Origin: an uncultured Gammaproteobacteria bacterium
Lineage (GTDB): Bacteria; Cyanobacteriota; Vampirovibrionia; LMEP-6097
Length of the DNA stretch: 64,000 nucleotides
Direction: 5' to 3'
NCBI GenBank assembly: GCA_964551135.1
Contig: CAZKAT010000001.1
Span: 148,224-212,223, forward strand
Translations under genes and position numbers: made by a program
The notes under the pieces: generated by a model
Databases searched by the model: none
The model's input: only the letters and a program-made list of their open reading frames with translations
What the model was told of the DNA's origin: nothing
Shown: positions 1 to 64,000 of the stretch, one piece after another
Numbering within the stretch: the first letter of the stretch is position 1
Layout of the letters: the number at the start of each line of letters is the position of its first letter

Positions 1-807
1 GGAGCGAGTCTGGGTGGTATAGTGTCGTTTGTACTTCAATTAGCACCATTGGATTTTGTAAGAAAGAAATTACTTGGACATGATGCTAGTCCTCATACTC
101 AGTTACAAAAACAAGCAATAGAAGTTATAGAAGAGAAACAAGATGTGTTTAGCGGAGAATATAATCACATCTTAGTGCCGGCTTTATTCAGTACTGGTTT
201 ATCTCAGATCTTAGTTTTCATTGATGGCTTCTATTGTAAGGGACTTGAAGAGGGTTCGTTTACTGCTTTGACCTTGGCTAATCGTCTTATACAATTGCCC
301 CTAGGAGTGCTTCTTACAGCTTTCTTGGTGCCCTTATTCCCAAGGATTACTCAGCTAGTTAAAGACAATGATTTAACTGAAATTAAAAGATTACTGATTA
401 AAGCTATTAGAATGTTGATTCTACTTTGTATTCCAGCAATTATTGTCGGTATGCTTTGGCCTCATGAAATTATTCGTCTCTTATTTGAGCGTGGTGCTTT
501 TGATGAGAGATCTACTGCCATGGTTGCTGATTTATTCTTCTATCTCTGTCTCTCGATTATTCCTTATGTACTTAGAGATAGCTTTGCGCGTGCTTGTTAT
601 AGCTTCGGTGACGGCCAATCGCCTTTAGTGGTGATGATTGTTAGCATAGTTATGAAGTTTGCTTTGAACTCTTACTTTGTAGAACACTATGGATTAAATG
701 GTATAGCTATATCCACTACGATAATTAGTCTAATGAATGCCATAATACTATTCGTAATACTAAATAATAAGTTTAGAATTAATAAACTGGCTAAACAGCC
801 TGTATAA
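1..807 (+). CDS. murJ: Lipid II flippase MurJ/MviN, 5' truncated by the window edge
   Basis: Frame is open from base 1; motifs ANRLIQLPLG, LFERGAFD, RACYSFGD..P; multiple TM segments. Confidence 0.85.
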   Translation, partial: GASLGGIVSFVLQLAPLDFVRKKLLGHDASPHTQLQKQAIEVIEEKQDVFSGEYNHILVPALFSTGLSQILVFIDGFYCKGLEEGSFTALTLANRLIQLPLGVLLTAFLVPLFPRITQLVKDNDLTEIKRLLIKAIRMLILLCIPAIIVGMLWPHEIIRLLFERGAFDERSTAMVADLFFYLCLSIIPYVLRDSFARACYSFGDGQSPLVVMIVSIVMKFALNSYFVEHYGLNGIAISTTIISLMNAIILFVILNNKFRINKLAKQPV

Positions 808-815
808 TTAAACCG

Positions 816-1523
816 GTGATAAAACTCAAAAATACCACTAAAATTTATGGAAATATTCGCGCCTTAGACGGAGTTAACTTAGAAATAGGTGCAGGCGAAA
901 TGGTCATGTTAGTAGGTGCCAGTGGTGCTGGTAAGTCTACATTAATGAAGCTGCTTTATCGTGAAGAGAGACCGACTTCTGGTCAAATAATAATAGGTAA
1001 TATAGATGTCAGTTCTTTATCACATTCTAAGATTCCTTATTTAAGACGCAGAATGGGGATTGTATTTCAAGATTTTAAGCTATTACCTCATAAATCAGCT
1101 TTCGAGAATGTGGCTTACGCGCTTAGAGGTTTGGGCGCTGAAGAATATGAAATCCAGAAACGTGTCTCGGGAGCTTTGAAGTTAGTAGGTTTACTCGAGA
1201 GAGCTTTTAATTTACCAAGTGAACTTTCAGGTGGAGAACAGCAACGTGTGGGTATTGCAAGAGCTATAGTTCAAGGACCACCATTGGTGATAGCAGATGA
1301 ACCGACAGGTAATCTTGACCCTAACACGAGTTTGGAAATTTTTAAATTATTAGAGAGAGTCGCTGAGCGTGGTACTACAGTGCTAGTGAGTACGCACAAT
1401 CAACAGATAGTCAATCAATTTGGTAAGCGCGTTATCACCCTAGACAGAGGAAAGATCATAGCTGATACTGGACCGAGAGGTTTCATGAAGCCTGGTTCAG
1501 GTCAGAGTATTTTAAATAGATGA
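816..1523 (+). CDS. ftsE: Cell division ABC ATPase FtsE
   Basis: Walker A GASGAGKST, LSGGEQQRV, ADEPTGNLD, IVFQDFKLL; overlaps ftsX. Confidence 0.92.
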   Translation: MIKLKNTTKIYGNIRALDGVNLEIGAGEMVMLVGASGAGKSTLMKLLYREERPTSGQIIIGNIDVSSLSHSKIPYLRRRMGIVFQDFKLLPHKSAFENVAYALRGLGAEEYEIQKRVSGALKLVGLLERAFNLPSELSGGEQQRVGIARAIVQGPPLVIADEPTGNLDPNTSLEIFKLLERVAERGTTVLVSTHNQQIVNQFGKRVITLDRGKIIADTGPRGFMKPGSGQSILNR

Positions 1524-2395
1524 GAGAATTAAGAGTAATTTGGAGAACTTTATTAGAGGCTGTTAATAGTGTTAAGGCTGGTGGCGTCTCTAACTTCGTG
1601 GTAGTAAGCATTCTAGCTGTAGCATTAGCGCTATTTGGTGGAGTCTTGCAACTTAATTCAAGTATTAAGCAGATCTCTCAAAACTTAGATACTCAATTAG
1701 AGTTCTCAGTTTATTTGCTTGATAGTGTTACACCTAATGAAGTCGCTAGACAAATCAGTAATATTAAAGCAGTAGATAAGGTAGAAGTTATAACTAAAGA
1801 TGTCGCTTGGGAAAGATTCAGCAAGCAGTTTCAATTTAGTGAGATAGCTGGTAATCCATTGCCAAACACTCTCCATGTGAATATTAGAAGACCACAGGAT
1901 TTAGAAGATGTCATTGCTAGCGTGAAGAAGATCTCTGGTATAGAGCAGATCAGCTATGCACCAGAGCTATTTAATGGATTAGAGAGAATTAGATCTATAT
2001 TGTTTTCTTTTGGTGTTTTAATCACCTTGATACTTGCTATTGGTACTATCACTATAGTATCTAACACCATTCAGTTAGTGATTAAGAGTCGTTCACTTGA
2101 AATAGAGATTCTGAGACTAGTTGGAGTGGATGATTGGTATATTAGAGGACCATTTATATTTCACGGAATATTTTATGGGTTAGCATCAGCGTTCCTCGCT
2201 ATAGTGCCTCTATTAGTTTTACAGAACCTTGTCTGGAACTCATTTCAAAGCTCATTTAAAACTATAATGCCGGTAACTTTTAATTTTGATTCGGGTTCTG
2301 AGCTTGGTGTAATTTATATGATTATTACTCTCACTGGTGTTTTGGTTTGCGGACTTAGCGCATACTTCACTACAGAGAAGTTTATTAAAACTTAA
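1520..2395 (+). CDS. ftsX: Cell division permease FtsX
   Basis: NPLP motif, SNTIQLVI..R..EIEILRLVG, IRGPF; 4 TM segments; follows ftsE. Confidence 0.88.
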   Translation: MRELRVIWRTLLEAVNSVKAGGVSNFVVVSILAVALALFGGVLQLNSSIKQISQNLDTQLEFSVYLLDSVTPNEVARQISNIKAVDKVEVITKDVAWERFSKQFQFSEIAGNPLPNTLHVNIRRPQDLEDVIASVKKISGIEQISYAPELFNGLERIRSILFSFGVLITLILAIGTITIVSNTIQLVIKSRSLEIEILRLVGVDDWYIRGPFIFHGIFYGLASAFLAIVPLLVLQNLVWNSFQSSFKTIMPVTFNFDSGSELGVIYMIITLTGVLVCGLSAYFTTEKFIKT

Positions 2396-2529
2396 ATATC
2401 TACTACTTCTAGTCTAGGTAAAATACCTCGTCTAATAATCTCCATAATCCAGTTATATTAATTGTTACTTAACAACGGTACAGATAACCTAGCTTAGCTT
2501 CTATAGCTCTCGGGGATGATGACTATAAG

Positions 2530-3369
2530 ATGAAAGCCGTAATTCTAGCAGGTGGACTAGGTACCCGTATATCAGAAGAGACAGAGCTTAAGCCTAAGCC
2601 AATGGTAGAGATAGGCGGCCGGCCGATACTCTGGCATATCATGAAGATTTATTCTAATCATGGTATCAATGAATTTATTATTTGCGCTGGTTACAAAGGT
2701 TACATGATTAAAGAGTTCTTTGCGAACTACTTTATGCATAAATCAGATGTAACATTCGATTTAGCAAATAACAATCTTATTATTCACAATCATCAATGCG
2801 AGCCATGGAAAGTAACTGTAGTGGATACTGGTGAAGATAGCATGACTGGTGGTCGTCTCAAGAAAGTAGCTGCCTATGTTGGCAATGAAGATTTTTGCAT
2901 GACTTATGGTGACGGAGTTTCAGATGTAAATATTACTGAACTAATTAAGTTTCATAAAGCACAAGCTAAGTTAGCTACTCTGACAGCAGTCGCTCCTGCA
3001 GGCAGGTTTGGAGCATTAGAGCTCAGTGGTCATACTATTAATAGTTTCCATGAGAAACCGCAAGGAGATGGTGGCTATATTAATGGTGGATTTTTTGTGC
3101 TCAGTCCGCAAGTACTTAATTATATAGAACATGATCAGACTGTTTGGGAAAGAGAACCTCTTGAGATGCTAGCTAAACAAGGTCAACTGAGTGCCTTTAA
3201 GCATGAGGGATTCTGGCAACCTATGGATACTCTTAGAGACAAGCTTAAGCTTGAGGATATTTGTAAGGAAGGTAATCCACCTTGGTTAAAAAACACTTCA
3301 CGTCAAAAAACTAAAGCAATGTTTATTTCCAAGAATCCAATGGAGATGATTAAAAATAAAACAGTTTAA
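2530..3369 (+). CDS. rfbF: Glucose-1-phosphate cytidylyltransferase
   Basis: [40 protein letters not shown]. Confidence 0.93.
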
Positions 3370-3386
3370 TAAAAAGGGTCTATGTA

Positions 3387-4529
3387 ATGGTAATCAAAAG
3401 TTTTAAGGGTAAGAAAGTATTAGTCACAGGGCATACTGGTTTTAAAGGAACTTGGCTGAGTCTTTGGCTAGTAGAGCTGGGTGCACAAGTTGTAGGTTAC
3501 TCTCTAGAACCTAATTCTAATCCGTCATTATTCAAATCTATAGGTTTGGAAAGAGATATCAAACATTATATTGGTGATATTAGAAATTTTGAGAAGCTAA
3601 ATAAAGTTATTCAAGATGAGAAACCAGAAATAATTTTTCATTTGGCTGCACAAGCCTTAGTAAGAGAGTCTTACAAGAACCCACTTTTAACTTACGAGAC
3701 TAATGTTATGGGTACTGTGAATCTACTAGAAGCAGTACGTCATTGTGATTCAGTTAGAACTGTAATAAATGTTACAACTGATAAATGTTATGAGAATAAA
3801 GAATGGGTTTACGGTTATAGAGAGATAGATCCTCTTGGTGGTTATGATCCATATAGTTCTAGCAAGGCTGCTTCAGAATTGATTACAGCGTCTTACCGCA
3901 ATGCTTACTTTAATCCTAATGACTATGGTACTAAGCATCACGTTGCTCTAGCTTCAGCGCGAGCTGGTAATGTCATCGGTGGTGGTGATTGGGCTGAAGA
4001 TAGGTTAATCCCAGATGCTATTAAAGCTCTCAAGCTTAATCAAGAAATAAATATCCGCAATCCACATGCAACTAGACCTTGGCAACACGTGCTAGAACCG
4101 ATTTCAGGTTACTTGAGCTTAGCGTCTAAGCTTGAAGAAGATCCTAAAGCTTTCTCTGAAGCTTGGAACTTTGGTCCTAGAGAGACTGCTGCGATTAGTG
4201 TTGAAGAAGTAGTTTCTAAGATACTTAAGCTTTGGGGTAGAGGTAAGTATTCAGTAGATGCTGGCGAGCATCCTCACGAAACTAGCTATCTTAAGCTTGA
4301 CTTAAGCAAAACCTCTCAGAGACTTAAGTTCAAGCCGGTACTAGAGATAGATGAAGCATTACAGTTAACAGTACAATGGTATAAAAACTTCTATGAAGTG
4401 AAGACTACTAGTCCGAGAGAATTTACTATTAATCAGATTCGTGAATATCATAAGAAACGCTTTGGTATGTTGTCTAAGGCAATAGATAAGCTGGCTAGAA
4501 CTGTTGGGCAAGTGCAGACTGTAAGTTAG
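3387..4529 (+). CDS. rfbG: CDP-glucose 4,6-dehydratase
   Basis: VTGHTGFKG, TTDKCYEN, DPYSSSK, RAGNVIGGGDW, RPWQHVLEP. Confidence 0.93.
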   Translation: MVIKSFKGKKVLVTGHTGFKGTWLSLWLVELGAQVVGYSLEPNSNPSLFKSIGLERDIKHYIGDIRNFEKLNKVIQDEKPEIIFHLAAQALVRESYKNPLLTYETNVMGTVNLLEAVRHCDSVRTVINVTTDKCYENKEWVYGYREIDPLGGYDPYSSSKAASELITASYRNAYFNPNDYGTKHHVALASARAGNVIGGGDWAEDRLIPDAIKALKLNQEINIRNPHATRPWQHVLEPISGYLSLASKLEEDPKAFSEAWNFGPRETAAISVEEVVSKILKLWGRGKYSVDAGEHPHETSYLKLDLSKTSQRLKFKPVLEIDEALQLTVQWYKNFYEVKTTSPREFTINQIREYHKKRFGMLSKAIDKLARTVGQVQTVS

Positions 4530-4538
4530 TTAATATTT

Positions 4539-5114
4539 CTATCTAATTCTATCTAATGTAATAGTTGCTAGTTGAGGATTGCTGCCTATGAATTGACATA
4601 TATATAGCTCATTGACTTCAATAAATCCATCACCACTCTGGTCAGAGCAATCAGATACAATATCATAAATTCCAGCCCCTTGACCACTATAATTCTTTTT
4701 GGGATCGAGGTTTATAGTGTAATATTGAGATCCAGTGAAAAAGAAGTTTTGAAAGGATAAGACATTTTTTATTAGAATACCTAAGCTATGTCCAATAACG
4801 AAACCAGAGGAATCGCTTAATACAAACTCAATTAGCCCACTATCATTTTTAATTACGGCATCAATAATATCCAAAAATATTGGACTGGATTCGCTTGAAT
4901 CAATTAATCTATAAGTTCCTAATATATTTGTTGATGCTGTTTTGCCACCACCTTTGCGTGCGAGTTTGTCTTTCATGCTAGTTAATTCTTTGGCTTGCTC
5001 GTGGCTTGTAATTATTGGAGTGTTAGCTTGTTTTATATATTGTTTAGTTAGTGATGCATTTGCAAAGTTATTACTAATAAATATTAATGTTAAAACTAAA
5101 ACTACTAATCTCAT
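4539..5114 (-). CDS. Hypothetical exported protein with an EF-hand-like loop
   Basis: N-terminal signal peptide; DQSGDGFIEVNE loop. Confidence 0.6.
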   Translation of the reverse strand: MRLVVLVLTLIFISNNFANASLTKQYIKQANTPIITSHEQAKELTSMKDKLARKGGGKTASTNILGTYRLIDSSESSPIFLDIIDAVIKNDSGLIEFVLSDSSGFVIGHSLGILIKNVLSFQNFFFTGSQYYTINLDPKKNYSGQGAGIYDIVSDCSDQSGDGFIEVNELYICQFIGSNPQLATITLDRIR

Positions 5115-5260
5115 ATGTTTATCTCCAAATATGTTTATTATTTCGACACTATCTTGAATCGAAAATTAAATTATATAAGCTTTTATTTATAGCATTTTTA
5201 TTGATTAAATGTCAAGATCCTGACGCAGAAAAATTGTAAATATTCGAATCTTGCTTCTAT

Positions 5261-5512
5261 ATGAAGCAAATTAGACGAAGCGTGGGTAAATTTCTAAGAA
5301 AGATTAGAGAAGAGAGAAGCATGTCTATAACAGAAGTCTCAGCATATCTTTCTCTTCATAAGATTAAATGTTCTAGAACTAATCTTTCTAGAATTGAATC
5401 AGACAACGCTACTGTTAGACATGACATACTTGCAGGTTTATGTGTTATTTATGGGATTAGTGCAGATGAGGTTTTGTTTAGGAAGGGGAAGAAAGAAGAA
5501 GAAACACTCTGA
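5261..5512 (+). CDS. XRE-family HTH transcriptional regulator
   Basis: LRKIREERSMS...LSRIE...LCVIYGISADEVL pattern. Confidence 0.8.
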   Translation: MKQIRRSVGKFLRKIREERSMSITEVSAYLSLHKIKCSRTNLSRIESDNATVRHDILAGLCVIYGISADEVLFRKGKKEEETL

Positions 5513-5533
5513 ATTAAATTTAATCCCCACCTA

Positions 5534-5563
5534 TTGACATCCTCATACAAAGGTAAGTATAAT
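5534..5563 (+). promoter_or_regulatory. Consensus sigma70 promoter of dinD
   Basis: TTGACA (5534-5539), 18-nt spacer, TATAAT (5558-5563); SD AAGGAGG at 5599-5605. Confidence 0.7.
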
Positions 5564-5612
5564 AATTAACAACATAGAGCAGCAAAATTAATCCAATTAA
5601 GGAGGATTTGTC

Positions 5613-6461
5613 ATGGAAACACAGGTAATTACTAAGCTGCACGCGGATTTTGAGGATCATGCCCATATGCAAGATGGCGTTGAGTTCTGGTATGCAAGAG
5701 AACTTCAAGTCCTACTTGGTTATGATGAATGGAGGAATTTTGAGAAGATTATTGCTAAAGCTAAGCAAGCTTGTAAAGCCTCTAAGCAAGAGCTTTTCGA
5801 TCATTTTGTTGACGTCAACAAAATGATAAAACTGGCTAAGGGAGCGGAACGAACAGTATCAGACTACATGCTTACTCGTTATGCTTGCTACCTGATCGCT
5901 CAAAATGGTGATCCTCATAAGGAAGAAATAGCCTTCGCAATGACTTACTTTGCAGTGCAAACGCGCAAGCAAGAAGTCTTAGAACAGCGTATTAAAGAAT
6001 GGGAGCGTTTACAAGCTAGAGAGAAGCTATCTTTATCGGAGAAAGAACTTTCGGGACTTGTATTTGAACGTGGAGTAGATGGACAAGGATTCGCGAGAAT
6101 TCGTAGTAAGGGTGATGAAGCGCTTTTTGGTGGGCACGATACTCAAGCAATGAAAGAGAAGCTTAATGTTCCCGTGAAGAGATCACTTGCAGATTTTTTA
6201 CCGACAGTCACTATCAAGGCAAAAGATCTTGCTAATGAGATTACTAATTTTAATGTCAAGAAAAATAAATCATTAGAAGGTGAGACATTGATAAGTTCTG
6301 AACATGTTAAGAATAATCAGCATATGCGTGAGATGCTTGGTAAGAGTGGGATACAACCTGAAACACTTCCAGCTGCAGAAGATATTCAGAAGCTTGGAAG
6401 AAAGCTTAAGTCCCAAGACAAGAAGCTTCTTCAAGGATCTAAAAAACTATCAAGCAACTGA
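5613..6461 (+). CDS. dinD: DNA damage-inducible protein D
   Basis: [55 protein letters not shown]. Confidence 0.88.
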
Positions 6462-6531
6462 AATAATCTAAAGCATGCATATTGTTCAATAAAGGAGTTC
6501 CATCCTATGTATATACGCAGGTATTAATTAT

Positions 6532-6855
6532 ATGAAAGTTAAATCAACCCCAAAACCCAAAAAATCTAAACTTCATAAAGATTCATCTCCAGATTTGAGT
6601 AAGCTATGGCTAGAGTGGCATGTGGTTAAGGATGAAAATTCTGATGAAGATTTGTTAAGTTTTGATTTTAAGTTAATAGAGAAACAGCTTAAATCTACAG
6701 AAGATCAGAAGGTGTCTATCCCTATTCTGGCTTTATATCATCTTGCGGAGAAGTATAATTGGTTACAAGTATTGCGAGGTCCGAAGCATAAACCTACCGA
6801 TCCCTATGAGTTGGTGCGCTTTATTCAGATGCTAGAGAGTAATTATTCTGATTAA
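6532..6855 (+). CDS. Hypothetical protein
   Basis: 107-aa ORF filling the gap between dinD and murE; no motif recognised. Confidence 0.5.
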   Translation: MKVKSTPKPKKSKLHKDSSPDLSKLWLEWHVVKDENSDEDLLSFDFKLIEKQLKSTEDQKVSIPILALYHLAEKYNWLQVLRGPKHKPTDPYELVRFIQMLESNYSD

Positions 6856-6873
6856 GTTTAGTATACTTAAACT

Positions 6874-8304
6874 ATGCTGAATATCCGTGATTATACTGAT
6901 GTCCATTACGATTCACGTAAAGTAACTCCTGGTTCGATCTTTGTTGCAATTAGAGGCGAAAAATTTGATGGTTCTGCATATATAGATACTGCAATCAAGA
7001 ATGGTGCCAAGCTTATCGTTGCTGAGAAGCCAGTAGCAGTTCCTGAAACTGTGAAATTAATACAAGTTCCGGATTCGAGATTAGAGCTAGCTAAATTAAG
7101 TTCTGAATTCTATGGTAACCCATCTTCTAAGCTAAAAATCATTGGTGTTACAGGTACTAATGGTAAGACTACAGTAACTCATTTAGTTCAAGCCTTACTC
7201 ACAGCTAATGCTAATAAGACTGCATTGCTTGGTACTATGGGTTTGAAACTTAGTCCAGATTCGGCATATCAAGATATGGGTAATACTACTCCTCAATCTA
7301 AAGAAGTTCAGAAAATATTAGCTGAGTTAGTGGATAAGAATTATCAGTATCTAACTATGGAAGTGAGTTCTCATGCGCTTGAACAACAGCGGGTAGCAGG
7401 TATAGAATTTCATACAGCAATAGTTACTAATCTTACTCAGGATCATTTGGATTATCACGTGACTATGGATAATTATTTCCAGGCTAAAGCTAGGATTTTT
7501 AAGCAAGTAAATGGTTCGGTAATTCTTAATGTAGATGATGAATATTATTCTAGATTCAAATCAGCAACGAATCAGAAGCTAGTTACTTTTGGTGTTTATA
7601 ATAATGCAGATTATATGGCTAAGAATATTCAATATACCAATGCTGGTTTAAGCTATGACTTGGTCAAGAATGGTCAAGAATTAGGTTCTATTAAGATGAA
7701 ACTTAATGGACAATTTAATGTTTATAACTCGCTTGCGGCAATTGCTGTAGCTGGTTTGGAAGGAATGGAGTTTCCATTAATTCAAAAAACCCTAGCTGAG
7801 ATTCCTCCTGTAACGGGAAGGTTTGAGGTGATTAAAACCGAGTATAGTCCTTTTTGCATTGTAGATTATGCTCATAGTCCAGATGGAATACTGAATGTAC
7901 TTAAAGGTGCGCGTGAATTAACCAAGGGTAAAGCGTGTTTGATTTGCTTATTTGGTTGTGGTGGTGATAGAGATATAACTAAACGTCCAAAAATGGCAAA
8001 GATAGCATATGAACTTGCTGACTTTGTTTATGTTACTTCTGACAATCCGAGAAGTGAAGATCCAGATCAGATTATTGCTGATATATTGACAGGCATGCCT
8101 GATCTAAATAAAGTTAAAGTTATTGCTGATCGCAGGCAAGCAATTCAAGAAGCGGTGCTTAATGCCAGTCCTAATGATGTTTTGGTGGTAGCTGGTAAGG
8201 GTCATGAGGACTATCAGATACTTAAAGATAGAACAATTCATTTCGATGACAGGGAGCAAGTGCATGAGGCGATTAAATTGCTGCATGCAACAAATCTGTA
8301 TTAG
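6874..8304 (+). CDS. murE: UDP-MurNAc-tripeptide synthetase (meso-DAP type)
   Basis: GVTGTNGKTT, MEVSSH, TNLTQDHLDYH, VDYAHSPDG, DNPR, GKGHEDYQ. Confidence 0.95.
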   Translation: MLNIRDYTDVHYDSRKVTPGSIFVAIRGEKFDGSAYIDTAIKNGAKLIVAEKPVAVPETVKLIQVPDSRLELAKLSSEFYGNPSSKLKIIGVTGTNGKTTVTHLVQALLTANANKTALLGTMGLKLSPDSAYQDMGNTTPQSKEVQKILAELVDKNYQYLTMEVSSHALEQQRVAGIEFHTAIVTNLTQDHLDYHVTMDNYFQAKARIFKQVNGSVILNVDDEYYSRFKSATNQKLVTFGVYNNADYMAKNIQYTNAGLSYDLVKNGQELGSIKMKLNGQFNVYNSLAAIAVAGLEGMEFPLIQKTLAEIPPVTGRFEVIKTEYSPFCIVDYAHSPDGILNVLKGARELTKGKACLICLFGCGGDRDITKRPKMAKIAYELADFVYVTSDNPRSEDPDQIIADILTGMPDLNKVKVIADRRQAIQEAVLNASPNDVLVVAGKGHEDYQILKDRTIHFDDREQVHEAIKLLHATNLY

Positions 8305-9373
8305 TGTTTTTTGGTGTTTTAGGATTCACTGTTGATTTAATATTAGTCTCTTGTTTTTCTTCTTGCTTAGCATTTCTATCTGTAGACATGCTTGACCAAA
8401 GTACTTCAGCAACGGTATTTAAAGTTGTCTTAGCATGATTGAAAATTTCATTAGCATCGGAGCTTTGCTTCATCCAACGCTGCATAAAATCCATAATACT
8501 TGGAATGAGATAGAATGAGCCTACTAGTTTTTCTTTACGTCTTTCAGCCGGATCTGTTTTAGATGAAAGGAAGATTATACTCAGATCTCCTAAGAGTCCA
8601 CCTATTGAACGTACTGAACCAAAGAATTTAGCAAAAGTAGAATCAAGACTGTTACGAGCAAATAATAAGGCTGGAATGGCTCCAAAAATCATTCCTGCAG
8701 CACCTAATAATGTCACGGTTAATTCCATACGCTCTCTAATATGTACTCCTTGAATCACATCTTTCATCATGGATTTAAATCCTTCGATTACTTTTTTGTT
8801 ATTTACTGCAAAGCCATCTTCGGCAAGTAAATCGCCAGTTCTTTTGGTCATGTGTTCTAGTACTACATTAACTCCTGATGATAGACCATATGCTAATTGG
8901 AAGTTAAAGAATGGAAGAAATGGTAAGAATAAAGTAGGCATCACTCTAGCTACAGCTTCAAACAATCTTTTACCTTTGAATGCTTCTAAGGCAGTATGTA
9001 TTTTTACTAAAGGTACTCCCCAACGTGAAAATCTAATTGCAGATTCTTTGATTTTTGCACTAAATTTCTCAGGTACTAATGAAACAAATGGCAACATTGC
9101 ACCTAGTGAATGCATGATTATCGTTGCCCAATTGAACCAAGTTGGGTAATTTTTGCGAATGTATAATCCCAAGTTTTTTTCGGCAGGAGTTTCTTCTTCA
9201 CTTTTGCTTGGAGTATGTAAGTTTTGAGAATTCTCGACTCTTTGTTCAGAACTAATCGTGTTTAATTGCTCCGGCAGTGAAGGAGTAGGCTCACTATTAG
9301 GTACGCCGATATTTGGCCCAAATGGGCCATTTAGAGCCATATTAGGACTCGGATTTATTATAGGTTCGATCAT
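8273..9373 (-). CDS. Hypothetical membrane protein, paralog of 50237-51325; start probably ATG 9373
   Basis: Pro/Ser/Asn-rich disordered N-terminus, several hydrophobic helices, collinear motifs shared with the 50 kb ORF. Confidence 0.7.
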   Translation of the reverse strand: MIEPIINPSPNMALNGPFGPNIGVPNSEPTPSLPEQLNTISSEQRVENSQNLHTPSKSEEETPAEKNLGLYIRKNYPTWFNWATIIMHSLGAMLPFVSLVPEKFSAKIKESAIRFSRWGVPLVKIHTALEAFKGKRLFEAVARVMPTLFLPFLPFFNFQLAYGLSSGVNVVLEHMTKRTGDLLAEDGFAVNNKKVIEGFKSMMKDVIQGVHIRERMELTVTLLGAAGMIFGAIPALLFARNSLDSTFAKFFGSVRSIGGLLGDLSIIFLSSKTDPAERRKEKLVGSFYLIPSIMDFMQRWMKQSSDANEIFNHAKTTLNTVAEVLWSSMSTDRNAKQEEKQETNIKSTVNPKTPKNTNTDLLHAAI

Positions 9374-9374
9374 A

Positions 9375-9398
9375 AATACGTATATAGATATACGTATT
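9375..9398. promoter_or_regulatory. 24-bp palindrome directly upstream of ATG 9373
   Basis: AATACGTATAT-AG-ATATACGTATT; minus-strand TGCTATTAT box at 9403-9411. Confidence 0.5.
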
Positions 9399-9440
9399 GT
9401 AAATAATAGCAAATAACATTAACTAGAGAGCGAAAAAGCG

Positions 9441-10844
9441 CTATATTGTTATATTTTTATGCCCTTTAACACTCCTAGTCCAAGTACCTACGGTACGGCT
9501 AAAGAGGATTTTACGGTAAGTAATCATAATAATAAAAGTCCAAGTACAAGTTATATAAATTATCCCAATAAAGGAATTGAATAAAGCTTCTAAATTTTTC
9601 TGTCCTTTATAAATCCGTAGGCCATTAAAAAGAGAATTGCCCAGAATGAAAGACATACCAATGGAAAGTAACATAAGGAAGCTGATATAAGTTTCTCTGC
9701 CACTGCAATAACGAATAACTTCATAAGTTATATCCAATGACAACCAAAGAGGAATACTAAACTCACCAAGGAAAACAAAACTATCAAAAATCTGATTTAA
9801 AGTTAAATTACCTGGTTCCATTAATTGTAAGAAATAATTTAAATATCTTCTCATACTACCTTCAGCCCAACGTCGTCTTTGTTTAATGAAGCCTTTAATA
9901 GTGGTTACAGCTTCTTCATAGACTTGATTCTCTGGACTAAAGCGAATGTCCCAACCATTTATATGTAATGAAGTAGATAAATCTAAATCATCTGTAAGAG
10001 TTTCTTCATTCCAACCATCTACATCTTCAAGTGCGCTTCTTTTGATTAATTGTCCATTACCCCTTAATTCAACTGAGCCTCTGATACTATCTCTGCCCAT
10101 TTGCAAGTAAGTATCCATGGCATACTCATGCAATTGTTGTCTTGCTAGGAAATTAAATTCAGGATTAGAGATGACCTTCTGAGCTTGAACTGCTGCTACA
10201 AGCGGATCATCTAAGTAACTAACAATGTTACTTAAGAACTCTGGTCCAATCCGGGCATCAGCATCTAGTACGCATATAACCTCTCCATTAGATACTTTCA
10301 GAGCATCATTCAATGCAGCAGCTTTACCGGGAAAAGCATCTTCATGTCTATTGATAACTATAATTTTGTCATTAGATGTAGCTGCTATGGCTTCTATAAT
10401 CTCACGAGTTTTGTCGGTACTTCTGTCGTTAATGATATAAATTTTCAGATTAGGATAAGTATTATTCTCTAGCAAATATTCTAAAGTAGCACCGATGACG
10501 CTTTGCTCATTATGAGCTGAAATAAAAATATCTATGGAAGGTTGATAAGTACCACTTAATTCACGTGGATTCCTTCTGCGATGTGATTGCGCGAAGAAAA
10601 TGAACACAGCGTGAATTACCATTATTAGAATTACTAAACCTAAAAGTGTCAAAGAGACATCAGAAGGTAGTTTAACTAGGATTTGATTAGGAACAAATTC
10701 TTCGAGAGCTTTAATTAAAAGCCAAATGCCACCAATAATTCCAAACAGTAAAAATCTATCGCGATTATTACCCTTCCAAAAATTAAAGATTTTCAACTTT
10801 CTTGAATGAAGTTTTTTCTTTTTTTTGCTATTTACTGTGCTCAT
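9441..10844 (-). CDS. mgdA: GT2 glycosyltransferase, monoglucosyldiacylglycerol synthase-like
   Basis: GKAAALN, LDADA, ELRGNGQ, WNEETLTDDLDLS, QRRRWAEG..RYL. Confidence 0.7.
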   Translation of the reverse strand: MSTVNSKKKKKLHSRKLKIFNFWKGNNRDRFLLFGIIGGIWLLIKALEEFVPNQILVKLPSDVSLTLLGLVILIMVIHAVFIFFAQSHRRRNPRELSGTYQPSIDIFISAHNEQSVIGATLEYLLENNTYPNLKIYIINDRSTDKTREIIEAIAATSNDKIIVINRHEDAFPGKAAALNDALKVSNGEVICVLDADARIGPEFLSNIVSYLDDPLVAAVQAQKVISNPEFNFLARQQLHEYAMDTYLQMGRDSIRGSVELRGNGQLIKRSALEDVDGWNEETLTDDLDLSTSLHINGWDIRFSPENQVYEEAVTTIKGFIKQRRRWAEGSMRRYLNYFLQLMEPGNLTLNQIFDSFVFLGEFSIPLWLSLDITYEVIRYCSGRETYISFLMLLSIGMSFILGNSLFNGLRIYKGQKNLEALFNSFIGIIYITCTWTFIIMITYRKILFSRTVGTWTRSVKGHKNITI

Positions 10845-11751
10845 TTTTTATCTCTGCTACCATTACTTTTATTTTTTCTTGGTTGGGTAGCCAATAGCCT
10901 TTTTCTCCAAAATCTCCTGGAACTATGTAACTCTTAAAACTCCATTGTCCCTGTGTCTTAATATCATTATTTTTGCTCTGAATCAATAGAGATCTTAGCA
11001 AGATTCCGAGTTCAAACATCTGTTTAAAGCTCATATCAGTAATAAAGGTTTTGTTCGCTTTTAGCAATATATTTGGCATTCTAAACACGGTTTCTGGCTC
11101 AGAAAGCTGCTTAACAGCAGCTCTAAAGAAAATATGTTGCCTTTGTATTCTGCCAATATCACCATCTAATTTAGATCTATATCTAAGAAAATTCATTAAT
11201 TTTTTACCGTTCATTACTTGTAAGCCAGGTTCTATTTCTATGTGAAGATTGGCGCTGTAATCGTGATATGACATCTTTTGGGGCACATAAATTTTAATTT
11301 CACCCATGGCATCTATTAAGTCAATTACTGATTTGATACTGAAAACTAATACATGATCTATATCTATATTTAGAAGCTTTTTGACTGCACGTATAGTTAA
11401 TTTATAACCACCAACTTGGTTTGCAGAATTAATTTTATGCGTTTTAAGTTTCTTTAATTCGATATAAGTATCTCGTGGAATACTTATTACGGATATAACC
11501 TTTGTATATGGATTAACATACAGAACTACTATTAAATCTGATCTACCATTCCAGCCTTCTAATTTACCGGGTATGAGAGAATCGACACCGAGTATAAGAA
11601 TAGAGAGAGGTTTATCAATTGTTTTGGATTCTTTCTTGATTTCTTTAAGTTCAAGTTTTGTTTCCTTATTTTCTAAGTGGATAAAAAAAGCAGCCCCAAA
11701 TATTAGCCCTAGACATATAAGGAAAACAATGATTTTGCCAGAATATTTCAT
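10828..11751 (-). CDS. LytR-CpsA-Psr (LCP) family phosphotransferase
   Basis: N-terminal TM; GRSD, SIPRDT, KINSA, FLRYR, DIGRIQRQ. Confidence 0.88.
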   Translation of the reverse strand: MKYSGKIIVFLICLGLIFGAAFFIHLENKETKLELKEIKKESKTIDKPLSILILGVDSLIPGKLEGWNGRSDLIVVLYVNPYTKVISVISIPRDTYIELKKLKTHKINSANQVGGYKLTIRAVKKLLNIDIDHVLVFSIKSVIDLIDAMGEIKIYVPQKMSYHDYSANLHIEIEPGLQVMNGKKLMNFLRYRSKLDGDIGRIQRQHIFFRAAVKQLSEPETVFRMPNILLKANKTFITDMSFKQMFELGILLRSLLIQSKNNDIKTQGQWSFKSYIVPGDFGEKGYWLPNQEKIKVMVAEIKNEHSK

Positions 11752-11795
11752 TACTACAAGTCAAAAACTAATAAGCTCGCTATAATGTATTTAGC

Positions 11796-12671
11796 ATGAA
11801 ATGCCCTTCCTTAAAGCTTTTATTATTATTTATAAGTCTCCAGTTGTCACTAAGCTCATGTGCTGATCTTAAAGCAATTATGGGTATTGTAGAGCCGAAT
11901 AAGGATTTTCCTCCTGGTGAGTATGTCGGTACAGCTAGAGAAATTAAACCTGGTGAACCTGAGCCAGAACCCACACCCGAAACACCTGTAGTACCTACAC
12001 CACCAGCTGTCTTAGAGGTGAATGGAAGTACTATTAACGGTGCTATGGCACAAGCAGCAGCACCTGCACCTGTTAAACCTTTAGGTGACACTATTAAAAT
12101 TACTTTTTTACCTAGAAATGGAAACGTAGATGGGATTGGGGTGCTGTTGTTCCATAATAATAGTGAAAGATTTTATTGGAGAAATGATGGCAACAATGCT
12201 AATGCCTGGAACATACTCTTCAACAAAGATCAGAATTTATATACCAATATCCAAAATAATTTTAAATTTGATGGTTTGATCACTGCAAGTGAAGTTGAGA
12301 ACAAGTTAGTAGGAAGATTGCATCTCAATTATGATTCTGATGAGAAAGATTATTTCATCGAAGCTTATCAATATTTCAAACCAGAAATTATTCCTGCTAA
12401 AGAAGCTATTAGTATTAAAGCTGGTGATCCTATCGTTATAGATGTTGCTAAGGTTGGTAGTGATGAAGATGCTTTGCAAGTAACACTTAAAGCAACTCCA
12501 CCTACTCCAGAGTTTGAAGCTCAATTACCAATACAAAGTATTGTTAAAAATGACAAGGGTACTAAGATGACGCTTGGTACTGATAAACAGTATGTTAAGG
12601 GTGATTATAGTTTAATTATCATTAGATCTGGCGAGCATAAGAGCAATAAAGTGCCAGTAAAAATCATTTAA
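11796..12671 (+). CDS. Hypothetical lipoprotein with a Pro-rich linker
   Basis: Lipobox LSSC; PEPEPTPETP repeat-like linker. Confidence 0.65.
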   Translation: MKCPSLKLLLLFISLQLSLSSCADLKAIMGIVEPNKDFPPGEYVGTAREIKPGEPEPEPTPETPVVPTPPAVLEVNGSTINGAMAQAAAPAPVKPLGDTIKITFLPRNGNVDGIGVLLFHNNSERFYWRNDGNNANAWNILFNKDQNLYTNIQNNFKFDGLITASEVENKLVGRLHLNYDSDEKDYFIEAYQYFKPEIIPAKEAISIKAGDPIVIDVAKVGSDEDALQVTLKATPPTPEFEAQLPIQSIVKNDKGTKMTLGTDKQYVKGDYSLIIIRSGEHKSNKVPVKII

Positions 12672-12700
12672 TACCGCTAATGCTATGATTAAGAGGGTTT

Positions 12701-13654
12701 ATGAAGATAGCAGTAGTAGGATGCGGCCATTGGGGCAAGAATTTAGTTCGTAATTTTTACGAGCTTGGAGTTCTTTCTATGGTTTGTGACCAAAACTCTA
12801 GCAGTTTGGATTATGTAACAAGAAACCACCCATCAGTAGAAGTTACTGATTCATTTGATTATTTAATTAGTAGAGATGATATAGATGGATTGGTAATTGC
12901 TACTCCTTCTAGTACTCATTATAAATTAGCTAAGAAGTCTTTGCTAGCTGGTAAAAATGTTTATGTAGAGAAACCTTTAGCGCAGAATCTTCATGAAGCA
13001 GAAGAGTTACATCATCTTGCTGAAGAAAGAGATTTAGTATTAATGGTGGGACATTTACTGCTCTATCACCCAGCTGTAAACAAACTCAAGAATTTAATTA
13101 GCTCTGGTGAGCTTGGAGAAATAAAATATATTAACTCTGATAGAAGAAATTTTAATCGTAATCAAAGACGTGATTCTAATGTTATGTGGGATTTAGCACC
13201 GCATGATTTGTCTGTGATGTCTTACTTGATATCATCTGAACCCGAAGAGATACTCAGTGTCAGGGCTTGGGCAAGTGTTGATGAAGTTGTGGATGTCGTG
13301 CATATTGATCTAGTTTTCCCTAATAGTATTGGTGCACATATTCATAATAGTTGGCTTGATCCACAGAAACAAGCGCTACTGACTGTTAATGGTAGTAAGA
13401 AAACAGCTGTGCTAAATGATACTTTTAAAGACAATAAACTTGAAATTTACTGTCGTAATGCTGATGGTTCGCTAACTGTAGAGAAGCCAGTTTATTCTAA
13501 TGATGAACCACTCAGATTAGAGTGCAAGCATTTTTTAGACTGTATCAAAGATAATGCAAGACCAATGAGTGATGGTATGAATGGTTCTCAGGTAGTGAAA
13601 TATTTAGAGCAATGTCAAAACATGATGTCTGTAGGTCACCTTAGCCCTGTATGA
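12701..13654 (+). CDS. Gfo/Idh/MocA oxidoreductase, probably acting on a nucleotide sugar
   Basis: VVGCGHWG, ATPSSTH, VEKPLA, MVGH, WDLAPHD. Confidence 0.88.
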   Translation: MKIAVVGCGHWGKNLVRNFYELGVLSMVCDQNSSSLDYVTRNHPSVEVTDSFDYLISRDDIDGLVIATPSSTHYKLAKKSLLAGKNVYVEKPLAQNLHEAEELHHLAEERDLVLMVGHLLLYHPAVNKLKNLISSGELGEIKYINSDRRNFNRNQRRDSNVMWDLAPHDLSVMSYLISSEPEEILSVRAWASVDEVVDVVHIDLVFPNSIGAHIHNSWLDPQKQALLTVNGSKKTAVLNDTFKDNKLEIYCRNADGSLTVEKPVYSNDEPLRLECKHFLDCIKDNARPMSDGMNGSQVVKYLEQCQNMMSVGHLSPV

Positions 13655-13974
13655 AAAAGTTAGCTTTAATAATTACACTTTTAGGAGTAGGGGCAAGTAT
13701 TGGTGTGTATCTTGGCAAGAATTACCAATACGAGCATTACGCTATAGAACCTAAATCTGACAGAATCAAGGTTTATAAAATCAATCTCAATTTGGCGACT
13801 GAACGAGAGTACGATAATTTACCTGGCATTGGTCCAAAACTTGCTAAGGAAATTATTAGAGACCGTGATGCTAATGGGCGTTTTAATAAAGTAGAGGATA
13901 TTAAGAGAGTCAAGGGTATTGGTGATGCGAAATTTAAGAAGATTGAGCCGTATTTGACAATGGAGGTACAATAA
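13651..13974 (+). CDS. ComEA-like helix-hairpin-helix DNA-binding membrane protein
   Basis: N-terminal TM; [21 protein letters not shown]. Confidence 0.85.
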
Positions 13975-13978
13975 AATT

Positions 13979-14848
13979 ATGCTCAGCTTCCAGCAAATCA
14001 TTTTTACATTAAATAAATTCTGGTCAGATCAAGGCTGTATTATTATGCAACCTTATGATACTGAGAAAGGTGCAAGTACCATGAATCCTGCAACTTTCTT
14101 GCGTGTGCTCGATAATAAACCTTGGAAGATGGCTTGTATAGAACCTTGTCGTCGTCCTACAGATGGAAGATATGGAGAGAATCCTAATCGCTTGCAACAT
14201 TATTTCCAGTATCAAGTGATTCTTCAGCCGAACCCACTTAATTCACAAGATCTTTATTTAGATAGTTTACGTGCCTTGGGTATTAAACCTTTGGAGCATG
14301 ATATTCGTTTCGTTGAGGATAATTGGGAGAGTCCTACTCTTGGAGCTTGGGGCTGTGGTTGGGAAGTATGGTTGAATGGTATGGAGATTACTCAGTTCAC
14401 TTATTTCCAGCAAGCAGGTGGTATAGAGATCAAGCCTGTAGCAGTAGAGCTTACTTATGGTTTAGAGCGCATTGCTATGTATCTGCAAGAAGTAGATTCA
14501 GTATTTGATTTGGTTTGGCATGAACATAAGGGTGAAGTAGTTAAATATGCTGATGTTTATAAACGTAATGAATTTGAACAGAGTAAGTATAATTTTGAAC
14601 TTAGTACAGCAGAAAGACTTCTAGAACTATATAAGAATTATTTTCAAGAAGCCCAAGTTTGTTTAGATGCAGGACTCTCAATCCCTGCTTATGATTATGT
14701 ACTTAAATGCTCGCACACTTTTAATTTACTAGATGCCAGAGGTGCTATTAGTAAAGATGAAAGACAGAAATTTATTCTTGAAATTAGATCACTAGCAGAG
14801 AGAGTGGCTAGAATCCATGTAGAAAGCAATAAAACCGTTTCAGTATAG
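13979..14848 (+). CDS. glyQ: Glycine-tRNA ligase alpha subunit
   Basis: [48 protein letters not shown]. Confidence 0.96.
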
Positions 14849-14975
14849 GTTGATTGTCTCGTATATCTTGAGGTTTACGTGGACCAAAGAAGAACATTAA
14901 ATAAAAACCTACTGCCAATAAGATGCCTAATACAACTAGAGCTTTAAATGTTTCATTTTCTATGAATGCTTCCAT
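14808..14975 (-). CDS. Small single-TM protein (55 aa), absent from the ORF track
   Basis: My translation: [37 protein letters not shown]...; AGAGGA SD upstream; overlaps the end of ORF 14953-15201 and 41 nt of glyQ. Confidence 0.4.
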
Positions 14976-15201
14976 TAATCCTCTCCTCTTCGTCTAATAA
15001 AACATTATAACTTACATCAATCAAATAGTTAGCAATTGCTAAGAATACTAAAGCTGCTACTAGTCTGATCAAGAAGGCCTTATTAAAAGTGAATTCCATT
15101 AGATAAATATTCATAAGAAATGCTCCACTAAATGCAGCGCAAGCATAACCTAAGCTTCTGTAAACTTCTGCTCTATGAATTTCAGATTTTCGATAATCCA
15201 T
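14953..15201 (-). CDS. Small two-TM hypothetical protein
   Basis: 82-aa ORF with two hydrophobic helices. Confidence 0.55.
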   Translation of the reverse strand: MDYRKSEIHRAEVYRSLGYACAAFSGAFLMNIYLMEFTFNKAFLIRLVAALVFLAIANYLIDVSYNVLLDEEERINGSIHRK

Positions 15202-15232
15202 AATGATGAAAATTTTTATAAATCCTATTCAC

Positions 15233-15353
15233 AAATGAAAGGGGTCAAAAGTCACCTGAAATTTTTTGGATTTGTTTGTAAAGACAAAGGTTTTGAAAAA
15301 CTGACTTTAATAACGAGTGGCTCAAGGGGGTCAAAAGTCCTTTCTAGGTTAAG
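15233..15353. repeat. Paired-GGGGTCAAAA element, copy A
   Basis: AAATGAAAGGGGTCAAAA...TCAAGGGGGTCAAAA...GGTTAAG, also found at 39094-39228. Confidence 0.8.
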
Positions 15354-15396
15354 GATTCCATTGCCAGAAACCTGAATTGGTATTACATTTATATAG

Positions 15397-17217
15397 GTGC
15401 TTAATTTAATTAATAACAAAAACAAGAAATCACAAGTTCAGTTAGTTTCTGAATATGATTTTTATTCCTTTACTGAGTCAGTTCATTATCATGCTCATAA
15501 ACTTTTAGGTGTAACGGAGAAGATTATTAATAGAGAGCGCGGTATTTTATTTACGCTTTGGGCTCCTCGGGCTAAAGCTGTAAGTGTTGTAGGAGATTTT
15601 AATAACTGGCGTATCAATGCTAATCCAATGCAACGAGCTACAACTAAGCAGGATAATGCAACTAAGGGCTATATCAATGCTGTGGGTGATGGTCTCTGGA
15701 CTTTATGGCTTGTGAATCTCAAACCAGATCTGGCTTATCAGTTTGCTATTCATTTAGATGATACTAAGATTGAGTATATTAATGATCCTTTTGCTAAACA
15801 ATTACAGTTTGTATCTAGTGGGAATGTTTATTCTTCACAACCAAAAAGATTAGCTTCGATATTTAATTATAGTGAATATTCATGGTCTGATCAGGATTGG
15901 ATTAAGAGGCGTGAAGCTGATGAGCTTTCCATTAAGCCCATATCAATATTAGATTTTGATTTTTCTAGTAAGCAAACCTCCTTGGAGACTTATCAGGGTT
16001 TAGCAAAATCTATAGTCAAACAAGCTCAGGATGGAAGTTTCACTCATGTTTCATTCAGCTCTTTAATTGAAGAAATTATAGATTTAACAGATTCCATTAA
16101 TAATATTATTAAAGACTATTATTATTTCGCTGCTAAGTCTATTCATGGTGATCCTCAAGACCTCAAATGTTTAGTAGATTATTTACATGCTAATAATATT
16201 GGAATAGTTTTAGAGTTACCATTCTTTGATAAAAGAATCGACTATAATCGCAAAACTAGTACTAATATTTTGCTGTCTAGTGCCATATATTGGCTAGAAG
16301 AATTTCATATTGATGGTTTGAAATTTACTACTAGAGCGAATGACGCCAGCAAAGTTATTAGTTATAAAAATGATGATGTGATTGATTTTATTAAAGTATT
16401 GAATGAATCAATTCATTCTAGATCTAAAGGCGTGATTACTATTGTTGATGATGATAGTGGTATGCCAGGTATTTCTAAGCCTACATATTTAGCTGGTTTA
16501 GGTTTCAATATGAGTATTTCTAATAGTTTTATAAGCAGTCTCAATTCATTTGTTGAGCAAGATTCAATAGATACTCTTAGTTCTTCGTATAGTTTTGCAG
16601 AGAATCAAATTCTTAATTTTAAAGATCCTACTTTATCTAAGCTTGATATTAATTCCTTGAAAATATTCTTCGCTTATTTTTTTACTTATCCAGGTAAAAA
16701 AATAATTAATGCTGAATTACTGGATAATATTATTTTCTTAGCTCAAACACCTAATAATTTCTTAGAAGAATTCTTTTTTAGCAGCCCATGTAAGTTTTTA
16801 GGGCTTGATTTAACTAATGATGCGATTGATCTGATATCTTATATCCGTGATTTAAATGATATGTATGCTGAAGAAGAAGCTCTTTCGGGGACTGATTTTA
16901 AGGATACTTGCTTTGAATGGGTAGATTATGCTAACCAAGACCTGATAAGCTATTTACGTTGGTCAAGAGATTATAAGGATGTGATCTTAGTGGTGATTAA
17001 TTTAAGTAATAAGAATATCAATCATTGTTCTATAGGTGTGCCTAAGCCTGGTTTATATTTGCAAATTTTTAATAGTGATGCTATTCAATATTGCGGTTCT
17101 GGTTATGGCAATGATGATGGTTTATATAGTTCTCATATTCAAGCACATAACAGACCTTATAGCTTAGTGATGGATATCGCTGCAAGGTCAATTGCTATGT
17201 TTAAATTAAATGAATAA
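15397..17217 (+). CDS. GlgB-like (CBM48 + GH13) protein with degenerate catalytic motifs
   Basis: FTLWAPRAKAVSVVGDFNNW and FEWVD/FNSDA C-domain are present; RVDAV, AEEST and HDE are replaced. Confidence 0.8.
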   Translation: MLNLINNKNKKSQVQLVSEYDFYSFTESVHYHAHKLLGVTEKIINRERGILFTLWAPRAKAVSVVGDFNNWRINANPMQRATTKQDNATKGYINAVGDGLWTLWLVNLKPDLAYQFAIHLDDTKIEYINDPFAKQLQFVSSGNVYSSQPKRLASIFNYSEYSWSDQDWIKRREADELSIKPISILDFDFSSKQTSLETYQGLAKSIVKQAQDGSFTHVSFSSLIEEIIDLTDSINNIIKDYYYFAAKSIHGDPQDLKCLVDYLHANNIGIVLELPFFDKRIDYNRKTSTNILLSSAIYWLEEFHIDGLKFTTRANDASKVISYKNDDVIDFIKVLNESIHSRSKGVITIVDDDSGMPGISKPTYLAGLGFNMSISNSFISSLNSFVEQDSIDTLSSSYSFAENQILNFKDPTLSKLDINSLKIFFAYFFTYPGKKIINAELLDNIIFLAQTPNNFLEEFFFSSPCKFLGLDLTNDAIDLISYIRDLNDMYAEEEALSGTDFKDTCFEWVDYANQDLISYLRWSRDYKDVILVVINLSNKNINHCSIGVPKPGLYLQIFNSDAIQYCGSGYGNDDGLYSSHIQAHNRPYSLVMDIAARSIAMFKLNE

Positions 17218-19444
17218 CAATTCAAAAATCCTTCACTATTCGTTACTTTCGCTAATTATGATTATTGGTGTTGTTACACTAACTGCTTTACTAAGTGTGA
17301 GATCTTGGTATAAACCTAGTATTAAGCTCAACGAACCTAGTCCAGTAACAATTATTCTGGATAAAGATGTAGAAGTAATAGATAGAATTGCAACTAATGA
17401 AGCTAAAGAAAAAGCTCGTTTAACTGCTCTTCGATACGCTGGTGATAAGGATATACTCGAAGTAGACCAGACGGCAATGAAAACTAATATGGATAATCTA
17501 AAATTCATAGTTCACTTTGTCAGAGATGAAATTAGTTTTAGTAAGCCCTATCCAGATCCAATTAATCCTAAAGTTAGCTTAGAGACTCAGCTTTATCTAG
17601 TTAATATTGATGATGCCAAGTTTAATCAAGTAATTTTAAGTACTAATTTATCTGAATTGATTGATGATCCTAATAAGGTAATAGAGATTTATGCTTTAAC
17701 AGAGATAGAGAAGAAGTTATTTTTTAAAACCTTAGCTGAAGAACGTGAAAAGAAGAAAAAAATTGAAGAAGAGAAAGCTGCGTTAGGTAAGCCATTCTTT
17801 GAAACTATTAAACGTGTAAATTATGAAAGTCTTTTTGTGAAAACTTTTGCAATACAAAAAAAATTGTTAGATTTGGGTTATGTAAGAGGACTCTCAAGAG
17901 CCAAAATTCATGAAAATATTAAAATCTTATATCCAGGATTAAGCTATGTGGAGCTGAGTTTGATTGAGAAATTAATAGATAGATCTACTTTCCCTAATAT
18001 GGAAATAGATTGGAAGAAACTAAGGGATATTGAGAAAGAGGCTATGAATGCTGTTCCGCCAGTGATGATTCAGCTTAAACAGGGGTCTTTGATAGCATCA
18101 AAGGGTAGGACTGTAGATTTAGAGAGTTTCTATTATTTGAGTGATTTAGACATGTTGAATGCAGAGACAGATCAGAATGAAATCTCTAATAATTTTGTAC
18201 TGATTACTTGTGCAGTTTTACTTATAGTATTGTTTAATCTTATTACTAAGTTCAGAAATTATTCTATTCAGCAAGTAATAATGATGTTCCTTATACCTAT
18301 TGCAGCATCTGCGATTATTGCACCAATTGCGATTTGGGGTGTTAACAAATTGCCACTAGTGCCACTTGCAGCAGTTTCCATATTGATGACAATATTTTAT
18401 TCCCCAAGCATGGCAGCGATTGTAATTCTATTAATGAGTTTCTTTATGGCTAAAACAGTTGACATGAATTTTTGGCAAGTATTGCCACAGTTTATTGGTT
18501 CTATGTATGCAATATTTCTTGTCAGGAAAGTGCATCAGCGAGAGGATCTTACTAATGCAGGTACGCAGATTGCTATAGTACAAGTGGTCGTTTTTCTGTT
18601 GACAGTGATGCTTGCAGTGGAAGATTTTGAGGTGACTACAGTTCTGATTATTGCTTGTTTCTATGCTATTAGTGCTGTCGCTTCGGGATTTATTTCACTT
18701 GCTGCATTACCTTACTTTGAATCAGGACTTAAGTTATTGACCCCATTTAAGCTAGCAGAGCTTGCTAATCCTAATCAACCTTTACTGAAGAAGCTTAAAG
18801 AAATGGCTCCAGGGACTTACGCTCATTCTATGAGTGTTTCTAGATTATCCGAAGAAGCTGGAGCTGTGTTAGGACTTAATACTGATCTGATTCGTGTGGG
18901 ACTACTTTATCATGATGTGGGCAAGATTTATGCTCCTGATTATTTTATTGAAAATACTCTCGGTAAACCCAATCCCCATACCACTCTTGATGATCCCAAA
19001 AAATCAGCTGAAATAATTCTGGGTCATATACCTGAGGGTATTAAACTTGCTAGGAAATATAATTTACCGCAAGAGATTGCTGATTTTATTCCAATGCATC
19101 AAGGTACTACTATTACGAATTACTTTTATTATATTGCAGTGGAGAAATATGGTAAGAAAAACGTTGATCCTGAAGACTATCGTTATCCTGGTCCTAGACC
19201 TAATACTAAGGAGACTGGAGTTGCTATGCTTGCTGATAGTACTGAAGCTGCATTGAGAAGTATTAAGGATATAGCTGATGAGAAACAGGCTAGTGAAATG
19301 ATTTATAAAATTATTAATGCAAGGATCGATGAAGGTGAGCTTTCTAATACCGGGCTTACTAGGTCTGATCTGGATAAAGTTGCTAATTCCTTCTTGAATA
19401 TTTGGCGTTCACAGAATCATGAAAGAGTTAAGTATCCTAGCTAG
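17210..19444 (+). CDS. 7TM-HD phosphohydrolase (PgpH-like cyclic-di-AMP phosphodiesterase family)
   Basis: N-terminal TM, large extracytoplasmic domain, about 7 TM, APGTYAHS, YHDVGK, YPGPRP, LADS.EAA. Confidence 0.85.
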   Translation: MNNNSKILHYSLLSLIMIIGVVTLTALLSVRSWYKPSIKLNEPSPVTIILDKDVEVIDRIATNEAKEKARLTALRYAGDKDILEVDQTAMKTNMDNLKFIVHFVRDEISFSKPYPDPINPKVSLETQLYLVNIDDAKFNQVILSTNLSELIDDPNKVIEIYALTEIEKKLFFKTLAEEREKKKKIEEEKAALGKPFFETIKRVNYESLFVKTFAIQKKLLDLGYVRGLSRAKIHENIKILYPGLSYVELSLIEKLIDRSTFPNMEIDWKKLRDIEKEAMNAVPPVMIQLKQGSLIASKGRTVDLESFYYLSDLDMLNAETDQNEISNNFVLITCAVLLIVLFNLITKFRNYSIQQVIMMFLIPIAASAIIAPIAIWGVNKLPLVPLAAVSILMTIFYSPSMAAIVILLMSFFMAKTVDMNFWQVLPQFIGSMYAIFLVRKVHQREDLTNAGTQIAIVQVVVFLLTVMLAVEDFEVTTVLIIACFYAISAVASGFISLAALPYFESGLKLLTPFKLAELANPNQPLLKKLKEMAPGTYAHSMSVSRLSEEAGAVLGLNTDLIRVGLLYHDVGKIYAPDYFIENTLGKPNPHTTLDDPKKSAEIILGHIPEGIKLARKYNLPQEIADFIPMHQGTTITNYFYYIAVEKYGKKNVDPEDYRYPGPRPNTKETGVAMLADSTEAALRSIKDIADEKQASEMIYKIINARIDEGELSNTGLTRSDLDKVANSFLNIWRSQNHERVKYPS

Positions 19445-19447
19445 GTA

Positions 19448-19577
19448 TGCTATTATTATGTCCAGACCTCTTTCGAAACCGTAGGTTTCGGATTAGAGGT
19501 CTGATAAAAAGATAGCGACCGTGCGGGACGCACGTGTCGCCCTAAGAGAATTCTTAGGTTTCAAAGGGAATATTATT
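19448..19577 (+). promoter_or_regulatory. Extended -10 promoter and structured ~115-nt leader of glmS
   Basis: TGC-TATTAT at 19448-19456, followed by three consecutive hairpins before GTG 19578. Confidence 0.5.
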
Positions 19578-21506
19578 GTGTGTGGAATTATTGCTTACAT
19601 AGGTAATAAAAATGCTAAAGATATACTAATTCACGGACTCAGGTCACTAGAGTATCGTGGTTATGATTCTGCTGGTATTGCCTTGCTTTCTGATAGCACT
19701 ATTGAGATAGTTAAGTCTCAGGGTAAGATCAGTAATTTAGAAGAGAAGATTATAGCTGCAAGTAAGCAAACTGCTATAGCTTCTAATATCGATAGGGAAA
19801 ATCCATCCAGTAAATTTAGTTCTTTAGTTAATGAAAGATTAGCTAAAGCTATCGACACTAGTTCTTGTGGTATCGGGCATACACGCTGGGCTACTCATGG
19901 AGTGCCTAATGATATCAATGCTCATCCGCATCAAGATTCAAGTCTAAGTATTGCTCTAGTGCATAACGGCATTATTAAAAACTACCTTAGTCTTAAACAA
20001 GAATTAGAAGCAGAGGGTGTGGAGTTTAGATCTGACACAGATACGGAAGTGATTGCACAGCTTTTTGCAAAGAATAGAAATAACAGTGAAAATGATTTAA
20101 GTGCTTTAAGGAAAACCATCACTAGGCTTGATGGTAGTTATGCTCTAGCAATTCTTATTAGTAATGAGCGTAAGATTCTTGTTGCTAAAAACCAGTCACC
20201 ATTAGTGATTGGTGTTGCTAATGGCGAGAACTATATAGCAAGTGATAGTAGTACGGTTTTACAATATACTGACAAGATACTTAAACTACAGGATATGCAA
20301 GTTGCAGAAGTGACAGCGACTGATATTAAGATAGAAAATGCTAATGGTACTCAAGCCAAGATAGAAATTCATCAATCTGTACAGTCAGCATCGATACTTG
20401 AGAAAGGACCTTATAAGCATTTTTTACTTAAGGAGATCAATGAACAGCCTGCGGTAACTAGTCTAATGTTAGATCAATGTATCCATGATCTGACTAAGCC
20501 TATTACTGGTTTTGAGAATTTGGATATTAATTTTAAAACTATCGATAGAATACTCTTCACTGCTTGCGGTTCTGCTTACCATGCAGCTTTACTGGGTAAG
20601 ACTCTAATAGAGTTATGGGCTAAGATTCCCGTAGAAGTTACTATCGCAAGCGAATTTTGTACTATGCCAGCATTAGTGACTGGTAAAGATCTAGTGATAG
20701 GTATTAGTCAATCAGGTGAGACTGCTGATACTCTTGCTGCAATCAAAAATGCTAAGGCAGCGGGTGCTAAGGTTATGGCTATCACTAATAAGGTTGATTC
20801 TGCTATTTATGATTTATGCAAGCCTAATAATTATGTAACTCCTGCCGGGATAGAGGTGTCTGTAGCTTCTACTAAAGCATTTACTTCACAAGTTTTAGCA
20901 TTATACCTGCTAGCAATTAAGATTGCGGAAGATAAGCTAGGAGCAGATTTGAGTCATGCTAAGCGTGAATTGAGATCTTTGCCATTAATTATTGATCAAG
21001 TGATAGAGCGAGCAGATACTTATCATAAGCAATTCTTGAAATATTCTAATTACAGAGACTTCTTGTTTCTGAGTAGAGGAGTGAATTATCCTATAGCCTT
21101 AGAAGGTGCACTTAAGCTTAAGGAGCTTAGTTATATTCATGCTACTGGTTATCCTAGTGGTGAGATGAAACATGGTCCTATAGCCATACTTGATCAGAAC
21201 GTTCCGGTCTTAAGCATTGCTATTAATGGCGAGACTGAGTTAGAACAAATTGTTTATAAGAAGACCCTAAGTAATGCGGAAGAAGCTAGGGCACGTATGT
21301 CACCTTCTATAGTGATAGCTTGTGATGATAATAATGATGTGTCAGGAGTATTTGATGAAGTAATCCGCATTCCTAATATCAGTCAGCTTTATAGCCCTAT
21401 CATAGCCACCGTTCCATTACAGTTCCTTGCATACTATATTGCTGAAGATTTAGGTAAGGATGTTGATCAGCCACGCAATTTAGCGAAGTCAGTAACGGTG
21501 GAATAG
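19578..21506 (+). CDS. glmS: Glutamine-fructose-6-phosphate aminotransferase; start reassigned to GTG 19578
   Basis: MCGII N-terminal nucleophile, LEYRGYDSAG, GHTRWATHG, SQSGETADT, PRNLAKSVTVE. Confidence 0.96.
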   Translation: MCGIIAYIGNKNAKDILIHGLRSLEYRGYDSAGIALLSDSTIEIVKSQGKISNLEEKIIAASKQTAIASNIDRENPSSKFSSLVNERLAKAIDTSSCGIGHTRWATHGVPNDINAHPHQDSSLSIALVHNGIIKNYLSLKQELEAEGVEFRSDTDTEVIAQLFAKNRNNSENDLSALRKTITRLDGSYALAILISNERKILVAKNQSPLVIGVANGENYIASDSSTVLQYTDKILKLQDMQVAEVTATDIKIENANGTQAKIEIHQSVQSASILEKGPYKHFLLKEINEQPAVTSLMLDQCIHDLTKPITGFENLDINFKTIDRILFTACGSAYHAALLGKTLIELWAKIPVEVTIASEFCTMPALVTGKDLVIGISQSGETADTLAAIKNAKAAGAKVMAITNKVDSAIYDLCKPNNYVTPAGIEVSVASTKAFTSQVLALYLLAIKIAEDKLGADLSHAKRELRSLPLIIDQVIERADTYHKQFLKYSNYRDFLFLSRGVNYPIALEGALKLKELSYIHATGYPSGEMKHGPIAILDQNVPVLSIAINGETELEQIVYKKTLSNAEEARARMSPSIVIACDDNNDVSGVFDEVIRIPNISQLYSPIIATVPLQFLAYYIAEDLGKDVDQPRNLAKSVTVE

Positions 21507-21539
21507 ACTATCTAATTGTTCAACAAGTAATCAATAAAT

Positions 21540-21583
21540 CGTCATCCTGACGTCGCCTACTTCGTAGGCTCCTCAGGATGACG
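21540..21583. repeat. Short palindromic element, internally deleted relative of 58089-58197
   Basis: CGTCATCCTGA/TCAGGATGACG perfect 11-bp IR with inner GCCTAC-TTC-GTAGGC. Confidence 0.75.
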
Positions 21584-21709
21584 TTGTGACTTAGGTTGAC
21601 GCTTATACTATGGATGATAAGGTTTACTCTTTAACTAAACCATAATTAATCAAGTTTATCCTCCATATGACCGATACAAGTATTATAGGTCTGGGAGGGT
21701 CTTGTTGGG

Positions 21710-22738
21710 ATGAGTAAGGGTCAGGGGATCATAGTTCTATGCTTGCTGATATTAAGCATTAGTGCGGCTAATGCTTTAGTAGAACTGCCTAAAGGCTGGA
21801 TTAGAGCTAAATCTAATCCAGATTATGCTTTCTTGGAGAATAGTTATTCACTAGGAGAGGATAGCTATAAGACACTCAGTCTTATGGATCTTAAATTATA
21901 TGAGCAAGGAGAATACGACAAGGCTGTTGTTGATTTAGTAGACTCTTCTGTAATTAGTTCTGTTAGTCCTACATATGATGTCTCTCCAGATGCTAGTTCA
22001 GTAGTCTTTCAAGTGATAGCAAGAGCTGGTGGTGGCTTGCTTGATTCCGTTATATTTATGCATATCCCTGAGTCTAAAAAGATTAAAGATCTAGTTCTCA
22101 ATAATATTTTTACTGATGGTATTTCTAAGAAAACCGAAAATGAAATTTATAAACTGACTAATATTCAATTTAAGGAAGAGAAAAATACTGATCTAGTGGT
22201 ACTAAGTTACCAAAATGCAAATGATCGTGTTGATGTCTCTTATGATAGCTTGGCTGCTTGTGCAGTGAATTTGGGTAATGATTTAATTGCCAAGGTTAAA
22301 TCATATTATGGTGGTAAATTACCTGCTAATGCCCAAGTAAACTATGGGACTGCTGAGCTTGATAACTATGATCAAGAGTTGACTGTTAATTATGCTGCTC
22401 TTGGAATCAAGCATCGTTTCCTCTTTGATCAAGAGTTGAACTTAGTTGCTTTTCAAGAAGAAAATTTAAGTGGCCTAGTGCAAAATTTCACTAAATATTT
22501 TAAATATGGATCTTTAGTAAGCGCAGAGACTTATAACAATAATGGCAATAAAGTTTTTAGTACATCTTCATTAGATAACTATGCTTATAGTGCTGGTGAT
22601 ATCGCATATTTTTCTTATGCTAAAGAAGCATTTAAATTGATGTATGATGAGAATCTTTTCCGCATTAATCACAGTTATAAAGGCAATCTTAAAGCCTCAG
22701 TCGGTGATATGGAAGCAAGAACAAGGTTTTTAAACTAA
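21710..22738 (+). CDS. Hypothetical exported protein
   Basis: Signal peptide; 342-aa ORF. Confidence 0.6.
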   Translation: MSKGQGIIVLCLLILSISAANALVELPKGWIRAKSNPDYAFLENSYSLGEDSYKTLSLMDLKLYEQGEYDKAVVDLVDSSVISSVSPTYDVSPDASSVVFQVIARAGGGLLDSVIFMHIPESKKIKDLVLNNIFTDGISKKTENEIYKLTNIQFKEEKNTDLVVLSYQNANDRVDVSYDSLAACAVNLGNDLIAKVKSYYGGKLPANAQVNYGTAELDNYDQELTVNYAALGIKHRFLFDQELNLVAFQEENLSGLVQNFTKYFKYGSLVSAETYNNNGNKVFSTSSLDNYAYSAGDIAYFSYAKEAFKLMYDENLFRINHSYKGNLKASVGDMEARTRFLN

Positions 22739-22739
22739 C

Positions 22740-23519
22740 TTACTTATCCTTATCTTTATAAACACCCTGTAAAGTTCCAAATGAACCTACCGTGTTTTGC
22801 AGAGCTTTAGCTTTGTCTTGTAGCGCCCTTTGCATCTTAGCTTCTTTATTAGGACTGCGTTCAAAGTTCTTTATATCCTTATTAAGGTCTTCAATATTGT
22901 TTTGTATATCTTGCTTGAATGTGCCATATTCAAGACTAGTAATAGTGTTGCTGACAGTGTTAGATACTTTATCTCTATACTCCTGGCTTTTAGGTGAACT
23001 CAAACTACGCAGCACTTCTTCGGCAAAATCTTTAGTGAGTTGGAAGAAATCACGCATTAATCTATAAGTGTGTTTAACAGTAAAAGGACTTTGTCCTTTT
23101 ACTACTTTATCGGTTGATAAACGCTCTACTTCTGGATTTAAGTATTCTGCAGTAAGAGTTTCCATTGCTGCTTCTATTTCTAATATTTGTCCACCACCGC
23201 TTTCTATATTAGTTATAATTTTGGCTTTAATAGCGCCTTTCGGAGTGGGAAAGTCCTTATTAGTAATTAAACCTTTGACACCAACAGTATTTGTATTGCC
23301 TAGAGGGAAGATGTCTACTACTTTACCGACCTTAATTCCCTTAGAGTAAACAGGAGCTCCTTTAGAAAGTCCTTCAATACTATTGAAACTAACTATAAAA
23401 GTTCTACCTTCTCTTTGTTTCTTAAAAGTGTTCCAAGCAAAGAAAATCAGGGCAATAATAATTCCCCAATAAATTATTTTGGAGAGGATGCTTTTAATAA
23501 TGGCCCAGATTAATGACAT
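22740..23519 (-). CDS. MCE/MlaD-family protein
   Basis: N-terminal TM; F.SIEGLSKGAPVYSKGIKVGKV; coiled C-terminus. Confidence 0.8.
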   Translation of the reverse strand: MSLIWAIIKSILSKIIYWGIIIALIFFAWNTFKKQREGRTFIVSFNSIEGLSKGAPVYSKGIKVGKVVDIFPLGNTNTVGVKGLITNKDFPTPKGAIKAKIITNIESGGGQILEIEAAMETLTAEYLNPEVERLSTDKVVKGQSPFTVKHTYRLMRDFFQLTKDFAEEVLRSLSSPKSQEYRDKVSNTVSNTITSLEYGTFKQDIQNNIEDLNKDIKNFERSPNKEAKMQRALQDKAKALQNTVGSFGTLQGVYKDKDK

Positions 23520-23577
23520 TAACTAAACCATTATACTAGGCATAGTAAAGCTAGTATAGAGGGTAGAATGATGGCTC

Positions 23578-25497
23578 TTAATCTACCGACGTCGCTTTGA
23601 AATCAGCATCTATAACATCATCACTGTTATTGCCATTGTTACTAGAATGATCAGCTCCTGAATCCTGTGCATTAGCGCCAGCATGTTGAGTTAGGACCTT
23701 ATTCAATTCTGCTATAGCGTTTTGAATATCAATAGATTTCTGTTTGATCTCTTCTGTAGATCCATTGTCTTTGATAAGAGTACGTAGCTTCTCCGCTTCA
23801 GAATGTAACTTGCCAGTTTCATTACTAATCGCATTAGCATAAGGCTTGTCCTTGTGCTCACTGATCAATCTTTCAGCAGCATAAACTAAAGAATCTGCTT
23901 TATTTCTTTCTTCTTGCTGCTCACGGAATTTTTTATCATCTTCAGCTTTAGCTTCAGCTTCTTTAACCATCTTGTCGATTTCAGCATCGCTAAGGTTAGT
24001 AGTTGCAGTAATAGATATTTTCTGTTCTTTACCTGTAGCTTGATCTTTCGCTGATACATTGAGAATACCGTTAGCGTCTATATCAAAAGTAACTTCTATT
24101 TTAGGCATGCCACGTGGAGCTGATGCAATATCATCTAAATGACAATCACCAAGTAATTTATTTTCAGCAGCTCTAGAGCGCTCACCTTGGTAGATCTTAA
24201 TGTCTACGCGGGTTTGGTTATCCTCAGCAGTAGAGAAAGTCTCTGATTTCTTGGTAGGGATAGTAGTGTTACGTTCGATAAGCACTGTCATAACACCACC
24301 TAGAGTTTCGATTCCAAGGCTTAGCGGAGTTACATCTAGTAACACGACGTCCTTAACATCACCAGCAAGTACACCACCTTGGATTGCAGCACCTACGGCT
24401 ACTACTTCATCAGGGTTAACGTTTTGGTTGGGTTCTTTACCAGTAATCTCTTTAACGATATTTTTCACTGCAGGGATTCTGGTAGAACCTCCCACTAAAA
24501 TCACTTCGTTAATATCAGAAATATTTACACCAGCATCTTTAATTGCTTGATTCAGAGGACCTTTAAGCTTGTCGAATAATGGCTTACATAGATCTTCAAA
24601 CTTAGCACGATTGATTTTCATCTCTAAGTGTTTAGGACCACTTTGATCAGCAGTGATGAAAGGTAAGCTAACAGTAGTTTCTGTAAGATTTGATAATTCT
24701 ACTTTAGCTTTCTCAGCGGCTTCTGTAAGACGTTGCAGAGCTTGAGGATCGTTTCTTAGATCAATGCCGTTTTCTTTTTTAAATTCACTAGCAATGTAAT
24801 CTACTAGAAGATGATCTAAGTCATCACCACCTAGACGTGAATCACCAGCAGTAGCTTTCACTTCAAATACACCATCACCGAGTTCTAGAATTGATACATC
24901 GAAAGTACCACCACCAAAGTCAAATACTAAAATAGTAGACTCGTGTTTTTTGTCTAAACCATAAGCTAGAGCGGCTGCTGTAGGTTCGTTGATAATTCTG
25001 AGTACTTCTAATCCAGCGATCTTGCCAGCATCCTTAGTTGCTTGTCTCTGACTGTCATTGAAATAAGCTGGCACTGTGATTACTGCTTGCTCTATTTTTT
25101 GTCCGAGGTAAGCTTCAGCATCTTCTTTCAATTTACGTAAAACTTGCGCAGAGATCTCTTGCGGAGAATATTCTTTATCATCAATCTTGATATTTACAGA
25201 GTTATTTTTGCCTTGAACTGTATCGTAAGCTAAAGTTTCTCTTTCTTTTGCCGTCTCGTCCCAAGTGTGACCGATAAGACGCTTAGCACTATAAATAGTG
25301 TGCTTAGGTTTAAGTACTCTTTGGCGTTTAGCAATTTGTCCTACGGATTTATCGTTACCTAAAAAAACCACGGAAGGAGTAGTACGTGCACCTTCAGAAT
25401 TAGGGATTACTGTAGGTTGCCCAGCCTCCATAATTGCCATACAGGAGTTGGTTGTACCTAAGTCTATACCTAATATCTTGCCTTTTTTACTTGCCAT
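23578..25497 (-). CDS. dnaK: Chaperone DnaK
   Basis: [43 protein letters not shown]. Confidence 0.97.
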
Positions 25498-25619
25498 AAT
25501 GGTAGTTAATTATAGCAGAAGCGATTTCTGACAGTATCATACTAAAGTTTAAAAAATAAAGATCTAAAAACGTATATTACTCATTAGCTTAAACTTGCCA
25601 TGCTAATATCAACTGCATT

Positions 25620-25964
25620 ATGTCAAGAAAAGAAATGAATCAGGCAACCATTATCGGCAGAGTTGGTAAAGATCCGGACTTAAGATATTTTGAATCTGGT
25701 ACAAGCAAGGCTAGTTTTTCGGTAGCGGTTAATAGACCTACTAAGAACAAAGAAACAGATTGGTTTGATATTACACTTTGGGGCAGGCAAGCGGAGATCG
25801 CTGGTGAGTATGTACGCAAAGGCTCACTCGTAGGTATAGTTGGACAGCTAGATTGGGAGTCTTGGAACGATAAGACTACTGGTGAATTAATTGTTAAACC
25901 GGTTATAGCTGCTACTGACTTAAGGCTTATGGGATCCAAAGCAGATACTGCTGCCAATAATTAA
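25620..25964 (+). CDS. ssb: Single-stranded DNA-binding protein, short cyanobacterial type
   Basis: IGRVGKDP..RYFESG, AVNR, DWF.I.LWG..AE....YVRKGS. Confidence 0.9.
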   Translation: MSRKEMNQATIIGRVGKDPDLRYFESGTSKASFSVAVNRPTKNKETDWFDITLWGRQAEIAGEYVRKGSLVGIVGQLDWESWNDKTTGELIVKPVIAATDLRLMGSKADTAANN

Positions 25965-25966
25965 AC

Positions 25967-26347
25967 TTAGTTTGCTATTGCAACTGCCATAACCATAGTA
26001 TCTTCATGGCTTATGGAGACCTTGATCTCTTTTATATTTTTACTTATGGCAAGCTTTTGCGCTTTGATAGAGAGCTTGACTTGAGGAGAACCATTCGTGG
26101 GATCTTTAAATATTTCTAGATCTTGGAAGCTTAATTCCTTACCGATACCAGTAGCAAATAATTTAGCCAAAGCTTCTTTGGCAGCGAATCTACCTGCAAG
26201 GCGTTGCATAAGTCCAAGCTTACCAGTACTAGTTTCTAGTTCTTTAATTTCATTAGCTGTAAGAATGCGTTTAAGAAATTTATTGCCAAAGCGCTTATAG
26301 ACCTTCTCGATACGTTTGGGGTTGCATAAATCTGTGCCAATGTACAT
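25967..26347 (-). CDS. acpS: Holo-ACP synthase
   Basis: IGTD, AGRFAAKEA..K, VSISHE. Confidence 0.92.
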   Translation of the reverse strand: MYIGTDLCNPKRIEKVYKRFGNKFLKRILTANEIKELETSTGKLGLMQRLAGRFAAKEALAKLFATGIGKELSFQDLEIFKDPTNGSPQVKLSIKAQKLAISKNIKEIKVSISHEDTMVMAVAIAN

Positions 26348-26357
26348 CGGACGGTAA

Positions 26358-26861
26358 TTATAGCAATAGCGCTACTGCTTCCGCTGCTATACCTTCTTCT
26401 CTGCCAGTGAATCCTAGTTCTTCAGTAGTAGTAGCTTTGACACTGACTTGACTGATATCAAGATCCAGTGCCTGAGCGATATTGGCACGCATGGCATCAA
26501 TATATAATCTCAATCTTGGTTTCTGAGCAATGATAGTCGAGTCTATATTAGAGATGCGATAAGAATGATGTTTAAGTAACTCTTTAACATGTTCGAGGAA
26601 GAGTAAGCTAGATATTCCAGCATTAGCTGGATCGTTGTCAGGGAAATGCATACCGATGTCACCAAGCGCAGCAGCTCCGAGCAAGGCATCTACGATAGCG
26701 TGCACCAGCACATCAGCATCAGAGTGACCTGCAAGTAATTTGTCGTGAGTAATAGCCACACCACCAAGAATAAGTGAGTTAATGTTTCTACCTGGGTAGT
26801 TCCGGATGAACTCCATCTTTGAGATTAATTTATGAGCATCATAGCCGTGACCGATTCGCAT
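26358..26861 (-). CDS. ispF: 2-C-methyl-D-erythritol 2,4-cyclodiphosphate synthase
   Basis: RIGHGYDAH, GHSDADV, GDIG.HFPD, KATTTE.LGFTGR.EGIAA. Confidence 0.95.
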   Translation of the reverse strand: MRIGHGYDAHKLISKMEFIRNYPGRNINSLILGGVAITHDKLLAGHSDADVLVHAIVDALLGAAALGDIGMHFPDNDPANAGISSLLFLEHVKELLKHHSYRISNIDSTIIAQKPRLRLYIDAMRANIAQALDLDISQVSVKATTTEELGFTGREEGIAAEAVALLL

Positions 26862-26929
26862 AGAAGCAATTGTAACTAGTTAAGTAATAAATATTTGAAA
26901 AACTTAAGATAATTCATTGGCCCTAGCTT

Positions 26930-27865
26930 TTGATCATCCTTTCTTCTGCCCAAAATAGTAAAATTAGTTTAGACTGTATTGATATGGGTTCACGTACTTT
27001 TAAGTTTGCTTTGATCGGTTTTATCTGGGTTGCTTCTAACTTAGCTAGCAATGCTGCTGCTAAAGGTTATAAAGATGTACCGAATGGACATTGGGCTAAA
27101 AACTCTGTTGTCAAAGTAGTAGATGAATATCAATTTATGTCTGGTGATCCTAATGGAAATTTTGGTGGCAGTAGAGCTTTGAGTAGATATGAGTTTGCTA
27201 AAACTCTTTCTAACATGGTTGAGTATTATAATCGCGAGATTGAAACAGATCGTAAAGATTTAGAAAATGTAGTTGGAGTTCTAGAACTCTTCCAGACTGA
27301 GATGAAGAAGATGGAAGATAAAGTTGCTCAAGCTAATGAACAAGTAGAAAGTCAAAACAAAACTATTGCTGAACTTAATGAGTTAGTAATTACTGTTGCT
27401 GACGAGCTTAATGGTATTGGTGACAATACTAGTACTCAAGAAGAATTGAGTGCTATTAAACAGCGTGTGGCACTTGCAGAAGAGAATATTGACAAGCTTG
27501 GTGACAAGGGATTGATTGTAGATACGCTTATTAAAGGCGTTGGCAATGATGCTAAGCACTTAGGTCATGCTGTGGCAAATGTTACTAGGAAAACTAAACA
27601 TATAAATTTTCGTAGAGCTAAGACTGAAGAAGCAACAGAAGTTCCGCCACAAGCTTCAAGTTCATCTTCTAGCGTAGAAGCAGAATTAGCTACACCTGCA
27701 ACAACGACTGATATTTATACTGAAGAGGTTCAGACTTCCACTCCAGCACAGGTTCCAGTCCAAACTCAAACCCAGCAAACTCAAGAATTTTTGAATAACC
27801 TCGATGGTTATTATGCGGCACCAGCAGAGCGGGTAGAGTATTTAACACCGGTACAAGGAAAATAA
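26930..27865 (+). CDS. SLH-domain coiled-coil exported protein
   Basis: YKDVP.GHWA...GDPNGNFGG.R.LSRYEFA, then heptads and a low-complexity tail; true start may be later. Confidence 0.8.
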   Translation: MIILSSAQNSKISLDCIDMGSRTFKFALIGFIWVASNLASNAAAKGYKDVPNGHWAKNSVVKVVDEYQFMSGDPNGNFGGSRALSRYEFAKTLSNMVEYYNREIETDRKDLENVVGVLELFQTEMKKMEDKVAQANEQVESQNKTIAELNELVITVADELNGIGDNTSTQEELSAIKQRVALAEENIDKLGDKGLIVDTLIKGVGNDAKHLGHAVANVTRKTKHINFRRAKTEEATEVPPQASSSSSSVEAELATPATTTDIYTEEVQTSTPAQVPVQTQTQQTQEFLNNLDGYYAAPAERVEYLTPVQGK

Positions 27866-27869
27866 TAAG

Positions 27870-28652
27870 ATGATAAATTATGTTAGTCGTACAGATGTAA
27901 TCAAGGAGCTAGATATAGATGACTATATCCTTTCTCAATATGAGAAGTTTCTTGAATTACCTGAGCCGAGTGATGAAGGTTTTGATATTAATGTTGCTAA
28001 GTTAGTGGCAAGATTACACGAAATGATCAAAGCTGGTCTATCACTAAGTGATATTAGACAACTAAGTTTCGTTGCTGAACAATATCACAATGTTATACCT
28101 CAGCTAAAAAATTTCAGAGATTTTTCTCCGCATCATCATCTTAAGGAGCTTGTGAAATACTATAACGAAATGATTGATGAACTTGGTCATAGAGAGAAAC
28201 ATTATCAAGCTAAGATCGCTAATATGGAAAACGTTATTCAGAAGATGCAAGTTGAGCTTGAGAAGAATGGTATTGCTCATGATCAACTCGAGAACATTCA
28301 TTATGAGGCTGAAAGATATAAATCAGAAGTTGAAGAGCGTAATGAAATACTCGAAGCTATGCAGAAACGCATTGGCGAGCTTGGAGTTGAATTAGAAGAA
28401 TTACATTACTTAAATAATGAGAAGAATGATGAGCTTGATAAGGTTAAAGCTGAACTTGAGTACTATACTAGTGCAGATCCAGTAATGAAGAAGCGTTCAG
28501 CTGTTGATATCCAAGCTCTACTGAAGAAGAAAGAGAAAGAAATCGAGCTTAAGCATCAACGTGAAATCTTTGATCTGAAGAAACAAGTAGATATAATGTT
28601 GGAACAGAAAGAGCAAGAGTGGTTTACTAGACCAACTTCTAAGGTTTCTTAA
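27870..28652 (+). CDS. MerR-like HTH plus long coiled-coil protein
   Basis: N-terminal ...YEKFLELP...EMIKAGLSLSDI; Glu/Lys-rich coiled coil. Confidence 0.55.
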   Translation: MINYVSRTDVIKELDIDDYILSQYEKFLELPEPSDEGFDINVAKLVARLHEMIKAGLSLSDIRQLSFVAEQYHNVIPQLKNFRDFSPHHHLKELVKYYNEMIDELGHREKHYQAKIANMENVIQKMQVELEKNGIAHDQLENIHYEAERYKSEVEERNEILEAMQKRIGELGVELEELHYLNNEKNDELDKVKAELEYYTSADPVMKKRSAVDIQALLKKKEKEIELKHQREIFDLKKQVDIMLEQKEQEWFTRPTSKVS

Positions 28653-28708
28653 CGGTATTTCGGAACAGAACTTAATAATAAGCGTCCTAATAACTAGGGA
28701 GCTTCTAA

Positions 28709-29191
28709 TTGCGTTGTCCGTTTTGTAAATCAGAAAACCTTAAGGTATTAGAAAGTCGCTCTGCTGACGATGATAGAAGTATTAGACGTCGCCGTGAATG
28801 TATTGAATGTCAGCAAAGATTCACTACTTATGAACGCGTAGAGTTTAATCCCATGATAGTTATTAAGAAGAGTGGTTCTAAAGAGCTTTACTCTAGAGAT
28901 AAATTAATTTCAAGCATAGTTCGTTCTTGTAGTAAGTCACAAATTACAGCTTTAACAATTGACTCTATTGTTGATCAAGTTGAGTCTACTATGTATCAAA
29001 GATATAACCGTGAGGTGCCAAGTTCTGCACTAGGTTCTATGGTGATGAGCGAATTAAAGATCCAAGATCCTATGGCTTATATCCGTTATGCTTCAATATT
29101 TAAAAAGATTAACTCTATAGGTGAGTTCATTGATGAAATGAAAAACCTTGAAGACACTATGCTAGGCATTCAATTTCAATCAGTCAGCTAA
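28709..29191 (+). CDS. nrdR: Transcriptional repressor NrdR
   Basis: MRCPFC, VLESR, IRRRRECIEC..RFTTYE, ATP cone, AYIRYAS. Confidence 0.95.
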   Translation: MRCPFCKSENLKVLESRSADDDRSIRRRRECIECQQRFTTYERVEFNPMIVIKKSGSKELYSRDKLISSIVRSCSKSQITALTIDSIVDQVESTMYQRYNREVPSSALGSMVMSELKIQDPMAYIRYASIFKKINSIGEFIDEMKNLEDTMLGIQFQSVS

Positions 29192-29235
29192 ACGACTTAA
29201 TTTGTTATACTGAGTCTTTAGGGAATAATAAGATA

Positions 29236-29823
29236 GTGAGACTGCGGGCCAACTTATTTCTATTAATTGTTTTTATAAGCTCTATATTTAGTGCCAGAGC
29301 TGAAGTAGGTAAGGTTTACGAATTAGATTTTAAAGAGAATCAAACCTTCTATATGTTTGCTGGTGCTAAGGCTACTATAAGACTTAAGGGAATCCCTAGC
29401 AACGTAGATGTAATTCAAGCGCAGCTAATTGAGGAAGCAAATAGTCCTAAGGGTAATATATTAGGCAAGAAAAATAAAATCGTAGAGCATAATTCAGGCT
29501 TATCAAATTATATTGATTTTAATGTAGAAATACTTCCTGAACCATCAGGTAGGCCAAATAAAAATCCTATTAAATTAAAACTTAAAAGCTTTAGAAAGCT
29601 AGAGTCGGGCTCTTATGAAATAGTCTCTGATACTAATAACTATATTAGAACCAAACACTGTGCTGGAAACACCCCTAGTTGTGGCTTAGTTAAGATCAAA
29701 TGCCGTCATCTTAGTACTAATTGTATTGATGGTATGGAAGATGTTTTTATTACTTATCCTAATGAATGTGAAGTGGAGAAAGCTGGGGCTGTATTACATT
29801 CCAGAGGTATGTGCGCTAACTAA
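29236..29823 (+). CDS. Exported protein with a C-terminal Kazal-like Cys module
   Basis: Signal peptide; C..CG...C...C...TYPNEC...G.C. Confidence 0.5.
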   Translation: MRLRANLFLLIVFISSIFSARAEVGKVYELDFKENQTFYMFAGAKATIRLKGIPSNVDVIQAQLIEEANSPKGNILGKKNKIVEHNSGLSNYIDFNVEILPEPSGRPNKNPIKLKLKSFRKLESGSYEIVSDTNNYIRTKHCAGNTPSCGLVKIKCRHLSTNCIDGMEDVFITYPNECEVEKAGAVLHSRGMCAN

Positions 29824-30572
29824 TATTCCACTTTCATTAAAGTTAATCCAGAAGCTGGTACTGATTGTTTGCAAGTATCTTCGCTAGGATCTAGTCCCTT
29901 GCCTACTTGTATTAATTCACCTACGAGACGTCTGACCATATGGCGCAAGAATCTATTAGCTTTGATACGATATTTATAACAGATCTCTGATTCTTTAATT
30001 AATTCAGATTCTACTACTGTACAAATAGTATCGTTTGCATTTTCATCAATTGTTTGAGCATATTTATTAAAGTCATGAGTGCCAATATAGGACTGGGCTT
30101 GCTTTGCCATACGCTCGAAATCTAGTGGTTCTTTTTGCCACATGAGGCTGTCTAATCTCAATACCGGTCTATGTCTACGTATAAAGACCTTATAGAGGTA
30201 CTCTCTAGACTTAGCATTAAAACGTGCATGAAACTCTAAGGGTACTTCTTCTATTTTCACTAATGCCATATCTTCGGGTAGTAGAGAATTAAGAGCGATG
30301 AGAACTTTATCTGGGTTATTTGCAGCATCTGGAATTAATTGATCTATCTTGAAGTTAACTATTTGTCCGATGGCATGAACTCCAGCATCTGTGCGGCTAG
30401 AGAAGCTGGTTTCAATGATATTGGAGTTAGCAAGCCATGATCCCTTAGGACCCATGAATTGATTGAGAATTTTATCTAATTCACCTTGAACAGTTCTTTC
30501 GTTATCCTGTATTTGAGAGCCACAGAATTTGGAGCCATTATATTCAAGCTTAAGTTTATAATTATGTGCCAA
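29820..30572 (-). CDS. truA: tRNA pseudouridine(38-40) synthase
   Basis: EYNGS.F.GSQ, SRTDAGVHA, FHARF, FLRHMVR. Confidence 0.93.
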   Translation of the reverse strand: MAHNYKLKLEYNGSKFCGSQIQDNERTVQGELDKILNQFMGPKGSWLANSNIIETSFSSRTDAGVHAIGQIVNFKIDQLIPDAANNPDKVLIALNSLLPEDMALVKIEEVPLEFHARFNAKSREYLYKVFIRRHRPVLRLDSLMWQKEPLDFERMAKQAQSYIGTHDFNKYAQTIDENANDTICTVVESELIKESEICYKYRIKANRFLRHMVRRLVGELIQVGKGLDPSEDTCKQSVPASGLTLMKVEY

Positions 30573-30579
30573 GCTTAAT

Positions 30580-31173
30580 CTATTCTTTGGTTGTTACTAC
30601 TACAGTAGCTACTCGCAAGACCTTGTCGTTGAGCTTGAAACCTTTCTTTAAGACGTCTACAATAGTACCTTCTTCTTTACTTGGATCTTTAACTTTAGCT
30701 ATAGCTTCATGTAATTCAGCTTTGAATTTACTGTCCGTCTCGATCTCTGTCATGCCAATTGATTTGAGACTCATCAGTAATTGTTCTTGTAACATATCAA
30801 TGCTTTTGATTACTTCTTCGTGGCTAGTGTTACCATTAATACTCTTCTTAGCGAACTCAAAATTATCCAGTGCTGGAAGAATTGCTTCTATGGTGTTGGC
30901 TGCTGCATATTTAAGTAAGTCTTGTCTTTCACGTTGATTTCTTTTAATGATATTTTGCTGGTCTGCCCACAAGCGTTTATATTGGTCATCTAGCTCTCGA
31001 TATTTAGCTTCTAATTCAACTAATTGAATGGAAGGATCGGTATTAACTGATTCTTCATTGGATTTAGCTTGATTAGTCTTAGTCCAGGCCTCATCAGCAG
31101 TTTTTTTAGTATCTGTAGGATTGGTTTCAGGTTGGTGCAAATTACCTATATCTGTATTTATAGTATCGTTCAT
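30580..31173 (-). CDS. grpE: Nucleotide exchange factor GrpE
   Basis: Coiled coil, LPALDNFE, LHEAI, KGFKLNDKVLRVATVVV. Confidence 0.92.
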   Translation of the reverse strand: MNDTINTDIGNLHQPETNPTDTKKTADEAWTKTNQAKSNEESVNTDPSIQLVELEAKYRELDDQYKRLWADQQNIIKRNQRERQDLLKYAAANTIEAILPALDNFEFAKKSINGNTSHEEVIKSIDMLQEQLLMSLKSIGMTEIETDSKFKAELHEAIAKVKDPSKEEGTIVDVLKKGFKLNDKVLRVATVVVTTKE

Positions 31174-31224
31174 AGCCAGGTTTATATTATACCAGCCCTT
31201 ATTAGTAATACTGGTATAGGCTTT

Positions 31225-31998
31225 TTAAGACAAGTTTATAGCATGTAAAGGAAACACCGGTCCCTCAGTGCAGGCTCTGTTATAAGAAGTATTATTATGG
31301 TTATTAGATTTACACACACAAGCAAGGCAAGCACCGAGTCCGCAGCCCATGCGCTCTTCTAGTGACATATAAGCTTGTTTGCTTTCAGGAATGATCTTCT
31401 GGATAGCTCTTAGCATTGCTGTGGGTCCGCAAGAGTACAATACATCCCAGTTCTGATCTACTAATTCTGTTACTAAACCATGATGACCATAGCTTCCATC
31501 CATAGTGCTGATTTGCACTTCACCTAAAGTTTTGAAGTCATCTTCATAGAAAACATCTTTAGCAGAATTGAACCCTAGAATAGATTTGATCTTAACTCCG
31601 CGTTTCTTAAGCTTACGTCCTAAATAATAGAGTGGAGGTACGCCAATACCGCCACCGATTAAGAGTGCTTGCTGACCAGCTTTTACAGAATCTATAGGAA
31701 ATTCCACTCCTAATGGAGCAAGTATATCTAAACTATCTCCTATACTCTTCTCGCTTAATATTTTAGTTCCTTTACCATCAGCGCGATAGAGTACTGTCAT
31801 TAAACTACCTGCATCGTCTATATTGCAGATGCTCATTGGTCTACGTAAGAGAGGATCCATGCCATCACTACATTTAATATGTAGAAATTTACCAGGTAAG
31901 AACTCAGCTAGATCATAGTTACCTGCAAGTTCAAGTTTATAGATCTTGTCGGCTATTTCCTGATTGGATTTGATCTTTAGTATGTGTTTGGCGGGCAT
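31225..31998 (-). CDS. pyrK: Dihydroorotate dehydrogenase electron-transfer subunit
   Basis: LLRRPMSI, GGGIGVPP, CGP..M, EERMGCGLGACLAC, C.EGPVF. Confidence 0.9.
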   Translation of the reverse strand: MPAKHILKIKSNQEIADKIYKLELAGNYDLAEFLPGKFLHIKCSDGMDPLLRRPMSICNIDDAGSLMTVLYRADGKGTKILSEKSIGDSLDILAPLGVEFPIDSVKAGQQALLIGGGIGVPPLYYLGRKLKKRGVKIKSILGFNSAKDVFYEDDFKTLGEVQISTMDGSYGHHGLVTELVDQNWDVLYSCGPTAMLRAIQKIIPESKQAYMSLEERMGCGLGACLACVCKSNNHNNTSYNRACTEGPVFPLHAINLS

Positions 31999-32798
31999 TA
32001 ACTTTTTAACTCACGAATAGTCTGTGGAATATTGCTAGATTTATAAATAGCAGAACCAGCAACCAGTACATTTGCTCCTTTGGCTTTAAGACTATTAGCG
32101 ATCTCCCCAGGAGTGACTCCACCATCGACTTCTATGTCAATCGTTAAGTTTTGTTTGTTTGCCATAGATTTTAACTCTTGGATTTTCTCAAGCACTACTG
32201 GTTTGAATTTTTGTCCTCCGAATCCTGGATTCACAGACATCAGTAGAACCAAATCAATATCTTTAAGAAGCTCTTCCAGAGCGGATGCTGGAGTAGCTGG
32301 ATTAATTGAGAGTCCAACCTTAATGCTTTGATCTTTAATTAGTTTAATAGTTTTCTTAATGCTTGCGATATTGTAGTGTTTAGAGCTAGTACCTCTAGCT
32401 TCCCAAGCTTCTTGAGTCTCTTGACCCCACCAGTGATCCTCTTGAGGCAGTTCATGAGTAAGTTTTTTAGAATCCTTATCATCAAGCCTGTATGCTTCCA
32501 TATGAAAAGTAATTAGATCTGCTCCAGCTTTGATAAAGTCAGGTATATGTCTTTCTGGATGAAAGATCATCAGATGCACATCTATAAAAAGATTAGTGAT
32601 AGGTTTGATTGCCTGTACTACAGGTGCTCCTATAGTGATATTCGGTACAAAGCCCCCGTCCATTACATCTACATGTAACCAATCTGCTCCAGCCTCTTCT
32701 ACCTTCTTGATCTCAGCAGCTAAGTTCGCAAAGTCAGCAGAAAGAATTGAGGGGGCTATAAGAGTGACTGAGTGGCTGAGTGGTGAGTGGCTGAGCAT
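31998..32798 (-). CDS. rpe: Ribulose-phosphate 3-epimerase with a large internal insertion
   Basis: APSILSADF, HVDVMDG.FVPN, DVHLM, MSVNPGFGGQ, EVDGG, VAGSA. Confidence 0.93.
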   Translation of the reverse strand: MLSHSPLSHSVTLIAPSILSADFANLAAEIKKVEEAGADWLHVDVMDGGFVPNITIGAPVVQAIKPITNLFIDVHLMIFHPERHIPDFIKAGADLITFHMEAYRLDDKDSKKLTHELPQEDHWWGQETQEAWEARGTSSKHYNIASIKKTIKLIKDQSIKVGLSINPATPASALEELLKDIDLVLLMSVNPGFGGQKFKPVVLEKIQELKSMANKQNLTIDIEVDGGVTPGEIANSLKAKGANVLVAGSAIYKSSNIPQTIRELKS

Positions 32799-32851
32799 AA
32801 ATCAATTATATCTGAGTTATTTACTCTCAGTCACCCAGACACTTAGTCACT
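32763..32851. repeat. Octamer-arm palindromic element, copy 1
   Basis: AGTGACTG AGTGGCTG AGTGGTG AGTGGCTG, AT-rich spacer, CAGTCACC CAGACACT TAGTCACT. Confidence 0.75.
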
Positions 32852-32859
32852 AATACACT

Positions 32860-33333
32860 TTATTTAAAGTGAGCATATGCCTTATTCGCATCTGCCATCT
32901 TGTGAGTAGCTTCTTTAGTTTCTACAGCTTTACCTTTGCTGTTATAAGCGTCTAGTAATTCGTTACTTAGTTTGATAGGGAAGCTCTTACCAGCGCGTTT
33001 GCGAGCTGCTCCGATAATCCATCTGTGAGCAAGTGCTTCACTTGTTCTTGGTTCAACTTCTACAGGTACTTGGTAAGTTGCACCGCCGATACGACGTGCT
33101 TTAACTTTAACTACAGGCATAGCGTTCTTCACTGCTTGTCTGAAAACATCGACAGCAGCCTTGTTCTCAATCTTGCCTTCTAACATTTCTACAGTTTCGT
33201 AGAATAATCTTTCTGCAGTAGATTTCTTACCAGCCACCATCATTCTATTAATGAATGAACCTACGTGTCTGTCATTGAACTTCGCATCTGGCTTAGCTAC
33301 TCTTCTTTTAAATCTTCCGTCTTTTCTTGGCAT
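32860..33333 (-). CDS. rpsG: 30S ribosomal protein S7
   Basis: GKKSTAE, RRIGGATYQVP, THKMADANKAYAH. Confidence 0.96.
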   Translation of the reverse strand: MPRKDGRFKRRVAKPDAKFNDRHVGSFINRMMVAGKKSTAERLFYETVEMLEGKIENKAAVDVFRQAVKNAMPVVKVKARRIGGATYQVPVEVEPRTSEALAHRWIIGAARKRAGKSFPIKLSNELLDAYNSKGKAVETKEATHKMADANKAYAHFK

Positions 33334-33368
33334 CTTATTTCTCTTAAACTCCTAGTTATTTAATATAG

Positions 33369-33749
33369 TTACTTTTTCTTTTTCTCTACTTTAGTTCCGT
33401 ACTTAGATCTACTTTGTTTACGTCCGTTAACTCCCTGAGTATCTAATGCACCACGAACTATGTGGTAACGAACTCCTGGTAAATCTTTTACACGGCCGCC
33501 TCTGATAAGTACTACCGAGTGTTCCTGTAAATTGTGTCCTTCGCCACCGATATAAGCTGTAACTTCTTCGCCGTTAGTCAGACGAACCCTAGCAATCTTA
33601 CGCATCGCCGAATTAGGCTTCTTAGGTGTGGCCGTTCTTACCTTAGTACAGACTCCACGCTTAAGTGGATTACCTTCTAAAGCCGGGCTCTTGCTCTTTT
33701 TCTTAGAGCTTTTGCGACGTTTGCGAATTAACTGTTGTATTGTAGGCAT
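33369..33749 (-). CDS. rpsL: 30S ribosomal protein S12
   Basis: [33 protein letters not shown]. Confidence 0.97.
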
Positions 33750-33870
33750 GCGGCTGACTATTTTAGCATTAGCGCTTAATGATATTAGCTATACCATTAA
33801 CATATTTAACTTTTATCTAATAAATATATGGATCGTAGCTAGACCCCGTATCTACGCTAGAATATAGATT

Positions 33871-34443
33871 ATGAAGAAAAGCCTCTTCTTAACCTTAATA
33901 CTGTTAGTGGCTTGCCTAGGAATGGCTAAGGCAAGCGAATTAGATGCTCTTAGATATATGCTTAATGCTAGAGAACAAGAGCCTAGAATGTATTTACCTG
34001 ATGTGGCAATGTTAGGAAGTGATATTAATGTTCTAGTGATTGCGCCAGGAGCTAAGAAGGTAGTTTTGTATGGTTCTAATCAAGAAGGTGAGACAGAGGT
34101 CAATGGTGAAAAGTTACGTCTAGGAAAGGATTTAAGGGTTTTAGGAGAGACTGATATCTCAGCTGCTAAACAAGAATCAAGAGCTAATTTTAAGATTCCA
34201 CTTGATAAGGTTAAGGATTTAGAGCTAGCTAATAAAAGTTATGCCTTTGAGGCTTTAATTAGCTATGAGAATCCTCAGACAGGAGAAGAAATTACTCGCA
34301 GAGCAAGTTTCTTTGGAGCTAATGCAAGTTTTTCTAATAATAATGCAGTGAGAATTCTGCCGCTACCTAAAGACCATGCTAACACTGCCAATATGGCAAG
34401 ATCAATGATCCCGGGACTGGGTCCAAATCCAGTAAACTATTAA
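33871..34443 (+). CDS. Hypothetical exported protein
   Basis: Signal peptide; TAGAAT-N7-ATG upstream. Confidence 0.6.
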   Translation: MKKSLFLTLILLVACLGMAKASELDALRYMLNAREQEPRMYLPDVAMLGSDINVLVIAPGAKKVVLYGSNQEGETEVNGEKLRLGKDLRVLGETDISAAKQESRANFKIPLDKVKDLELANKSYAFEALISYENPQTGEEITRRASFFGANASFSNNNAVRILPLPKDHANTANMARSMIPGLGPNPVNY

Positions 34444-34446
34444 GAG

Positions 34447-35676
34447 ATGGACTATTACTCCAATACTAATATCGAAGAGTTCGACCGTTTTGTCGAATTT
34501 TTAGGTTTTGGCTATTCTGACTCCATTAGTGTCGCTCGTAATGTTTATATCAGGCTCGAAGATTATTTATTTCCTTCTAAAGGAGATGACCAGAATAAGA
34601 TTGATTTCTCTAATCATGATTTAAGTACTCAAGAATTAAATATTAGATTCAATAGATTGCTTGCAGAGTTTGCAGGCTATGAGACTAAACATATGGGGGC
34701 TAAACAATTTCGCTATTTATCTATAGATCTAGTAGATGTTAAGTCCAGTGTTGATGAGGAATTGTTCAAGTGGTCATATTTTAACCATAAGTTTGCAGCT
34801 TCTCAAGGACAAGATGCGGCAGCTATGAATGAATGGCATAGGCTTGAAGAGAAAATTAATGTTAATAAGATTGCTGACTTCAAGGCGAGAAGAGAAACTA
34901 ACCTAGCTTTCTTTATGCATATAATTAATAATCATCAATTCTTTGATCAGATTATTTTTGCAGGTTTACCCAATGAAATAAAACATGAAGTGCAGTTTGG
35001 ATTGGACGTGGCAGAAGAGCAATATCTCGGTAAATCAATTAAAGAAAATCAAGCTCAGGGTATTTGTAGAGTAGTTGGGAACGGACTTTCAGAGGTAGTG
35101 CTCAATCTAGTGAAAAAATTTGCCATGAAGTCTAAGCTGAAGCTTAAAGGACATATACTTGCCAATTCTCGCAAACTTAATACTTATCTACTTATGGATA
35201 TTAGATCTGCTTTTTCTTACTTGGGAATTCTTGAGACTAGTATTAAGGATTGTGATTTTGTTTTCCTTATCAATGATTTGGATTTACTGAGTATTATTCC
35301 AGAGGTGAGCACTGAGAAACCAATCTTTACTGTTGATCTTAGTCAACCATCTACGCCAAATTATTCTTATATGCTACTTCGTGATGATGGTTTCTCGCAG
35401 ATCTATGCTTATGCTAAAAAACGCCAATATGAAGAGCCTATCAGTACCATGATTCGCTCCCTCTGTGCTGGCTTAGTGTTTTTTATTACTAAATCCAAAT
35501 TCTCTCAGCAACTGGCTATGAATTATATGGATGATTATTTCTTACCATTGACTGCTTCCTTAGGAAAAGATATTGGAGATTTTCAAGCAGCAATAGATTT
35601 ACTGACAGAGAAACTGGAAGAGCCTCAGCCTAAAATAAACACTAAGAAAGAAGAGATCATAGAAACTGAGGAATAA
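34447..35676 (+). CDS. Hypothetical protein, possibly a degenerate DUF4127-like protein
   Basis: Motif order GLSEVVL, CDFVFLIN, KPIFTVDL, YAY, YMDDY recalls DUF4127 as I remember it; not verified. Confidence 0.45.
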   Translation: MDYYSNTNIEEFDRFVEFLGFGYSDSISVARNVYIRLEDYLFPSKGDDQNKIDFSNHDLSTQELNIRFNRLLAEFAGYETKHMGAKQFRYLSIDLVDVKSSVDEELFKWSYFNHKFAASQGQDAAAMNEWHRLEEKINVNKIADFKARRETNLAFFMHIINNHQFFDQIIFAGLPNEIKHEVQFGLDVAEEQYLGKSIKENQAQGICRVVGNGLSEVVLNLVKKFAMKSKLKLKGHILANSRKLNTYLLMDIRSAFSYLGILETSIKDCDFVFLINDLDLLSIIPEVSTEKPIFTVDLSQPSTPNYSYMLLRDDGFSQIYAYAKKRQYEEPISTMIRSLCAGLVFFITKSKFSQQLAMNYMDDYFLPLTASLGKDIGDFQAAIDLLTEKLEEPQPKINTKKEEIIETEE

Positions 35677-35685
35677 ATTATAAAC

Positions 35686-37530
35686 ATGTTAAATGAGAAG
35701 ATAGAACAACTCGTAATAGAATCACTCGTAAAGAATTTTGATTCTGCTAAGCTTGGCGAGTTAAGTTCAGTGCCTGATTCGATTGCTATCGAATTACCTA
35801 AGAATCCAACGCATGGTGATAGAGCTATTAGTATTGCTCTGAAACTTACTAAAGATGCCAAGCTTCCTCCGCGTGCTATTGCTGAAGCTATAGTCTCTGA
35901 GCTAGATACAAAGAAATTTTCTAAGGTTGATATTGCTGGACCTGGTTTTATTAACCTAACCCTTGATTGGAGCTTGCTTGAAGATGCTATCACTGAAATT
36001 CATAATCTAGGTAAGGCATTTGGACGAATTCCTTATGAAGCTAGACCCGATAAAACTTATTCAAGTGTGCTGCTAGAGTATGTTTCAGCTAACCCTACTG
36101 GTGACCTGCATTTGGGGCATGGAAGACAAGCCGTTTTAGGTAGTGCACTGGCGGAATTGTTGAGATGGGCAGGTTATAAAGTAAGTACTGAGTTTTATAT
36201 CAACGATGCTGGTGCTCAGATAGAAAAGCTCTCTAATTCTGCTAAACAAGCAATCTTAATCCAAGAAGAATTACTTGCTGAAGCTAGTTATGATAATGAA
36301 AATAATTATCCTTTAGATTCTATGAAGGAATTTATTGATCCTAATACTTTTATTGCTGAGTTAATTGCTTACGCCAAGACCCATGAAGTTACTGGCATTG
36401 TTGGTAAGGAGATTAACTTAGAAAAGATTCCTGTGGAAGTTTATGGCAGAATTGCCGAGACTATATTCTTACGTGCACAGAAAGCCATATTAAAGCAAGC
36501 TAGGACAGAGTTTGATAAATGGTATTCAGAAAGAGAGAATCTACATCAGCCTGACTCTACAGGCAAGACTAAAGTTGATAAGATCTGTGAAACTCTCTTA
36601 GCCTCAGGATATGCTTATGAAGAAGAGGATGCACTATGGTTTAAGGCTAAAGACTTCGGTGACGAGCGTAATAGAGTTCTGCGTAAATCAGATGGTAAGT
36701 ATACTTATTTAGCAGCGGACTTGGCTTATCATCAGGATAAGCTTGCAAGAGGTAACGATAAACTTATTAATTTATGGGGTGCTGATCACCATGGACAAAT
36801 CCCTGGTATTAAAGGTGCTTTAGAAGCTCTTGGCGAGCGCGCTGACAAGCTCGATGTGGTATTGATTCAAATGGTCTCGCTTGCTAAGGGTGGTATTGAA
36901 GTGAAGATGTCTAAGCGTGATGGTAACGTTGTCACGGTAAGAGAGTTGATTGATGAAGTTGGGGTGGATGCTTTTAGATATTTCTTAGTAGAGAGCCAAG
37001 CTAATAATAGAATGGTATTTGATCTAGAGCTCGCTACTAAACAAGATAAGGATAATCCCGTTTATTACGCTCAGTATGCACATGCACGTTGTTGTAGTAT
37101 TCTCAGAACCTTAACAGGTAAGCAAATCGATCAAACTTCGATTAATACTGATATTAAGGAGACTAAGCCTCTAATTAGTGAAGCTGAATTAGAACAATGG
37201 CTTAATGAGTTTAAGCTTAGTAATGGTTTGTTTGGTAGAACTTTCTTGAAGCTTGAAGCTGAATCATTAAGTTCTACTAAAGCTCTAATCTTGGGTCTTA
37301 CTGATTTCCCGGAAGAGATTAAAGCCGCCGCCGCCGCTAATGCTCCATATAAAATTGCTAACTATATTAAGCAGATTGCTGCCCTATTCCATCAGTTTTA
37401 TACGCATAACAGAGTGATTAATGATGATAGAGAATTAATGAAAGCAAGAGTGTCTCTTGTAGCAGCAACGCAAAAGACACTCTATAACGCGCTCTCTGTA
37501 CTGGGCATCTCAGCTCCGGAGAAAATGTAA
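35686..37530 (+). CDS. argS: Arginine-tRNA ligase
   Basis: IAGPGFIN, EYVSANPTG.LHLGH, GADH, KMSKR, YAQYAHAR, SAPEKM. Confidence 0.96.
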   Translation: MLNEKIEQLVIESLVKNFDSAKLGELSSVPDSIAIELPKNPTHGDRAISIALKLTKDAKLPPRAIAEAIVSELDTKKFSKVDIAGPGFINLTLDWSLLEDAITEIHNLGKAFGRIPYEARPDKTYSSVLLEYVSANPTGDLHLGHGRQAVLGSALAELLRWAGYKVSTEFYINDAGAQIEKLSNSAKQAILIQEELLAEASYDNENNYPLDSMKEFIDPNTFIAELIAYAKTHEVTGIVGKEINLEKIPVEVYGRIAETIFLRAQKAILKQARTEFDKWYSERENLHQPDSTGKTKVDKICETLLASGYAYEEEDALWFKAKDFGDERNRVLRKSDGKYTYLAADLAYHQDKLARGNDKLINLWGADHHGQIPGIKGALEALGERADKLDVVLIQMVSLAKGGIEVKMSKRDGNVVTVRELIDEVGVDAFRYFLVESQANNRMVFDLELATKQDKDNPVYYAQYAHARCCSILRTLTGKQIDQTSINTDIKETKPLISEAELEQWLNEFKLSNGLFGRTFLKLEAESLSSTKALILGLTDFPEEIKAAAAANAPYKIANYIKQIAALFHQFYTHNRVINDDRELMKARVSLVAATQKTLYNALSVLGISAPEKM

Positions 37531-38439
37531 TTATTTTCTAGCAACTAGGGTCGGGAAAATTTTATTAGCATCATAAATAATATTTATATTTTTGAAGCCA
37601 ACTTTAGTTAGTAGTTCCTTTGTAAAACTTTCAGTTTTAAATGATTGCCATCGTACTTCTAGAATATTAAATACTAAAGCTTGTTGCATTAAATCTTCAG
37701 CTTTCATATTAGAAATCATCCATGGTGAATTAATGTCCATAATGGGTGGTGGAGTCACGAAACTAGCTAGTAACATGCCACCAGGTTTAATAGAACGATA
37801 AAAACTCTCGTATAATTTTTCTAACATATTATCGTTATGAACATAAATATTCAAGCCATTAGTTATTAAGATATCTAGCTCGTTATTCCATGGAAGCTGC
37901 CAGGCATCATAGTTATAGAAACTACAATGTTTCTCTACATTTAAGTTTTTAGCTAAAGCTTCAGCTTGGACCAAAGAATCTTGATCTAAATCCACTCCCA
38001 TTAATTTTAGGTCTGTAAATTTATTGAGATCGAGCCGGAGGACATCATCCATTAAGCCGCAAGGAATAGAAGCTAGTTTCATTCCATCTTTTAGACTGTC
38101 ACTAAGAATTTGTTGGAAAATTTTAAATCGTTGCTGGGTTGCAAGCAGTGCAGGACATGCTTCTAATAACCACTTCTCTAATGAGTTTGCTGTTTTAACT
38201 TGTGACTCGGGATGCCTAACTACATAACTAGTCCAATAACCATTAAGTCCCTTATTACAAATTAAAAACTTACCTAAATCAAATTCTTGCAGTGCTGCTA
38301 ATAAGTTTAGTAATTTACTTTTATGTTCTTCATCTGCATCCAATGCTTGTATGTTAGTTTTAATTCTATTAACTTCGCTTGTTAGATTTACTTCTTCAGC
38401 TGCATGTGAAATCAATCCGGGACTATTTTCAGTTTTCAT
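37531..38439 (-). CDS. Class I SAM-dependent methyltransferase; start probably ATG 38439
   Basis: SIPCGLMDD, GVDLD, DAWQL, KPGG; TATAAT-N6-ATG. Confidence 0.8.
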   Translation of the reverse strand: MKTENSPGLISHAAEEVNLTSEVNRIKTNIQALDADEEHKSKLLNLLAALQEFDLGKFLICNKGLNGYWTSYVVRHPESQVKTANSLEKWLLEACPALLATQQRFKIFQQILSDSLKDGMKLASIPCGLMDDVLRLDLNKFTDLKLMGVDLDQDSLVQAEALAKNLNVEKHCSFYNYDAWQLPWNNELDILITNGLNIYVHNDNMLEKLYESFYRSIKPGGMLLASFVTPPPIMDINSPWMISNMKAEDLMQQALVFNILEVRWQSFKTESFTKELLTKVGFKNINIIYDANKIFPTLVARK

Positions 38440-38519
38440 AATCATATTATAGAATAATTGAAAGCTCACAGTTGTGAGTCTGGGGTAATGTCCTGCCTGT
38501 AAGCTTTCAAAACACAGGG

Positions 38520-39044
38520 CTAGACTAAATAGTGTGTGCCGTTGGCATATATCAATTCTCTTTCTTCTGCCTCAAATCTAGTGATCTCGTAGTCGTGTCG
38601 GAATTGTCGTAGATCAACTATATTATCCTGTGGTCGGTGAGGCTCGTCTATGTCTAGCCCTGGAAAATCTTCTTCTTCATCTTCATTATCATCGTCCCAA
38701 TCTTCGATAAGCTCGATATCATTCCAAGTATTGAGCTTCGGTTGCTCTCTTAATCTTAAGAATGCTTGATAGCCATCCAGCATATCTCGTCCAAAAATTA
38801 CTAATCTTCTTTCAGTTAATCTCTCGTCGGTTATAGAAGCAACTAAATCTCTAATTTTACGAATAAATCCTTCAATGGTTCTAATAGAAAACCCTAGCTC
38901 ATCCCCAATCTCTATATTGCTCCAGCCCTCACCAATGAGAGCTAATATTGGTATATAGGGTTCGGGTATTATTGTTCCCTTATATCTCACTACTGGTAGA
39001 ATTGCTACTTTCTCTAAATCTAGTCTCTGTGCTGTTTTCGGCAT
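38520..39044 (-). CDS. Solo LuxR-type HTH protein with an acidic tail
   Basis: ILALIGEGWSNIEIGDELGFSIRTIEGFIRKI; DDDNEDEEED; GGAGG SD. Confidence 0.7.
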   Translation of the reverse strand: MPKTAQRLDLEKVAILPVVRYKGTIIPEPYIPILALIGEGWSNIEIGDELGFSIRTIEGFIRKIRDLVASITDERLTERRLVIFGRDMLDGYQAFLRLREQPKLNTWNDIELIEDWDDDNEDEEEDFPGLDIDEPHRPQDNIVDLRQFRHDYEITRFEAEERELIYANGTHYLV

Positions 39045-39093
39045 TATTAATTCCTCCGTTCTTGTGCCATTAATAATAAATCTAAAGTTCCCG

Positions 39094-39228
39094 AAATGAA
39101 AGGGGTCAAAAAACCCCTGGAACTTTTTGTTTCTAATCCAATTGTTATAAGGGTTTGAGTGATTTTGCTGTTAAAAACTATGTTCTGGAAAACTGTTCAA
39201 GGGGGTCAAAAAACCCCTGGAGGTTAAG
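39094..39228. repeat. Paired-GGGGTCAAAA element, copy B
   Basis: GGGGTCAAAAAACCCCTGGA at 39102-39121 and 39202-39221, an exact 100-bp period. Confidence 0.85.
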
Positions 39229-39235
39229 AAGGATT

Positions 39236-39802
39236 TTAAACAATCAGTTGATTTTGACCCCAAGCTAGCTTCTTGTTTGCGATATCACGCATCAATGTTA
39301 CTAACTTACCTGCTGGTGATTCTTTACTAATCACTAATGGTTTACTTTCATGCCCAGGTTTATTCCTATACGTTAGAGTATAATTTGGTCCCCCAGTCAG
39401 ACTATTTTTAATAGTAATAAAAAATCGTTTTTTGCCTTCATCAGTAATATCTTCATAACTAAAATGAACATCAGGATCACCTTGTTGATGCTGAACATTA
39501 TTAAAATTCAATAATTGAGCTGCTCTTTTAACTAATACTGATTCGTCTTGCCAGGCTGCTTCTCTATCTGTCAAACTTAAAGGATCCACCTCGTGGTTCA
39601 TACGTTCTAAAGGAATAACTATGTCTTTTATTTGCTCTCTTTCGAAGAGCTTGGTTAAAATAGCATCTCGTTCAGCAAGGTTTGCTTCAATGTCCTTACC
39701 TACTTTTACGACACTAGTAGCCAATGCATTACATGCATCAGGATTTGTAATTCTTAAAAAAGGGATTAATTTTGCGATATTACCAAAAGTTGTTGTCAGC
39801 AT
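39236..39802 (-). CDS. Hypothetical protein
   Basis: 188-aa ORF starting 5 nt after the duplicated def stop codon. Confidence 0.6.
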   Translation of the reverse strand: MLTTTFGNIAKLIPFLRITNPDACNALATSVVKVGKDIEANLAERDAILTKLFEREQIKDIVIPLERMNHEVDPLSLTDREAAWQDESVLVKRAAQLLNFNNVQHQQGDPDVHFSYEDITDEGKKRFFITIKNSLTGGPNYTLTYRNKPGHESKPLVISKESPAGKLVTLMRDIANKKLAWGQNQLIV

Positions 39803-39807
39803 AATTA

Positions 39808-39843
39808 TTATCCAAGCACCATCGGTGGCGGTGAATTAACCCC
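39808..39843 (-). repeat. Recoded duplicate of the def 3' end
   Basis: Encodes GVNSPPPMVLG*; 31/36 nt identical to 40621-40656, all 5 differences synonymous. Confidence 0.9.
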
Positions 39844-39863
39844 ATCAAGGATTTACCAGTGAT

Positions 39864-40565
39864 CTATGTTTGTGCATTTAAGGCAGATTCAATAGCAAGT
39901 TTAGTCAAAACCTTAGAATGTTTAATGAGTTCATTCAAAAATTCAAGGGCATTTTCTACAACCTCAATTTTCATAGGGTCAACTCGACTTATATCTGGAA
40001 AATATCTTCGGATTCTTGTAGAGTTCATGTTTAACTCTCCACTTTCAGTGACAGCTAATTTAGAATGGACTTCAGTTTTGAGAAAATGGTTAAATTTCTC
40101 TAGTGAAAAGTCCCTATAATTTAAAAACTTGGCTAATAAATTTTTTAATCCTTGGATTTTTAAACCAGTTATTTCTGCAAGGTTATTTAAAGCTTTTATA
40201 GTAGGATTGTCTTCATTAATTCTAGTAATTGTAAAACAGAATCCAATTGGTTTAGATTCTGTGATCGTAATTCCTTTTCCTTTTAAAAAATGAGCAAGCC
40301 CATCTAATGCTTGTGAATAATCAGAAGAAGATGAAAGACGACGGGTTTTGGGTGAATGTGCTGCATGTAAATCTTCTTTCATAGCAGGAATTCTACTTTC
40401 AATAGTTGCATCAATTACAGGAGCAACTTTTAAAAGCAGATCAAAAGCAACTCGTTGTATATCATGTTCAGCTCTATTAGGTGAGCTAATTAAAGCATCT
40501 CGTTTCTGTTGCAATGCTTGTACGATTGTTGTCATTATAGAAGTCCTTTTAGGCTTATAAGCCAT
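39864..40565 (-). CDS. Hypothetical protein between the two def 3' ends
   Basis: 233-aa AT-rich ORF; no motif recognised. Confidence 0.6.
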   Translation of the reverse strand: MAYKPKRTSIMTTIVQALQQKRDALISSPNRAEHDIQRVAFDLLLKVAPVIDATIESRIPAMKEDLHAAHSPKTRRLSSSSDYSQALDGLAHFLKGKGITITESKPIGFCFTITRINEDNPTIKALNNLAEITGLKIQGLKNLLAKFLNYRDFSLEKFNHFLKTEVHSKLAVTESGELNMNSTRIRRYFPDISRVDPMKIEVVENALEFLNELIKHSKVLTKLAIESALNAQT

Positions 40566-40620
40566 TTGAATTTGATTTGTGAATAAATTATATAATATTA
40601 TTGTACTTAGAACACAAGAT

Positions 40621-41223
40621 TTAGCCTAGCACCATTGGTGGTGGTGAATTAACTCCGCCTAAACCATGCTTAGAAAGTTCTTCTCTGGCTATGCCTTTAT
40701 CTACGGCTATATCTATAAATAATTTACCGTTAAGATGATCTATTTCATGTTGTACGCAACGACAAAAGAGATCCTCTGCTGCTTCTAGGCGATGCTCTTT
40801 ACCAGTGAGATCTTGAAACTTGAAAACTATTCTACTAGCGCGTTTCACCTTAAAGAATACATCTGGGAAACTTAGGCAACCTTCGTAACTATCCATCTCG
40901 CCTTCTTTATAAACTATGATTGGATTGACCATTATATAAGGTTCGTATTCAGGTTCAGCATCGCTCTCCTCGCGTTCTTCTTTATATCTTTCTGAAGCCC
41001 ATTCCGTGTCAATAACTATGATTCTGTGCTTGATACCCACTTGCGGTGCAGCTAGCCCCACGCCGTTTTGGTGGTACATGGTCTTAAGCATTTTATCTGC
41101 GATCTTCTCAAGCTTGCGATCAAACTTAGTAACAGTGGAACATGGCTCTCTGAGCACATTTGCGCCATATTTTTCTATGCTGAAATATTTATCTTCGTTG
41201 TCTGACATTTTATTGTGGGTCAA
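40621..41223 (-). CDS. def: Peptide deformylase
   Basis: GVGLAAPQVG, EGCLS, QHEIDHLNG. Confidence 0.96.
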   Translation of the reverse strand: MTHNKMSDNEDKYFSIEKYGANVLREPCSTVTKFDRKLEKIADKMLKTMYHQNGVGLAAPQVGIKHRIIVIDTEWASERYKEEREESDAEPEYEPYIMVNPIIVYKEGEMDSYEGCLSFPDVFFKVKRASRIVFKFQDLTGKEHRLEAAEDLFCRCVQHEIDHLNGKLFIDIAVDKGIAREELSKHGLGGVNSPPPMVLG

Positions 41224-41998
41224 TCTGATTGAATTTGAACTTATTAAGTATTATTCCACGTTTAGATGTTTTTATAAAATCAATGATCTCTTGTATCTGT
41301 GGAAGTGGTTTGAGTTCATTTTCTAGTCTAGCTATCATATTAGGTAGAGCTAGGCGGTCTCCATAAATAACCTTAAACGCTTTCATGATTTCAGACTTAA
41401 GCTCTTGGCTAAATTGAGCTTTAATCATGGCATGCCTATTAGTGGAAATAGCTCCAGATGGTATGCCTACATAGATCATGTAAGGTATCGCATCATGATT
41501 AGTTGCTGACATACCACTCAGCATGACGAAGTTACCAATACGACAATGTTGATGTATTACTGCTCCACCACCTAGGTTTACATGATTTTGAACTTGAACG
41601 TAACCACCAAGCGTTGCTCCATTTGCTAAGGTACAATGATTTCCAATAGTAGAATTATGAGCTAGATGGGAATTAACCATTAGGTAATTATGATTACCAA
41701 CCTTAGTCGAATCACCTTCACCAGTGGCTTTATGGATAGTTACAAACTCACGAATAACATTGTTATTGCCTATTTCTACGTAGCTCATCTCGTTTTTATA
41801 AGATCTGTCTTGAGGAGCTTCGCCTATAACTGCATGAGAATGAATAACGTTATTATTACCAATACGGGTTCCATTACGAATAATACTGTAATCAGAGATA
41901 ATATTGTTATCCCCAATAATAACGTCATCTTCAATAATAGCTGTAGGAGCTATTATCACGTTTGAACCTATAGTTGCTCGCTTGGATAATAAAGCCAT
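41210..41998 (-). CDS. lpxA: UDP-GlcNAc O-acyltransferase
   Basis: Hexapeptide repeats, PQDRSY, IREFVTIH, HLAHN, VHQ-like IHQHCRIG. Confidence 0.9.
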   Translation of the reverse strand: MALLSKRATIGSNVIIAPTAIIEDDVIIGDNNIISDYSIIRNGTRIGNNNVIHSHAVIGEAPQDRSYKNEMSYVEIGNNNVIREFVTIHKATGEGDSTKVGNHNYLMVNSHLAHNSTIGNHCTLANGATLGGYVQVQNHVNLGGGAVIHQHCRIGNFVMLSGMSATNHDAIPYMIYVGIPSGAISTNRHAMIKAQFSQELKSEIMKAFKVIYGDRLALPNMIARLENELKPLPQIQEIIDFIKTSKRGIILNKFKFNQIDPQ

Positions 41999-42095
41999 TA
42001 TGTAAATATAGCATAAAAGAGGTTAAGGACAAATTATAGCCTTGTAAATAGAAGGTTTTCCCTTATTGGCTCGTATTAGTTATTAAGTAGCTACA

Positions 42096-42677
42096 ATGAA
42101 TCTTACAATGTCTATAAATTTATTAGCACTTAACGACGAAGAGCTAATGCTAGAGCTTCAAAGTGGCAACGAAGAGGCGTTTGTAATATTGGTTAAAAAA
42201 TACACTAATAAATTTTATGCTTTGGCCTATCGTATGGTTGGTCAAGCTGAAGCTGAAGATTTAGTTCAAGAAGCATTCTTAAAACTTCTCGATCAACCTC
42301 ACAAATGGAATCGAAACAAAGGCGCTAAATTCTCTACTTGGTTTTATACAGTGATTATTAATATGTGCAAGGATTACAACAAGAAGAAAAAACCTATACA
42401 AATCTCTGATGACTTTGAGAAAGCTAGTGATGCAAATTTGGAAGAATTGATTGAGCAAAAAGATCAGCGAAGATACGTTGATAAATGTCTCTTAGAATTA
42501 TCTGAAAATCAACGCATCTCTGTATATCTCTGTTTTTACCAGGGTTTGAGCAATCAAGAAGCTGCTGATATTATGGGATTAAAGCTCAAAGCGTTGCAGT
42601 CACTCTTAATGAGAGCTAAGGTTGCTTTGAAAGAGAAAGCAAGAATTTATAATAGTGTAGTGGAGGCGGTAAGATGA
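42096..42677 (+). CDS. ECF sigma factor
   Basis: DEELM..., AEDLVQEAF, FSTWFY, LS..EAA.IMG. Confidence 0.9.
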   Translation: MNLTMSINLLALNDEELMLELQSGNEEAFVILVKKYTNKFYALAYRMVGQAEAEDLVQEAFLKLLDQPHKWNRNKGAKFSTWFYTVIINMCKDYNKKKKPIQISDDFEKASDANLEELIEQKDQRRYVDKCLLELSENQRISVYLCFYQGLSNQEAADIMGLKLKALQSLLMRAKVALKEKARIYNSVVEAVR

Positions 42678-43000
42678 ATTTAGAAAGCATAAATGAAGAT
42701 CAAGAATTAAGAGAGTTCTTGGCAGCAAGCAAGGTTACAGATGCTAGTACGAACCTGGTAAACCGTATTCTTGAAATTGCAAGAAATCGCAAACAAAATA
42801 ATGCTTGGTTTGATTTTTATTCTGCAATTCAGGAATTGATTGCAGAGATAAGGATACCTAGACCAATTTATACACTTGCTTGTGTATTGATTCTTGGCTT
42901 TGTGATTGGTTTTAATAATGCGAGTGATTTAAGCACCCAGCCAACTATTGGCACAGACTTAGCAAATGACTTTTTATATGACGAAGGAGAATTAATATGA
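42674..43000 (+). CDS. Putative single-TM anti-sigma factor
   Basis: Overlaps the sigma factor stop codon; one C-proximal TM. Confidence 0.65.
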   Translation: MNLESINEDQELREFLAASKVTDASTNLVNRILEIARNRKQNNAWFDFYSAIQELIAEIRIPRPIYTLACVLILGFVIGFNNASDLSTQPTIGTDLANDFLYDEGELI

Positions 43001-43428
43001 ATAAATCAACAAAAATACTAGTCGGAGTTTCCTTAGCCATAAATGTTTTATTAATAGGAGTGATTCTCGGGTACTTGTCTAATCGCTCGCATCATGGTCG
43101 TTGGGGTGGTAAACACTCTCATCATCACTGCCATAAATCTAAGCATTGCAAACCCTTCAACGATAAATTTGTTAAACTTCATGAAAAACAGCATGGAATG
43201 TTTAAACAAGTAGAAACTAAGCGTGAGGAAGTATTTGAAGTGCTCACTGCGGAGAAATTTGATCCTATAGCTTATGAGCAAAAATCTAAAGAGTTGCACC
43301 AAGCTTATGCTCAAATTGCTGAAACTATGTCAGAGACTATTAAAGAGACAGCAGCTGGTTTATCTCAAGCTGATAGACTGGAACTTGCAAGCGAGCTCGG
43401 ACATTTTAAGCATAAGAAACATAAATAG
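42997..43428 (+). CDS. Periplasmic heavy-metal sensor-like helical protein
   Basis: SLAINVLLIG anchor, His/Cys-rich linker, FDP..Y, LSQADRL. Confidence 0.7.
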   Translation: MNKSTKILVGVSLAINVLLIGVILGYLSNRSHHGRWGGKHSHHHCHKSKHCKPFNDKFVKLHEKQHGMFKQVETKREEVFEVLTAEKFDPIAYEQKSKELHQAYAQIAETMSETIKETAAGLSQADRLELASELGHFKHKKHK

Positions 43429-43433
43429 TAAGC

Positions 43434-43826
43434 TTATTTAGCTTTTAATTCTTCCACTAGTTTGGTTAAGTCTTTAGCTGAGATTGCTCCTAGTTTTCTG
43501 CTGACATTGGATCTATTAGCACTTACGAAGACTGTTTCTGGAATTCTAGAGATCTTTAATTCTCTGACTAGGGCTTTAGTTTGAGTAGCATCTACGTCAA
43601 CTTCAAAGAAATCTACCGAACCAGATTTGGCTAACTTCACTTCATTAAATGCTGGCGCATAGTCTTTACAACTACCACACCAGGTAGCATAGAACTTGAT
43701 TACTGCTGGTTTAGAGGATTTACTGAGGAAGGTTTTAAGAGCATCGGTTGTCGTGGTAACAGAACTCACTTGCCCGCAACCTGCGAACATTAGAACAGTA
43801 AATAACACCAAGGATAGTTTGCGCAT
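43434..43826 (-). CDS. Thioredoxin-family lipoprotein
   Basis: Lipobox FAGC; WCGSC; cis-Pro IPE. Confidence 0.85.
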
Positions 43827-43866
43827 AAGATTAATTATAGCATCAGCCCTCTGTTATTATATTAGA

Positions 43867-44919
43867 GTGCCACAAATCATTCTCACTGGCGATAGACCCA
43901 CTGGTCCTTTACATTTAGGGCATTATGTCGGTTCGCTTCAAAACCGTGTAAAACTTCAAAATGAAAAAGATGCTCAAGCTAAGCAAAAGTATAAATCTTA
44001 CATTCTTATTGCAGATATGCAGGCGCTCACTGATAACTTTGAGACACCTGAAGTCGTTAGTTCTAATATTCTGAATGTTGCTCTGGATTATTTAGCAGTA
44101 GGGATAGATCCTAAACTTAGTTCTATTTTTATTCAGTCTCAGATTCCTGAGTTTTCTGAGTTGACGATGTATTTTTTAAACCTTCTCACTCTTAATCAAG
44201 TAGAACGCAATCCTACTGTGAAAGAGGAGATACGTCAGAAAGGATATGAAGGTCAGATCCCTATGGGCTTCTTGATTTATCCAGTGGCGCAAGCTGCTGA
44301 TATACTTGCTTTCAATGCAGACCTAGTGCCTGTTGGTGCCGATCAAATCCCGATGATAGAAGACACTAATATGATCGCGCGTAAATTTAATCAAGTATAT
44401 AAACGTGAGGTCTTTAAAGAAGCTAAAGCTTTAGTACCAGAAAATTTCTCTCGCTTAGTTGGTATAGATGGTAAGTCTAAAATGTCTAAGTCTCTTGGTA
44501 ATGCAATCTATCTGAAAGACACTAGTGATGAGCTTTGGCAGAAGATTCGACAGATGTATACCGATCCTAATCACCTGAAGGTAGAAGATCCGGGACAAGT
44601 AGAAGGTAATGTTTGTTTTACTTACTTAGATGCTTTCTGTGACGATGCGAAGAAAGTTCAAGAACTTAAGGATCATTATTCTCGTGGTGGACTTGGTGAT
44701 ATGGTTGTGAAGAAATACCTTATGGAAGTTTTAGATGCAAAACTTGCTCCGATTCGTGCTAGACGTGAAGAGTTTGCTAAAGATTCTGGTGCGGTAATGA
44801 AAGTACTTGCTCAAGGAACAGAAGAAGCGCGTCAAGCAGTTTATAAAGTAATGAAAGAAGTTAAAGAAGCGATGGGGATAAACTATGATCAAAGCCGTCT
44901 CACATCTAGTCCTTGCTAG
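43867..44919 (+). CDS. trpS: Tryptophan-tRNA ligase; start reassigned to GTG 43867
   Basis: [35 protein letters not shown]. Confidence 0.96.
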
Positions 44920-45343
44920 TAAAAACGTTCCAGTGATGACAAAGTTTTTTAGCAAGGTTTTTGATGCAGAATCTTGTTATGAAAACGAAGAGTTTAGTGA
45001 GTTTATCTTAGCAAGTGGATTTCGAGTAGCTTTCTTCAAACCTTTAGCTAAAAATCTAAAATATTTTAATGCAATTACTTCTCGCAAAGCTATTTCCATT
45101 GGAGTAACTGTGGATAACGTAGATGAATTCTATGAGAAACTTAAAAAGAAAACTAAATCGTTGAATATTTCTTTAGCAAGTAAGCCTAAAGATCATCCAT
45201 GGGGATTTAGGAGTTTCTTGCTTATTGATCCAGATCTAAATCGTTGGGAGATTACTCAGAGTCCAAGTAAAAGGGGCATGCTGAAAGAGGTGCCGTTAGT
45301 TAGGAAATTAAAGAAAAAGTCTAAACTAAAACCGCTTCACTAA
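44885..45343 (+). CDS. VOC/glyoxalase-family protein
   Basis: SHLVL, V.NVDEFYE, PWG.RSF.L.DPD.NRWEI. Confidence 0.85.
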
Positions 45344-46748
45344 GCTCAAAATCTACACCATCAATATTAATTGTGTCACCTTCTTGAGCGCCGCGGGATT
45401 TAAGAGCGTCGATTACTCCAAGTCCCTTAGTTACTCTGAAGAAGTAATTAAGAGATTCCAGATCTCTTAAGTCTACTAAGCGCATATGGCGCTCTAGCTT
45501 ACCGCAATGCACCATCCACTTGATTCCGTCTTCTTCGTGACCTTGTTTCTCTATAGTGAAAGCACTGTCATCATGATCAGTTGCTACCGGATCATAATCG
45601 ATACTAAGTGAGCTACCGATGTCTTTAGGAATTAGTTCTAGAGTTTGTTCTATAAATCTTTGCATTATTCTTAAACCATTCTCATAACGCTTACCCTCGC
45701 TATCAAAGCCCTCTCCACTTAAAGTAGAAATAGCAAATAATCCAATAGCATTAGATTCTGGTAATATACCATCTTCTATCTCTGAGAAGCTGTTTAATTT
45801 TAGTCCAGTATATTTTTCAAATCTAGTAACTAACTCAGTTAGTTCTTCATCTGGGAATCCTTCTATCTTGTTTAAAACTACTACTTGTTTTCTTTGAGCT
45901 AACTCTGGACTGTAGTTATAAAGTTCATAATTTACTTGAGTGAAATTCGTTAGAGGATCTTCAAAAGTTTTCAGCTTATACTGATCTAAGTTAGAGCCCA
46001 TTAAGCCCCAAACATCTACTACGTGAACCAATAGGCGAGTGCGTTCTATGTGTTTTAAGAATTCATAACCTAAACCAACACCTTCACTTGCACCTTCTAT
46101 AATTCCTGGGATATCTGCCATCACAAATGCATCACCAGTTTCTTTTTGTACTACACCGAGATTCGGTGCAATAGTAGTGAATGCATAATCTGCGATCTTA
46201 GGTTTGGCTGCACTGACTCTGGAAATAAGCGTAGATTTACCTGCATTTGGGAAACCAATAATTCCTACATCAGCAATCATCTTTAACTCTAATTCTAATT
46301 CTCGCTCTACAGGAGGTTCTCCTGGTTCTGAATAACTTGGAACACGATTCTTGTTAGACTTGAATCTCATATTGCCTCTACCGCCGCGACCACCTTGCGC
46401 AACTAAGAGTTTCTGTCCCTCTTCAACTAAGTCACCGATAGTAAGATCTCTAACAGGATCTTTTACTATGGTTCCAACAGGGACTTTGATAATTAAATCT
46501 TCACCGCTTCTACCAGTTTTATTAGTCTTAGAACCTTTGCTGCCATCATCAGCTTTAAAGAAAGCTTTGAACTGTAAATCTAATAAAGTGCTGAGGTCAT
46601 GACTAGCTTCCAGCCAAACGCTACCACCACGTCCACCGTCACCACCATCTGGTCCACCAAAAGCCACAAACTTTTCTTGACGAAAAGTATTAGCACCGCG
46701 ACCACCGCCACCGCTACTAATCTTAATCCTGGCCTTATCTATAAACAT
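45321..46748 (-). CDS. obgE: GTPase Obg with a C-terminal extension domain
   Basis: GGPDGGDGGRGG, GFPNAGKST, YAFTT, DIPGIIEGA, NKIE. Confidence 0.96.
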   Translation of the reverse strand: MFIDKARIKISSGGGGRGANTFRQEKFVAFGGPDGGDGGRGGSVWLEASHDLSTLLDLQFKAFFKADDGSKGSKTNKTGRSGEDLIIKVPVGTIVKDPVRDLTIGDLVEEGQKLLVAQGGRGGRGNMRFKSNKNRVPSYSEPGEPPVERELELELKMIADVGIIGFPNAGKSTLISRVSAAKPKIADYAFTTIAPNLGVVQKETGDAFVMADIPGIIEGASEGVGLGYEFLKHIERTRLLVHVVDVWGLMGSNLDQYKLKTFEDPLTNFTQVNYELYNYSPELAQRKQVVVLNKIEGFPDEELTELVTRFEKYTGLKLNSFSEIEDGILPESNAIGLFAISTLSGEGFDSEGKRYENGLRIMQRFIEQTLELIPKDIGSSLSIDYDPVATDHDDSAFTIEKQGHEEDGIKWMVHCGKLERHMRLVDLRDLESLNYFFRVTKGLGVIDALKSRGAQEGDTINIDGVDFELSEAVLV

Positions 46749-46780
46749 AAGCTTAAGTAAATACTAAATATAGCATACTT

Positions 46781-46875
46781 GGTGACTGAGGGGCTGGGTG
46801 ACAGGGTGGCTGAGTTAGTGAATATACCTAGTTATTTGGCTATTCAGTCACTCACTACTCAGCCACCCAGGCACT
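46781..46875. repeat. Octamer-arm palindromic element, copy 2
   Basis: GGTGACTG AGGGGCTG GGTGACAG GGTGGCTG, spacer, CAGTCACT CACTACT CAGCCACC CAGGCACT. Confidence 0.75.
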
Positions 46876-47680
46876 AAGTTGCTGTTTGCTTGATTCTCGT
46901 TAGTTCTTCTTCTAAATCTTCACCATAAATATTCAGAATACTTTCCACTTCTTGCTTATAAATTCTCCAAGCATCTTTAATATTTTTGCGATTGAGGCTG
47001 ATGATTTCCTTGCCCATATTAGCGTTGCCTTGTGCAAGCCTGGTCATAGACTTAAACCCAGGGCCTATAACTTTAGTAGCTGGAGAAAAATTACTTACCA
47101 TATCAGCTAAGCTCAGACTTAAGACTAGTGGTAGATGCGATGTCATAGCTACAGATTTATCGTGAGTTTCAGCGTCCATCACTACTAGCTCTGCCCCTAA
47201 ATCTTCACGAATAATTTTTTCTAGGTTTTCCGTTCTAGTACTAGATTCATCTAGTATCCATTTAGCACCCTCAAACAATTCTGGGAAGCTAGCTTCATAA
47301 CCTTGATGCTCGGTGCCAGCCATAGGATGACCAGCAATAAAATTCTTTAAACCTAGTTCCTGAGCTTTATTGCTGACAGCTACCTTGGTACTAGCTACAT
47401 CAGTGATAATCGTTTTAGCGAAAGCTCTTTGATCTTCAGCAATAGTACCTTCTTTACCAGATTGAATGATAATCTTAGCGATGTTTTCTAACTCACGAAT
47501 GATGTTAGATTGTGATCCGCAAAGAAACACTATATCAGCGTTAGCGAGGTCTGCTAATTTATATTCTCTGTTTTGACTTATGCTAACAGTGAGCAATTCA
47601 TGCTTACCCATTAAACGCTTCTCAATAGAGCCACCTATTAGACCAAGTCCTACTATACCTATACGTAGTTTATTTACCAT
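46874..47680 (-). CDS. tyrA: Prephenate/arogenate dehydrogenase
   Basis: GLGLIGGS, TDVASTK, GHPMAGTE, HD..VA.TSHLP. Confidence 0.9.
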   Translation of the reverse strand: MVNKLRIGIVGLGLIGGSIEKRLMGKHELLTVSISQNREYKLADLANADIVFLCGSQSNIIRELENIAKIIIQSGKEGTIAEDQRAFAKTIITDVASTKVAVSNKAQELGLKNFIAGHPMAGTEHQGYEASFPELFEGAKWILDESSTRTENLEKIIREDLGAELVVMDAETHDKSVAMTSHLPLVLSLSLADMVSNFSPATKVIGPGFKSMTRLAQGNANMGKEIISLNRKNIKDAWRIYKQEVESILNIYGEDLEEELTRIKQTAT

Positions 47681-47689
47681 GGTGCTAAT

Positions 47690-48415
47690 TTATAGATCAC
47701 CAGGAATATTAAACGAATCCCAGTCGTTGACGTAGTTACCTTCAAGGCTGATACTCTTTGCTGTGAATGGTGCACAGATACCATACTTGATACCATCTAC
47801 GAATCCTTTAATCAGACCAGTGATAGCACCTGGAACTGCACCTAAAGCAAATCCAATTGTTTTAGATACTAATTGTGCTGGAAGACTGTCACCAAGCTCC
47901 TCGCTTACTCGGTCAGACATTTGTACGCCTTTAGAGAAAGCACCTCTAAGTGTTCCATCTACAGTACTGATAGGAGTTCCTATGATAGTACCAAAAGTAC
48001 TTTTAAGTGGGTGAGCATTGCAGACACCTTTAGGCTTCTTAGTTGTAACTGTTGTAGTTTCAGTTACTGCTTCTTTAACATTGTTAATTCTCTCTGATAA
48101 TAATTGTTGATTTTCTGCTTTAAGGCTGTTAATTTCTGTTTGTAAACTGTCATTGTTGCCTGCAAGTTCTTTAAGTTTACTTACAAGGGCAGCGATTTTA
48201 TCGTCTAATTCTTTAGCTTTAGCTTCAAGTCTATATCTAGAACTTTCACATTCATCAAGTTTAATTCTGTTGGTATCAAGCTCTTGGCGTAGTTCTTCAT
48301 CTACTTCTACTAATTCTCCTGTCACCACACCGGCTTTCACCATGCTTGGCAGTAAGATTGAACTTATTAGTATTGATGTTAAAAATACTCTACTAACTTT
48401 GCTGATATTAACCAT
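47690..48415 (-). CDS. Exported coiled-coil protein with a Gly-rich hydrophobic C-terminus
   Basis: Signal peptide, heptads, GFALGAVPGAITGLIKG. Confidence 0.6.
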   Translation of the reverse strand: MVNISKVSRVFLTSILISSILLPSMVKAGVVTGELVEVDEELRQELDTNRIKLDECESSRYRLEAKAKELDDKIAALVSKLKELAGNNDSLQTEINSLKAENQQLLSERINNVKEAVTETTTVTTKKPKGVCNAHPLKSTFGTIIGTPISTVDGTLRGAFSKGVQMSDRVSEELGDSLPAQLVSKTIGFALGAVPGAITGLIKGFVDGIKYGICAPFTAKSISLEGNYVNDWDSFNIPGDL

Positions 48416-48461
48416 GAGTTTGAAAATAGCATAAAAGACTACGGTAATGCAAGAGAATTAG

Positions 48462-48496
48462 AATATGTCATACGCCCTTCGGGCGACATACATATT
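48462..48496. repeat. GCCCTTCGGGC hairpin, copy 1
   Basis: AATATGT..CGCCC-TTC-GGGCG..ACATATT. Confidence 0.6.
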
Positions 48497-49410
48497 TGTT
48501 ATACTATGTTAAATCTGTGCCTAGTACCAAACCTAATCCTTTTAAAATAGACAGAGGAGCGCTTCCTAAGCTTCCAAAGTGGTTGCGTAATCACAAACCT
48601 AAATATCATTTTAATGAACTGATTAAAAAAATGCCACTTGATGGCATGACTACTGTTTGTCAGGAAGCTAAATGTCCGAATCGTGGTGAGTGCATTTCAC
48701 GTGGCATTGTTACGGTGATGATTTTGGGATCTCAGTGTACTCGTGCTTGCACTTTCTGTGCAGTGGGTAGAGATGAGCCAGCTCCTGTAGATACTGAAGA
48801 GCCGCAGAAGATGCTCGATATGGTTAATTATATGGGTGCTAAATATGTGGTAGTTACCTCTCCTACTCGTGATGATTTATTCGATGGTGGCGCAGCGCAT
48901 TTTAGGCAGGTGACTGAGTTTGTGCGTGAGCGCAGACCTGATGTTAAGCTCGAACTTTTAATACCAGATTTTCAGAATCAGGATTTTGCTTTCGATGAGA
49001 TCATTGCAGCACAGCCAGATATGCTTTGTTTTGATATTCAGACTGTGCGTTCATGCTATCACTATGTGCGTCCAGGATTTAGTTATGATAAGGGCTTGAG
49101 TTTGTTTAGATATTTTAGAGATCATTCTGATCTTAAACTTAAGACGGGTATCATGGTTGGTTTGGGTGAGACTCAAGCAGAGATGCTGGAATTATTTCAG
49201 GACCTCTATGACTCTGGTGTGCGCTATGTCACTGTAGGACAGTATTTGCAGCCTCCAGGTATGCAGCTACCAGTGCTTGAATATGTAGTGCCTGAAGTTT
49301 ATGAATTCTATACTAAAGAAGCAGAGAAGATTGGTCTATGGATCCAAGCAGGACCTTTGGTGAGAAGTAGCTATATGGCAGATAGATTGGCGATTCAAGG
49401 AGAAGAGTAA
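48496..49410 (+). CDS. lipA: Lipoyl synthase
   Basis: CQEAKCPNRGEC, CTRACTFC, GQYLQP, RSSY; start uncertain. Confidence 0.93.
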   Translation: MLYYVKSVPSTKPNPFKIDRGALPKLPKWLRNHKPKYHFNELIKKMPLDGMTTVCQEAKCPNRGECISRGIVTVMILGSQCTRACTFCAVGRDEPAPVDTEEPQKMLDMVNYMGAKYVVVTSPTRDDLFDGGAAHFRQVTEFVRERRPDVKLELLIPDFQNQDFAFDEIIAAQPDMLCFDIQTVRSCYHYVRPGFSYDKGLSLFRYFRDHSDLKLKTGIMVGLGETQAEMLELFQDLYDSGVRYVTVGQYLQPPGMQLPVLEYVVPEVYEFYTKEAEKIGLWIQAGPLVRSSYMADRLAIQGEE

Positions 49411-50069
49411 TGCTTGTCAAAGATTCCGTGCAATGTGATGCAGAACACATGGTGCGTGATACAACACTCTTTCAGGAATTTGATTTAAGTTCAGAAAGCA
49501 AACCGATATTTTTTTTCTATACTTGGAATGCTCCAGCACTTACTATTGGTAAAATTCAAAGAAATAGAGAGCAGCTTATTAAAGAAGCAGAAGCTTTGGG
49601 ACTGCCTTGCTATTTGCGTCCTACGGGAGGACGTGCTGTACTTCATGGTGGTGATATTTGTTACACCTTTATTGGTGCTCAAAGTGATACAGAGTTTGGT
49701 GGTAAATTACAAGAGTCGTTTCGTAAAGTAAATGAGATGGTGATAAGTTTGGTAAATGAAATTTTTAATCTTGAAATTGAAGCATCAGCGCTCAATACAA
49801 ATGAGTTAGCTAATGCTTTGAAAATATTTAATTGTTTTTCTACTCATGTTTCTAATGAGGGTCTTTTTCATGGACATAAGATTGTTGGTGCTGCGCAAGC
49901 GATGGGCTCTAGAAGTTTTATTCAGCAAGGTTCTATTCAGCTAAATAAAGTTGATGTTGATTTGAAATATTTTCAGTCTTATAAAACCTTAGGTGAACTT
50001 ATCCAAGAAAAATATATTCTTAGTGAATTATCTAGTATTTTAAATGAAAGGCAATCTAATATTATCTAA
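49410..50069 (+). CDS. Lipoate-protein ligase family protein, LipM-like octanoyltransferase
   Basis: YTW..PALTIG, RPTGGRAVLH, CF, KIVGAAQ, QQGSI; no C-terminal LplA domain. Confidence 0.8.
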   Translation: MLVKDSVQCDAEHMVRDTTLFQEFDLSSESKPIFFFYTWNAPALTIGKIQRNREQLIKEAEALGLPCYLRPTGGRAVLHGGDICYTFIGAQSDTEFGGKLQESFRKVNEMVISLVNEIFNLEIEASALNTNELANALKIFNCFSTHVSNEGLFHGHKIVGAAQAMGSRSFIQQGSIQLNKVDVDLKYFQSYKTLGELIQEKYILSELSSILNERQSNII

Positions 50070-50131
50070 CAATCTCATGCTAATTAGATAATATTAGCCC
50101 AAAAACCCTTCTGCTACAAAGAGAATTTCAT

Positions 50132-50164
50132 ATATGTATTACGCCCTTCGGGCATAATACATAT
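50132..50164. repeat. GCCCTTCGGGC hairpin, copy 2
   Basis: ATATGTATTA-C-GCCC-TTC-GGGC-A-TAATACATAT. Confidence 0.6.
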
Positions 50165-50236
50165 TCAAACTTAATAGTTAAGCTTAAATAAAAATGATAT
50201 TATCCTCGAAGTGTAACACGTATTAAGGAGGCTTAA

Positions 50237-51325
50237 TTGCAAACTGCTCTAGTTCAAGCAGTACCGGTGCATAATATGGATTCTCAATCTAGGCCCCCAT
50301 TGCTGCCTAGTATTAATTTTCCACGTTTGGAAAATTCTAGTTCTGAGCCTCAGAATATTATTCCAGAAACTAATCATATTAATTTTCATAAACCTGACGA
50401 ATCTCTTAAAAATGAGTCTGGCTTTCTTAAATCAATAACAGAAAATATTTGGATTAAGAGTCACATTCCTGAAGCTGTTAATGTTCTATCTATTGTTAGT
50501 AATGGAACTGCAGCAGCAGCTAATATGTTTGGCTTCTCTAATTCTGTAAAAGATTTTGCTAATAGTTTTGGGAAGGTTGGAGCTAAGATTTTTCTTATTA
50601 TTAATGGTGCAATTAATGCTATTGAATATTTTAGTAAGGGTAACTTTCTCGGTGCATTAGGACATTTCAATGACATCATTGTTGGTTCTACTGTACCTCA
50701 TGATCACATTTATCTGGATAGAGGAACGGCTTCAGGTACTTATACTCTAGCTAACTCATTAGCCATCATTAATAATAAGGATAAATTCAGTTCATTCTCT
50801 GACCATTTACAACATATTGCAGATGGTTTTAAGAAGAGTTATAACAACTTCTTTAGCAAGGACTTTTTAAAAAACCTTGCTAATGCTAACAATGCTATGT
50901 TTGGTGTCGCGTCAGGTATATTTTGTAACCTTGGTGTACTTACTTGGTTCCTGACTGGTAACGAGAAATTAGGTACTGTTATAAGAGACTTTGGTGGAAT
51001 TTTAATGGATATAGAACAAGCCCATCCAGGACACTTGCAGATGGGACGCAAATATTATTTCATGTCAGGACTGGGTTTACTCGGTGGTACTGTTTCAGAT
51101 TTCTTAGCGAAGATGCTTCCTTATTATAAGAAAGCATTTGTGCCTTTAAGTCTCTGTATTGATGGTATTGGTAGATATTTACTTAGAATTTCTCATAACA
51201 GAAATGAGCTGCCATCTAAAGAAAACCGTACTGAAACTCCTAAACCAGAAATTAGATTGGCTAGTAATATGAATCTCCCAAGCTCAAGATCTCAAGCTGC
51301 AGCTTTAGCTACTCAGGTAGCTTAA
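50237..51325 (+). CDS. Hypothetical membrane protein, paralog of 8273-9373
   Basis: AAGGAGG SD and TTG start; disordered N-terminus; collinear shared motifs. Confidence 0.7.
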   Translation: MQTALVQAVPVHNMDSQSRPPLLPSINFPRLENSSSEPQNIIPETNHINFHKPDESLKNESGFLKSITENIWIKSHIPEAVNVLSIVSNGTAAAANMFGFSNSVKDFANSFGKVGAKIFLIINGAINAIEYFSKGNFLGALGHFNDIIVGSTVPHDHIYLDRGTASGTYTLANSLAIINNKDKFSSFSDHLQHIADGFKKSYNNFFSKDFLKNLANANNAMFGVASGIFCNLGVLTWFLTGNEKLGTVIRDFGGILMDIEQAHPGHLQMGRKYYFMSGLGLLGGTVSDFLAKMLPYYKKAFVPLSLCIDGIGRYLLRISHNRNELPSKENRTETPKPEIRLASNMNLPSSRSQAAALATQVA

Positions 51326-51342
51326 TAGTTATAATTAGCCAT

Positions 51343-52647
51343 GTGCTTAAGTTGGATGATAAACCCATAATTATTATTGGCGGCGGCCCTGGTGGTTACT
51401 CCGCTGCCTTAGAAATCAGAAAAAGATTTTTAGAACAAAAAATTATTCTTATAGAAAAAAACAAACTTGGCGGTGCTTGCTTGCATGTTGGTTGCATCCC
51501 AAGTAAACAATTACACTCTATAGAAAATCTAGAAGATTTCTCTAAATTAATCACTAAGAATAAAATGATCTTAGAGAAAGGGATTGCAAGTGAGTTGAAA
51601 GCAGCAAATATAGAACTTATATTTGATGAAGCGATCCTACCTGCAAAGTCCCATCTGCTGCGTTATGCGAGCCCCTCGCCATCCTCATTGACGACTCAGT
51701 CAACTCCGGTGTCTCGGGACTCGCAAGCCTTGCATCTGGGAGCTTTTCAGGCAGGATCAGAATTAGAAGGAGATAAGATTATACTTAGTAATGGTACTGA
51801 GTTAGAGTATTGTCATTTGGTAATAGCTACTGGCTCTAAACCCCGCACTCTGAAAGAGTTTCCGCAAGCTTTAACTAGTGATAGCTTTTTCTCTGATGAG
51901 AATTTAACTAAAGGATTTGCTGATAAGTATTGTTTCATTGGTGGCGGTTATATTGGTATAGAACTAGCATCTATGCTTGTGCAGCATGGCAAGCAAGTGC
52001 GAATTATAGAAGTCCAGGATAATATATTATCCTTTTTGGATAAGGACATTCATTCCAAACTTTTACAATCACTTAAATCTCAAAAAATAAAAATTGAAAC
52101 TGGTGTGAAAGATTTAAGTAGCATCATCTTAGAAGAAGGCGAAGAAGTTTTTGTTTCTGTAGGACGTGAACCTATTACTACAGCCACCCAGCCACCCAGC
52201 CACTCAGTCACTTATATTGGTGATGCCTCACAAGGAATAGCTCTTGCTCATTATGCCTATGCGCAGGCAAAACAGCTTGCTGCTAAGCTTGCTGGTGAAG
52301 AATATGTAATTGATAAAACCAAAGTGCCTCTGGTAATTTTTACTCATCCAGAACTTGCGACTATTGGTTTAACTGAAGCGCAGGCAAGAGAGAAATATGG
52401 TGATGCTATCGAAACTAAAATTATTAACTGGGCTAGCAATGGTAAAGCGCGTGTCTCTGGTGCTGATCGGGGTATGACTAAATGGGTTATTTATAACGAT
52501 AAAGTTATAGGCTGTCATGTTATTGGTGAACATGCTACTGATTTGATCTCTATTGTGGTTCCGATTATTAATATGAATCCTTCTATTAGTAAAATGCAAA
52601 CCTGGATATATCCACATCCGACCCTAGGTGAGGTTTTTGCGTTATAA
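51343..52647 (+). CDS. lpdA: Compact dihydrolipoamide dehydrogenase carrying two repeat-derived segments
   Basis: GGGPGGY, GGACLHVGCIPSK, ATGSKP, GGGYIG.E, HPTLGE. Confidence 0.88.
   Translation: MLKLDDKPIIIIGGGPGGYSAALEIRKRFLEQKIILIEKNKLGGACLHVGCIPSKQLHSIENLEDFSKLITKNKMILEKGIASELKAANIELIFDEAILPAKSHLLRYASPSPSSLTTQSTPVSRDSQALHLGAFQAGSELEGDKIILSNGTELEYCHLVIATGSKPRTLKEFPQALTSDSFFSDENLTKGFADKYCFIGGGYIGIELASMLVQHGKQVRIIEVQDNILSFLDKDIHSKLLQSLKSQKIKIETGVKDLSSIILEEGEEVFVSVGREPITTATQPPSHSVTYIGDASQGIALAHYAYAQAKQLAAKLAGEEYVIDKTKVPLVIFTHPELATIGLTEAQAREKYGDAIETKIINWASNGKARVSGADRGMTKWVIYNDKVIGCHVIGEHATDLISIVVPIINMNPSISKMQTWIYPHPTLGEVFAL
51633..51758. mobile_element. 126-bp palindromic element inserted in frame in lpdA
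   Basis: Imperfect terminal IRs GATCCTACCTGCAAAG/CTTTTCAGGCAGGATC; removing it restores FDEAELEGDK. Confidence 0.85.
52181..52212 (+). repeat. Four octamers (CAGCCACC x2, CAGCCACT, CAGTCACT) inside lpdA
   Basis: Same unit as the arms at 32.8 and 46.8 kb; read as TATQPPSHSVT. Confidence 0.75.
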
Positions 52648-52655
52648 TAAGCTTA

Positions 52656-53765
52656 ATGCCTGATCTTAAACAACCTATCTCTCATAGTTTCAACCTCGCT
52701 AATAATGCACGATTTGCAGATTTTGGTGGTTGGCAAATGCCGACGTTTTATTCAAGTATTACTGAAGAGCATACAGCTTGTCGTCAGCATATAGGTTTAT
52801 TTGATGTGTCGCATATGGGGCGTTGGTGGGTAACAGGTCCTAATGCACAATTGTTTTTGAATCATATTATTACCAATGATCTTTCTGCTTTAGCTACTGG
52901 ACGAGGTCTATATGCTGCGATGCTTAATGAACATGGTGGGATTATTGATGACTTGATAATTTATAAAATTAGTTCTGAGAAGTTTCTATTAGTGGATAAT
53001 GCAGGTAACCATGCTACTGATAGTGTTTGGTATCGTAAACAAGCTTCTAAGTTTGATGTAACATTGGAGGATATTACTTCTAGTTGGGGACAAATTGCAA
53101 TTCAGGGACCGGATGCTAAAGCTGCTACTGAAAAGCTTCTGGGAATTGAAACTACAATTAAATATTTTAGTTTCCAAGAAGTTCAGTATAAAGGACAAGG
53201 TCTAGTCATAGCTGCTACAGGTTATACTGGTGAGCAAGGTTATGAGTTGTATGGACCACCATCTTTATTGATGCAAATTTGGCAGCAACTTATCGATACA
53301 GAAAACGCTAAGCCTTGTGGTTTAGGTTCTAGAGATCTATTAAGACTTGAGGCTGGTTACTGCTTACATGGTAATGATATAAATCAAGAAACTACGCCTT
53401 ATGAAGCTGGTTTAGATTGGGTTACTAAATTAGAGAATCATGATTTTATTGGTAAAGCAAATGTCACAAGAAAGAATAAAAAATTAGTTGGATTAGCATT
53501 TCCTATAGGAGAGAAGCTTATTCCTAGATCACATACTATTGTTATAGATATAAATGGTAAGCCTATTGGTGAAATCACAAGTGGTAATTTCTCGCAAATG
53601 CTTAACAGAGCTATTGCTCTTGCTTATATTGATCCTAGTTATACTCAAGATTCAGCTAATATAGAAATACGCGGAAAAAAAGCCTTTGCAATCATTGGTG
53701 AAGCTTGGTTCTATAGAAATATCAGAGCTAAGGAAGTCCAAGAATTTAAAATTAAAGTAGCATAG
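52656..53765 (+). CDS. gcvT: Glycine cleavage T protein
   Basis: FGGWQMP, LFDVSHMG, TGYTGEQGYE, GLGSRDLLRLEAG..LHG. Confidence 0.94.
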   Translation: MPDLKQPISHSFNLANNARFADFGGWQMPTFYSSITEEHTACRQHIGLFDVSHMGRWWVTGPNAQLFLNHIITNDLSALATGRGLYAAMLNEHGGIIDDLIIYKISSEKFLLVDNAGNHATDSVWYRKQASKFDVTLEDITSSWGQIAIQGPDAKAATEKLLGIETTIKYFSFQEVQYKGQGLVIAATGYTGEQGYELYGPPSLLMQIWQQLIDTENAKPCGLGSRDLLRLEAGYCLHGNDINQETTPYEAGLDWVTKLENHDFIGKANVTRKNKKLVGLAFPIGEKLIPRSHTIVIDINGKPIGEITSGNFSQMLNRAIALAYIDPSYTQDSANIEIRGKKAFAIIGEAWFYRNIRAKEVQEFKIKVA

Positions 53766-53884
53766 GTCTTTTTGATTGGTTTATGTTGAAAATGACGCGG
53801 ACGCGTGCGACGTCAAGGTGCGTTATTAAGATAATTTAAATATTATCTAATTTTCATATTTTATTATTAAAAATCATCTCGTTT

Positions 53885-54268
53885 ATGATTAAAATAGCTT
53901 TTATGGTTCAGTATTTTAAAACACACGAATGGATAGAAGATATCGGTGGCGGTAAATTTCATATGGGCATCAGCAAGTATGCTTGCGATCAACTTGGTGA
54001 CATAGTTTTTATCGAAGAGAAAGATGCTGGTGAACTTTTTGATGAAGGTGATTCACTTGCCATACTTGAATCAGTGAAAGCTGTTGGTGATGTCTATGCA
54101 CCGTTTAAGGCTAAGCTTATACGCACTAATCCTGATCTAGTAAGTAGACCAGAAGACCTTCAGTCAGATACTTGGATAGTAGAGATTAAGTCTATCGATG
54201 GTATTAACTTTGACGATATGGATACTCTCAACTCTAGTGAGTATGATGATTTTATAGCGACGCTGTAA
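53885..54268 (+). CDS. gcvH: Glycine cleavage H protein
   Basis: THEW, GIS.YA.DQLGDIVF, lipoyl site ESVKA. Confidence 0.92.
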   Translation: MIKIAFMVQYFKTHEWIEDIGGGKFHMGISKYACDQLGDIVFIEEKDAGELFDEGDSLAILESVKAVGDVYAPFKAKLIRTNPDLVSRPEDLQSDTWIVEIKSIDGINFDDMDTLNSSEYDDFIATL

Positions 54269-54281
54269 TGTCTTACTAAAA

Positions 54282-57104
54282 TTAATTATTCGAAGCCTGA
54301 GTGCTAGCTTCATAACAAGCCCTAGTCATGCAATCACTGAGCATAGGTTCTTTCACTGCTTTCACATCGTCGAAGCGAGAGAACTTAGTTGTATGTGGAG
54401 CCGTTTTAAGTAAGGCTCTAGTATCCTCGTTCAATGCTTCCTCTATGATCTCCTCAAAAGCCACAACCAAAGCATCTAAGCTTGATTTAGGCTCAGTCTC
54501 AGTTGGCTCTATCATAATAGTCTCAGCTACTGTTAACGGAAAGTAGATAGTAGGAGCATGAATGCCTTTGTCTAAGAGTCTCTTAGCAACATCAAGAGCA
54601 GTGATGCCATATTTCTCTTTAAGTCTATAAGCAGAAATTATGAACTCATGCTTGCAGACGCGATTGAACTTAGGTTGGAAAATTCCATCCTGAGACAGTA
54701 CTTTACTATTCTTTACTTTAGCTTGAATGTAATTAGCATTCAGCGTAGCAGTTTCGCCTATGCGTCTGATACCCTCTCTGCCATTACGTTTGATATAAGT
54801 TAATGCTCTAAGCAGAACATTGAAATTACCATGGAAGGATCTTACTCTGCCAATACTATTAGTGGAACTATAATCCCAATATAAATCTCCTTCTGCATCA
54901 CGTTTAAGATCAGCTCCAGGTAAATATGCTGCAAGTGCCTTAGTTGCTCCAATAGGACCAGCTCCTGGACCACCACCACCATGAGGTGTAGAGAAAGTCT
55001 TGTGTAGGTTTAAGTGTACTAGATCAAATCCCATATCACCTGGACGGCAGACACCGACAATAGCATTAAGGTTTGCACCATCATAATACATAAGTCCGCC
55101 ATCTTCATGTACTAGCTTAGACACTTCGATGATGTTTTGGCTAAATAAGCCTAAGGTACTAGGATTAGTCAGCATAAACACTGCAATTCTGCCTTGATTC
55201 TTAGAAATGATTTTTTTAAGATCTTCCATATCTACGTCACCTTCTGCAGTAGACTTAACAGTAATAATCTTAAATCCTGCCATAGATGCAGAAGCTGGAT
55301 TAGTACCATGCGCTGAATCTGGCACTAAGACTAGGTCGCGAGGCTCTTTACGATCAGCGAAATATTTCTTTGCCATTAATAGAGCTGAGTATTCACCATG
55401 AGCACCAGCTGAAGGCTGAAGACTAAATTTATGGAAACCAGTGATTTCACAAAGAGCTTGATTAAGTTCTGTAAATACTTCAAGAGCTCCTTGGATATCC
55501 TTGTCATTATCATAAGGATGTAAAGAAGTCCATTCAGGCTTACTTGCGATTTCATCATTGATCTTAGGATTGTACTTCATAGTACAAGAACCCAGAGGGT
55601 AGAAATGAGTATCTATGGAGAAATTCTTCTGTGATAATTGCGTGAAATAGCGACAGACAGTGAGCTCTCCTTGGTCTGCAATATTGATCTCAGGTAATTT
55701 AGAAGCATTAAACTCAGCAGTTAATTTAGAGATTTGTGCTTCAGTGATTTGCGGTGCACGCAGTTCTTGTCCATATTCGGAAAGTATTGCAGTGACATCA
55801 TTTAAGAACGAATTTAGTTCGCCAATAGAATGAGTCTCTGACACAGCAAATAAATAAAGCTTCTTGCTGAAGTCAAGTGAGAATAAATTAGCGTTGTTTT
55901 TAAGAATGTTATTAACACTAACAGCATAACGCTTAAACAAGTCATTAAGTGGACTGTCAATTGCAATCGCTACGCAGAACTCATTGAAAGGATTCTCAGT
56001 ACGTATTTCTATTCCAGGGAATACAGAAAGTTCTTTCTTGAACGCTTGTGTCTTAGCCCATATATCTGCAGCTATCTTTCTTAAACCAGTCTTGCCCATT
56101 TGTGTTAGATAGATAGACGTGCAAAGTGCATGTAGCGATTGATTGGTGCAAATATTAGAACTAGCTCTCTCACGCTTAATATGCTGCTCGCGTGCTTGGA
56201 AAGTTAATACATAGCCTTCTTGTCCTTTACGATCAGTAGTCTTACCAATGATACGACCTGGCATTTGTCTAACATAATCTTGCTTGCAGGAGATGAACCC
56301 TACTTGCGCGCCACCGTAATGAACAGGATTACCGAAACTCTGCATTGAACCACAAACTATTTGTGCTCCAAGCTCACTCGCTTTGATTTCTTTGATCATT
56401 GAATAAGCCTCAGGCACCACTACTATCAAGAATAAATTATGATCATCCACCGTCTTACGTAAAATAGTTGCAGCATCATTAGTAATAGCTTCTCCATAGA
56501 AATTAGGATTAGCGATTACTATTGTCGAGCCGTCAGGAATATCAGTCAGAGACTCATAATAATGGTATTTGATATCTAATGGATCTAAGAAATTTTTAGC
56601 GACGCTAATATATTCAGGATGAATATATTTAGAAACATAAATCTCACGCTTCTTGTCTATGCGCCAAGACATGGTAATTGCTTCTGCAAATGCCGTCGCT
56701 CCATCATACATAGAAGCATTGGCTAGATCCATGCCAGTTAACTCTGCAGTATAACTTTGGAATTTATAAATAGCTTCTAGAGTGCCTTGAGAGACCTCTG
56801 GTTGGTAAGGAGTATAAGAAGTAAGAAATTCACCGCGATTAGCTATAGCCTTGACTAATGCAGGTACGTGATGCTGATAACAGCCAGCTCCTCTGAAGTT
56901 AATGCCACTATTAGAATTGTTCTTAGCTGCAAGCTTATTAAAATATTTATGCAAGTCCCACTCGCTGTAGCCAGTCTCAAGATTTAACTCGCGCTTAAGA
57001 AGCAAATTCTCTGGTATATCGATAAATAACTGATCAACAGAGTTAATTCCGATCTCTTTCAGCATTCCTTGGCGTTCTATATCATTAATTCCGATGTAAG
57101 GCAT
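54282..57104 (-). CDS. gcvP: Glycine decarboxylase, fused GcvPA+GcvPB type; start probably ATG 57104
   Basis: YTPYQPEVSQG, REQHIKRERASSNICTN, FYPLGSCTMKYNPK, PLP site NLHKTFSTPHGGGGPG. Confidence 0.93.
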   Translation of the reverse strand: MPYIGINDIERQGMLKEIGINSVDQLFIDIPENLLLKRELNLETGYSEWDLHKYFNKLAAKNNSNSGINFRGAGCYQHHVPALVKAIANRGEFLTSYTPYQPEVSQGTLEAIYKFQSYTAELTGMDLANASMYDGATAFAEAITMSWRIDKKREIYVSKYIHPEYISVAKNFLDPLDIKYHYYESLTDIPDGSTIVIANPNFYGEAITNDAATILRKTVDDHNLFLIVVVPEAYSMIKEIKASELGAQIVCGSMQSFGNPVHYGGAQVGFISCKQDYVRQMPGRIIGKTTDRKGQEGYVLTFQAREQHIKRERASSNICTNQSLHALCTSIYLTQMGKTGLRKIAADIWAKTQAFKKELSVFPGIEIRTENPFNEFCVAIAIDSPLNDLFKRYAVSVNNILKNNANLFSLDFSKKLYLFAVSETHSIGELNSFLNDVTAILSEYGQELRAPQITEAQISKLTAEFNASKLPEINIADQGELTVCRYFTQLSQKNFSIDTHFYPLGSCTMKYNPKINDEIASKPEWTSLHPYDNDKDIQGALEVFTELNQALCEITGFHKFSLQPSAGAHGEYSALLMAKKYFADRKEPRDLVLVPDSAHGTNPASASMAGFKIITVKSTAEGDVDMEDLKKIISKNQGRIAVFMLTNPSTLGLFSQNIIEVSKLVHEDGGLMYYDGANLNAIVGVCRPGDMGFDLVHLNLHKTFSTPHGGGGPGAGPIGATKALAAYLPGADLKRDAEGDLYWDYSSTNSIGRVRSFHGNFNVLLRALTYIKRNGREGIRRIGETATLNANYIQAKVKNSKVLSQDGIFQPKFNRVCKHEFIISAYRLKEKYGITALDVAKRLLDKGIHAPTIYFPLTVAETIMIEPTETEPKSSLDALVVAFEEIIEEALNEDTRALLKTAPHTTKFSRFDDVKAVKEPMLSDCMTRACYEASTQASNN

Positions 57105-57233
57105 AGTAATAATAATTTTAGCAATAAAATCAACCATTTAGCGGAAACTATCTTAAGCGATTCTTAATCTAAATCAATGCACTATAAGGTTTAGCTAGTT
57201 ATTGCCGATATAGTTCTTTAGGCTGATTCTTAA

Positions 57234-58064
57234 TTGATTCAGCTATGCGATAATCAAACTCCCAAGATGATTCGTTTAAGCCTAATAATGCTTCTACTAT
57301 TAGTTACTTGCTATCCAGCGAGTGCTGTGGATTTGAGCATGTTAGAACGCCATAATAAACTCAGTCTTAAAGTAGACTCCTTAGGTTCAAATCTTAATCA
57401 ACTAAAATCTAAGATCGACAAGTCTTACTATAGTTCGTTTTATAAGCACGCAAAGAAAGTTTATGATCAAGAACGAGCGCTTTATAAACAATATTTCTCA
57501 TTAGAGAAAACTAAACTTACAAGTAATCAAAGAGAGATAGCTAATAAACTTCAGAACCTGAAAATATTACACCGCAATTCAACGCAAATGGTAAACCTTG
57601 CGCAAGAACTCTATACTTTAGAGAAAGCTGATAAAGAAACTTTAGATCAAGCTGTAAGCACTGCTAAAGCTTTGGTCATGGGCTACGATCCTAATGGCGC
57701 TGGAGTCTTTGGACAGGCTAGTATGGTTTCTGGTAATTGTATGCCAGGACCTCTTAGTAAGAACTCAAGTTGCACTACTAGTTTCGTTTCAAGAAATATC
57801 TATGTAAGAGAACTCACTAGTGTAGATGATAGTGTCACTTATGGTTACTTTCAGTTTGATGATGAACCGATTGCCTCTATTGTGTCTGATGAACAAGGTA
57901 TGTATTCTCTGGACTTAGAACCTGGTACTTATAGTATTTTTATTGAAGATGATGGCAAGGAATATTGTAATAATTTTAATGTTGATGGTGTTGCTTGTTT
58001 AATAGAAGTCAAAGCAGATCTTAAAACCGACTTTAATATAACTATAGATAAAGCTACTTGGTAA
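57234..58064 (+). CDS. Exported protein, helical N-domain plus a transthyretin-like/carboxypeptidase-regulatory-like C-domain
   Basis: Signal peptide; SDEQGMYSLDLEPGTYSI; four Cys; true start probably later. Confidence 0.55.
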   Translation: MIQLCDNQTPKMIRLSLIMLLLLVTCYPASAVDLSMLERHNKLSLKVDSLGSNLNQLKSKIDKSYYSSFYKHAKKVYDQERALYKQYFSLEKTKLTSNQREIANKLQNLKILHRNSTQMVNLAQELYTLEKADKETLDQAVSTAKALVMGYDPNGAGVFGQASMVSGNCMPGPLSKNSSCTTSFVSRNIYVRELTSVDDSVTYGYFQFDDEPIASIVSDEQGMYSLDLEPGTYSIFIEDDGKEYCNNFNVDGVACLIEVKADLKTDFNITIDKATW

Positions 58065-58088
58065 CTTGATTCTAGGCTTTGTAACTTT

Positions 58089-58197
58089 GTTATCCTGAGG
58101 GAGGGCAAAGCCCGACCGTAAGGATCCACTTTTATTAATAGACTATTCGTAGTAGTGGATCCTTACGTCGCAACCTACGGTTGCTCCTCAGGATGAC
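58089..58197. repeat. Nested palindromic REP/MITE-like element
   Basis: GTTATCCTGAGG/CCTCAGGATGAC ends; inner TAAGGATCCACT/AGTGGATCCTTA; side hairpins GGGC-AAA-GCCC and GCAACC-TAC-GGTTGC. Confidence 0.8.
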
Positions 58198-58235
58198 GAA
58201 ACCTTATTATCAATAGCATCTTGTATAATTCTAAT

Positions 58236-58628
58236 ATGCGCTTATTACACACCATGCTCCGTGTCGGAGATCTAGAGAGATCTCTCAAGTTTTATACTGA
58301 AGTTTTAGGAATGAAACTTTTACGCCGTAAAGATTATCCAGATGGTAAATTTACTCTTGCTTTTATTGGTTATGGTGATGAAGCTAATAATACTGCTATA
58401 GAACTTACATATAATTGGGACACCAGTTCTTATGATCTAGGCAAGGGCTTTGGGCATATCGCTATTGAAGTAGAAGATGTATATAAGGCTTGTGATGAGA
58501 TTAAAGCTAAGGGCGGGAAAGTAGTTCGTGAAGCAGGTCCTATGAAGCATGGCTCATCAGTATTAGCTTTTGTAGAAGATCCAGATGGTTATAAGATAGA
58601 GTTACTCAGTCCGAAAAGAAAGGATTAA
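58236..58628 (+). CDS. gloA: Lactoylglutathione lyase; start reassigned to ATG 58236
   Basis: [36 protein letters not shown]. Confidence 0.96.
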
Positions 58629-58629
58629 T

Positions 58630-58950
58630 ATGAAAGTCATTGTCGATCTATGTTTGGTGCCAATGGGAATCGGAGTGTCGGTATCAGAGTATATTGCAAT
58701 TTGCGAAAAGATTCTTCAAGAAGCTGGATTGAAAACTCATCTTCATGCTTATGGTACTAATATTGAGGGAGAATGGGATGCGGTGATGGCAGCAATTAAG
58801 CGTTGTCATGAAGCTGTGCATCAAGCTGGTGCACCAAGAATTACTACGACCATTAAACTTGGAACTAGAACTGATAGAGAGCAAACTATGGAAGATAAAG
58901 TTGAGAGTGTTAAGCGAAAATTAAATGAGACTTTATTACGAACAAAATAA
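58630..58950 (+). CDS. MTH1187/thiamine-binding family protein
   Basis: VPMG...SVS.YIA, LHAYGTNIEGEWD, GTRTDR.QT..DK. Confidence 0.88.
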   Translation: MKVIVDLCLVPMGIGVSVSEYIAICEKILQEAGLKTHLHAYGTNIEGEWDAVMAAIKRCHEAVHQAGAPRITTTIKLGTRTDREQTMEDKVESVKRKLNETLLRTK

Positions 58951-58972
58951 TCATGTGCTATTATTTTGATTC

Positions 58973-60061
58973 ATGGGTCGGGACTTCATTAAATTTTTAA
59001 ACAGTTTATCGTTGTCAGAAGAAGAGAGGCAAAAAATGATGCCTCGTTGGCGAAGGCCTCCTCCTATCAAAATTCCTCCACATCACGACTTACCTACACA
59101 TAAAAGACCAAAGCTTGAAGATTTCCCTAAAAGTTTTCATGGTAGTAATAGTTCAATTGATCGGTTACTTGATAGTATTGATTTGAAATCTTCCAAAAAA
59201 TATCTTTTAGTTTTTGATATAGATGGGACTTTAATGCAAAGTTTTCCTAATGATATGGTCTTTGATATAGAACGAGCAGGGAAAACTCCGCGAGCTGTTA
59301 TTCAAAAGTTAGATGAGATAAATGAAAAATACTCTGACAAATTAAAAGCAGTTTGTTTAACTGCAAGAAATCTTCAAGACTTTAGCTTAATAAGAAGTTT
59401 TAATCAAATACCTATCTATGGTGCTTTTGGTTATGCAAAAGTAACTAAAGAAGATGGTTATCAACCACACTTTGAAAAACATTTACAGGGATTTTTAGAC
59501 ATACTTGGTTGCGGAAATTATGGATCACCAGAATTTGGAACCTCTGTGCTAGCAATGCAGTATTTACAAAGGTTTTTAGAGCCGTTTGAGATTCAACCTT
59601 TGATAGATTATACTGTAGATCCTAATGCAGTTTGTCTAAAACTTAGAAAATCTACTATTGACTATAAAGACGATATTAAAGGATTGGTACTTGATGTGTT
59701 GAGGAAAACTCCAACAACAGTGGGTCTTGAACCAGATGAACATTGGACTTGTACTGAATCTGTTGATGGTAGTTATTTGATTTTCAACAACGGTAAGATT
59801 GCTTTTGATAAAGCTAATGGAATGAAGTTCATTCTTGATGAGGAAAAGATTGATAAAGATACAACTGTAATTATTTTTGGAGATTCTGGTACAGATCTCA
59901 AAGCCATGCAAGAAGCTAAGAGAAAATTAGGAAAAGATCGAGCTATTAATGTAGCTGTTGGTACACAGCTGGCTAAGGATAAAGATGTAGATTTTATTTT
60001 TAGAGATCACATTGATACTAGAAGATTCGTTGGTAGATTAGCAGATAGGCTAGTTGCTTAA
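58973..60061 (+). CDS. HAD IIB phosphatase (trehalose-6-phosphate phosphatase-like) with an N-terminal extension
   Basis: FDIDGTL, LTAR, FDKANG, FGDSGTD. Confidence 0.7.
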   Translation: MGRDFIKFLNSLSLSEEERQKMMPRWRRPPPIKIPPHHDLPTHKRPKLEDFPKSFHGSNSSIDRLLDSIDLKSSKKYLLVFDIDGTLMQSFPNDMVFDIERAGKTPRAVIQKLDEINEKYSDKLKAVCLTARNLQDFSLIRSFNQIPIYGAFGYAKVTKEDGYQPHFEKHLQGFLDILGCGNYGSPEFGTSVLAMQYLQRFLEPFEIQPLIDYTVDPNAVCLKLRKSTIDYKDDIKGLVLDVLRKTPTTVGLEPDEHWTCTESVDGSYLIFNNGKIAFDKANGMKFILDEEKIDKDTTVIIFGDSGTDLKAMQEAKRKLGKDRAINVAVGTQLAKDKDVDFIFRDHIDTRRFVGRLADRLVA

Positions 60062-62928
60062 TCTCCCACAAACCCTCTGCGCATAGTATTTTCAGTAATA
60101 GTTTTCTCTTGAGCAAATTGCAGTAAGTAATTAGGTCCGCCGGATTTAAATCCAATACTAGATTGCTTGAGACCACCGAAGGCTTGGCGGGAGACTACAG
60201 CTCCAGTGGAGCCGCGATTAATATATAAATTACCCACCATAAATTCTTCCGAAGCTTTCTCTATGCTAAGTGGACTACGAGAATAGAAAGCTCCGGTAAG
60301 CCCATAAGCTGTATCATTAGCGAGTTCTAAGGCATGATCTAAATTTTTAGCTTTGAATACAACTAAAACTGGTCCGAATATTTCTTCTTGTACCAGTTTA
60401 TGGTCTGGAGCTAAATCAGTGAAGATATAAGGACTGAGATAGTAGCCTGATTCTGGTATAACTAAGTCACCAAGCAGCATAGTGGCATCTTGTTTGCCTA
60501 AGTCAATATATTGAGAGATTTTGTATTGAGCATTGACATCTATTACTGGTGGCATAGTAGTTGCTTCATCACTAGGGTCACCTATGTTAATCACCTGGGC
60601 AGCTTCTATTAAGCGTTCTATAAATTGCTGATAAATATTTTCGTGAATTATAACTCTAGAACAAGCAGAACATTTCTGACCCGCATAACCAAAGCTAGAG
60701 TGAATCACTCCTGGTATAGCCTCGTCTAGATCTGCGCTTTCATCGATGATAATTGCATTCTTGCCACCCATCTCGGTGATAACACGTTTCACTGGTCTAG
60801 CTTGACTTGCTGTATCGTGAATGCTCATGCCTACAGCGCTTGAGCCTGTAAATGCTATTAACCTGGTCTTGGGATGTGCAACTAAATATGATCCTATAGT
60901 TTTACCATCACCAGGAATGAAGTTTACTAAGCCTTTAGCATAGTCAGCTGCTATATCTTTTACTGATTGATTTAGTAAGTTTAAGAATTCATGAGCGATA
61001 ATTGAAGTTTGCTGAGAGGGTTTGACGATTACGGCGTTACCCATAACTAAAGCTCCCACTGTCATGCCTGCCATAATCGCTAGTGGAAAATTCCATGGAG
61101 AAATAATTACTGCAACTCCATAAGCTTGATAATGATTGGTATTCTTCTCACCTGCTAGTGATCTAAGTTGATTGACTTGCATTGCTAATGCTTGCGCTGC
61201 GTAATATTCAAGGAAGTCTATAGCCTCAGACACTTCTCCATCAGCTTCTAGCCAAGGTTTACCAGCTTCAAGACATAGTAGAGCATTAAATTTATAACGA
61301 TTGTCTTTTAGTTTTTGTGCTGTAAGCTTAAGTACTTCTGATCTGAGTTCTGGTTTAGCTTGAGACCATCTCTTATAAGCTTGCTCTGCTGCATTGATAG
61401 CCTTGTCGCAATCAGCTATGGTACTGTGAGAAACTCTTCCTAGTACCTCTGTAGGTTTAGCTGGATTGAGTGATTCGAAATAATGGTCATTGTAAATTTT
61501 GTTGCCATCTATATAAACTGGATATAATCTTTCTTCATTAAGCTCTTGTCTAAGACTTTTAATTGCATGCTTCATTCTTTCGCGATTAAGTTTTTTAGAG
61601 AAATCTATATTAGGATCATTAGTGAATCCATGGGTACCTAGTTCTTTACTTTCCATTGGTTCTGGAGAAGGATTTCTTAATAGTTCATCAATATCTCTTC
61701 CTTCAAGCATTCCTTGTCTTAAGAATGAGTCGTTAGCAGTGTTCTCTAATAGTCGTCTTACCAGGTATGACATACCTGGAATTAGCTCACCATAAGGCAT
61801 ATAAACTCTGATGGTATATCCATGCTCAGCAAAATAGTCTTTAAGTGAATCCATCATGCCATAGAGCATTTGGAACTCATAACGTGATTGATCTATATTA
61901 TTGGTTCTAACGTAATTTAATGCATGAGCCAGCGATCTAATATTATGCGAAGCTAATGCAGGTCTAAGATGCCTGTGATTGTTCAGTAAGATTTCTGTAA
62001 GCTTCTCATAGTTAGCATCAGATAGATGCTTCTCGGTGAATACAGGTACTTCCCAGTTATGCTGCTGACTAATAGCATATTCATAATCCCAGTAAGCACC
62101 CTTCACTAGTCTTACTGTGATTGGAGTAGAGCGAGTTTGCGCCCAATGAATCCAAGTCCTCAAGTCATGCTCACTTTCTTTTAGGTAAGCTTGAATGACA
62201 ATCCCAGCGCTAGTCCAAGATCTAAACTCTTCTTCCATTAAGAGCTCGCGAATAATTTCATAAGTTAGTTCTTTCCAGGCATAATGCTCAGTGTCTACAT
62301 TAATAAATGATCCTTGCTGCTTAGCTATGCGATAGATATTGCGTAAACGTTCTTTGATAATAGCTTTCTTATTAACGAAGTCTAGTAGATTGACTTGTGG
62401 TATCATAGCGGAGAGCTTGACAGAGATATTTACCTGTGGAATTTCTGTGAGTAATGTTATATATTCATCATAGTAGTGCTGTGCTTCCTTCTCGCTTAGA
62501 GCTAGCTCGCCAAGTATGTCTAAGGTGTAGTCTTGTTTTTTTCTTTTCAGTTCTTGAATTTTTACTAAGGCTTCTTCAGTGTTAGAGCCGCATATGAAAC
62601 TTGCCGCTAGCAGTTTCACAGTAGTATGTACTCCCCAATCCAGGATTTTATTAACCATAGGATTATTGATTAAAAAATTAGGACTAGAATTAGTTAGGTA
62701 TTCAAATAAATATTGAGAGATTTGTTTAGAGTTTTGTAGTGTCGGTAGTACATCCACAAACCTGAATAGTTCTTTTTGTAATTTAGGATTAGAAATACTG
62801 AGCTTAAGCATCTGATTCTTAAGAAAATCAAGCTTAAATAGGTTCAGACCAGAATCTTTGGCCTTGATATATTTAAAGAGCTCTCTTCCGATAGTTTCCT
62901 CGGGGCTTGGTTTGCTGCTGGTTTTCAT
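60058..62928 (-). CDS. putA: Bifunctional proline dehydrogenase/P5C dehydrogenase
   Basis: RLVKGAYWD, ASHNIRS, YLVRRLLENTAN, EMGGKN, GQKCSA, EEIFGP. Confidence 0.94.
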   Translation of the reverse strand: MKTSSKPSPEETIGRELFKYIKAKDSGLNLFKLDFLKNQMLKLSISNPKLQKELFRFVDVLPTLQNSKQISQYLFEYLTNSSPNFLINNPMVNKILDWGVHTTVKLLAASFICGSNTEEALVKIQELKRKKQDYTLDILGELALSEKEAQHYYDEYITLLTEIPQVNISVKLSAMIPQVNLLDFVNKKAIIKERLRNIYRIAKQQGSFINVDTEHYAWKELTYEIIRELLMEEEFRSWTSAGIVIQAYLKESEHDLRTWIHWAQTRSTPITVRLVKGAYWDYEYAISQQHNWEVPVFTEKHLSDANYEKLTEILLNNHRHLRPALASHNIRSLAHALNYVRTNNIDQSRYEFQMLYGMMDSLKDYFAEHGYTIRVYMPYGELIPGMSYLVRRLLENTANDSFLRQGMLEGRDIDELLRNPSPEPMESKELGTHGFTNDPNIDFSKKLNRERMKHAIKSLRQELNEERLYPVYIDGNKIYNDHYFESLNPAKPTEVLGRVSHSTIADCDKAINAAEQAYKRWSQAKPELRSEVLKLTAQKLKDNRYKFNALLCLEAGKPWLEADGEVSEAIDFLEYYAAQALAMQVNQLRSLAGEKNTNHYQAYGVAVIISPWNFPLAIMAGMTVGALVMGNAVIVKPSQQTSIIAHEFLNLLNQSVKDIAADYAKGLVNFIPGDGKTIGSYLVAHPKTRLIAFTGSSAVGMSIHDTASQARPVKRVITEMGGKNAIIIDESADLDEAIPGVIHSSFGYAGQKCSACSRVIIHENIYQQFIERLIEAAQVINIGDPSDEATTMPPVIDVNAQYKISQYIDLGKQDATMLLGDLVIPESGYYLSPYIFTDLAPDHKLVQEEIFGPVLVVFKAKNLDHALELANDTAYGLTGAFYSRSPLSIEKASEEFMVGNLYINRGSTGAVVSRQAFGGLKQSSIGFKSGGPNYLLQFAQEKTITENTMRRGFVGD

Positions 62929-63065
62929 GGGATTAACGGCTTCTGTAGCTGTTATTCCACCAACTCATTTTCCAGGCTGGGCTTAAGCTGCTATACAAAT
63001 TCTTAAGCTTTATAGGCTCTAAATCCTTGAAATACCAGATATGACTGGGTTATCATTAGCCCCCT

Positions 63066-63671
63066 ATGGCAAAATATACAGGACCTAAGGATAAATTATC
63101 AAGAAGATACGGCGAGCTGCTTTCAGGCATGCCTATATTCGAAGTGGCTAAGAGGCCCTACAAATCTGGTCAACATGGTCAACGCAAAGCTAAGATTTCT
63201 GAGTTCGGTTTACTTCTAAAAGAAAAACAAAAACTTAGATTCAGCTACGGAGTTATTACTGAGAAGCAATTCAGAAAGTACGTACAGAAAGCTATTCGTA
63301 TGAATGGTCCTAGTGGTGAGATCCTACTTCAACTCTTAGAGAGAAGATTGGATAATATGGTTTACAGACTTGGTTTCGCACCTACACTTGCAGCAGCAAG
63401 ACAGTTAGTTGGTCACGGTCATATTCTAGTAAATAATTTCAAAGTAGATATCGCTTCTTATCAAGTGAACCCAGGAGATACTATTGCTATCCATCCTAAG
63501 GCTCGTAAGATGACTGCTATAACTGAAGCTATGAAGAATTGGGTAGATGTACTTCCTTATATTAAGAGAGAGAAGAATGCTTTTGAAGGTGAGTTTGTTG
63601 AGATCCCATCTCGTGAGCTTATACCTATGAACGTTAACGAACGTATGATTATTGAGTTCTATTCTAGATAA
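63066..63671 (+). CDS. rpsD: 30S ribosomal protein S4
   Basis: KYTGP, GQHGQ, LKEKQKL, LERRLDN.VYRLGFA, ARQLV.HGH, IIEFYSR. Confidence 0.97.
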   Translation: MAKYTGPKDKLSRRYGELLSGMPIFEVAKRPYKSGQHGQRKAKISEFGLLLKEKQKLRFSYGVITEKQFRKYVQKAIRMNGPSGEILLQLLERRLDNMVYRLGFAPTLAAARQLVGHGHILVNNFKVDIASYQVNPGDTIAIHPKARKMTAITEAMKNWVDVLPYIKREKNAFEGEFVEIPSRELIPMNVNERMIIEFYSR

Positions 63672-63715
63672 GCCTCTTAACCTAACTTTAGTCTAATTTG
63701 GGGAATAATAACTAA

Positions 63716-64000
63716 GTGAAGATTCTAAAGCAGTTCTTAATATTGCTCTTATTCATTTGCTCTTTTATGAGCGTAAATGCTGCTGCTTATACTGAGCAAA
63801 ATTTATCTATAAAGAAGCAAGCTGCACCCACATCATTCAAACTTAGTGTAGCTAACTCAGATGCTACTTTCGTACCATCTGATGTTGGAATTATTGGTGT
63901 GAAATATTTGCATCGTAAGGGTGACATGAGTACTGTGATAGAAGTCTATCCACATACACCTGCGGAACGTGCTGGCGTTCAAGTTGGTGACAGAGTTTTA
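63716..64000 (+). CDS. Exported PDZ-domain protein, 3' truncated and absent from the ORF track
   Basis: My translation: MKILKQFLILLLFICSFMSVNAAAY...GIIGV...VIEVYPHTPAERAGVQVGDRVL. Confidence 0.7.
   Translation, partial: MKILKQFLILLLFICSFMSVNAAAYTEQNLSIKKQAAPTSFKLSVANSDATFVPSDVGIIGVKYLHRKGDMSTVIEVYPHTPAERAGVQVGDRVL

Follow-up and report, generated by a model that had tools for sequence, protein, structure and literature searches.

A catalytically dead glycogen branching enzyme homologue maintained in one family of Vampirovibrionia and overlapping a PgpH-type phosphodiesterase gene in a single genus

In the ISA1-ISA2 isoamylase of plants, the ISA2 subunit is a GH13/CBM48 protein without catalytic activity (PMC12510319), and in Synechocystis an active glycogen branching enzyme, GlgB, is contacted by SbtB, a PII-like c-di-AMP receptor (Selim et al. 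2021, PMC8654305). Both systems invite comparison with pGlgB (coordinates 15397–17217, plus strand; 606 aa, GTG start), a catalytically dead GH13_9 branching-enzyme homologue encoded within a 64,000-nucleotide stretch of DNA (the window) from a freshwater Melainabacteria-type bacterium (Vampirovibrionia). As with ISA2, pGlgB is a CBM48-bearing GH13 protein that has lost its catalytic residues and is kept under purifying selection. However, the parent of ISA2 is a debranching enzyme and that of pGlgB a branching enzyme, and whereas ISA2 has an active GH13 partner in its paralogue ISA1, the pGlgB genome (92% complete) contains no other GH13 (no PF00128 matches), so that any partner of pGlgB would have to come from another family. 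The SbtB-GlgB axis resembles the present locus in bringing together c-di-AMP signalling and GlgB, and does so in the sister lineage of the Melainabacteria; here, however, it is in a single genus that a dead GlgB gene adjoins the gene of a predicted c-di-AMP phosphodiesterase.

pGlgB has the architecture of GlgB, with a CBM48 domain, a (beta/alpha)8 barrel and an all-beta C-terminal domain as judged by Pfam, an AF2 model and Foldseek, and it shares with canonical GlgB its ancestry, its fold and the motifs WLEEFHIDG, GLGFN and PGKK. Pfam matches are limited to CBM_48 (residues 47–133, E=1.4e-11) and Alpha-amylase_C (residues 508–604, E=1e-13), the two domains by which the preliminary description had recognised the protein as a GlgB; there is no match to PF00128 at E≤0.1, and the scores against the NCBIfam GlgB equivalog NF003811 (262 bits; cut-off 741) and TIGR01515 (219 bits; cut-off 464) are below threshold. 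The CBM48 domain (15502–15807; residues 36–137) is a beta-sandwich in the model and retains W71, the degenerate barrel (15937–16896; residues 181–500) has eight predicted strands and deleted catalytic loops, and the C-terminal domain (16897–17217; residues 501–606) retains W508. The model is of moderate confidence (pTM 0.73, pLDDT 69), and its top Foldseek matches are all GlgB structures (TM 0.56–0.60).

Unlike canonical GlgB, pGlgB has neither the catalytic triad nor the two active-site His, the Arg or the loops with the donor-site Trp, and three active-site loops are deleted. In an alignment with canonical enzymes, E. coli GlgB among them, the region I motif DWVPGHF is represented by E273 (at E. 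coli D335) followed by a deletion that takes out W336 and H340. E. coli R403-V-D405 reads K309-F-T311, with the nucleophile Asp replaced by Thr (T311 codon, 16327–16329); AE458EST reads VD351DDS, with an Asp at the acid/base position; and SH525D526EVVHGK, containing the transition-state Asp D526, is deleted or replaced. The alignment agrees with the earlier proposal that all GH13 catalytic motifs are replaced, the segments then named (ELPFFDK, KFTTR, VDDDS and FKDP) being the correct sites, and extends the replacements and deletions to a whole clade of related proteins. The nucleophile column in this clade contains T, S, K, A, E or P, indicating that the position is unconstrained; the acid/base column contains D, E, Q, K or N, the Y300 column is I, V or a gap, and the transition-state column is deleted. 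The loops with H340, W336 and H525/D526 are missing from every member, and of the positions with ≥95% invariance among canonical GlgBs, approximately 110 are no longer kept. By catalytic triad, conserved regions I–IV and curated family thresholds, pGlgB falls outside GH13_9; its ancestor was nonetheless a glycogen branching enzyme of GH13_9, and catalysis was lost long ago.

Dead GlgB is limited to one family of Vampirovibrionia, in which it is found in 15 of 30 genomes and 8 of 13 genera (g1, the genus of the window, and g2, g3, g7, g8, g11, g12 and g13). The proteins form a monophyletic group (100/100 support) with a long stem and long internal branches, comprise ~12 clusters at 50% identity, and are separated from canonical GlgBs by a score gap; all cluster representatives are dead. 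Thirty near-invariant sites are specific to the clade, and D188 is invariant in place of the canonical invariant H249. A homologue search also identified another full-length dead GlgB (P0132) with a replaced nucleophile and an intact frame, but the Vampirovibrionia family differs in having lost all four conserved regions as well as the loops and in lying outside the glycogen cluster, and the tree gives it an independent origin. Reading frames are intact in all eight genera at 35–82% identity, without stops, and dN/dS is 0.11–0.13 overall, far from 1, with values of 0.03–0.26 by domain (barrel 0.09–0.15; C-terminal domain 0.09) such that every domain is constrained. Purifying selection has maintained dead GlgB across at least eight genera of this family, and the suggestion that it is a retained scaffold and not a pseudogene is borne out.

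The surface glucan sites of E. coli GlgB, including site IV, have been listed (PMC10254366), and two of them have counterparts in pGlgB: W71 aligns with W159 of site IV and is found without exception in dead and canonical sequences alike, and W508 aligns with W628 of site VI and is conserved. Sites I, II, III and V and the donor groove are lost. A search for a canonical glgB elsewhere found none in the genome or in the family genomes searched, and the genome has no recognisable branching enzyme. It does contain a glycogen cluster, on contig C2, of a GT4/5 transferase, an alpha-amylase-type GH57 (the single GH57 of the genome, with an alpha-amylase signature), a GT3 synthase-GT35 phosphorylase fusion and a GDE debranching enzyme; pGlgB is not adjacent to this cluster, and dead GlgB genes are never inside it. 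On the ArgS tree, dead GlgB is present in every one of the seven genera of clade B in which the glycogen cluster occurs, and absent from g9 and g10, the one sub-lineage from which the whole cluster has been lost. Three genera (g4–g6) have the cluster without dead GlgB, and one g8 MAG (89% complete) has dead GlgB without the cluster, so the association is imperfect.

On balance, these features suggest that pGlgB is a cytoplasmic, non-catalytic alpha-glucan-binding helper of glycogen metabolism, with both the binding and the role predicted from sequence. The retained CBM48, barrel scaffold and C-terminal domain with the two surface sites would provide the basis for glucan binding, and the protein would serve the unusual machinery of the lineage (the transferase, GH57, fusion and debranching enzyme noted above), perhaps by organising granules or as a helper subunit. 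It is unlikely, if not negligibly so, that the fold is instead kept for a non-glucan job such as that of a protein-protein scaffold, in the manner of 4F2hc/rBAT, which are GH13-like proteins serving membrane transporters. The clade-specific near-invariant residues do point to new constraints, most canonical glucan sites are gone, the gene always lies outside the glycogen cluster, the conserved neighbours glyQ and ubiD are unrelated to glycogen, and the g8 MAG lacks the cluster altogether. However, neither the CBM48 with its key Trp nor the Trp of site VI varies, dead GlgB was lost jointly with the glycogen cluster in g9 and g10, and synteny indicates no partner.

The most widely kept upstream neighbour of pGlgB is glyQ (13979–14848, plus strand; glycyl-tRNA synthetase alpha subunit; Pfam tRNA-synt_2e, E=6.7e-141), which occupies this position in the homologous loci L004, L005, L006, L008 and L009; ubiD is downstream in L006–L009. 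A small ORF divergent from pGlgB (14953–15201, minus strand) encodes an 82 aa two-helix membrane protein with no family match in a Pfam search, is restricted to this genus (54–84% identity in L004/L005) and has a dN/dS of ~0.15. The divergent intergenic region contains a two-box GGGGTCAAAAGTC module (15233–15353) whose boxes, at 15241 and 15327, are kept with equal spacing in L004 and L005. The hexamers TTGCCA—17 bp—TACATT (15361–15389, plus strand), which end 7 nt upstream of the pGlgB start codon and are conserved in L004 and L005, may constitute a promoter, with consensus-scan matches in the region being no commoner than in shuffled sequences.

The gene following pGlgB (17210–19444, plus strand; 744 aa) encodes a PgpH-type 7TMR-HD phosphodiesterase, as had been proposed, with matches above cut-off to 7TMR-HDED (PF07697), 7TM-7TMR_HD (PF07698) and HD (PF01966). 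These correspond to an extracellular domain (17324–18160), a 7TM segment (18200–18742) and an HD domain (18764–19438), the three-part PgpH architecture (PMC5575661) that is common to the L. monocytogenes protein. The HD domain matches that of L. monocytogenes Lmo1466/PgpH (4S1B) with E=6.6e-48, and its phosphodiesterase activity is predicted. Of the motifs expected to supply metal ligands, H, HD, H and D can be recognised, but unlike in Lmo1466 the HH pair reads HQ (MHQGT) throughout the bacterial family. The pgpH gene is present in all 30 family genomes, including the 15 without dead GlgB. A CdaA-type DAC occurs in 27 of 30 family genomes (e.g. PF02457 at 395792–396145 of contig C1 in genome G000), and c-di-AMP is predicted on this basis to be made by the organism. 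As also stated in the preliminary description, glmS lies downstream (19578–21506, plus strand; NCBIfam glmS 705–712 bits), its real start being the GTG at 19578 (GTG-TGT, giving M-C-G-I); of the ten genera in which this context was examined, four (g1, g2, g3 and g9) have pgpH and glmS adjacent.

The start of pgpH lies within the end of pGlgB, and the two genes share the 8 nt ATGAATAA (17210–17217, plus strand). This overlap, which the preliminary description had pointed out, is identical in L004 and L005 and common to all three g1 genomes (G000, G081 and G101). Among the data searched only DNA metagenomes contain the locus; it recurs, junction included and with 0–2 differences, in contigs of a 2022 drinking-water study and an independent freshwater study of 2018, and the overlap itself is covered without a difference by a contig of 611 nt from an independent run. 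pGlgB and pgpH are adjacent in g1 only, one of the eight genera with dead GlgB, and are on different contigs in the other seven. The two genes had earlier belonged to separate contexts, glyQ-pGlgB-ubiD and miaA<>pgpH-glmS, and the overlap is a genus-specific rearrangement joining glyQ-pGlgB to pgpH-glmS. The head-to-tail arrangement so formed makes it probable that the two genes are co-transcribed and, given the 8-nt overlap, translationally coupled in this genus; co-transcription and coupling in one genus are no proof of a conserved functional partnership.

A candidate functional link between glycogen status and c-di-AMP turnover through coupling to PgpH had been proposed for this locus, as one not previously described. 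In its genus-specific form, dead GlgB would be a glucan-status sensor acting on the PgpH HD domain and tuning c-di-AMP hydrolysis, and the overlap would secure stoichiometric co-synthesis of the two proteins. The occurrence of the overlap throughout g1 and in independent metagenomes, the DAC gene and the closeness of PgpH to the characterised Lmo1466 are in its favour, and c-di-AMP acts on glycogen through SbtB-GlgB in Synechocystis (PMC8654305), which is a precedent for GlgB as a signalling contact and also means that, for cyanobacteria, a link between c-di-AMP and GlgB is in the literature already. The proposal nevertheless appears decidedly improbable: the adjacency, whose conservation the preliminary description had itself made a test of the idea, is confined to one of eight genera, PgpH is universal in the family (30/30) whereas dead GlgB is not (15/30), the ancestral context of pgpH lacks pGlgB, and GlgB was dead and conserved long before its juxtaposition with pgpH. 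In a less far-reaching variant, likelier than this one, the storage glucan of the lineage would be unbranched or sparsely branched, made with no branching enzyme at all, and dead GlgB would organise its granules by binding to them.

That pGlgB has no function and is slowly decaying, its frame in this genus perhaps kept open only for pgpH translation, is very doubtful. It evolves 2–4 times faster than its neighbouring genes, has the long stem and internal branches noted above, and is missing from 5 of 13 genera; however, these absences require just one or two events on the ArgS tree, the frames are intact and every domain constrained despite the divergence, and dead GlgB is retained in the seven genera with pgpH elsewhere. 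Least credible of all is that pGlgB is still an enzyme, its active site rebuilt and its chemistry changed, and perhaps supplies branching or another glucan transfer. The genome does have a debranching enzyme and no recognisable branching enzyme, the former acid/base site in this genus holds an acidic cluster (D351-D352-D353) and D188 is clade-invariant; however, the nucleophile and acid/base columns vary freely, the transition-state column and the catalytic loops are deleted, and an alternative invariant carboxylate pair is not evident.

In plants, pseudoenzymes derived from glucan-active enzymes (ISA2, BAM4/9) have a well-established regulatory function, but to our knowledge their bacterial counterparts have hardly been described; a full-text literature search combining pseudoenzyme, branching enzyme and GH13 found no paper. 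Within this class the pGlgB family is both ancient and extreme. Dead GlgB is the sole GH13 in genomes with glycogen synthase, phosphorylase, a GH57 amylase and a debranching enzyme, which raises the questions of which alpha-glucan these non-photosynthetic relatives of cyanobacteria store and what role is played by a branching-enzyme scaffold that is unable to branch. Were the partnership with PgpH to prove true, glycogen status would feed directly into c-di-AMP turnover, and the locus would be a bacterial pseudoenzyme counterpart to the cyanobacterial SbtB-GlgB-c-di-AMP axis.

The 606-aa GlgB homologue pGlgB, which is without the GH13 catalytic residues, is almost certainly both catalytically dead and under selection. 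Its gene has a GTG start (15397–17217, + strand) and is preceded by glyQ (13979–14848, +; ORF calling with Pfam and NCBIfam) and by a small membrane ORF of 82 aa on the opposite strand (14953–15201, −). Downstream are a 744-aa PgpH-type ORF (17210–19444, +) and glmS (+, ending at 21506), for which a GTG start at 19578 provides the obligatory M-C N-terminus. ORF calling and the sequence agree with the preliminary description in the 606-aa frame, its 8-nt overlap with the 7TM-HD protein (ATGAATAA), and glmS as the next gene. The genome, G000, is a 2.25 Mb MAG (92% complete) whose closest relatives have the database label Melainabacteria, with some wrongly labelled Gammaproteobacteria. Matches to the locus come only from DNA metagenomes, of freshwater and drinking water in two studies; one 6.7-kb contig spans 15300–19500 with two differences and a second crosses the pGlgB/pgpH junction with zero, so the sequence of the locus is not an assembly artefact.

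Pfam identifies only CBM_48 and Alpha-amylase_C in pGlgB, leaving the catalytic domain unmatched, and NCBIfam GlgB equivalog models score 219–262 bits against cut-offs of 464–741. Catalytic residues were aligned with solved GlgBs, canonical homologues and E. coli K-12 GlgB (from NC_000913). E. coli D335 corresponds to E273, R403-V-D405 to K309-F-T311 and E458 to D351 (VDDDS); W336–H340 with about 30 further residues and 13 residues after strand 4 are deleted, and SH525D526EVVHGK is deleted or replaced. The motif replacements proposed in the preliminary description were thus assigned correctly. Across the dead-GlgB clade the nucleophile column contains T/S/K/A/E/P and the acid/base column D/E/Q/K/N, a variability showing that these positions are no longer constrained, and the clade has lost about 110 positions whose residue is conserved at 95% or more among 48 canonical GlgBs.

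A word-indexed search yielded 14 close clusters without a catalytic domain, and about 12 dead-GlgB clusters at 50% identity emerged when 1.84 billion representatives were searched exhaustively with a profile (368–933 bits; canonical GlgBs scored 340 bits or less). Every inspected member of these clusters is without the catalytic motifs, and the clade is monophyletic (100/100) with a long stem (1.22 changes/site) lying outside all sampled canonical GlgBs. Dead GlgB is present in 15 of the 30 genomes and eight of the 13 genera in the window's Vampirovibrionia family; a canonical GlgB scores above cut-off in 72 of 251 genomes of the class and in none of this family. The divergent GH13 proteins of other Vampirovibrionia (the second copy in genome G041, and that of G029) are unrelated to the dead-GlgB family. 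Two long matches from other organisms (P0129 and P0130; ~1200 aa) were rejected as informative fusions because they are tandem GlgBs, in which a GlgB_N-CBM48-barrel copy with degenerate motifs precedes a complete, apparently active GlgB. P0132, a 737-aa GlgB with an N domain from another organism, has degenerate catalytic regions (MTLNLYDF, RIKDV, ADGAD, TTELLYDSHK) and is another dead branching enzyme, independent of the window's family. With this unrelated example, dead GlgBs are not unique to the window's lineage.

A genome search of G000 found no GH13 besides pGlgB, and tblastn searches with E. coli GlgA, GlgX and the GlgP N-terminus gave no match. HMM searches reveal a non-canonical glycogen cluster (contig C2, 76–86 kb; locus L090) encoding a GDE-type debranching enzyme (TIGR01561, above cut-off), a GT4/GT5 glycosyltransferase, a 402-aa GH57 protein, and a 1257-aa fusion of GT3 glycogen synthase, DUF3417 and alpha-glucan phosphorylase (C2:81833–85603; L090:9834–13607). 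The fusion consists of a eukaryote-type GT3 (PF05693), DUF3417 and a GT35 phosphorylase (TIGR02094, 732 bits), and is predicted to combine synthesis and phosphorolysis in a single polypeptide. It is found at 49–95% identity in 10 of the 13 genera, always adjoining the GH57 gene. The G000 GH57 protein, the only one in the genome, has both catalytic residues; sequence searches gave no PDB relative for it, and NCBIfam models no match at E≤1e-5. A non-aromatic residue opens its CSR-3, with Thr at logo position 23 and a terminal YY, signatures that mark GH57 alpha-amylases and not branching enzymes (PMC6037648), and it was rejected as a substitute branching enzyme on these grounds. The genome therefore appears to be without a recognisable branching enzyme though a debranching enzyme is present. 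Genus g7, alone in the family, has an extra 850-aa GH57 beside a second GH13-like gene (G058:C4:52953–56049; G141:C6:3517–6577), possibly an alternative pair of glucan enzymes.

The distribution of dead GlgB on an ArgS tree can be accommodated by one or two gain or loss events. Clade A (g4, g5, g6) has the glycogen cluster and no dead GlgB. In the other clade, both are present in seven genera (g1, to which the window belongs, g2, g3, g7, g11, g12 and g13), both are absent from g9 and g10, and g8 (one MAG, 89% complete) has dead GlgB without the cluster. This phyletic pattern is suggestive, not conclusive, of a tie between dead GlgB and glucan metabolism.

Twelve surface glucan sites have been mapped on E. 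coli GlgB, and mutation of sites I, IV, VI or VII lowers activity (PMC10254366). Two representative tryptophans survive in pGlgB: that of site IV in CBM48 (E. coli W159, pGlgB W71), found in every dead and canonical sequence, and that of site VI (W628, W508), kept in all except P0014, which has F. Read by eye, the N-terminus of pGlgB is hydrophilic and shows no signal peptide, and a cytoplasmic location is therefore expected. The retention of W71 and W508, together with this location, favours a non-catalytic role in which pGlgB would bind glucan and help with, or organise, the glucan store, and as a whole this reading is fairly probable; for the narrower statement that pGlgB binds glucan and serves glycogen metabolism the chances are about even. 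Sites I, II, III and V and the donor groove have all lost their tryptophans, and a scaffold with a non-glucan role is an unlikely alternative given the two sites kept.

The downstream protein contains 7TMR-HDED, 7TM and HD domains (Pfam), its HD domain (residues 519–743) matches L. monocytogenes PgpH (4S1B; E=6.6e-48), and its domain order fits the published PgpH-type architecture (PMC5575661). It appears to be a genuine PgpH-type enzyme, with c-di-AMP hydrolysis predicted, and a CdaA-type cyclase is encoded in the genome. At 19043–19054 (PgpH residues 612–615, MHQG) the second His of the HH pair is Gln; all eight family orthologues examined have MHQGT, as against QHHGT in Lmo1466. PgpH is encoded in all 30 family genomes. 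In all seven other genera carrying dead GlgB the two genes are on separate contigs: dead GlgBs at 35–49% identity are followed by ubiD and usually preceded by glyQ, and a divergent miaA lies upstream of pgpH in seven of seven other genera examined (g2–g4, g6–g9). The order seen here thus arose when glyQ-pGlgB was joined to pgpH-glmS. The proposal of a coupling between pGlgB and PgpH is refuted as a conserved feature under the condition that the preliminary description itself set, adjacency being confined to one genus. In four genera (g1, g2, g3 and g9; window 17210–21506 and loci L093, L096 and L099) glmS is located 3′ of pgpH, an association of a c-di-AMP phosphodiesterase with the first enzyme of UDP-GlcNAc synthesis that resembles the cdaA-cdaR-glmM linkage of Firmicutes.

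Two GGGGTCAAAAGTC boxes (15241 and 15327) and the hexamers TTGCCA-17-TACATT (15361–15389, ending 7 nt before the pGlgB GTG) are kept in both sister genomes. In a promoter and terminator scan of the region matches were no commoner than in shuffled sequence, and these hexamers alone are worth noting because of their conservation. Boxes and hexamers (15233–15396) suggest a module-driven, nearly leaderless pGlgB-pgpH transcript. The window's genus is the only one with the two-box module and the 82-aa ORF on the minus strand, and has acquired both. A connection between c-di-AMP and GlgB via SbtB is already known in cyanobacteria (PMC8654305). A pGlgB-PgpH interaction specific to this genus is possible but unsupported, and pGlgB acting there as a regulator of PgpH is very improbable. 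The 133-nt glmS leader (19445–19577) contains two strong hairpins (CAGACCTCT...AGAGGTCTG and GCGAC...GTCGC); an Rfam scan of 14800–21800 gave nothing at E≤0.1, and hence no known glmS ribozyme or known leader is present there.

Among the three genomes of the window's genus, pGlgB has dN/dS of 0.11–0.13 (dS about 0.8–1.0) and its neighbours 0.03–0.09. Constraint extends to every domain (N-terminus 0.03, CBM48 0.13–0.18, barrel 0.09–0.15, C-domain 0.09), which bears out the earlier proposal of a retained protein rather than a pseudogene; that pGlgB is a decaying relic is very improbable. Thirteen family members went into an AlphaFold2 model of moderate confidence (pLDDT 69, pTM 0.73), which predicts a CBM48 sandwich, a barrel with all eight strands and a C-terminal sandwich; the structures that it resembles most closely are all branching enzymes (TM 0.56–0.60). 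Thirty positions are near-invariant in the dead-GlgB clade and unlike the canonical residue (e.g. D188 for invariant H249, C505 for G625), indicating new or compensatory constraints. A rebuilt enzyme is the least probable reading, the former catalytic columns being free to vary.

The closest known analogue of pGlgB, read here as a putative glucan-binding helper, is plant ISA2, likewise a non-catalytic GH13/CBM48 protein; however, ISA2 has an active GH13 partner and G000 is without any other GH13. A literature search found no description of a bacterial branching-enzyme pseudoenzyme. What distinguishes pGlgB is the completeness of its loss, its family-level age, and its position as sole GH13 protein of a genome that encodes no recognisable branching enzyme.

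Follow-up and report, generated by a model that had tools for sequence, protein, structure and literature searches.

A Probable IS5-Derived MITE Forms the Predicted 5′ Leader of glmS in an Uncultured Relative of Cyanobacteria

Introduction

The closest described counterparts of the element reported here are the Correia elements (CREE/NEMIS) of Neisseria, MITEs with terminal inverted repeats that lie mostly just upstream of genes, are co-transcribed with them, form hairpins in the mRNA and alter the expression of their neighbors (PMC10969869, section 4.1). The effects of prokaryotic MITEs on expression involve promoters, IHF sites, RNase cleavage, gene inactivation and small RNAs, and possibly terminators or riboswitches; the donation of a Shine-Dalgarno (SD)-bearing leader to a leaderless gene is not among the MITE effects given in that account (PMC10969869, section 4.1).

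Here we describe a ~115-nt element that constitutes the entire predicted 5′ UTR of glmS in an uncultured member of a Melainabacteria family. Like the Correia elements, it falls among MITEs of ~100–150 nt with terminal inverted repeats, a probable TA target and hairpins in the mRNA, which on the glmS side are predicted. However, the Correia elements are unrelated to it in sequence and exert their effects by means of internal promoters, an IHF site and cleavage by RNase III, whereas the glmS element has no internal promoter by consensus scan and would instead donate an SD motif and a 5′-terminal hairpin to a leaderless gene. The modular build of the BOX elements of Streptococcus pneumoniae is also seen in the family described here, in which hairpin 1 occurs alone or joined to further modules, but the sequences are unrelated, and BOX elements are not known to have IS-type inverted repeats. 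As with the RPE of Rickettsia and intragenic ERIC/RU, other members of the family lie in frame and in sense within genes. In contrast, the glmS copy is intergenic and noncoding, has by reading of its sequence stop codons in all three sense frames, as does its subfamily, and shows no homology to RPEs. With the glmS ribozyme (RF00234) and with GlmY/GlmZ the element has gene context alone in common: it matches no model, is not conserved at glmS and contains no conserved core resembling a ligand pocket.

Results

The window, by which we mean the whole 64,000-nucleotide stretch of DNA that was analyzed, belongs to a genome (G000) of 2.25 Mb in 23 contigs that is 92% complete. G001 and G002 are its congeners in genus g1, and G005, G010, G013 and G017 represent other genera of the same Melainabacteria family. 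The features of the glmS locus, including the predicted fold of the leader, are as follows.

17210–19444, + strand: upstream gene, outside the element, for a 744-aa membrane HDIG-domain protein (PgpH-like; HDIG domain match)
19448–19456, + strand: extended −10 box of glmS, TGCTATTAT (predicted promoter; TGn-TAnnnT box also in relatives)
19463–19577, + strand: MITE copy of ~115 nt, the entire predicted 5′ UTR of glmS (covariance model match)
19463–19503, + strand: hairpin 1, a nested stem of 9+8 bp in which the left terminal inverted repeat is paired with an internal copy of the right repeat
19504–19514, + strand: A-rich single-stranded linker, kept in all subfamilies (alignments)
19515–19540, + strand: hairpin 2, GC-rich, 11 bp with one conserved bulge
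19541–19558, + strand: hairpin 3, AU-rich and variable, 7 bp
19559–19577, + strand: decayed right terminal inverted repeat (left and right ends complementary and covarying)
19564–19569, + strand: SD motif AAGGGA, purine-rich, 8 nt ahead of the start codon and within the right terminal repeat
19578–21506, + strand: glmS, 642 aa, with a GTG start followed by the catalytic Cys codon (NF001484)

The predicted folding energy of a 146-nt stretch containing the leader is −55.4 kcal/mol, compared with −33.6 ± 4.0 kcal/mol for 200 dinucleotide shuffles (z = −5.44), none of which was as good, and all features of the three-hairpin leader proposed by an earlier, sequence-only reading of this DNA were found where that reading had placed them. 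The predicted transcription start site (TSS) of glmS is the first base of hairpin 1, and in the predicted fold the SD region is mostly unpaired while hairpin 1 is closed. The internal copy of the right end, located inside hairpin 1, is better preserved than the right end proper.

The glmS product aligns over residues 1–642 to positions 1–601 of the NCBIfam GlmS profile NF001484 with a score of 715 bits. The GTG at 19578 is in frame with the listed ORF at 19521–21506 and, because the catalytic Cys codon comes next and the profile aligns from residue 1, is the certain start of glmS. The AAGGGA motif that had been taken as the SD is in place, but the gene does not begin at 19521, the start of the listed ORF. 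Window positions 19521–19577 are open in the glmS frame from a GTG within hairpin 2, and a start there would add 19 residues; initiation at 19521 is presumably unused, since it would bury the N-terminal catalytic Cys. Because the element is open in this frame from the hairpin-2 GTG, ORF callers may overextend glmS. Searches against Rfam gave no match at E values up to 10 in positions 19000–20000 and none at the gathering score in the whole window. As no Rfam family matches at a useful threshold, the leader is neither a glmS ribozyme nor GlmY/GlmZ, in agreement with the earlier judgment that it is not a canonical glmS ribozyme.

GlmS of G000 is 95% identical to that of G001 and 94% identical to that of G002 (first 274 residues). 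The element is absent ahead of glmS in all five relatives compared (G001, G002, G005, G010 and G013). In G001 only ~20 nt separate the upstream stop codon from glmS, and in G002 the spacer is longer and carries the same −10 box; the distance from the end of the extended −10 box to the glmS ATG is 8 nt in each of the two. A TGn-TAnnnT box precedes glmS in G001, G002, G005 and G010, with 7–9 nt from the end of the box to the ATG, and a plain −10 box lies 13 nt from the ATG of G013 glmS. None of the five relatives has an SD ahead of glmS, and all five orthologues begin ATG-TGT/TGC (Met-Cys). Because the relatives have a −10 box near the ATG and no SD, glmS appears to have been ancestrally leaderless or nearly so. 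The presence of the same extended −10 box ahead of glmS in relatives supports the earlier promoter and TSS call (TGC-TATTAT, TSS near 19463) for this predicted promoter, and the box appears to predate the insertion. Comparison of these sites indicates that the glmS copy is a recent, species-specific insertion between the −10 box and the start codon.

Insertion polymorphism was found at eight loci in all: glmS, valS, folP, a pentapeptide-repeat gene, prmC, fur, htpG and one more. The G000 copies at valS, folP and the pentapeptide gene have empty counterparts in G001 and/or G002, and the G001 copies at prmC, the fur-family gene, htpG and a fourth locus have empty counterparts in G000. At htpG the empty site has a −35 box and, 18 nt on, a −10 box that is followed after 7 nt by the ATG; in the filled site the element lies precisely between the seventh nucleotide after the −10 box and the ATG. 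Start codons also differ between filled and empty sites, being GTG at glmS and valS and TTG at folP in G000, where the element is present, and ATG at the empty sites. At a fabG-like locus of G001, the empty-site comparison places the corresponding flanks 1.5 kb apart in G000.

G000 contains eight full copies of the element, including that at glmS; the seven others are 84–91% identical over 104–116 nt, and nhmmer adds a decayed ninth. These copies lie upstream of unrelated genes (glmS, valS, folP, the pentapeptide-repeat gene, fliR and three others). A covariance model built from 18 copies, with the three-hairpin structure specified by hand, matches the glmS copy with 123.4 bits (E = 3.7e-27), the sole copy in the window. 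With this model, 14 of the 30 family genomes and none of 121 genomes from ten other families of the class gave a match. By the same model there are 13 copies in G000, 9 and 7 in the congeners, 13 in G010 and 56–99 in G013, G017 and G005. When 80 cross-phylum stretches were tested, the three-hairpin composite was matched outside the Melainabacteria family only twice, in one lake bin; apart from these lake-bin matches, the interior of the element, made up of the linker and hairpins 2 and 3, is specific to a single Melainabacteria family.

Among the three hairpins, hairpin 1 is the only one that is found free-standing elsewhere. In other genera (L013–L031; G004, G005, G009, G013, G016 and G018) it occurs alone, as a unit of ~45 nt, or fused to different hairpin modules. 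Sixteen copies lie in sense within ORFs, 14 of them in G005 and G017 and two in G000. The two in G000 are diverged, in-frame, sense-strand members within a UvrC-like ORF and an ArnT-like glycosyltransferase ORF (identities read from sequence), and each adds about 38–40 residues with a common basic peptide motif.

C8:79802–79914 and C3:159798–159916, − strand: intragenic diverged copies in G000 (L130, L131)

One full copy, at G000:C8:4550–4744 (L008 1422–1616), begins one base past the encoded CCA end of tRNA-Arg(CCT) and, given this distance, would be co-transcribed with the tRNA.

The copies carry a strong signature of pairing. In an alignment of 93 copies, which was fitted to the covariance model so that its counts are biased towards structure, 87.5% of cells are paired and double changes are seen in 29 of 35 pairs (390 cells). 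In all 500 shuffles the pairing values stay below those observed, and sliding the partner column by 1–3 positions lowers the paired fraction to 31–41%. The inner stem of hairpin 1 is paired in 96.8% of cells, with compensatory changes in seven of its eight pairs, and hairpin 2 is paired in 96.3%, with compensatory changes in 9 of 11; each of these two stems shows several pair types. For hairpin 3, where the alignment is less certain, 72% of cells are paired and six of seven pairs have compensatory changes. The glmS copy itself contributes a compensatory change in the closing pair of hairpin 1, from T:A to C:G. Together, the aligned copies show that the three predicted stems are maintained by compensatory change and that selection acts on the predicted fold itself. 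There are about three times as many G·T as A·C mismatches on the sense strand (210 versus 67), an excess that weakly favors selection acting on that strand.

The 17-nt ends of the element are inverted repeats that match at 15 of 17 positions in the consensus of genus g1. Over the 93 copies the two ends are complementary in 81% of cells, and they covary among subfamilies. An exact 18-mer of the left end, TAGACCTCTTTCGAAACC, is present in more than 116 stretches from many phyla, a distribution that suggests recent cross-phylum spread of a parent IS5-family element. It frequently occurs as inverted pairs 46–380 nt apart and delimits short repeats in many phyla. Matches of the 18-mer in Caenarcanales give the assignment of the host to Melainabacteria indirect support. 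The organisms with 18-mer matches (L148–L227) are often intracellular or symbiotic, among them Wolbachia, Holosporaceae, Chlamydiae, Legionella, Coxiellaceae, Cardinium, Mycoavidus and Babeliales.

On a Competibacter contig (L226), inverted copies of the 18-mer bound a 930-bp insertion sequence (IS; 768–1698) with a two-frame transposase that matches NF033581 (IS5 family) with 76 and 117 bits over profile positions 3–134 and 139–283. This IS would fit the IS427-like subgroup of ISfinder (800–1000 bp, a duplication of 2–4 bp and two ORFs). The terminal 18 nt of the glmS element are identical to those of the Competibacter IS, but the element has no coding capacity and its interior is unrelated to that of the IS. 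It is the terminal inverted repeats, together with the same 18-mer bounding an IS5-family IS, that identify the element as a MITE. Nearly all copies, like the L226 IS, are bordered on either side by TA, which is inseparable from the repeat ends, and junctions in sister genomes are ~20% diverged; the insertion target of the glmS copy is probably a TA dinucleotide.

None of five draft MAGs of the lineage yielded an intact IS5-family partner; the one trace is a 72-residue C-terminal IS5 fragment, its end weakly similar, that G013 carries at the edge of a contig. In such assemblies insertion sequences are frequently missing. Two other transposases were considered as partners. The IS630-family transposase of G005, which is frameshifted and belongs to an IS at L133 937–2007 (G005:C5), was rejected because the inverted repeats of that IS, ~23 nt long, are unrelated to the MITE. 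An IS4-family transposase in a 2.3-kb interval of Competibacter (L161), located between two inverted end motifs, was likewise not adopted, the interval being taken as two separate copies of the end motif or as an unrelated IS. Literature searches on the end motif and on MITEs in Melainabacteria returned nothing relevant.

In genus g1, 20 of the 21 intergenic copies have a co-oriented gene downstream, compared with 27 co-oriented and 24 not co-oriented copies in other genera. At least seven of the g1 copies are independent insertions, each confirmed by an empty site, that separate the −10 box of a leaderless-looking gene from its start; they end 0–5 nt before the start codon and would supply the SD of the gene. 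On a rough gene annotation, a start is no more than 10 nt away for 10.7% of the TA dinucleotides between genes, which gives P ~0.005 for 7 of 21. That g1 copies are placed almost exclusively ahead of a gene and in its orientation is a hint that neutral insertion may not be the whole explanation. The right end of the g1 subfamily contains an SD-like purine run 6–9 nt from the end of the element, and the start-adjacent copies at valS and folP have drifted to a stronger SD; no SD was found in the right ends of copies from other genera.

The G000 genome is rich in leaderless-looking genes. Among 453 ORFs with an unambiguous ATG, 208 (46%) have a TAnnnT box ending 5–10 nt upstream. These boxes form a sharp peak 6–9 nt before the start, and an SD-like 4-mer precedes 95 of the 453 (21%). 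Leaderless translation strongly prefers a 5′-terminal AUG, and the change from ATG to GTG or TTG at filled sites therefore fits SD-led initiation.

Discussion

Taken together, the leader of glmS is probably a non-autonomous MITE derived from an IS5-family IS that inserted downstream of the extended −10 box and ahead of the start codon in a formerly leaderless gene. As to what the element does at glmS, we infer the TSS, the use of the SD and a stabilizing effect. By inserting between the −10 box and the start codon, the MITE would have created the whole 5′ UTR of glmS. Transcription would still start ~7 nt past the old −10 box, and the mRNA would open with hairpin 1. Translation of glmS would now rely on the SD in the right end of the element, and this SD dependence would explain the drift of the start codon from ATG to GTG. 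Stem-loops at the 5′ end stabilize mRNAs generally, as in ompA and others, and the 5′-terminal hairpin probably shields glmS mRNA from decay that depends on the 5′ end. Nothing indicates that the leader senses GlcN6P or another ligand. A purely selfish element need not show the selection on the fold that we observe, and this counts against the explanation of the leader as a MITE insertion, which we nevertheless prefer.

An extension of this explanation, which we put forward as a tentative and rather doubtful proposal, is that the g1 subfamily is a portable 5′ leader, either targeted to the TSS of leaderless genes or selectively fixed there, that converts leaderless genes to SD-dependent ones with a 5′ hairpin. 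The subfamily may in addition supply a switch operated by a factor, with the CU-rich 5′ arm of hairpin 1 pairing with the SD region. Were this proposal correct, a mobile element would be driving changes in the mode of translation initiation in a leaderless-rich lineage. The habit of the MITE family of building leaders for leaderless genes is testable and moderately interesting.

The same observations could reflect a dispersed riboregulator, that is, a 5′-leader module that was spread by transposition and then kept, in which a global factor (a protein, a small RNA or temperature) opens hairpin 1, whose CU-rich 5′ arm could then bind the SD-bearing right end and so silence the translation of all carriers. 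The co-oriented downstream gene of 20 of the 21 g1 intergenic copies, the start codons abutted by at least seven of them and the strong conservation of the stems and of the single-stranded linker are all as such a regulator would have them, and with the 3′ arm of hairpin 1 made unavailable, the predicted fold does have the 5′ arm paired to the SD region. However, this alternative fold is predicted to cost 14–20 kcal/mol, and in the glmS copy the pairing of the 5′ arm with the SD region is weak because the right end has decayed. Moreover, the carrier genes are functionally unrelated and differ between sister species, and copies of other genera show neither the orientation bias (27 versus 24) nor an SD in their right ends. 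We therefore regard the riboregulator as unlikely.

Still less probable is an element of the REP/REPIN type, whose single-stranded DNA hairpins would be handled by a RAYT-like tyrosine transposase, or a terminator or insulator. The number of Y1_Tnp genes, with two in G000, one in G001 and six each in G005, G017 and G013, roughly tracks the number of repeats, but none of the six Y1_Tnp genes examined (L142–L147) is flanked by the element or its hairpins, and the true terminal inverted repeats are those of a DDE-type IS5-family IS. These Y1_Tnp (IS200/RAYT-like) open frames are mostly about 300–320 aa; those in G000 are at C7:1002–1349 and C7:10404–10742. The sequence-only reading had offered stacked REP-like elements as its second possibility; it was right in that the repeat is dispersed and structured, but the repeat is a single composite MITE with terminal inverted repeats rather than a REP stack, and it is not associated with RAYT. 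With regard to termination, hairpin 2 is preceded by an A-run on the sense strand and followed by a T-run on the reverse strand, as a reverse-strand terminator would be, but a consensus scan finds no intrinsic terminator on either strand in positions 19250–19750, where the glmS copy lies. Both versions also have to contend with the location of g1 copies in 5′ regions and not at 3′ ends.

A metabolite-sensing leader specific to glmS, a functional analogue of the glmS ribozyme and the new cis-regulatory RNA that had first been suspected here, would account for the position ahead of glmS and for a stable, conserved fold, but it is scarcely credible and its distribution refutes it: no Rfam family matches, the element is missing from the orthologous site in all five relatives, and the same sequence and hairpins recur genome-wide before unrelated genes.

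The MITE explanation thus removes a false riboswitch candidate and documents an undescribed MITE family with an end sequence that is, letter for letter, common to many phyla. It also yields natural before-and-after pairs, in which a gene that is leaderless in one species has a structured, SD-bearing leader in its sister; three of these pairs start with ATG where the element is absent and with GTG or TTG where it is present. Such pairs are usable for studying the interconversion of leaderless and SD-led initiation, and they show mobile elements rewiring 5′ UTRs in as yet uncultivable relatives of cyanobacteria.

Two further repeats of G000 lie outside this family. An in-frame repeat in lpdA, at window positions 51633–51758, was considered as a family member and rejected; it represents a different family, because the covariance model does not match it and its fold differs. 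G000 also harbors a second family of ~110-nt repeats, which is far more abundant, with ~50 matches (L034, right flank 519–627).

Follow-up and report, generated by a model that had tools for sequence, protein, structure and literature searches.

Class-II activators such as LuxR and TraR act from boxes centred at about -42 to -45. At the MalT-dependent promoters of E. coli a LuxR-type DNA-binding domain reads asymmetric G-rich sites, one lying beside the -35 element and others upstream, in a higher-order complex. Sites of the CRP type have a 5-N6-5 dyad geometry. PedR (Ssl0564) of Synechocystis is a small LuxR-type protein with neither receiver nor ligand domain that has an eight-gene regulon (PMC4361706). 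The locus considered here belongs to an uncultured freshwater and drinking-water lineage and lies in a stretch of 64,000 nucleotides, referred to below as the window. It consists of a gene for a 174-aa solo LuxR/GerE-type helix-turn-helix (HTH) protein (38520-39044, minus strand) and two sequence boxes upstream of it. The sequence leaves it somewhat better than an even chance that these boxes are two operator sites, one upstream and one promoter-proximal, in a lineage-specific regulon promoter, which the solo LuxR-type protein probably activates, so regulating its own gene as well. This would be the first regulon defined for the lineage, and it comes with a promoter element of 28 nt, a list of targets and a candidate for its dedicated regulator, whose LuxR-type subfamily is uncharacterised. 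What is new is the regulon and, with it, this subfamily of solo regulators; the principle of gene control is a known one.

The sequence GGGGTCAAAAAACCCCTGGA occurs exactly twice in the window, at 39102-39121 and 39202-39221, both times on the plus strand. Its chance expectation is 0 (100 shuffles), and the window has no further match at up to three mismatches. The repeat around it extends over 23 nt with one mismatch, and start to start the copies are 100 bp apart. An earlier note on this DNA had reported the 20-mer at 39102 and 39202, with a GGGGT-N6-ACCCC dyad inside each copy, and both statements held when exact matches were searched for and compared with the shuffles. The boxes sit between the stop codon of a 188-aa ORF (39236) and the start codon of the 174-aa ORF, and in the sense of the regulator gene both are read on the minus strand. 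The proximal box (39094-39123, TTCCAGGGGTTTTTTGACCCCTTTCATTT in gene sense) includes the 20-mer at 39102, and the distal box (39197-39228, CTTAACCTCCAGGGGTTTTTTGACCCCCTTGA in gene sense), 100 bp upstream of it, includes the one at 39202. Between them lies a semi-conserved middle motif (39135-39159, minus strand), which emerged from the module alignment and the column-conservation profile of the spacer; its consensus across the family is AAAACCCTTATAAACA..GGGTT, and it precedes the proximal TGACCCC by about 45-50 bp. A -10-like hexamer TATTAT, as read from the sequence (39073-39078, minus strand), follows exactly 15 nt past TTTCATTT. Transcription of the regulator gene is predicted to start near 39065-39067, and the resulting leader of about 22 nt would contain the Shine-Dalgarno sequence GGAGGAA at 39051-39057.

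A third, inverted half-site, TTTTGACCCC, is found at 39252-39261 on the plus strand, 50 bp from the second box and within the 3′ end of the lineage-specific 188-aa ORF. It is absent from the earlier note. Paired as RNA with the distal box, this half-site could form a hairpin, whose stability does not exceed that of shuffled sequence (z = -0.5). Several other ways of reading the intergenic DNA were tried and rejected. An antisense micro-ORF starting from the box (MKGVK...) is 5-46 aa long, with nothing conserved beyond the box itself. A sigma-54 reading of TGGCAC at 39063-39068 fails in that the motif is not conserved in the orthologues. As a -35 element, TTGACC in the box would stand 25 nt from the conserved hexamer, and at 17 nt no hexamer recurs consistently. 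The distal box could serve as a promoter of its own through CCCTTGAA, which is like a sigma-32 -35 element, or TTGAGC, which is like that of sigma-70, but no conserved -10 element (CCCCAT or TATAAT-like) is present at 13-18 nt.

The pair of boxes is part of a repeated module. The proximal 18-mer TTTTGACCCCTTTCATTT was used to scan 185,579 species genomes and has 11 copies in the relative MAG CAZELI01, three in JAPPOW01 and two in CAYPGT01. Other genomes have one copy each, chance matches apart from three partial or possibly related sites (L022, L027, L030). The relatives carry the labels 'uncultured Gammaproteobacteria' or 'Candidatus Melainabacteria'. A search with the module profile added one divergent copy, in L020, which is the twelfth module of CAZELI01. 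In the source metagenome, contig depth rises exactly at the boxes, to about ten times that of the flanks. Summed over contigs, it reaches 346 and 426 at the two boxes in run X1, where the flanks have about 35, and 89 and 153 in run X5, where they have 34. The RNA-seq runs searched do not contain the locus. Several contigs of the same metagenome carry a different 75-nt filler between the boxes. The box depth and the alternative fillers show that further modules exist in the source population. A metagenome scan with the distal 19-mer returned a single match, in an unrelated tandem repeat.

These fillers also bear on a suggestion of the earlier note, that the boxes form an orphan CRISPR-leader-like element or a recombination site. 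Two direct 23-nt repeats 100 bp apart would suit site-specific recombination between direct repeats. The contigs of four DNA runs, which drop rare variants, show no box joint with the filler deleted or inverted, however, and the joints that are observed come from paralogous modules, in which a different set of 75 letters separates the two boxes. As for a CRISPR leader, the window has no array after either copy, as the note itself had remarked, nor any CRISPR repeat family; no array follows any other copy of the module, and nearly all copies are followed by ORFs. Both versions of the suggestion are therefore highly implausible.

When the modules are aligned in gene sense, their order is a distal box, about 37 nt of free sequence, the motif AAAACCCTTAT...GGGTT, an A-rich run, the proximal box, 15 nt and the hexamer; this promoter module is rigid and about 150 bp long. 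The conserved proximal block is asymmetric, CAGRGG-WYTTT-TGACCCC-TTTCATTT, followed by exactly 15 nt and the -10-like hexamer; in the aligned modules the box can also be written CAGRGG-WYTTT-TGACCCCTTTCATTT. Its invariant half is TGACCCC(Y)TT(S)A, and the left arm is variable. A -10-like hexamer (CATAAT, TAAAAC, TATTAT, GAGAAT and similar) is found at the 15-nt distance in nearly all of the 21 non-redundant modules. The distal box has the consensus cTTAACCTCYAGRGGTTAAATGACCCCCTTGA and is conserved in 19 of these 21, a conservation not imposed by the search, since the search pattern excluded this box. Of the 20 modules measured, 12 have their boxes 98 bp apart, and 18 fall within 97-100 bp. The 100 bp of the earlier note is thus true of the copy at the regulator gene, and the module-typical value is 98 bp. 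Within the spacer, identity is 0.46 overall against 0.30 for shuffled sequence; the excess is concentrated in the 3′ half, and the first 37 nt are near-random.

The alignment changes how the palindrome is to be seen. It is present in both boxes at the regulator gene, as first described, but is not a conserved feature of the module, as only one of 22 proximal boxes has the full dyad. This bears on the idea that the boxes work as hairpins, that is, as intrinsic terminators, insulators or leader RNA structures. The proximal box at the regulator gene does resemble a terminator on the minus strand, where AGGGGTTTTTTGACCCCT is followed by TTCATTT and the RNA fold reaches -10.3 kcal/mol. All 6 pairs form in this one box alone among the 22, and the folding energy of most copies lies between -2.5 and -3.4 kcal/mol. 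The left arm may read AGAGGT, AGGTGA or AGGGGA, and the invariant right arm does not change to match. No Rfam family matches the boxes, and an Rfam search of the whole window gave zero matches. Because the pairing is unconserved elsewhere and the folds are weak, the terminator-like score of this copy is incidental, and a role as hairpin is hardly credible.

The window contains a second module near 15.2 kb. The earlier note had placed a degenerate homologue of the element there, upstream of small membrane ORFs, and this copy is real. Its boxes lie at 15241 and 15327, 86 bp apart, a spacing that the orthologous locus L005 has as well. The proximal box (15233-15261, minus strand) reads TTTCAGGTGACTTTTGACCCCTTTCATTT and is followed at the same 15-nt distance by AAAAAT at 15212-15217; nhmmer with the module profile recovers it at E 1.8e-26. 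The distal box (15322-15353, minus strand), 86 bp upstream of the proximal one, reads CTTAACCTAGAAAGGACTTTTGACCCCCTTGA. The whole-module profile search finds exactly these two copies in the window, and their four boxes (39102, 39202, 15241 and 15327) are the only ones in the 64 kb. Downstream of the second module is a gene for an 82-aa membrane protein with two helices (14953-15201, minus strand), a member of the small-protein family found behind most modules. The protein matches no Pfam family and has only three orthologues in a collection of 5.8 billion proteins.

Most modules likewise precede proteins of 65-88 aa with two membrane helices. Several of these have the N-terminal pattern ..RAE.FR.LG.....PF.. 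in common and match no Pfam family. The remaining targets comprise the regulator gene itself, comM, a gene for a lipoprotein that lies ahead of uppS-alr, and an operon that encodes two small membrane proteins, another of 192 aa and a 911-aa ATPase of the AAA_10/TraG-P-loop (VirB4-like) type. Taken together, the small membrane proteins, the type-IV-secretion-like operon and comM point to a coordinated function in the envelope or in DNA transfer. Nearly all of the 21 non-redundant modules lead into a protein-coding ORF, mostly at a fixed distance. In 13 loci the ATG lies 27-31 nt past TTTCATTT, which is 6-9 nt past the hexamer, and this proximity suggests that most of the target mRNAs are probably leaderless. 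The regulator gene is an exception: it has the same hexamer after 15 nt, but its predicted leader measures about 22 nt in the window and in relatives can reach about 120 nt.

Copies of the module are numerous within a genome, resemble one another even in the 3′ half of the spacer and precede genes as unrelated as comM, the lipoprotein gene, the VirB4-like operon and the regulator gene. A short dispersed repeat or a mobile element of the MITE, REP or Correia type, with an outward promoter, would leave the same picture, the copies then reflecting its spread. That origin is very unlikely. All the copies found face the downstream ORF, and the hexamer and the ATG stand at fixed distances outside the conserved block. 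The boxes are direct repeats, in place of the terminal inverted repeats by which MITE, REP and Correia elements are recognised. No module copy was seen inside genes or between convergent genes, and the position beside argS is kept in orthologues whose protein identity has fallen to 36-39%, which indicates vertical retention.

This vertical retention is best seen at the regulator gene. The five closest homologues of the 174-aa protein (62-76% identity) are encoded next to argS and, where the contig reaches (L001, L002), after def. In the PDB, ArgRS has its closest match in entry 3fnr, well ahead of the other bacterial ArgRS entries, and S12 is equally distant from the presumed E. coli entries and the presumed Thermus ones, or at least no nearer to the former. 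Both boxes are present upstream of the regulator gene in all four loci L001, L002, L003 and L004 (62-70% identity). Among more distant relatives (36-39% identity), the loci L059, L061 and L063, which encode P0007, P0008 and P0013, have the canonical proximal box CAGAGG..TGACCCCTTTCAT and also lie next to argS. The only one of these three contigs that reaches far enough, L061, places the gene after def, and upstream copies are present too. In the still more distant P0010 and P0012 (L062, L064) the boxes have diverged to TTTTGACCTCTTTTTAAT and TTTTGACCACTTACAAAA and stand at the same distance to a -10-like hexamer. In the genome of the window, def is separated from the distal box by two inserted ORFs of 233 aa and 188 aa, both lineage-specific, and the module has stayed with the regulator gene. 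The 188-aa ORF is missing from a contig of a co-occurring relative, on which 39229/39230 is joined directly to 39808/39812. The earlier note had proposed conservation of motif and gene together as a check, and at the loci of regulator orthologues it is borne out down to 36-39% identity. The note's other hypothesis, an autoregulated mini-regulon, fares well in that the cis element is tied to the regulator gene and also precedes other genes. The regulon is hardly mini, with at least 12 modules in one relative MAG.

The 174-aa protein consists of a β-hairpin, a four-helix DNA-binding core, an acidic linker and a C-terminal β segment. Against Pfam GerE (PF00196) the window protein scores 18.2 bits (E 0.002), which is below the cut-off of 23.5. 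Precomputed GerE matches exist for the orthologues P0007, P0008, P0012 and P0013, without the mark for weak matches, and the family profile matches NarL/FixJ-type DNA-binding domains in the PDB, including SsrB, VraR and ComA. The best matches to curated models, all far under their cut-offs, are cyanobacterial PedR, MalT and NarL-type regulators. An AF2 model built on a 34-sequence family alignment has pLDDT above 90 for the core (residues 20-100), with helices at 30-38, 43-50, 54-72 and 78-100. Foldseek places this core closest to NarL bound to DNA (1je8), ComA (3ulq), DosR (1zlj) and LiaR (4wt0), with TM by target of 0.74-0.86 and rmsd of 1.4-2.2 Å on superposition. As modelled, the core has the four-helix fold of this class, with the HTH made up of helices 2 and 3.

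Neither Pfam nor NCBIfam detects an autoinducer-binding domain (PF03472), and only the β-hairpin precedes the HTH, which starts at about residue 28. A receiver domain with a phospho-acceptor Asp is found neither by sequence nor in the AF2 model. The profile matches, the GerE matches of the orthologues and the AF2/Foldseek results thus agree with the original description of a LuxR HTH without receiver or ligand domain. The acidic tail of that description has to be corrected: the acidic stretch, at about residues 115-133, is an internal linker, after which comes a conserved C-terminal segment ...YEIT.FEAEERELIY.NGTHYLV. The family has 27 representatives at E <= 1e-10. Following the β-hairpin, its HTH signature is ..IL.LIGEG.SN.EIA..L..S.RTVE.HI..IR, in which R55, T56 and E58 of the recognition helix are nearly invariant; the long helix reads DR.LVLFAKEMLDGY and leads into the acidic IEDWD linker. 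The longer members end in a YEI.DF...E..i.y.dGkYYLV segment. This C-terminal segment also occurs on a different N-terminus in P0009, which comes from a 1.8-kb contig with 2.5x coverage and may be a chimera.

How such a module might work can be read from its geometry. No usable -35 hexamer is present at 16-18 nt upstream of the module hexamers. With a transcription start 7 nt past the hexamer, the proximal box would extend from about -53 to -29 with its dyad centre at about -44, a position like that of class-II activators, where it would replace the missing -35 element. The RNA polymerase holoenzyme would use the -10 element and be recruited by the protein bound at the box. The complex would probably be stabilised by another copy of the protein bound 98 bp further upstream, at the distal box, aided by a factor reading the middle motif. 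The exact 15-nt distance points to direct contact with RNA polymerase, and for this reason activation is clearly the likelier outcome when set against repression. The distal box has no -10 partner, and the length of the spacer is kept while its 5′ half is free to vary; on these grounds it would be a helper site whose distance matters, and the two boxes may well cooperate. The length of 98 bp corresponds to about 9.3 helical turns, which counts against simple looping between sites on the same face of the helix, an arrangement that is not obviously favoured.

The protein most likely to bind the boxes is the 174-aa protein encoded directly downstream, whose gene would then be autoregulated. Granted that the module is regulatory, we consider it reasonably probable that this protein is the binder. 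It is the best candidate because its gene keeps the box in every lineage sampled, because R55, T56 and E58 in its recognition helix are nearly invariant, as is the box, and because LuxR-type domains can read asymmetric G-rich sites, as MalT does. Against it counts the asymmetry of the box, with a variable left and an invariant right arm, as GerE-type proteins usually bind inverted repeats as dimers.

The presence of the regulon's promoter on a gene does not make that gene its regulator, and another factor could read the box. The LuxR-type gene would then be a mere member of the regulon, and the reader might be an alternative sigma factor with GACCCCTTTCAT as its -35 element or another transcription factor, for example a dimer of the CRP/FNR type on GGGGT-N6-ACCCC. 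We regard this as a serious if rather unlikely alternative. The box is nearly invariant while the LuxR-type protein drops to 36-39% identity, a pattern that would also fit recognition by a sigma factor or another highly conserved component. The -10 hexamer follows at a strict 15 nt, as is typical of the spacing between -35 and -10 elements of sigma factors, and the 5-N6-5 geometry of the dyad equals that of CRP-type sites. A sigma factor alone would leave the distal box unaccounted for, as no -10 hexamer lies at the matching distance from it, and the -10 hexamers of the modules resemble ordinary housekeeping TATAAT variants. The LuxR-type gene alone always keeps the box across the lineages sampled, which is the usual signature of autoregulation, and no other candidate regulator was seen near any module.

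A more unusual role for the protein is conceivable, although we hold it to be quite improbable. It could be a lineage-wide accessory of promoter recognition, in which a free HTH resembling sigma region 4 replaces the recognition of the -35 element at one dedicated class of promoters, and the conserved acidic linker and C-terminal β segment dock on RNA polymerase or bridge the boxes across 98 bp. The promoters of the host would otherwise be of the extended -10 type and leaderless, and the regulon, with its numerous small membrane proteins that evolve fast, the VirB4-type operon and comM, would be a coordinated programme for cell contact or DNA transfer.

Among the closest described systems, LuxR and TraR at the lux and tra boxes resemble the predicted arrangement: a GerE-type HTH, a dyad-like site of 18-20 bp at about -42 to -45 that replaces the -35 element and an own gene under the same control, all of which is predicted here. 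In contrast to LuxR and TraR, the 174-aa protein has no autoinducer-binding domain and would read a strongly asymmetric site; the unit further includes a middle motif and another site at a constant 98 bp upstream, and the targets are mostly leaderless genes for small proteins, as predicted from the position of the ATG.

MalT is among the sub-threshold NCBIfam matches of the orthologue P0007. It differs from the present protein in being a 901-aa STAND ATPase with a different box, and no CRP-type partner is known for the present module. PedR provides the best NCBIfam model for both P0007 (E 8e-8) and P0013 (E 8e-9), at 32-36 bits. However, the equivalog cut-off of this model (NF052366) is 120 bits, the distant orthologues reach only 24.6-35.6 bits and the window protein does not match at all; by this model it is not a PedR. 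PedR is redox-controlled through thioredoxin, and it lacks the long fourth helix, the acidic IEDWD linker and the C-terminal YEIT..GxYYLV segment of the present family. The DNA-binding domains of B. subtilis GerE, NarL, DosR, ComA and LiaR have the four-helix fold in common with the 174-aa protein, and GerE, like it, is a stand-alone HTH protein. Compared with all five, the 174-aa protein adds an N-terminal β-hairpin, a fourth helix of 23 residues (LVIFGRDMLDGY...), a disordered acidic linker and a conserved C-terminal β segment.

Two ORFs without a Pfam family lie on the minus strand between def and the module, the promoter element of about 150 bp that carries a distal and a proximal box and precedes the gene of the 174-aa LuxR/GerE-type regulator (window 38520-39044, minus strand). 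They encode 188 aa (window 39236-39802) and 233 aa (window 39864-40565) and have the look of genes inserted, in this lineage specifically, into the spacer between def and the regulator gene. In relatives the distal box comes directly after def. The 188-aa ORF is absent from a contig of a co-occurring relative, in which 39229/39230 is joined to 39808/39812. Insertions into the spacer seem to recur. One distant relative (locus L061) has a Fic-domain gene at 3601-4491, inserted between def and the gene of the regulator, and the regulator promoter region there has three boxes, at about 4600, 4752 and 4855.

Inside the inserted 188-aa ORF, in the codons close to its stop (window 39252-39261), there is an inverted exact copy of the 10-nt box core. 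Its distance from the distal box (window 39197-39228, minus strand), which it precedes on the upstream side, is 40 nt, and a rough estimate from the sequence puts its chance expectation at about 4e-4. As RNA, the inverted half-site does not give a stable stem (z = -0.5). It may have been left behind by the insertion, or it may serve as a third site. The sole metagenome match to the distal 19-mer is a tandem array on the JGI contig Ga0105211_1000132 (L066, 4600-5171). The array repeats about every 145 bp, and every unit contains a degenerate GGGTTAAATGACCCCCTTGACCAATA-like stretch. A relationship between the array and the module is possible but uncertain.

Six of the proteins matched by the profile of the regulator family (P0011, P0014, P0033, P0034, P0043 and P0058) are giants of 2,800-6,600 aa. 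The HTH part of the profile matches each of them in 5-12 separate stretches, and they are long arrays of GerE-like repeats. P0009 (L067, 88-420) comprises 110 aa, with the acidic linker and the C-terminal YEITNFEAEERELIYSNGTHYLV segment of the family on an unrelated N-terminus. Its gene adjoins a large, oppositely oriented gene, in the position held by argS at the other loci. Either the contig, which has low coverage, is a chimera, or P0009 is a sign that the C-terminal segment can be separated as a module of its own.

The gammaproteobacterial label of the window and its relatives is doubtful. Among loci L005-L058 the taxon labels conflict, with 'uncultured Gammaproteobacteria' for TPA MAGs versus 'Candidatus Melainabacteria' for JAPPOW01. 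The PDB entry nearest to the ArgRS of the window is 3fnr, which we take to be the Campylobacter enzyme, with other bacterial ArgRS entries far below. For S12, entries presumed to be from E. coli are no nearer than those presumed to be from Thermus.

In relatives, one copy of the module drives an operon (L051, about 2585-6840, minus strand; also L036) encoding membrane proteins of 78, 64 and 192 aa and a 911-aa ATPase of the AAA_10/TraG-P-loop type. The layout of this operon is similar to that of a virB2-virB3-virB4 operon of type IV secretion. Pilin-like paralogues are one possible identity for the many small two-helix proteins in the regulon.

Follow-up and report, generated by a model that had tools for sequence, protein, structure and literature searches.

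The def locus

The DNA studied here comes from an AT-rich (36.7% GC), Melainabacteria-like bacterium in a freshwater metagenome. The whole stretch that was analysed is 64 kb long and will be called the window; positions are counted from its first letter. It was compared with a strain of the same species found in the drinking-water metagenomes of another study (runs X5-X8), which will be called the empty-site strain for reasons given below. The region of interest is the end of def, the gene for peptide deformylase, and the short stretch between def and a LuxR-type gene. The features are given here in the direction in which def is read, followed by the two segments defined by comparison with the empty-site strain.

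40621-41208, minus strand: def, peptide deformylase, 195 aa from the ATG at 41208 (Pfam Pep_deformylase, E=4e-49); considered to be a donor-type allele
40621-40656, minus strand: tail1, the functional last 11 codons and stop codon of def; 4 synonymous differences from the empty-site strain
39864-40565, minus strand: ORF233, mostly helical, orphan-like, with two distant homologues; considered to be an acquired gene
39844-39863, minus strand: spacer of 20 nt after ORF233, containing TAAATCCTT (39855-39847), with a putative illegitimate junction at its 3' edge, ~39844
39808-39843, minus strand: tail2, the untranslated and apparently displaced old end of a recipient def; 35/36 identical with the def tail of L164
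39236-39802, minus strand: ORF188, an older lineage-specific ORFan, directly after def in the empty-site strain (protein database and L164)
39199-39221, minus strand: hairpin box 1 (TCCAGGGGTTTTTTGACCCCC), the conserved right border of a variable slot after def
39099-39121, minus strand: hairpin box 2, 100 nt beyond box 1 and upstream of the LuxR-type gene
38520-39044, minus strand: LuxR-type HTH gene (weak GerE match), with homologues downstream of def in L001, L002, L084 and L167
39830-40642, no strand: 813 nt missing in the empty-site strain; the ends can be shifted within the 11-12 nt common to both tails
40621-46110, no strand: tract ~10% divergent from the empty-site strain, from the 3' part of obgE to def; ~590 differences in 5.49 kb

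The two genes in the stretch from def to the hairpin show no relationship with one another, and searches with both against Pfam, PADLOC and PHROG gave nothing informative on function. ORF233 matches only itself among 5.8 billion clustered proteins; two distant homologues with 38-42% identity have a conserved NPTIKALNxLA motif in common with it. It has no Pfam, PADLOC, phage or plasmid match, and its PHROG matches are at chance level (E ~0.06-0.09). Its AF2 model (pLDDT 75) has no fold match in PDB or among viral structures, its GC3 is 0.18, and it is present in no sample except the window's own. ORF188 likewise matches only itself in the protein database; its AF2 model (pLDDT 42) is too poor for use. 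Scanning the junction for promoters, terminators and folding gave no useful information, and no RNA runs containing this region were found.

The duplicated end of def

On the minus strand def ends with GGA GTT AAT TCA CCA CCA CCA ATG GTG CTA GGC TAA (tail1, 40656-40621). A second copy of this end, GGG GTT AAT TCA CCG CCA CCG ATG GTG CTT GGA TAA (tail2, 39843-39808), lies on the same strand at a start-to-start distance of 813 nt, and ORF233 (39864-40565) lies between the two. The tails are identical at 31 of 36 nt and both encode GVNSPPPMVLG followed by a stop codon, so that all five differences are synonymous. A preliminary description of this DNA had pointed out exactly this duplicate, and a recheck of the sequence confirms it. 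No match of this kind was found in 100 shuffles of the window. On one side the similarity has its limit at most a few bases from the first Gly codon, on the other precisely at the stop codon; the longest run of identical bases is 11 nt. By the method of Nei and Gojobori the pair has 5 synonymous differences at 9.5 synonymous sites and 0 at 23.5 non-synonymous sites; simulation puts the probability that five random substitutions would all be synonymous at ~0.0012.

Tail2 is not translated: it is out of frame with ORF233, and in the frame of def a TAA is found four codons upstream of it. Its end is separated by 5 nt from the ATG of ORF188 at 39802. Among the 79 stop-to-stop frames of >=100 aa in the 64-kb window only def has a repeat of its C-terminal peptide, and a degenerate pattern of the def tail had no match in collections of genome contigs and viral contigs.

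Misassembly does not account for the arrangement. One Logan contig (1925 nt) is identical to window positions 39201-41125, covers both tails, occurs in five runs of the sample and has the same depth as its neighbouring contigs. A 281-kb ENA contig is identical to the window over 33732-49044. A graph with k=31 cannot merge the tails, as the identical stretches between them do not exceed 11 nt.

The empty site

The drinking-water strain lacks the insertion. In its contig L164 (run X5, 8626 nt, depth 33) position 39829 is joined to position 40643, with exactly 813 nt missing, and a MAFFT alignment of the window with L164 has this 813-nt gap and no other. The stop codon of def is here followed by 5 nt and then by ORF188, which is identical to the gene in the window. 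A contig of 577 nt from a second sample, X7, has the same joint. The empty-site allele that the preliminary description proposed to look for thus exists, in two samples.

The def tail of the X5 strain reads GGA GTT AAT TCA CCG CCA CCG ATG GTG CTT GGA TAA. The untranslated tail2 is identical to it at 35 of 36 positions, the sole difference being the third base of the first codon (GGG vs GGA), which assigns it to an X5-type def. Tail1, the end of the def gene in use, differs from the X5 tail at 4 of 36 positions, all of them synonymous, and is therefore the end of a divergent, donor-type def. With these differences the divergence of the tract described below extends as far as the stop codon. The whole def gene has 47 synonymous and 3 non-synonymous differences from that of the empty-site strain (dS ~0.64), and the divergence of the tail pair (5/9.5 synonymous sites) matches that of the whole gene (47/109). 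What separates the tails at five synonymous positions is simply the distance between two def alleles, orthologous and both functional. It had been proposed from the window itself that both copies evolved as functional def ends in different lineages, and the 35/36 identity of tail2 with the X5 tail bears this out. The accompanying proposal, that incoming DNA brought ORF233 and displaced the old end now lying 5 nt before ORF188, is likewise supported by the empty-site strain.

The divergent tract

The insertion is not an isolated difference between the two strains. It adjoins a tract of 5.49 kb which contains the 3' part of obgE, a glyoxalase gene, trpS, a thioredoxin gene, a gene for a 143-aa protein, an anti-sigma gene, an ECF sigma gene, lpxA and def. 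The right edge of the tract coincides exactly with ORF233 and the tail duplication. The other parts of the window compare with the empty-site strain as follows.

1-20000: 0, 16 and 2 differences on three contigs
28533-39228: 99.74% identity
39199-39844: 1 difference
46111-48654: 0 differences
48627-64000: 0-26 differences per contig

Outside 40621-46110 the regions examined are thus 99.7-100% identical. On the side of tail2 the window is 100% identical to L164 from 39840 down to 39199. Every gene in the tract has a dS of 0.23-0.81 and a dN/dS of 0.01-0.15, and the tract genes are therefore functional orthologues from another lineage. As to the donor lineage, k-mer searches of sequencing runs with ORF233 and with the tract matched the window's own sample only, and the same was found for def, the sigma gene, the anti-sigma gene and the 143-aa gene when exact or 90% protein clusters were searched.

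The slot between def and the hairpin

Several relatives have the same gene order without the orphan genes. In L001, L002 and L084, the def genes of which are 70-78% identical, the genes after def are the LuxR-type HTH gene and argS, in this order; ORF233, ORF188 and the second tail are all absent. A second def tail was found in none of L001, L002, L003, L082, L084 and L110. A sister species, represented by L167 and L168, occurs in the window's own sample and has 82-84% nucleotide identity. Its def ends in GTG CTT GGG TAG and is followed by ATAAATCCCTTTCTTAACC, the hairpin TCCAGGGGTTTTTTGACCCCC, a second related hairpin and the LuxR-type gene; in L167 hairpin box 1 is found 10-19 nt past the def stop codon, and the related second box has roughly the same spacing as hairpin box 2 of the window. 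A low-depth strain in X7 has a tail2-like def end joined to the hairpin via 2 nt. ORF188 is absent from L167 and from this X7 strain, in both of which the hairpin comes after def. Because its contents differ among relatives, the stretch from the def stop codon to the hairpin is a variable slot.

The spacer after ORF233 carries a trace of such a slot. The 20 nt from the ORF233 stop codon to tail2 read ATCACTGG TAAATCCTT GAT, and TAAATCCTT matches the spacer before the hairpin in two places, behind ORF188 (TAAAATCCTTCTTAACC) and, in the sister species, behind def (ATAAATCCCTTTCTTAACC). The 8-mer AAATCCTT is common to the spacer after ORF233 and the spacer preceding the hairpin after ORF188 (P ~0.006 by shuffling), and TAAATCC is common to the spacer after ORF233 and that after def of the sister species. 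From this remnant, ORF233 most likely came from a chromosome in which a donor def was followed by ORF233, the spacer and the hairpin. Judged by these short matches, the source of ORF233 was most likely a chromosomal slot and not a free element carrying attP.

A recombination model

We propose that a single recombination between lineages of a Melainabacteria-like genus which are ~10% divergent left the duplicated def tail as its scar. We would give this a probability of about 0.65. ORF233 most likely arrived inside an import of ~6.3 kb from an unsampled relative with this degree of divergence.

The recipient would have resembled the drinking-water strain, with def up to its stop codon, 5 nt, ORF188, the hairpin and the LuxR-type gene. 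In the donor the corresponding slot, from def to the hairpin, would have been occupied by another orphan gene, ORF233, with a TAAATCCTTCTTAACC-hairpin spacer after ORF233. A donor fragment of ~6.3 kb, reaching from the 3' part of obgE through def and ORF233, would then have replaced the homologous genes of the recipient. The left crossover would have been ordinary homologous recombination within obgE, near 46110. At the right end the homology of the donor fragment would have been exhausted a few bases into the spacer after ORF233, and the join would have been made illegitimately 33-36 nt before the stop codon of the recipient def, perhaps at a TGG/GTT microhomology. The complete def of the donor would now serve the cell, leaving the essential gene intact. 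The last 11 codons of the recipient def would persist untranslated before ORF188, probably still as its ribosome-binding and translation-initiation region, and the supply of this region to ORF188 may explain why this junction survived.

It should be noted that parsimony is the sole guide to direction, and it suggests that the window is the recombinant genome. The sister species is equally far from both alleles of the tract (84.0% vs 82.6% over lpxA-def) and gives no polarity. The right junction appears to be illegitimate, and its immediate surroundings are not entirely simple: the 6 nt at the left of tail2 read GATGGG against GGTGGA in the recipient, which agrees neither with a pure recipient sequence nor with the spacer predicted for the donor.

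Alternative explanations

Two of the other ways in which such a structure could come about can be dealt with briefly. A chimera assembled from two co-occurring strains would be a natural suspicion, as the sample does contain a second related species at about half the depth. That species is 16-18% divergent and has neither ORF233 nor ORF188, the X5-type def allele is absent from the sample, the tails have at most 11 identical bases in common, and the 1925-nt contig spanning the junction, made by a different assembler, was seen in five runs at the depth of its flanks. The preliminary description had named a chimera as one of the findings that would overturn it; we regard a chimera as next to impossible. 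The same is true of the idea that the end of def was duplicated locally in tandem in a single lineage and that the copies then drifted apart, for which the direct repeats 813 nt apart could be taken as an indication. An untranslated copy would be expected to gain random changes, but all five are synonymous (P ~0.001). Moreover, tail2 is identical at 35/36 positions with the functional tail of another strain, and ORF233 is without a counterpart in the empty-site strain. We find hardly any room for this explanation.

The preliminary description named two options, a mobile unit of 813 bp inserted by a recombinase and a homology-facilitated capture. According to the former, ORF233 would be the cargo of a small site-specific unit, similar to a CIME or to a cassette served by a recombinase in trans, which targets the 3' end of def and carries its own mimic of the def tail; the two tails would be attL and attR. 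Imperfect 36-nt direct repeats around one gene, a restored target gene and an empty site lacking exactly that unit are all as such a unit would leave them, and integration in protein-coding 3' ends, as well as integrase-less CIMEs of 1.2-13 kb, are known (PMC7563491). Tail1 also carries a CACCA-N7-TGGTG dyad, but the codons for SPPPMV force it. What a site-specific unit does not predict is that ORF233 is continuous with 5.5 kb of divergent housekeeping DNA ending exactly there: the right flank of the insertion is 99.7-100% identical to the empty-site strain, whereas the left flank is ~10% divergent for 5.5 kb, and the two flanks of an integrative element should be equally related. Nor does it predict that the repeat stops exactly at the stop codon, with tails that differ like orthologous alleles. 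The flanking repeats that include the 3' end of the target (36 nt at 31/36) are indeed present. The unit was not found again in the genome, viral, phage and plasmid collections or in other samples, and the relatives are without a second tail. No integrase or transposase match above chance was found among the ORFs scanned in the 64-kb window or among the gene calls from 28.5 to 49 kb. Of the integron cassette hallmarks, an attC-like structure was not found in the window, where 39800-39870 folds no better than shuffles (z = +0.29), and neither was an integrase. For one of the two ORF233 homologues the surroundings were examined; it is chromosomal and lies beside rpsF-ssb, not def, with only a 19-nt repeat of 79% identity, as expected by chance. 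The recombinase-inserted unit is thus not supported, and we consider it improbable. The homology-facilitated option fits best. A comEA-like gene, which had been thought to lie in the window, was not confirmed, as a search for the ComEA-type HhH motif found none.

The reverse direction deserves more attention, but is in our opinion still unlikely. The arrangement in the window would then be the older one, and the drinking-water strain would have imported the 5.5-kb tract and lost ORF233, with the right crossover inside the 33-36-nt relic that is tail2; the duplication itself would stem from an earlier, unobserved event. The data are symmetrical on the question of which genome holds the imported tract, no polarity is obtained from the sister species, and the one GGA/GGG difference, which lies where the tail begins on the left, fits a crossover just inside tail2. 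This direction requires two events against one. It also needs a homologous crossover in <=33 nt of diverged homology when all of def could have been used, gives no account of the intact relic with its synonymous divergence, and makes it a coincidence that tail pair and tract are equally divergent. Even then TAAATCCTT beside tail2 still indicates the illegitimate join of a chromosomal fragment.

Relation to known systems

Flexible genomic islets that are replaced by homologous recombination in the flanking core genes are a general pattern in population genomics. The slot between def and the hairpin and LuxR-type gene is similar in that it holds different orphan genes in sibling lineages and seems to move with core DNA. 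It differs in one respect. A normal swap consists of two homologous crossovers, and the resident gene is replaced; here the right crossover would have fallen outside the homologous flank, so that the incoming gene was stacked before the resident one.

Prophages e14 and 21 are integrated in icd of E. coli. ICE, IME and CIME elements integrate in the 3' end of fda, rpsI and rpmG in streptococci (PMC7563491). With all of these the def locus has in common that direct repeats include the 3' end of a housekeeping gene, that the incoming copy completes the gene, that the old end is displaced, and that the differences are largely silent. In those elements the repeats are att sites made by an integrase and both flanks are equally related. 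Here there is no integrase in the window, the unit is unique, and one flank is a homeologous tract of 5.5 kb.

The closest likeness is with homology-facilitated illegitimate recombination (HFIR), a pattern of one-sided homologous gene acquisition (PMC6382021), which the def locus resembles. In both, foreign DNA, here ORF233, is attached to a homologous anchor on one side only, and the gain is additive and has a precise empty-site counterpart; the opposite end would in the def locus have been joined illegitimately where similarity is very short, as it is in HFIR. A donor-type homologous tract adjoins the foreign segment in HFIR, as ORF233 abuts the 5.49-kb tract here. The foreign segment has no homologue in the recipient, and ORF233 is absent from L164, X7, L167 and the other samples. 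HFIR junctions have a microhomology of 3-10 bp; here the junction would lie within ~6 nt of 39844, where TGG and GTT are common with the recipient. In HFIR the integration depends on RecA and the DNA is taken up by transformation; at the def locus the DNA may have entered by transformation, transduction or conjugation. There are also differences. The def locus is a natural footprint in an uncultured Melainabacteria-like bacterium, whereas HFIR is a laboratory event; homeologous DNA, ~10% divergent and 5.5 kb long, forms the anchor; and a recoded copy of the end of a gene remains at the junction.

The def locus is most likely a new and well-documented natural example of a known route of gene gain and not a new mobile cassette system. 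Natural footprints of the HFIR type are seldom found with all pieces present. Here the filled site can be set beside an empty site that is near-identical and comes from an independent study, the apparently imported tract is seen with both its borders, and each repeat can be assigned to its allele of origin. The case illustrates how an orphan gene may be added, not swapped, at the boundary of a core gene in an uncultured lineage with small genomes. It also suggests that recoded duplicates of 3' ends, which are usually taken as att sites, can arise without a site-specific recombinase. Such duplicates by themselves do not indicate an integrase-driven element, and this calls for caution in genome scans that use them to find mobile elements.

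A much more speculative possibility concerns the slot itself. The def tail and the hairpin, both conserved, may delimit a dedicated slot for a single gene in which lineage-specific orphan genes have been repeatedly swapped or stacked in the Melainabacteria-like clade. We hold this to be improbable. If it were true, displaced def tails would serve as portable homology or as targets of an unlinked recombinase, and together they would amount to a cassette-like system built on a protein-coding 3' end. ORF188 and ORF233 each lie between a def stop codon and the same TAAATCC spacer, and ORF233 is bracketed by an imperfect TAAATC(C)TTG repeat.

The variable slot downstream of def

The orphan gene ORF188 (39236-39802, minus strand) corresponds almost exactly to the insertion of a bare open reading frame. 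It starts 5 nt past the def stop codon, and its own stop codon overlaps the spacer TAAAATCC, which in the sister species from the same sample (L167) lies directly 3' of def. ORF188 has no promoter and no flanking DNA of its own, and a homologue was found nowhere.

The acquired gene ORF233 (39864-40565, minus strand) lies between two imperfect copies of a short direct repeat, TAAATC(C)TTG, and a homologue of its product is encoded on two other contigs:

40613-40623, minus strand, left copy of the repeat, TAAATCTTGTG, which begins with the def stop codon
39844-39855, minus strand, right copy of the repeat, the spacer remnant TAAATCCTTGAT, immediately ahead of the displaced copy of the def 3' end
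L162 3972-4601 and L163 2435-3064, ORF233 homologue, 38% identity, conserved motif NPTIKALNxLA

The repeat could be due to chance, could be a target duplication, or could be a trace of the first entry of ORF233 into the slot in the donor lineage. The one homologue for which the context was retrieved, in another uncultured bacterium, adjoins rpsF-ssb in divergent orientation. ORF233 is thus a member of a small, real, unnamed protein family.

The hairpin boxes and the second variable slot

Two hairpin boxes lie 100 nt apart, the one at 39199-39221 forming the right border of the slot, and a further gene is found between the LuxR-type gene (38520-39044, minus strand) and argS:

39099-39121 and 39199-39221, hairpin boxes, 5' of the LuxR-type gene
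37531-38469, minus strand, SAM-methyltransferase-like gene, 312 aa

The pair of boxes is kept in the sister species (L167, about 8600-8760) with roughly equal spacing and a slightly different second box. In the metagenome contigs the depth at the boxes is 4-8 times that of their surroundings, and contigs often end or fork there; the motif thus seems to exist in multiple copies, in this genome or in the community.

The interval between the LuxR-type gene and argS is a second variable slot. The 312-aa gene, which gives a partial PADLOC match to mad2 (E=1e-9), is also found in the near-identical drinking-water strain X5; it is absent from L167 and from the more distant relative L002, and in another distant relative, L084, the slot holds an unrelated 245-aa gene.

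Other observations in the window

Differences from the X5 strain, which is otherwise identical, are concentrated in two short stretches, 14017-14116 (7 in 100 nt) and 14777-14816 (12 in 40 nt); the second of these lies on a contig of higher depth. They may stem from short patches of recombination or from a repeat. Bro-N domains are frequent in phages and mobile elements; one (E=2e-9) is present in a 282-aa protein encoded at 5613-6461 (plus strand) among cell-envelope genes.

Follow-up and report, generated by a model that had tools for sequence, protein, structure and literature searches.

A putative mobile hairpin repeat inserted in frame into a dihydrolipoamide dehydrogenase gene of an uncultured Melainabacteria-like bacterium

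A palindromic element within an lpdA-like gene

The window (the whole stretch of 64,000 nt analyzed here) carries an open reading frame of 434 codons with the domains Pyr_redox_2, Pyr_redox, and Pyr_redox_dim. Its product is a pyridine-nucleotide-disulphide oxidoreductase of the dihydrolipoamide dehydrogenase type, the best solved relatives being dihydrolipoamide dehydrogenases, and we refer to the gene as lpdA (Table 1). The FAD, redox-disulphide and NAD motifs and the HPTLGE motif are intact; GGGPGG, CLHVGC, GGGYIG, and HPTLGE are invariant in the orthologue alignment, as are the residues of the CxxxxC redox disulphide (C46, C51) and of the C-terminal HxxxxE (H425, E430). The gene order lipA-lplA-X-lpdA-gcvT-gcvH is found again in relatives. 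Based on this order, with an lplA-like gene, gcvT, and gcvH as neighbors, lpdA would belong as L-protein/E3 to a lipoate and glycine-cleavage cluster, which indicates a likely role as the L-protein of glycine cleavage.

A preliminary description of this DNA had claimed a GC-richer, palindromic element of 126 bp within lpdA, in frame and exactly 42 codons long, with imperfect inverted repeats and a central TTGAC-N6-GTCAA hairpin. Sequence, fold and reading frame bear this out in each of its parts. The GC content reaches 0.575 at the element (measured over 120 nt) versus ∼0.30–0.38 in the flanks, the 16-nt termini are largely complementary (Table 1), the central hairpin lies at 51688–51703, and the 126 nt are contained as 42 codons within the frame of lpdA. 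The whole element forms a single long, imperfect hairpin with a folding energy of -54.8 kcal/mol, as compared to a mean of -35.0 kcal/mol for shuffled sequences (z = -5.58), and none of 200 shuffles equals it. The strand designated F in the repeat family described below corresponds to the minus strand of the window, and the lpdA mRNA therefore bears the R strand. The copy is read in R orientation, phase 2, as the peptide ILPAKSHLLRYASPSPSSLTTQSTPVSRDSQALHLGAFQAG, the peptides encoded by the element in LpdA including SHLLR and YASPSPSSLTTQSTPVSR. Within the 64-kb window, this copy is the only one that pattern search, blastn, and nhmmer detected.

Table 1. Features of the lpdA locus (positions in the window; F strand, strand designated F in the repeat family).
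Feature	Position	Strand	Basis or comment
Hairpin repeat element, 126 nt	51633–51758	-	Sequence, fold, GC, profile match on the minus strand (E 1e-39)
Left terminal inverted repeat GATCCTACCTGCAAAG, 16 nt	51633–51648		88% complementary to 51743–51758
Right terminal inverted repeat CTTTTCAGGCAGGATC	51743–51758		Pairs with 51633–51648
Conserved box B, F strand CTCGCATAACGCAGCAGATGGGA	51649–51671	-	Alignment of copies
Conserved box A, F strand CCAGATGCAAGGCTTGCGAG	51720–51739	-	Pattern for the collection scan
Apical module, tip hairpin of the element, F strand GGAG-TTGAC-TGAGTC-GTCAA-TGAG	51684–51707	-	Sequence, fold, alignment
Host gene, lpdA-like dihydrolipoamide dehydrogenase	51343–52647	+	434 aa; 392 aa without the insert
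Lipoate-protein ligase gene (LplA/B-type)	49410–50069	+	In the conserved context lipA-lplA-X-lpdA-gcvT-gcvH
gcvT (52656–53765) and gcvH (53885–54268)	52656–54268	+	Downstream glycine-cleavage genes

The insertion is derived and fixed in the sampled populations

Empty sites in relatives, which the preliminary description had proposed to look for, are what the comparison with orthologues revealed: the 42 residues are absent in all 22 aligned orthologues (49–87% identity), none of which thus carries the same 42 amino acids. The closest homologues are mostly 388–395 amino acids long, and LpdA would have 392 after subtraction of the insert. Without the element, the gene reads FDEA-ELEGDKIILSNGTELEY and aligns gaplessly to FDQA-KLEDNKVTLSNGTELEY of the orthologue from the genome L004 (FDEAELEGDK, the deletion product already proposed, versus FDQAKLEDNK), the net gain at this site relative to L004 being exactly 126 nt. 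In the closest sister genome, L002, the DNA alignment to the syntenic locus (79–86% identity) breaks exactly at 51632|51633 and restarts at 51797. What the element matches in L002, at 85% identity, lies elsewhere, just upstream of obg. At the level of sequence, these comparisons identify the 42 residues of LpdA as a derived insertion.

A near-identical gene was found in metagenome runs from two studies (drinking water, 2022, and freshwater, 2018). At gene depth (∼31x, 42–48x, and 4–6x in the runs X1, X2, and X6, respectively), unitigs with zero mismatches span both junctions, and no unitig joint skipping the element, i.e., no empty site, was detected in the runs of the two studies; the populations sampled are fixed for the insertion. 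In the same runs, the summed depth over the element amounts to 200–5000 versus 30–48 in the flanks, and 49 contigs in X1 and 134 in X2 match the element but have other flanks, which is the signature of a dispersed repeat. Some of these X1 contigs are of matching depth, which lends indirect support to further copies residing in the same genome.

De Bruijn unitigs break inside the element because it is a dispersed repeat, and such breaks are also what one would see if the insertion were a repeat-induced chimera of the assembly. We consider it scarcely conceivable that the insertion is an artefact of this kind, or a native, lineage-specific loop that merely looks palindromic: both junctions are covered without mismatch at gene depth in three runs from two studies, and the segment has dozens of homologous copies elsewhere while missing from every aligned orthologue.

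A dispersed repeat family in sister genomes

A scan of the genome collection (one genome per species) with the box A pattern CCAGATGCNAGGCNTGCGAG retrieved at least 107 stretches. Profile search of the scanned loci gave 104 matches, corresponding to 48 unique strong full-length copies among the matches listed, so that the case of an element without other copies, considered in the preliminary description, does not apply. The listed strong copies come mostly from eight sister MAGs, together with three MAGs that bear the label Candidatus Melainabacteria. The locus L115 (equivalent to L062 at 99.4% identity) is likewise from a Candidatus Melainabacteria MAG. The sister MAGs are labelled “uncultured Gammaproteobacteria,” yet they hold lpdA orthologues, and the named relatives of these orthologues are Cyanobacteriota, Vampirovibrionia or Melainabacteria. 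The earlier assignment of the host to a phylum unrelated to that of Rickettsia thus agrees with the names of relatives and of element-bearing MAGs (Cyanobacteriota, Vampirovibrionia, Candidatus Melainabacteria), all of which are to be read as source labels. An exact 25-mer from the left arm of the window copy matched only a truncated, 32-nt copy at a contig end of the sister MAG L001.

The insert also has close counterparts in unrelated proteins. With residues 96–140 as query against a global protein collection, the segment was found in two acetyl-CoA synthetases (683 and 679 amino acids) at 95 and 90% identity. The corresponding element in acs of L116 is a twin of the copy in lpdA, with 126 nt, ∼95% DNA identity, and the same orientation and phase, and its termini differ from those of the window by a compensatory pair (GAACC...GGTTC versus GATCC...GGATC). 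Terminal pairs covary across the family, this twin included, the family termini being AGAGCC...GGCTCT or GATCC...GGATC. On these sequence grounds, we assign the lpdA insertion to this family, hereafter family 1, which appears to be an undescribed repeat family often located inside housekeeping genes. A profile of the F-phase peptide retrieved 14 matches among 1.84 billion representative proteins, a number that says little on the number of copies because cluster representatives often lack the insert.

Other lpdA genes of this clade are affected as well. The L004 orthologue (P0005) has an insert of ∼45 amino acids (8393–8519) at another site, between ENL and KYCFIGGGY. In reverse complement, the window element is clearly homologous to this insert, and the differences between their arms are compensatory. 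The lpdA genes of L004 and L115 both carry family 1 copies at a site other than that of the window and in opposite orientation, belonging to two sub-types, and those of L002 and L006 contain two inserts of a second, CGTC-containing repeat family. Judging from these positions and sequences, lpdA appears to have been hit independently several times in this clade by two repeat families.

Read-through copies keep the reading frame

Long open reading frames read through 17–18 of the 48 copies listed, i.e., about a third. Among their hosts are genes for FlgA, an HD-domain protein, a peptidase M3, a DUF3326 protein, a class I aminoacyl-tRNA synthetase, TrpE, riboflavin synthase, MetH, an FtsY/SRP54-type GTPase, a CobQ-type amidotransferase, a CDP-alcohol phosphatidyltransferase, and DapA. 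Fifteen translated copies of the listed set are in F orientation, phase 1, with the consensus peptide ..EKLPDARHASxExxELTxTSMSSxRxEHNxADGTLRTGS. The CDP-alcohol phosphatidyltransferase gene of L032 is a second R-phase-2 case and encodes ..HLLRYASSSESSLTEESTAALQNSQALHLEDF.., the R-phase-2 peptide being common to lpdA, acs, and the CDP-alcohol transferase gene.

Since excised copies would need no open frame, the frame statistics of the listed copies serve as a distributional test of translation versus removal. A gene would count as split if coding sequence of the same strand flanked a copy on either side and the frame was closed or shifted; this applies to none of the 48 copies. A length divisible by three is found in 18 of 18 translated versus 19 of 30 untranslated copies (p ∼3e-4), and no read-through copy has a stop codon in the phase used; the other listed copies lie at gene ends, where the upstream stop codon often overlaps the first base of the element. 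This distribution is the pattern expected if translation through the element decides whether an insertion survives. The F phase 1 is used in 15 of 18 translated copies of the listed set, versus ∼30% expected from the untranslated ones (p ∼4e-6), an excess beyond what frame openness alone would give. Either a better tolerance of the F peptide, which is hydrophilic and acidic, or an orientation bias of insertion may account for it.

The very stable hairpin might call to mind an element that is removed after transcription or translation, through intron-like excision, translational bypass or protein splicing, leaving LpdA without the 42 residues. This we regard as quite improbable, the open frames and codon-multiple lengths being needless for a segment that is excised. 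Moreover, no intron or other RNA family matches the element in Rfam, and none of six encoded peptides has a counterpart among the inteins or other families of NCBIfam and Pfam. None of the RNA-seq runs searched for the gene holds lpdA; from the sequence patterns above, we strongly infer that the insert is translated with the gene.

The hairpin is maintained by compensatory changes and is strand-asymmetric

The alignment of 45 listed copies yielded 36 consensus pairs with RNAalifold, 20 of which keep pairing via changes on both sides, and the orthologous in-frame pair L087/L045 differs by two compensated pairs. The tip helix is conserved, with one pair showing GC to UA covariation and an invariant G.U closing pair. 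The F strand forms the more stable hairpin in all 45 listed copies (mean -59.8 versus -48.2 kcal/mol with RNA parameters) and likewise with DNA parameters, because of fixed G.U pairs and asymmetric internal loops. The mRNA of lpdA bears the weaker R strand.

Simple neutrality may not be the whole story: compensated pairs, even in coding copies, and the excess of F phase 1 both hint at further constraints. One may thus ask whether the insert has been co-opted, such that the loop or the mRNA or DNA hairpin serves lpdA itself, for instance in the binding of a glycine-cleavage partner, translation rate, or mRNA stability. The preservation of the hairpin in coding copies, the use of F phase 1 above the openness baseline and the fixation in populations of two studies would fit such a role. 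Nevertheless, we consider it unlikely: the nearest orthologues function without the insert, the same peptide resides in unrelated enzymes (acetyl-CoA synthetase and the CDP-alcohol transferase), the insert is predicted to be disordered, and it is the weaker strand that the lpdA mRNA carries.

The insert as a putative surface loop of LpdA

We built an AlphaFold2 model of LpdA with the orthologue alignment (mean pLDDT 80.5). A model had been suggested in the preliminary description as a means to locate the loop, and here the insert appears as a loop of low confidence that lies between two strands: residues 103–142 have a pLDDT below 50 and form a coil between the strands 91–98 and 145–148. The sequence alignment to PDB entries does not include residues 63–154, and the position of the loop hence rests on the AlphaFold2 model. 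Without the insert region, the model superposes on solved E3 enzymes (1EBD, 2EQ6, 4JDR) with a TMq of 0.77. Ser, Leu, Ala, and Pro are abundant in the insert (GRAVY -0.19), and the hairpin that bears it would be part of the solvent-exposed beta-meander of the FAD domain in the glutathione-reductase fold. The model thus portrays the insert as most likely a floppy, probably disordered surface loop of 42 residues on an otherwise normal E3 fold.

An insert of 42 amino acids in a Rossmann-type domain could disrupt the enzyme, and lpdA would then be an inactivated gene, a decaying pseudogene that is still open. Such decay seems very improbable to us given the full-length reading frame with all invariant motifs kept, the intact lipA-lplA-lpdA-gcvT-gcvH context, the confidently modelled, E3-like core, and the retention of lpdA genes with comparable inserts in sister lineages.

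We therefore propose, with good confidence, that a non-autonomous, hairpin-forming mobile repeat has inserted in frame into lpdA and is most likely transcribed and translated as a disordered loop. A family 1 repeat of ∼126 nt would have entered lpdA after the split from the closest sampled relative. With 42 codons and no stop codon in R phase 2, this copy would leave lpdA intact and, most likely transcribed and translated with it, would add a loop of 42 residues, rich in Ser/Leu/Ala/Pro and probably disordered, at the turn between two beta-strands of the FAD domain. Insertions that close or shift the frame would be purged by selection, and consequently only in-frame copies with an open phase and copies at gene ends would be observed. 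We infer the mobility of the element from its distribution alone, and the selective neutrality of the insert and the mode of transposition are likewise deduced.

Comparison with known repeat families

The preliminary description had likened the element to the Rickettsia palindromic elements (RPE). According to PMC10969869, RPE are palindromic repeats of ∼100–150 bp with conserved peptides, often in frame in metabolic or housekeeping genes (RPE-1 and related ones: Ogata et al., 2000, as summarised there). Family 1 is similarly a short, dispersed palindromic repeat with a conserved encoded peptide in small AT-rich genomes, often in frame in unrelated housekeeping genes that are not destroyed, and in both cases inserts occupy sites compatible with the fold of the host protein. 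The two differ in their hosts (Melainabacteria-like versus Alphaproteobacteria), in that family 1 is translated in two orientations (F phase 1 and R phase 2), and in its asymmetric conserved core, which is present in hairpins of other phyla too. Six encoded peptides had no RPE, intein or other protein family match in NCBIfam and Pfam (E ≤ 10); NCBIfam presumably includes the RPE1-type models of TIGRFAM. The analogy therefore stands for behavior, i.e., size, peptide, and in-frame residence, and not for homology, which is lacking at the peptide level. As the host belongs to another phylum and no match to a curated peptide family was obtained, membership in RPE is unsupported, and by analogy we would call family 1 an RPE-like family that is set apart at the peptide level, an analogue rather than a member.

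Small multicopy elements that end up in coding sequence are known from other bacteria, such as QMITE1 and QMITE2 of Coxiella, MITEs that make in-frame fusions (PMC5896051), and intragenic ERIC elements, cited in PMC10969869. Like MITEs, family 1 is small and multicopy, has terminal inverted repeats and no coding capacity for a transposase, and sometimes extends or interrupts open reading frames in frame. Unlike MITEs, the whole element is one long hairpin instead of terminal inverted repeats flanking an unrelated core, and the translated share is far higher. It also differs by the lack of a detectable target-site duplication: with no definition of the boundaries did the 45 listed copies score clearly above shuffled pairings, the sole pattern in their flanks being a biased TAA 3' of the F strand.

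REPs are extragenic sequences of 20–40 nt, and those tagged with CGTC/GTAG are said, in work of Di Nocera and colleagues from 2013, to be mobilised by RAYT transposases. Family 1 resembles REPs and BIMEs in the covariation of the hairpin arms, in one functionally preferred strand, and in the many copies at gene ends directly after stop codons. It differs from REPs in its length of ∼126 nt, its frequent intragenic location, and the lack of a terminal GTAG/CGTC tag.

In Rfam 15, the element had no relevant match at E ≤ 10, and no relevant family reached its gathering score in the window or in six copy-bearing loci including ones from Geobacter and Syntrophales. The genome of G. metallireducens contains “predicted short RNA elements” (Gmet_R1001-1024) with a similar tip, GGCGTAGC...GCTACGCC (PMC2700814, supplement 4). 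A link to these was tried and rejected, a Geobacter-type profile giving no matches with nhmmer (E ≤ 10).

In-frame palindromic repeats in essential genes have so far been treated as a peculiarity of Rickettsia. The same behavior, at a similar or higher rate, would here occur in an unrelated, uncultured lineage of Cyanobacteriota/Melainabacteria with small genomes, and the repeated hits in lpdA support the view that it is a general outcome of hairpin repeats in compact, AT-rich genomes. Such insertions may be used as natural experiments on which protein loops tolerate inserts of 40 residues. They also bear on practice, as gene callers and orthology pipelines would meet enzymes of odd length and short-read contigs would be broken at the elements.

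Weaker relatives in other phyla

Weaker full-length matches to family 1 were found in genomes labelled Geobacter, Geobacteraceae, Smithellaceae, Syntrophales, Desulfobacteria, Gemmatimonadetes, and Thermoanaerobaculaceae. Common to them are box A, CCAGATGCAAGGC[T/G]TGCGAG, which the scan required, and box B, GAGCG[T/C]AACGC.GCAGATGG, which it did not; outer arms and tips differ or show free covariation. Box B is nearly invariant across copies and phyla and pairs with box A through a symmetric GA/GA internal loop.

This suggests the possibility that hairpins from different phyla form one superfamily around a conserved asymmetric core. Tentatively, and with more doubt than confidence, we envisage family 1 as one branch of such a superfamily (∼125–130 nt), in which a spreading protein with activity on one single strand would have the core as its ligand, and selection would keep the hairpin even in coding sequence. 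The invariant asymmetric core would then be bound, as F-strand RNA or single-stranded DNA, by a conserved protein that itself spreads horizontally. If true, the translated copies would act as a structured nucleic-acid signal as well as a peptide. Several of the loci from other phyla contain extra copies without the scanned box A pattern. The conserved, strand-asymmetric core gives an entry point in the search for the machinery by which such repeats spread.

Insertions in lpdA

In the gene encoding dihydrolipoamide dehydrogenase (LpdA, E3), the 126-nt hairpin repeat found in frame in the window is not the only kind of insert. Orthologues from two other lineages contain in-frame inserts of another repeat family, shorter than the first and marked by GCCACGTCG...CTCGC[G/A]ATGAC. 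These inserts encode the peptides ..SPRRSFAAPRDD.. and ..TSPSAPRND.. and lie within or adjoining the beta-hairpin that holds the window element. Short matches to this second family occur at L053, L057, L062 and L115 (L115 being 99.4% identical to L062). In the alignment of the orthologous proteins with the window LpdA (A1), P0024 and P0033 show additional inserts, 13-30 residues long and lineage-specific, at three other positions. In this clade, lpdA seems to have been a recurrent target of insertion. The enzyme itself (window 51343-52647) is unusually short here, with ~390 aa without inserts versus 455-480 aa in solved E3 enzymes (alignment A1). An ORF without Pfam match lies between lplA and lpdA in the window; the matching position in L002 is occupied by an ORF of comparable length (389 aa) that has no annotation, whereas no counterpart is present between these two genes in L006.

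Coordinates of repeat copies and of the ORF preceding lpdA
Feature	Locus	Position	Strand	Remark
Orthologous in-frame family-1 insertion	L087	5012-5138		one unnamed gene common to two sister MAGs
Orthologous in-frame family-1 insertion	L045	7533-7659		same gene as in L087
Second repeat family, in frame in lpdA	L002	10319-10396		orthologue P0002
Second repeat family, in frame in lpdA	L006	10301-10384		orthologue P0018
362-aa ORF	window	50237-51325	+	between lplA and lpdA; no Pfam match
Geobacter-type hairpin, tandem copies	L044	5676-5783, 5807-5909		Geobacter sp. OR-1
Geobacter-type hairpin, third copy	L044	2254-2357		Geobacter sp. OR-1
Truncated copy	L001	5706-5737		contig end (CAZFCF010000019.1); 32/32 nt identical to window element's left arm

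Maintenance and distribution of the hairpins

The window element's family (family 1, Melainabacteria-type) also has an insertion shared by two sister MAGs (L087, L045), whose copies differ at two base pairs, both compensated: one changes from G-C to A-T, the other from T-A to C-G. Pairing in the hairpin has therefore been maintained after insertion, either through selection or through conversion by copies elsewhere. Hairpins of ~125-130 nt from Geobacteraceae, Syntrophales, Smithellaceae, Gemmatimonadetes and Thermoanaerobaculaceae (L073, L016, L018, L072, L055, L031 and others) have both conserved core motifs of this family, box A and box B, with the symmetric GA/GA internal loop, but are unlike it in their outer arms and apical hairpins. 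The tandem Geobacter-type copies lie directly 5' of a tmRNA gene (L044 5924-6276, Rfam RF00023).

Many untranslated copies lie tight against a gene end, the upstream stop codon overlapping the element's first base (L010, L037, L026, L067, L084, L061, L057), and the 3' flank of the more stable hairpin strand (F) is biased to TAA, which may reflect target preference or stop-codon capture. The truncated copy follows immediately 3' of a short-chain dehydrogenase gene's stop codon; beyond the copy lies unrelated AT-rich sequence, with a partial terminal repeat at its end.

Eight MAGs (loci L001, L008-L010, L015, L022-L024 and others) are labelled [quoted passage not shown]. They have a GC content of ~34-39%, and both the syntenic lpdA cluster and the repeat family are present in them. 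The name they bear is probably erroneous or a placeholder; related genomes go under Melainabacteria, Vampirovibrionia or Cyanobacteriota.
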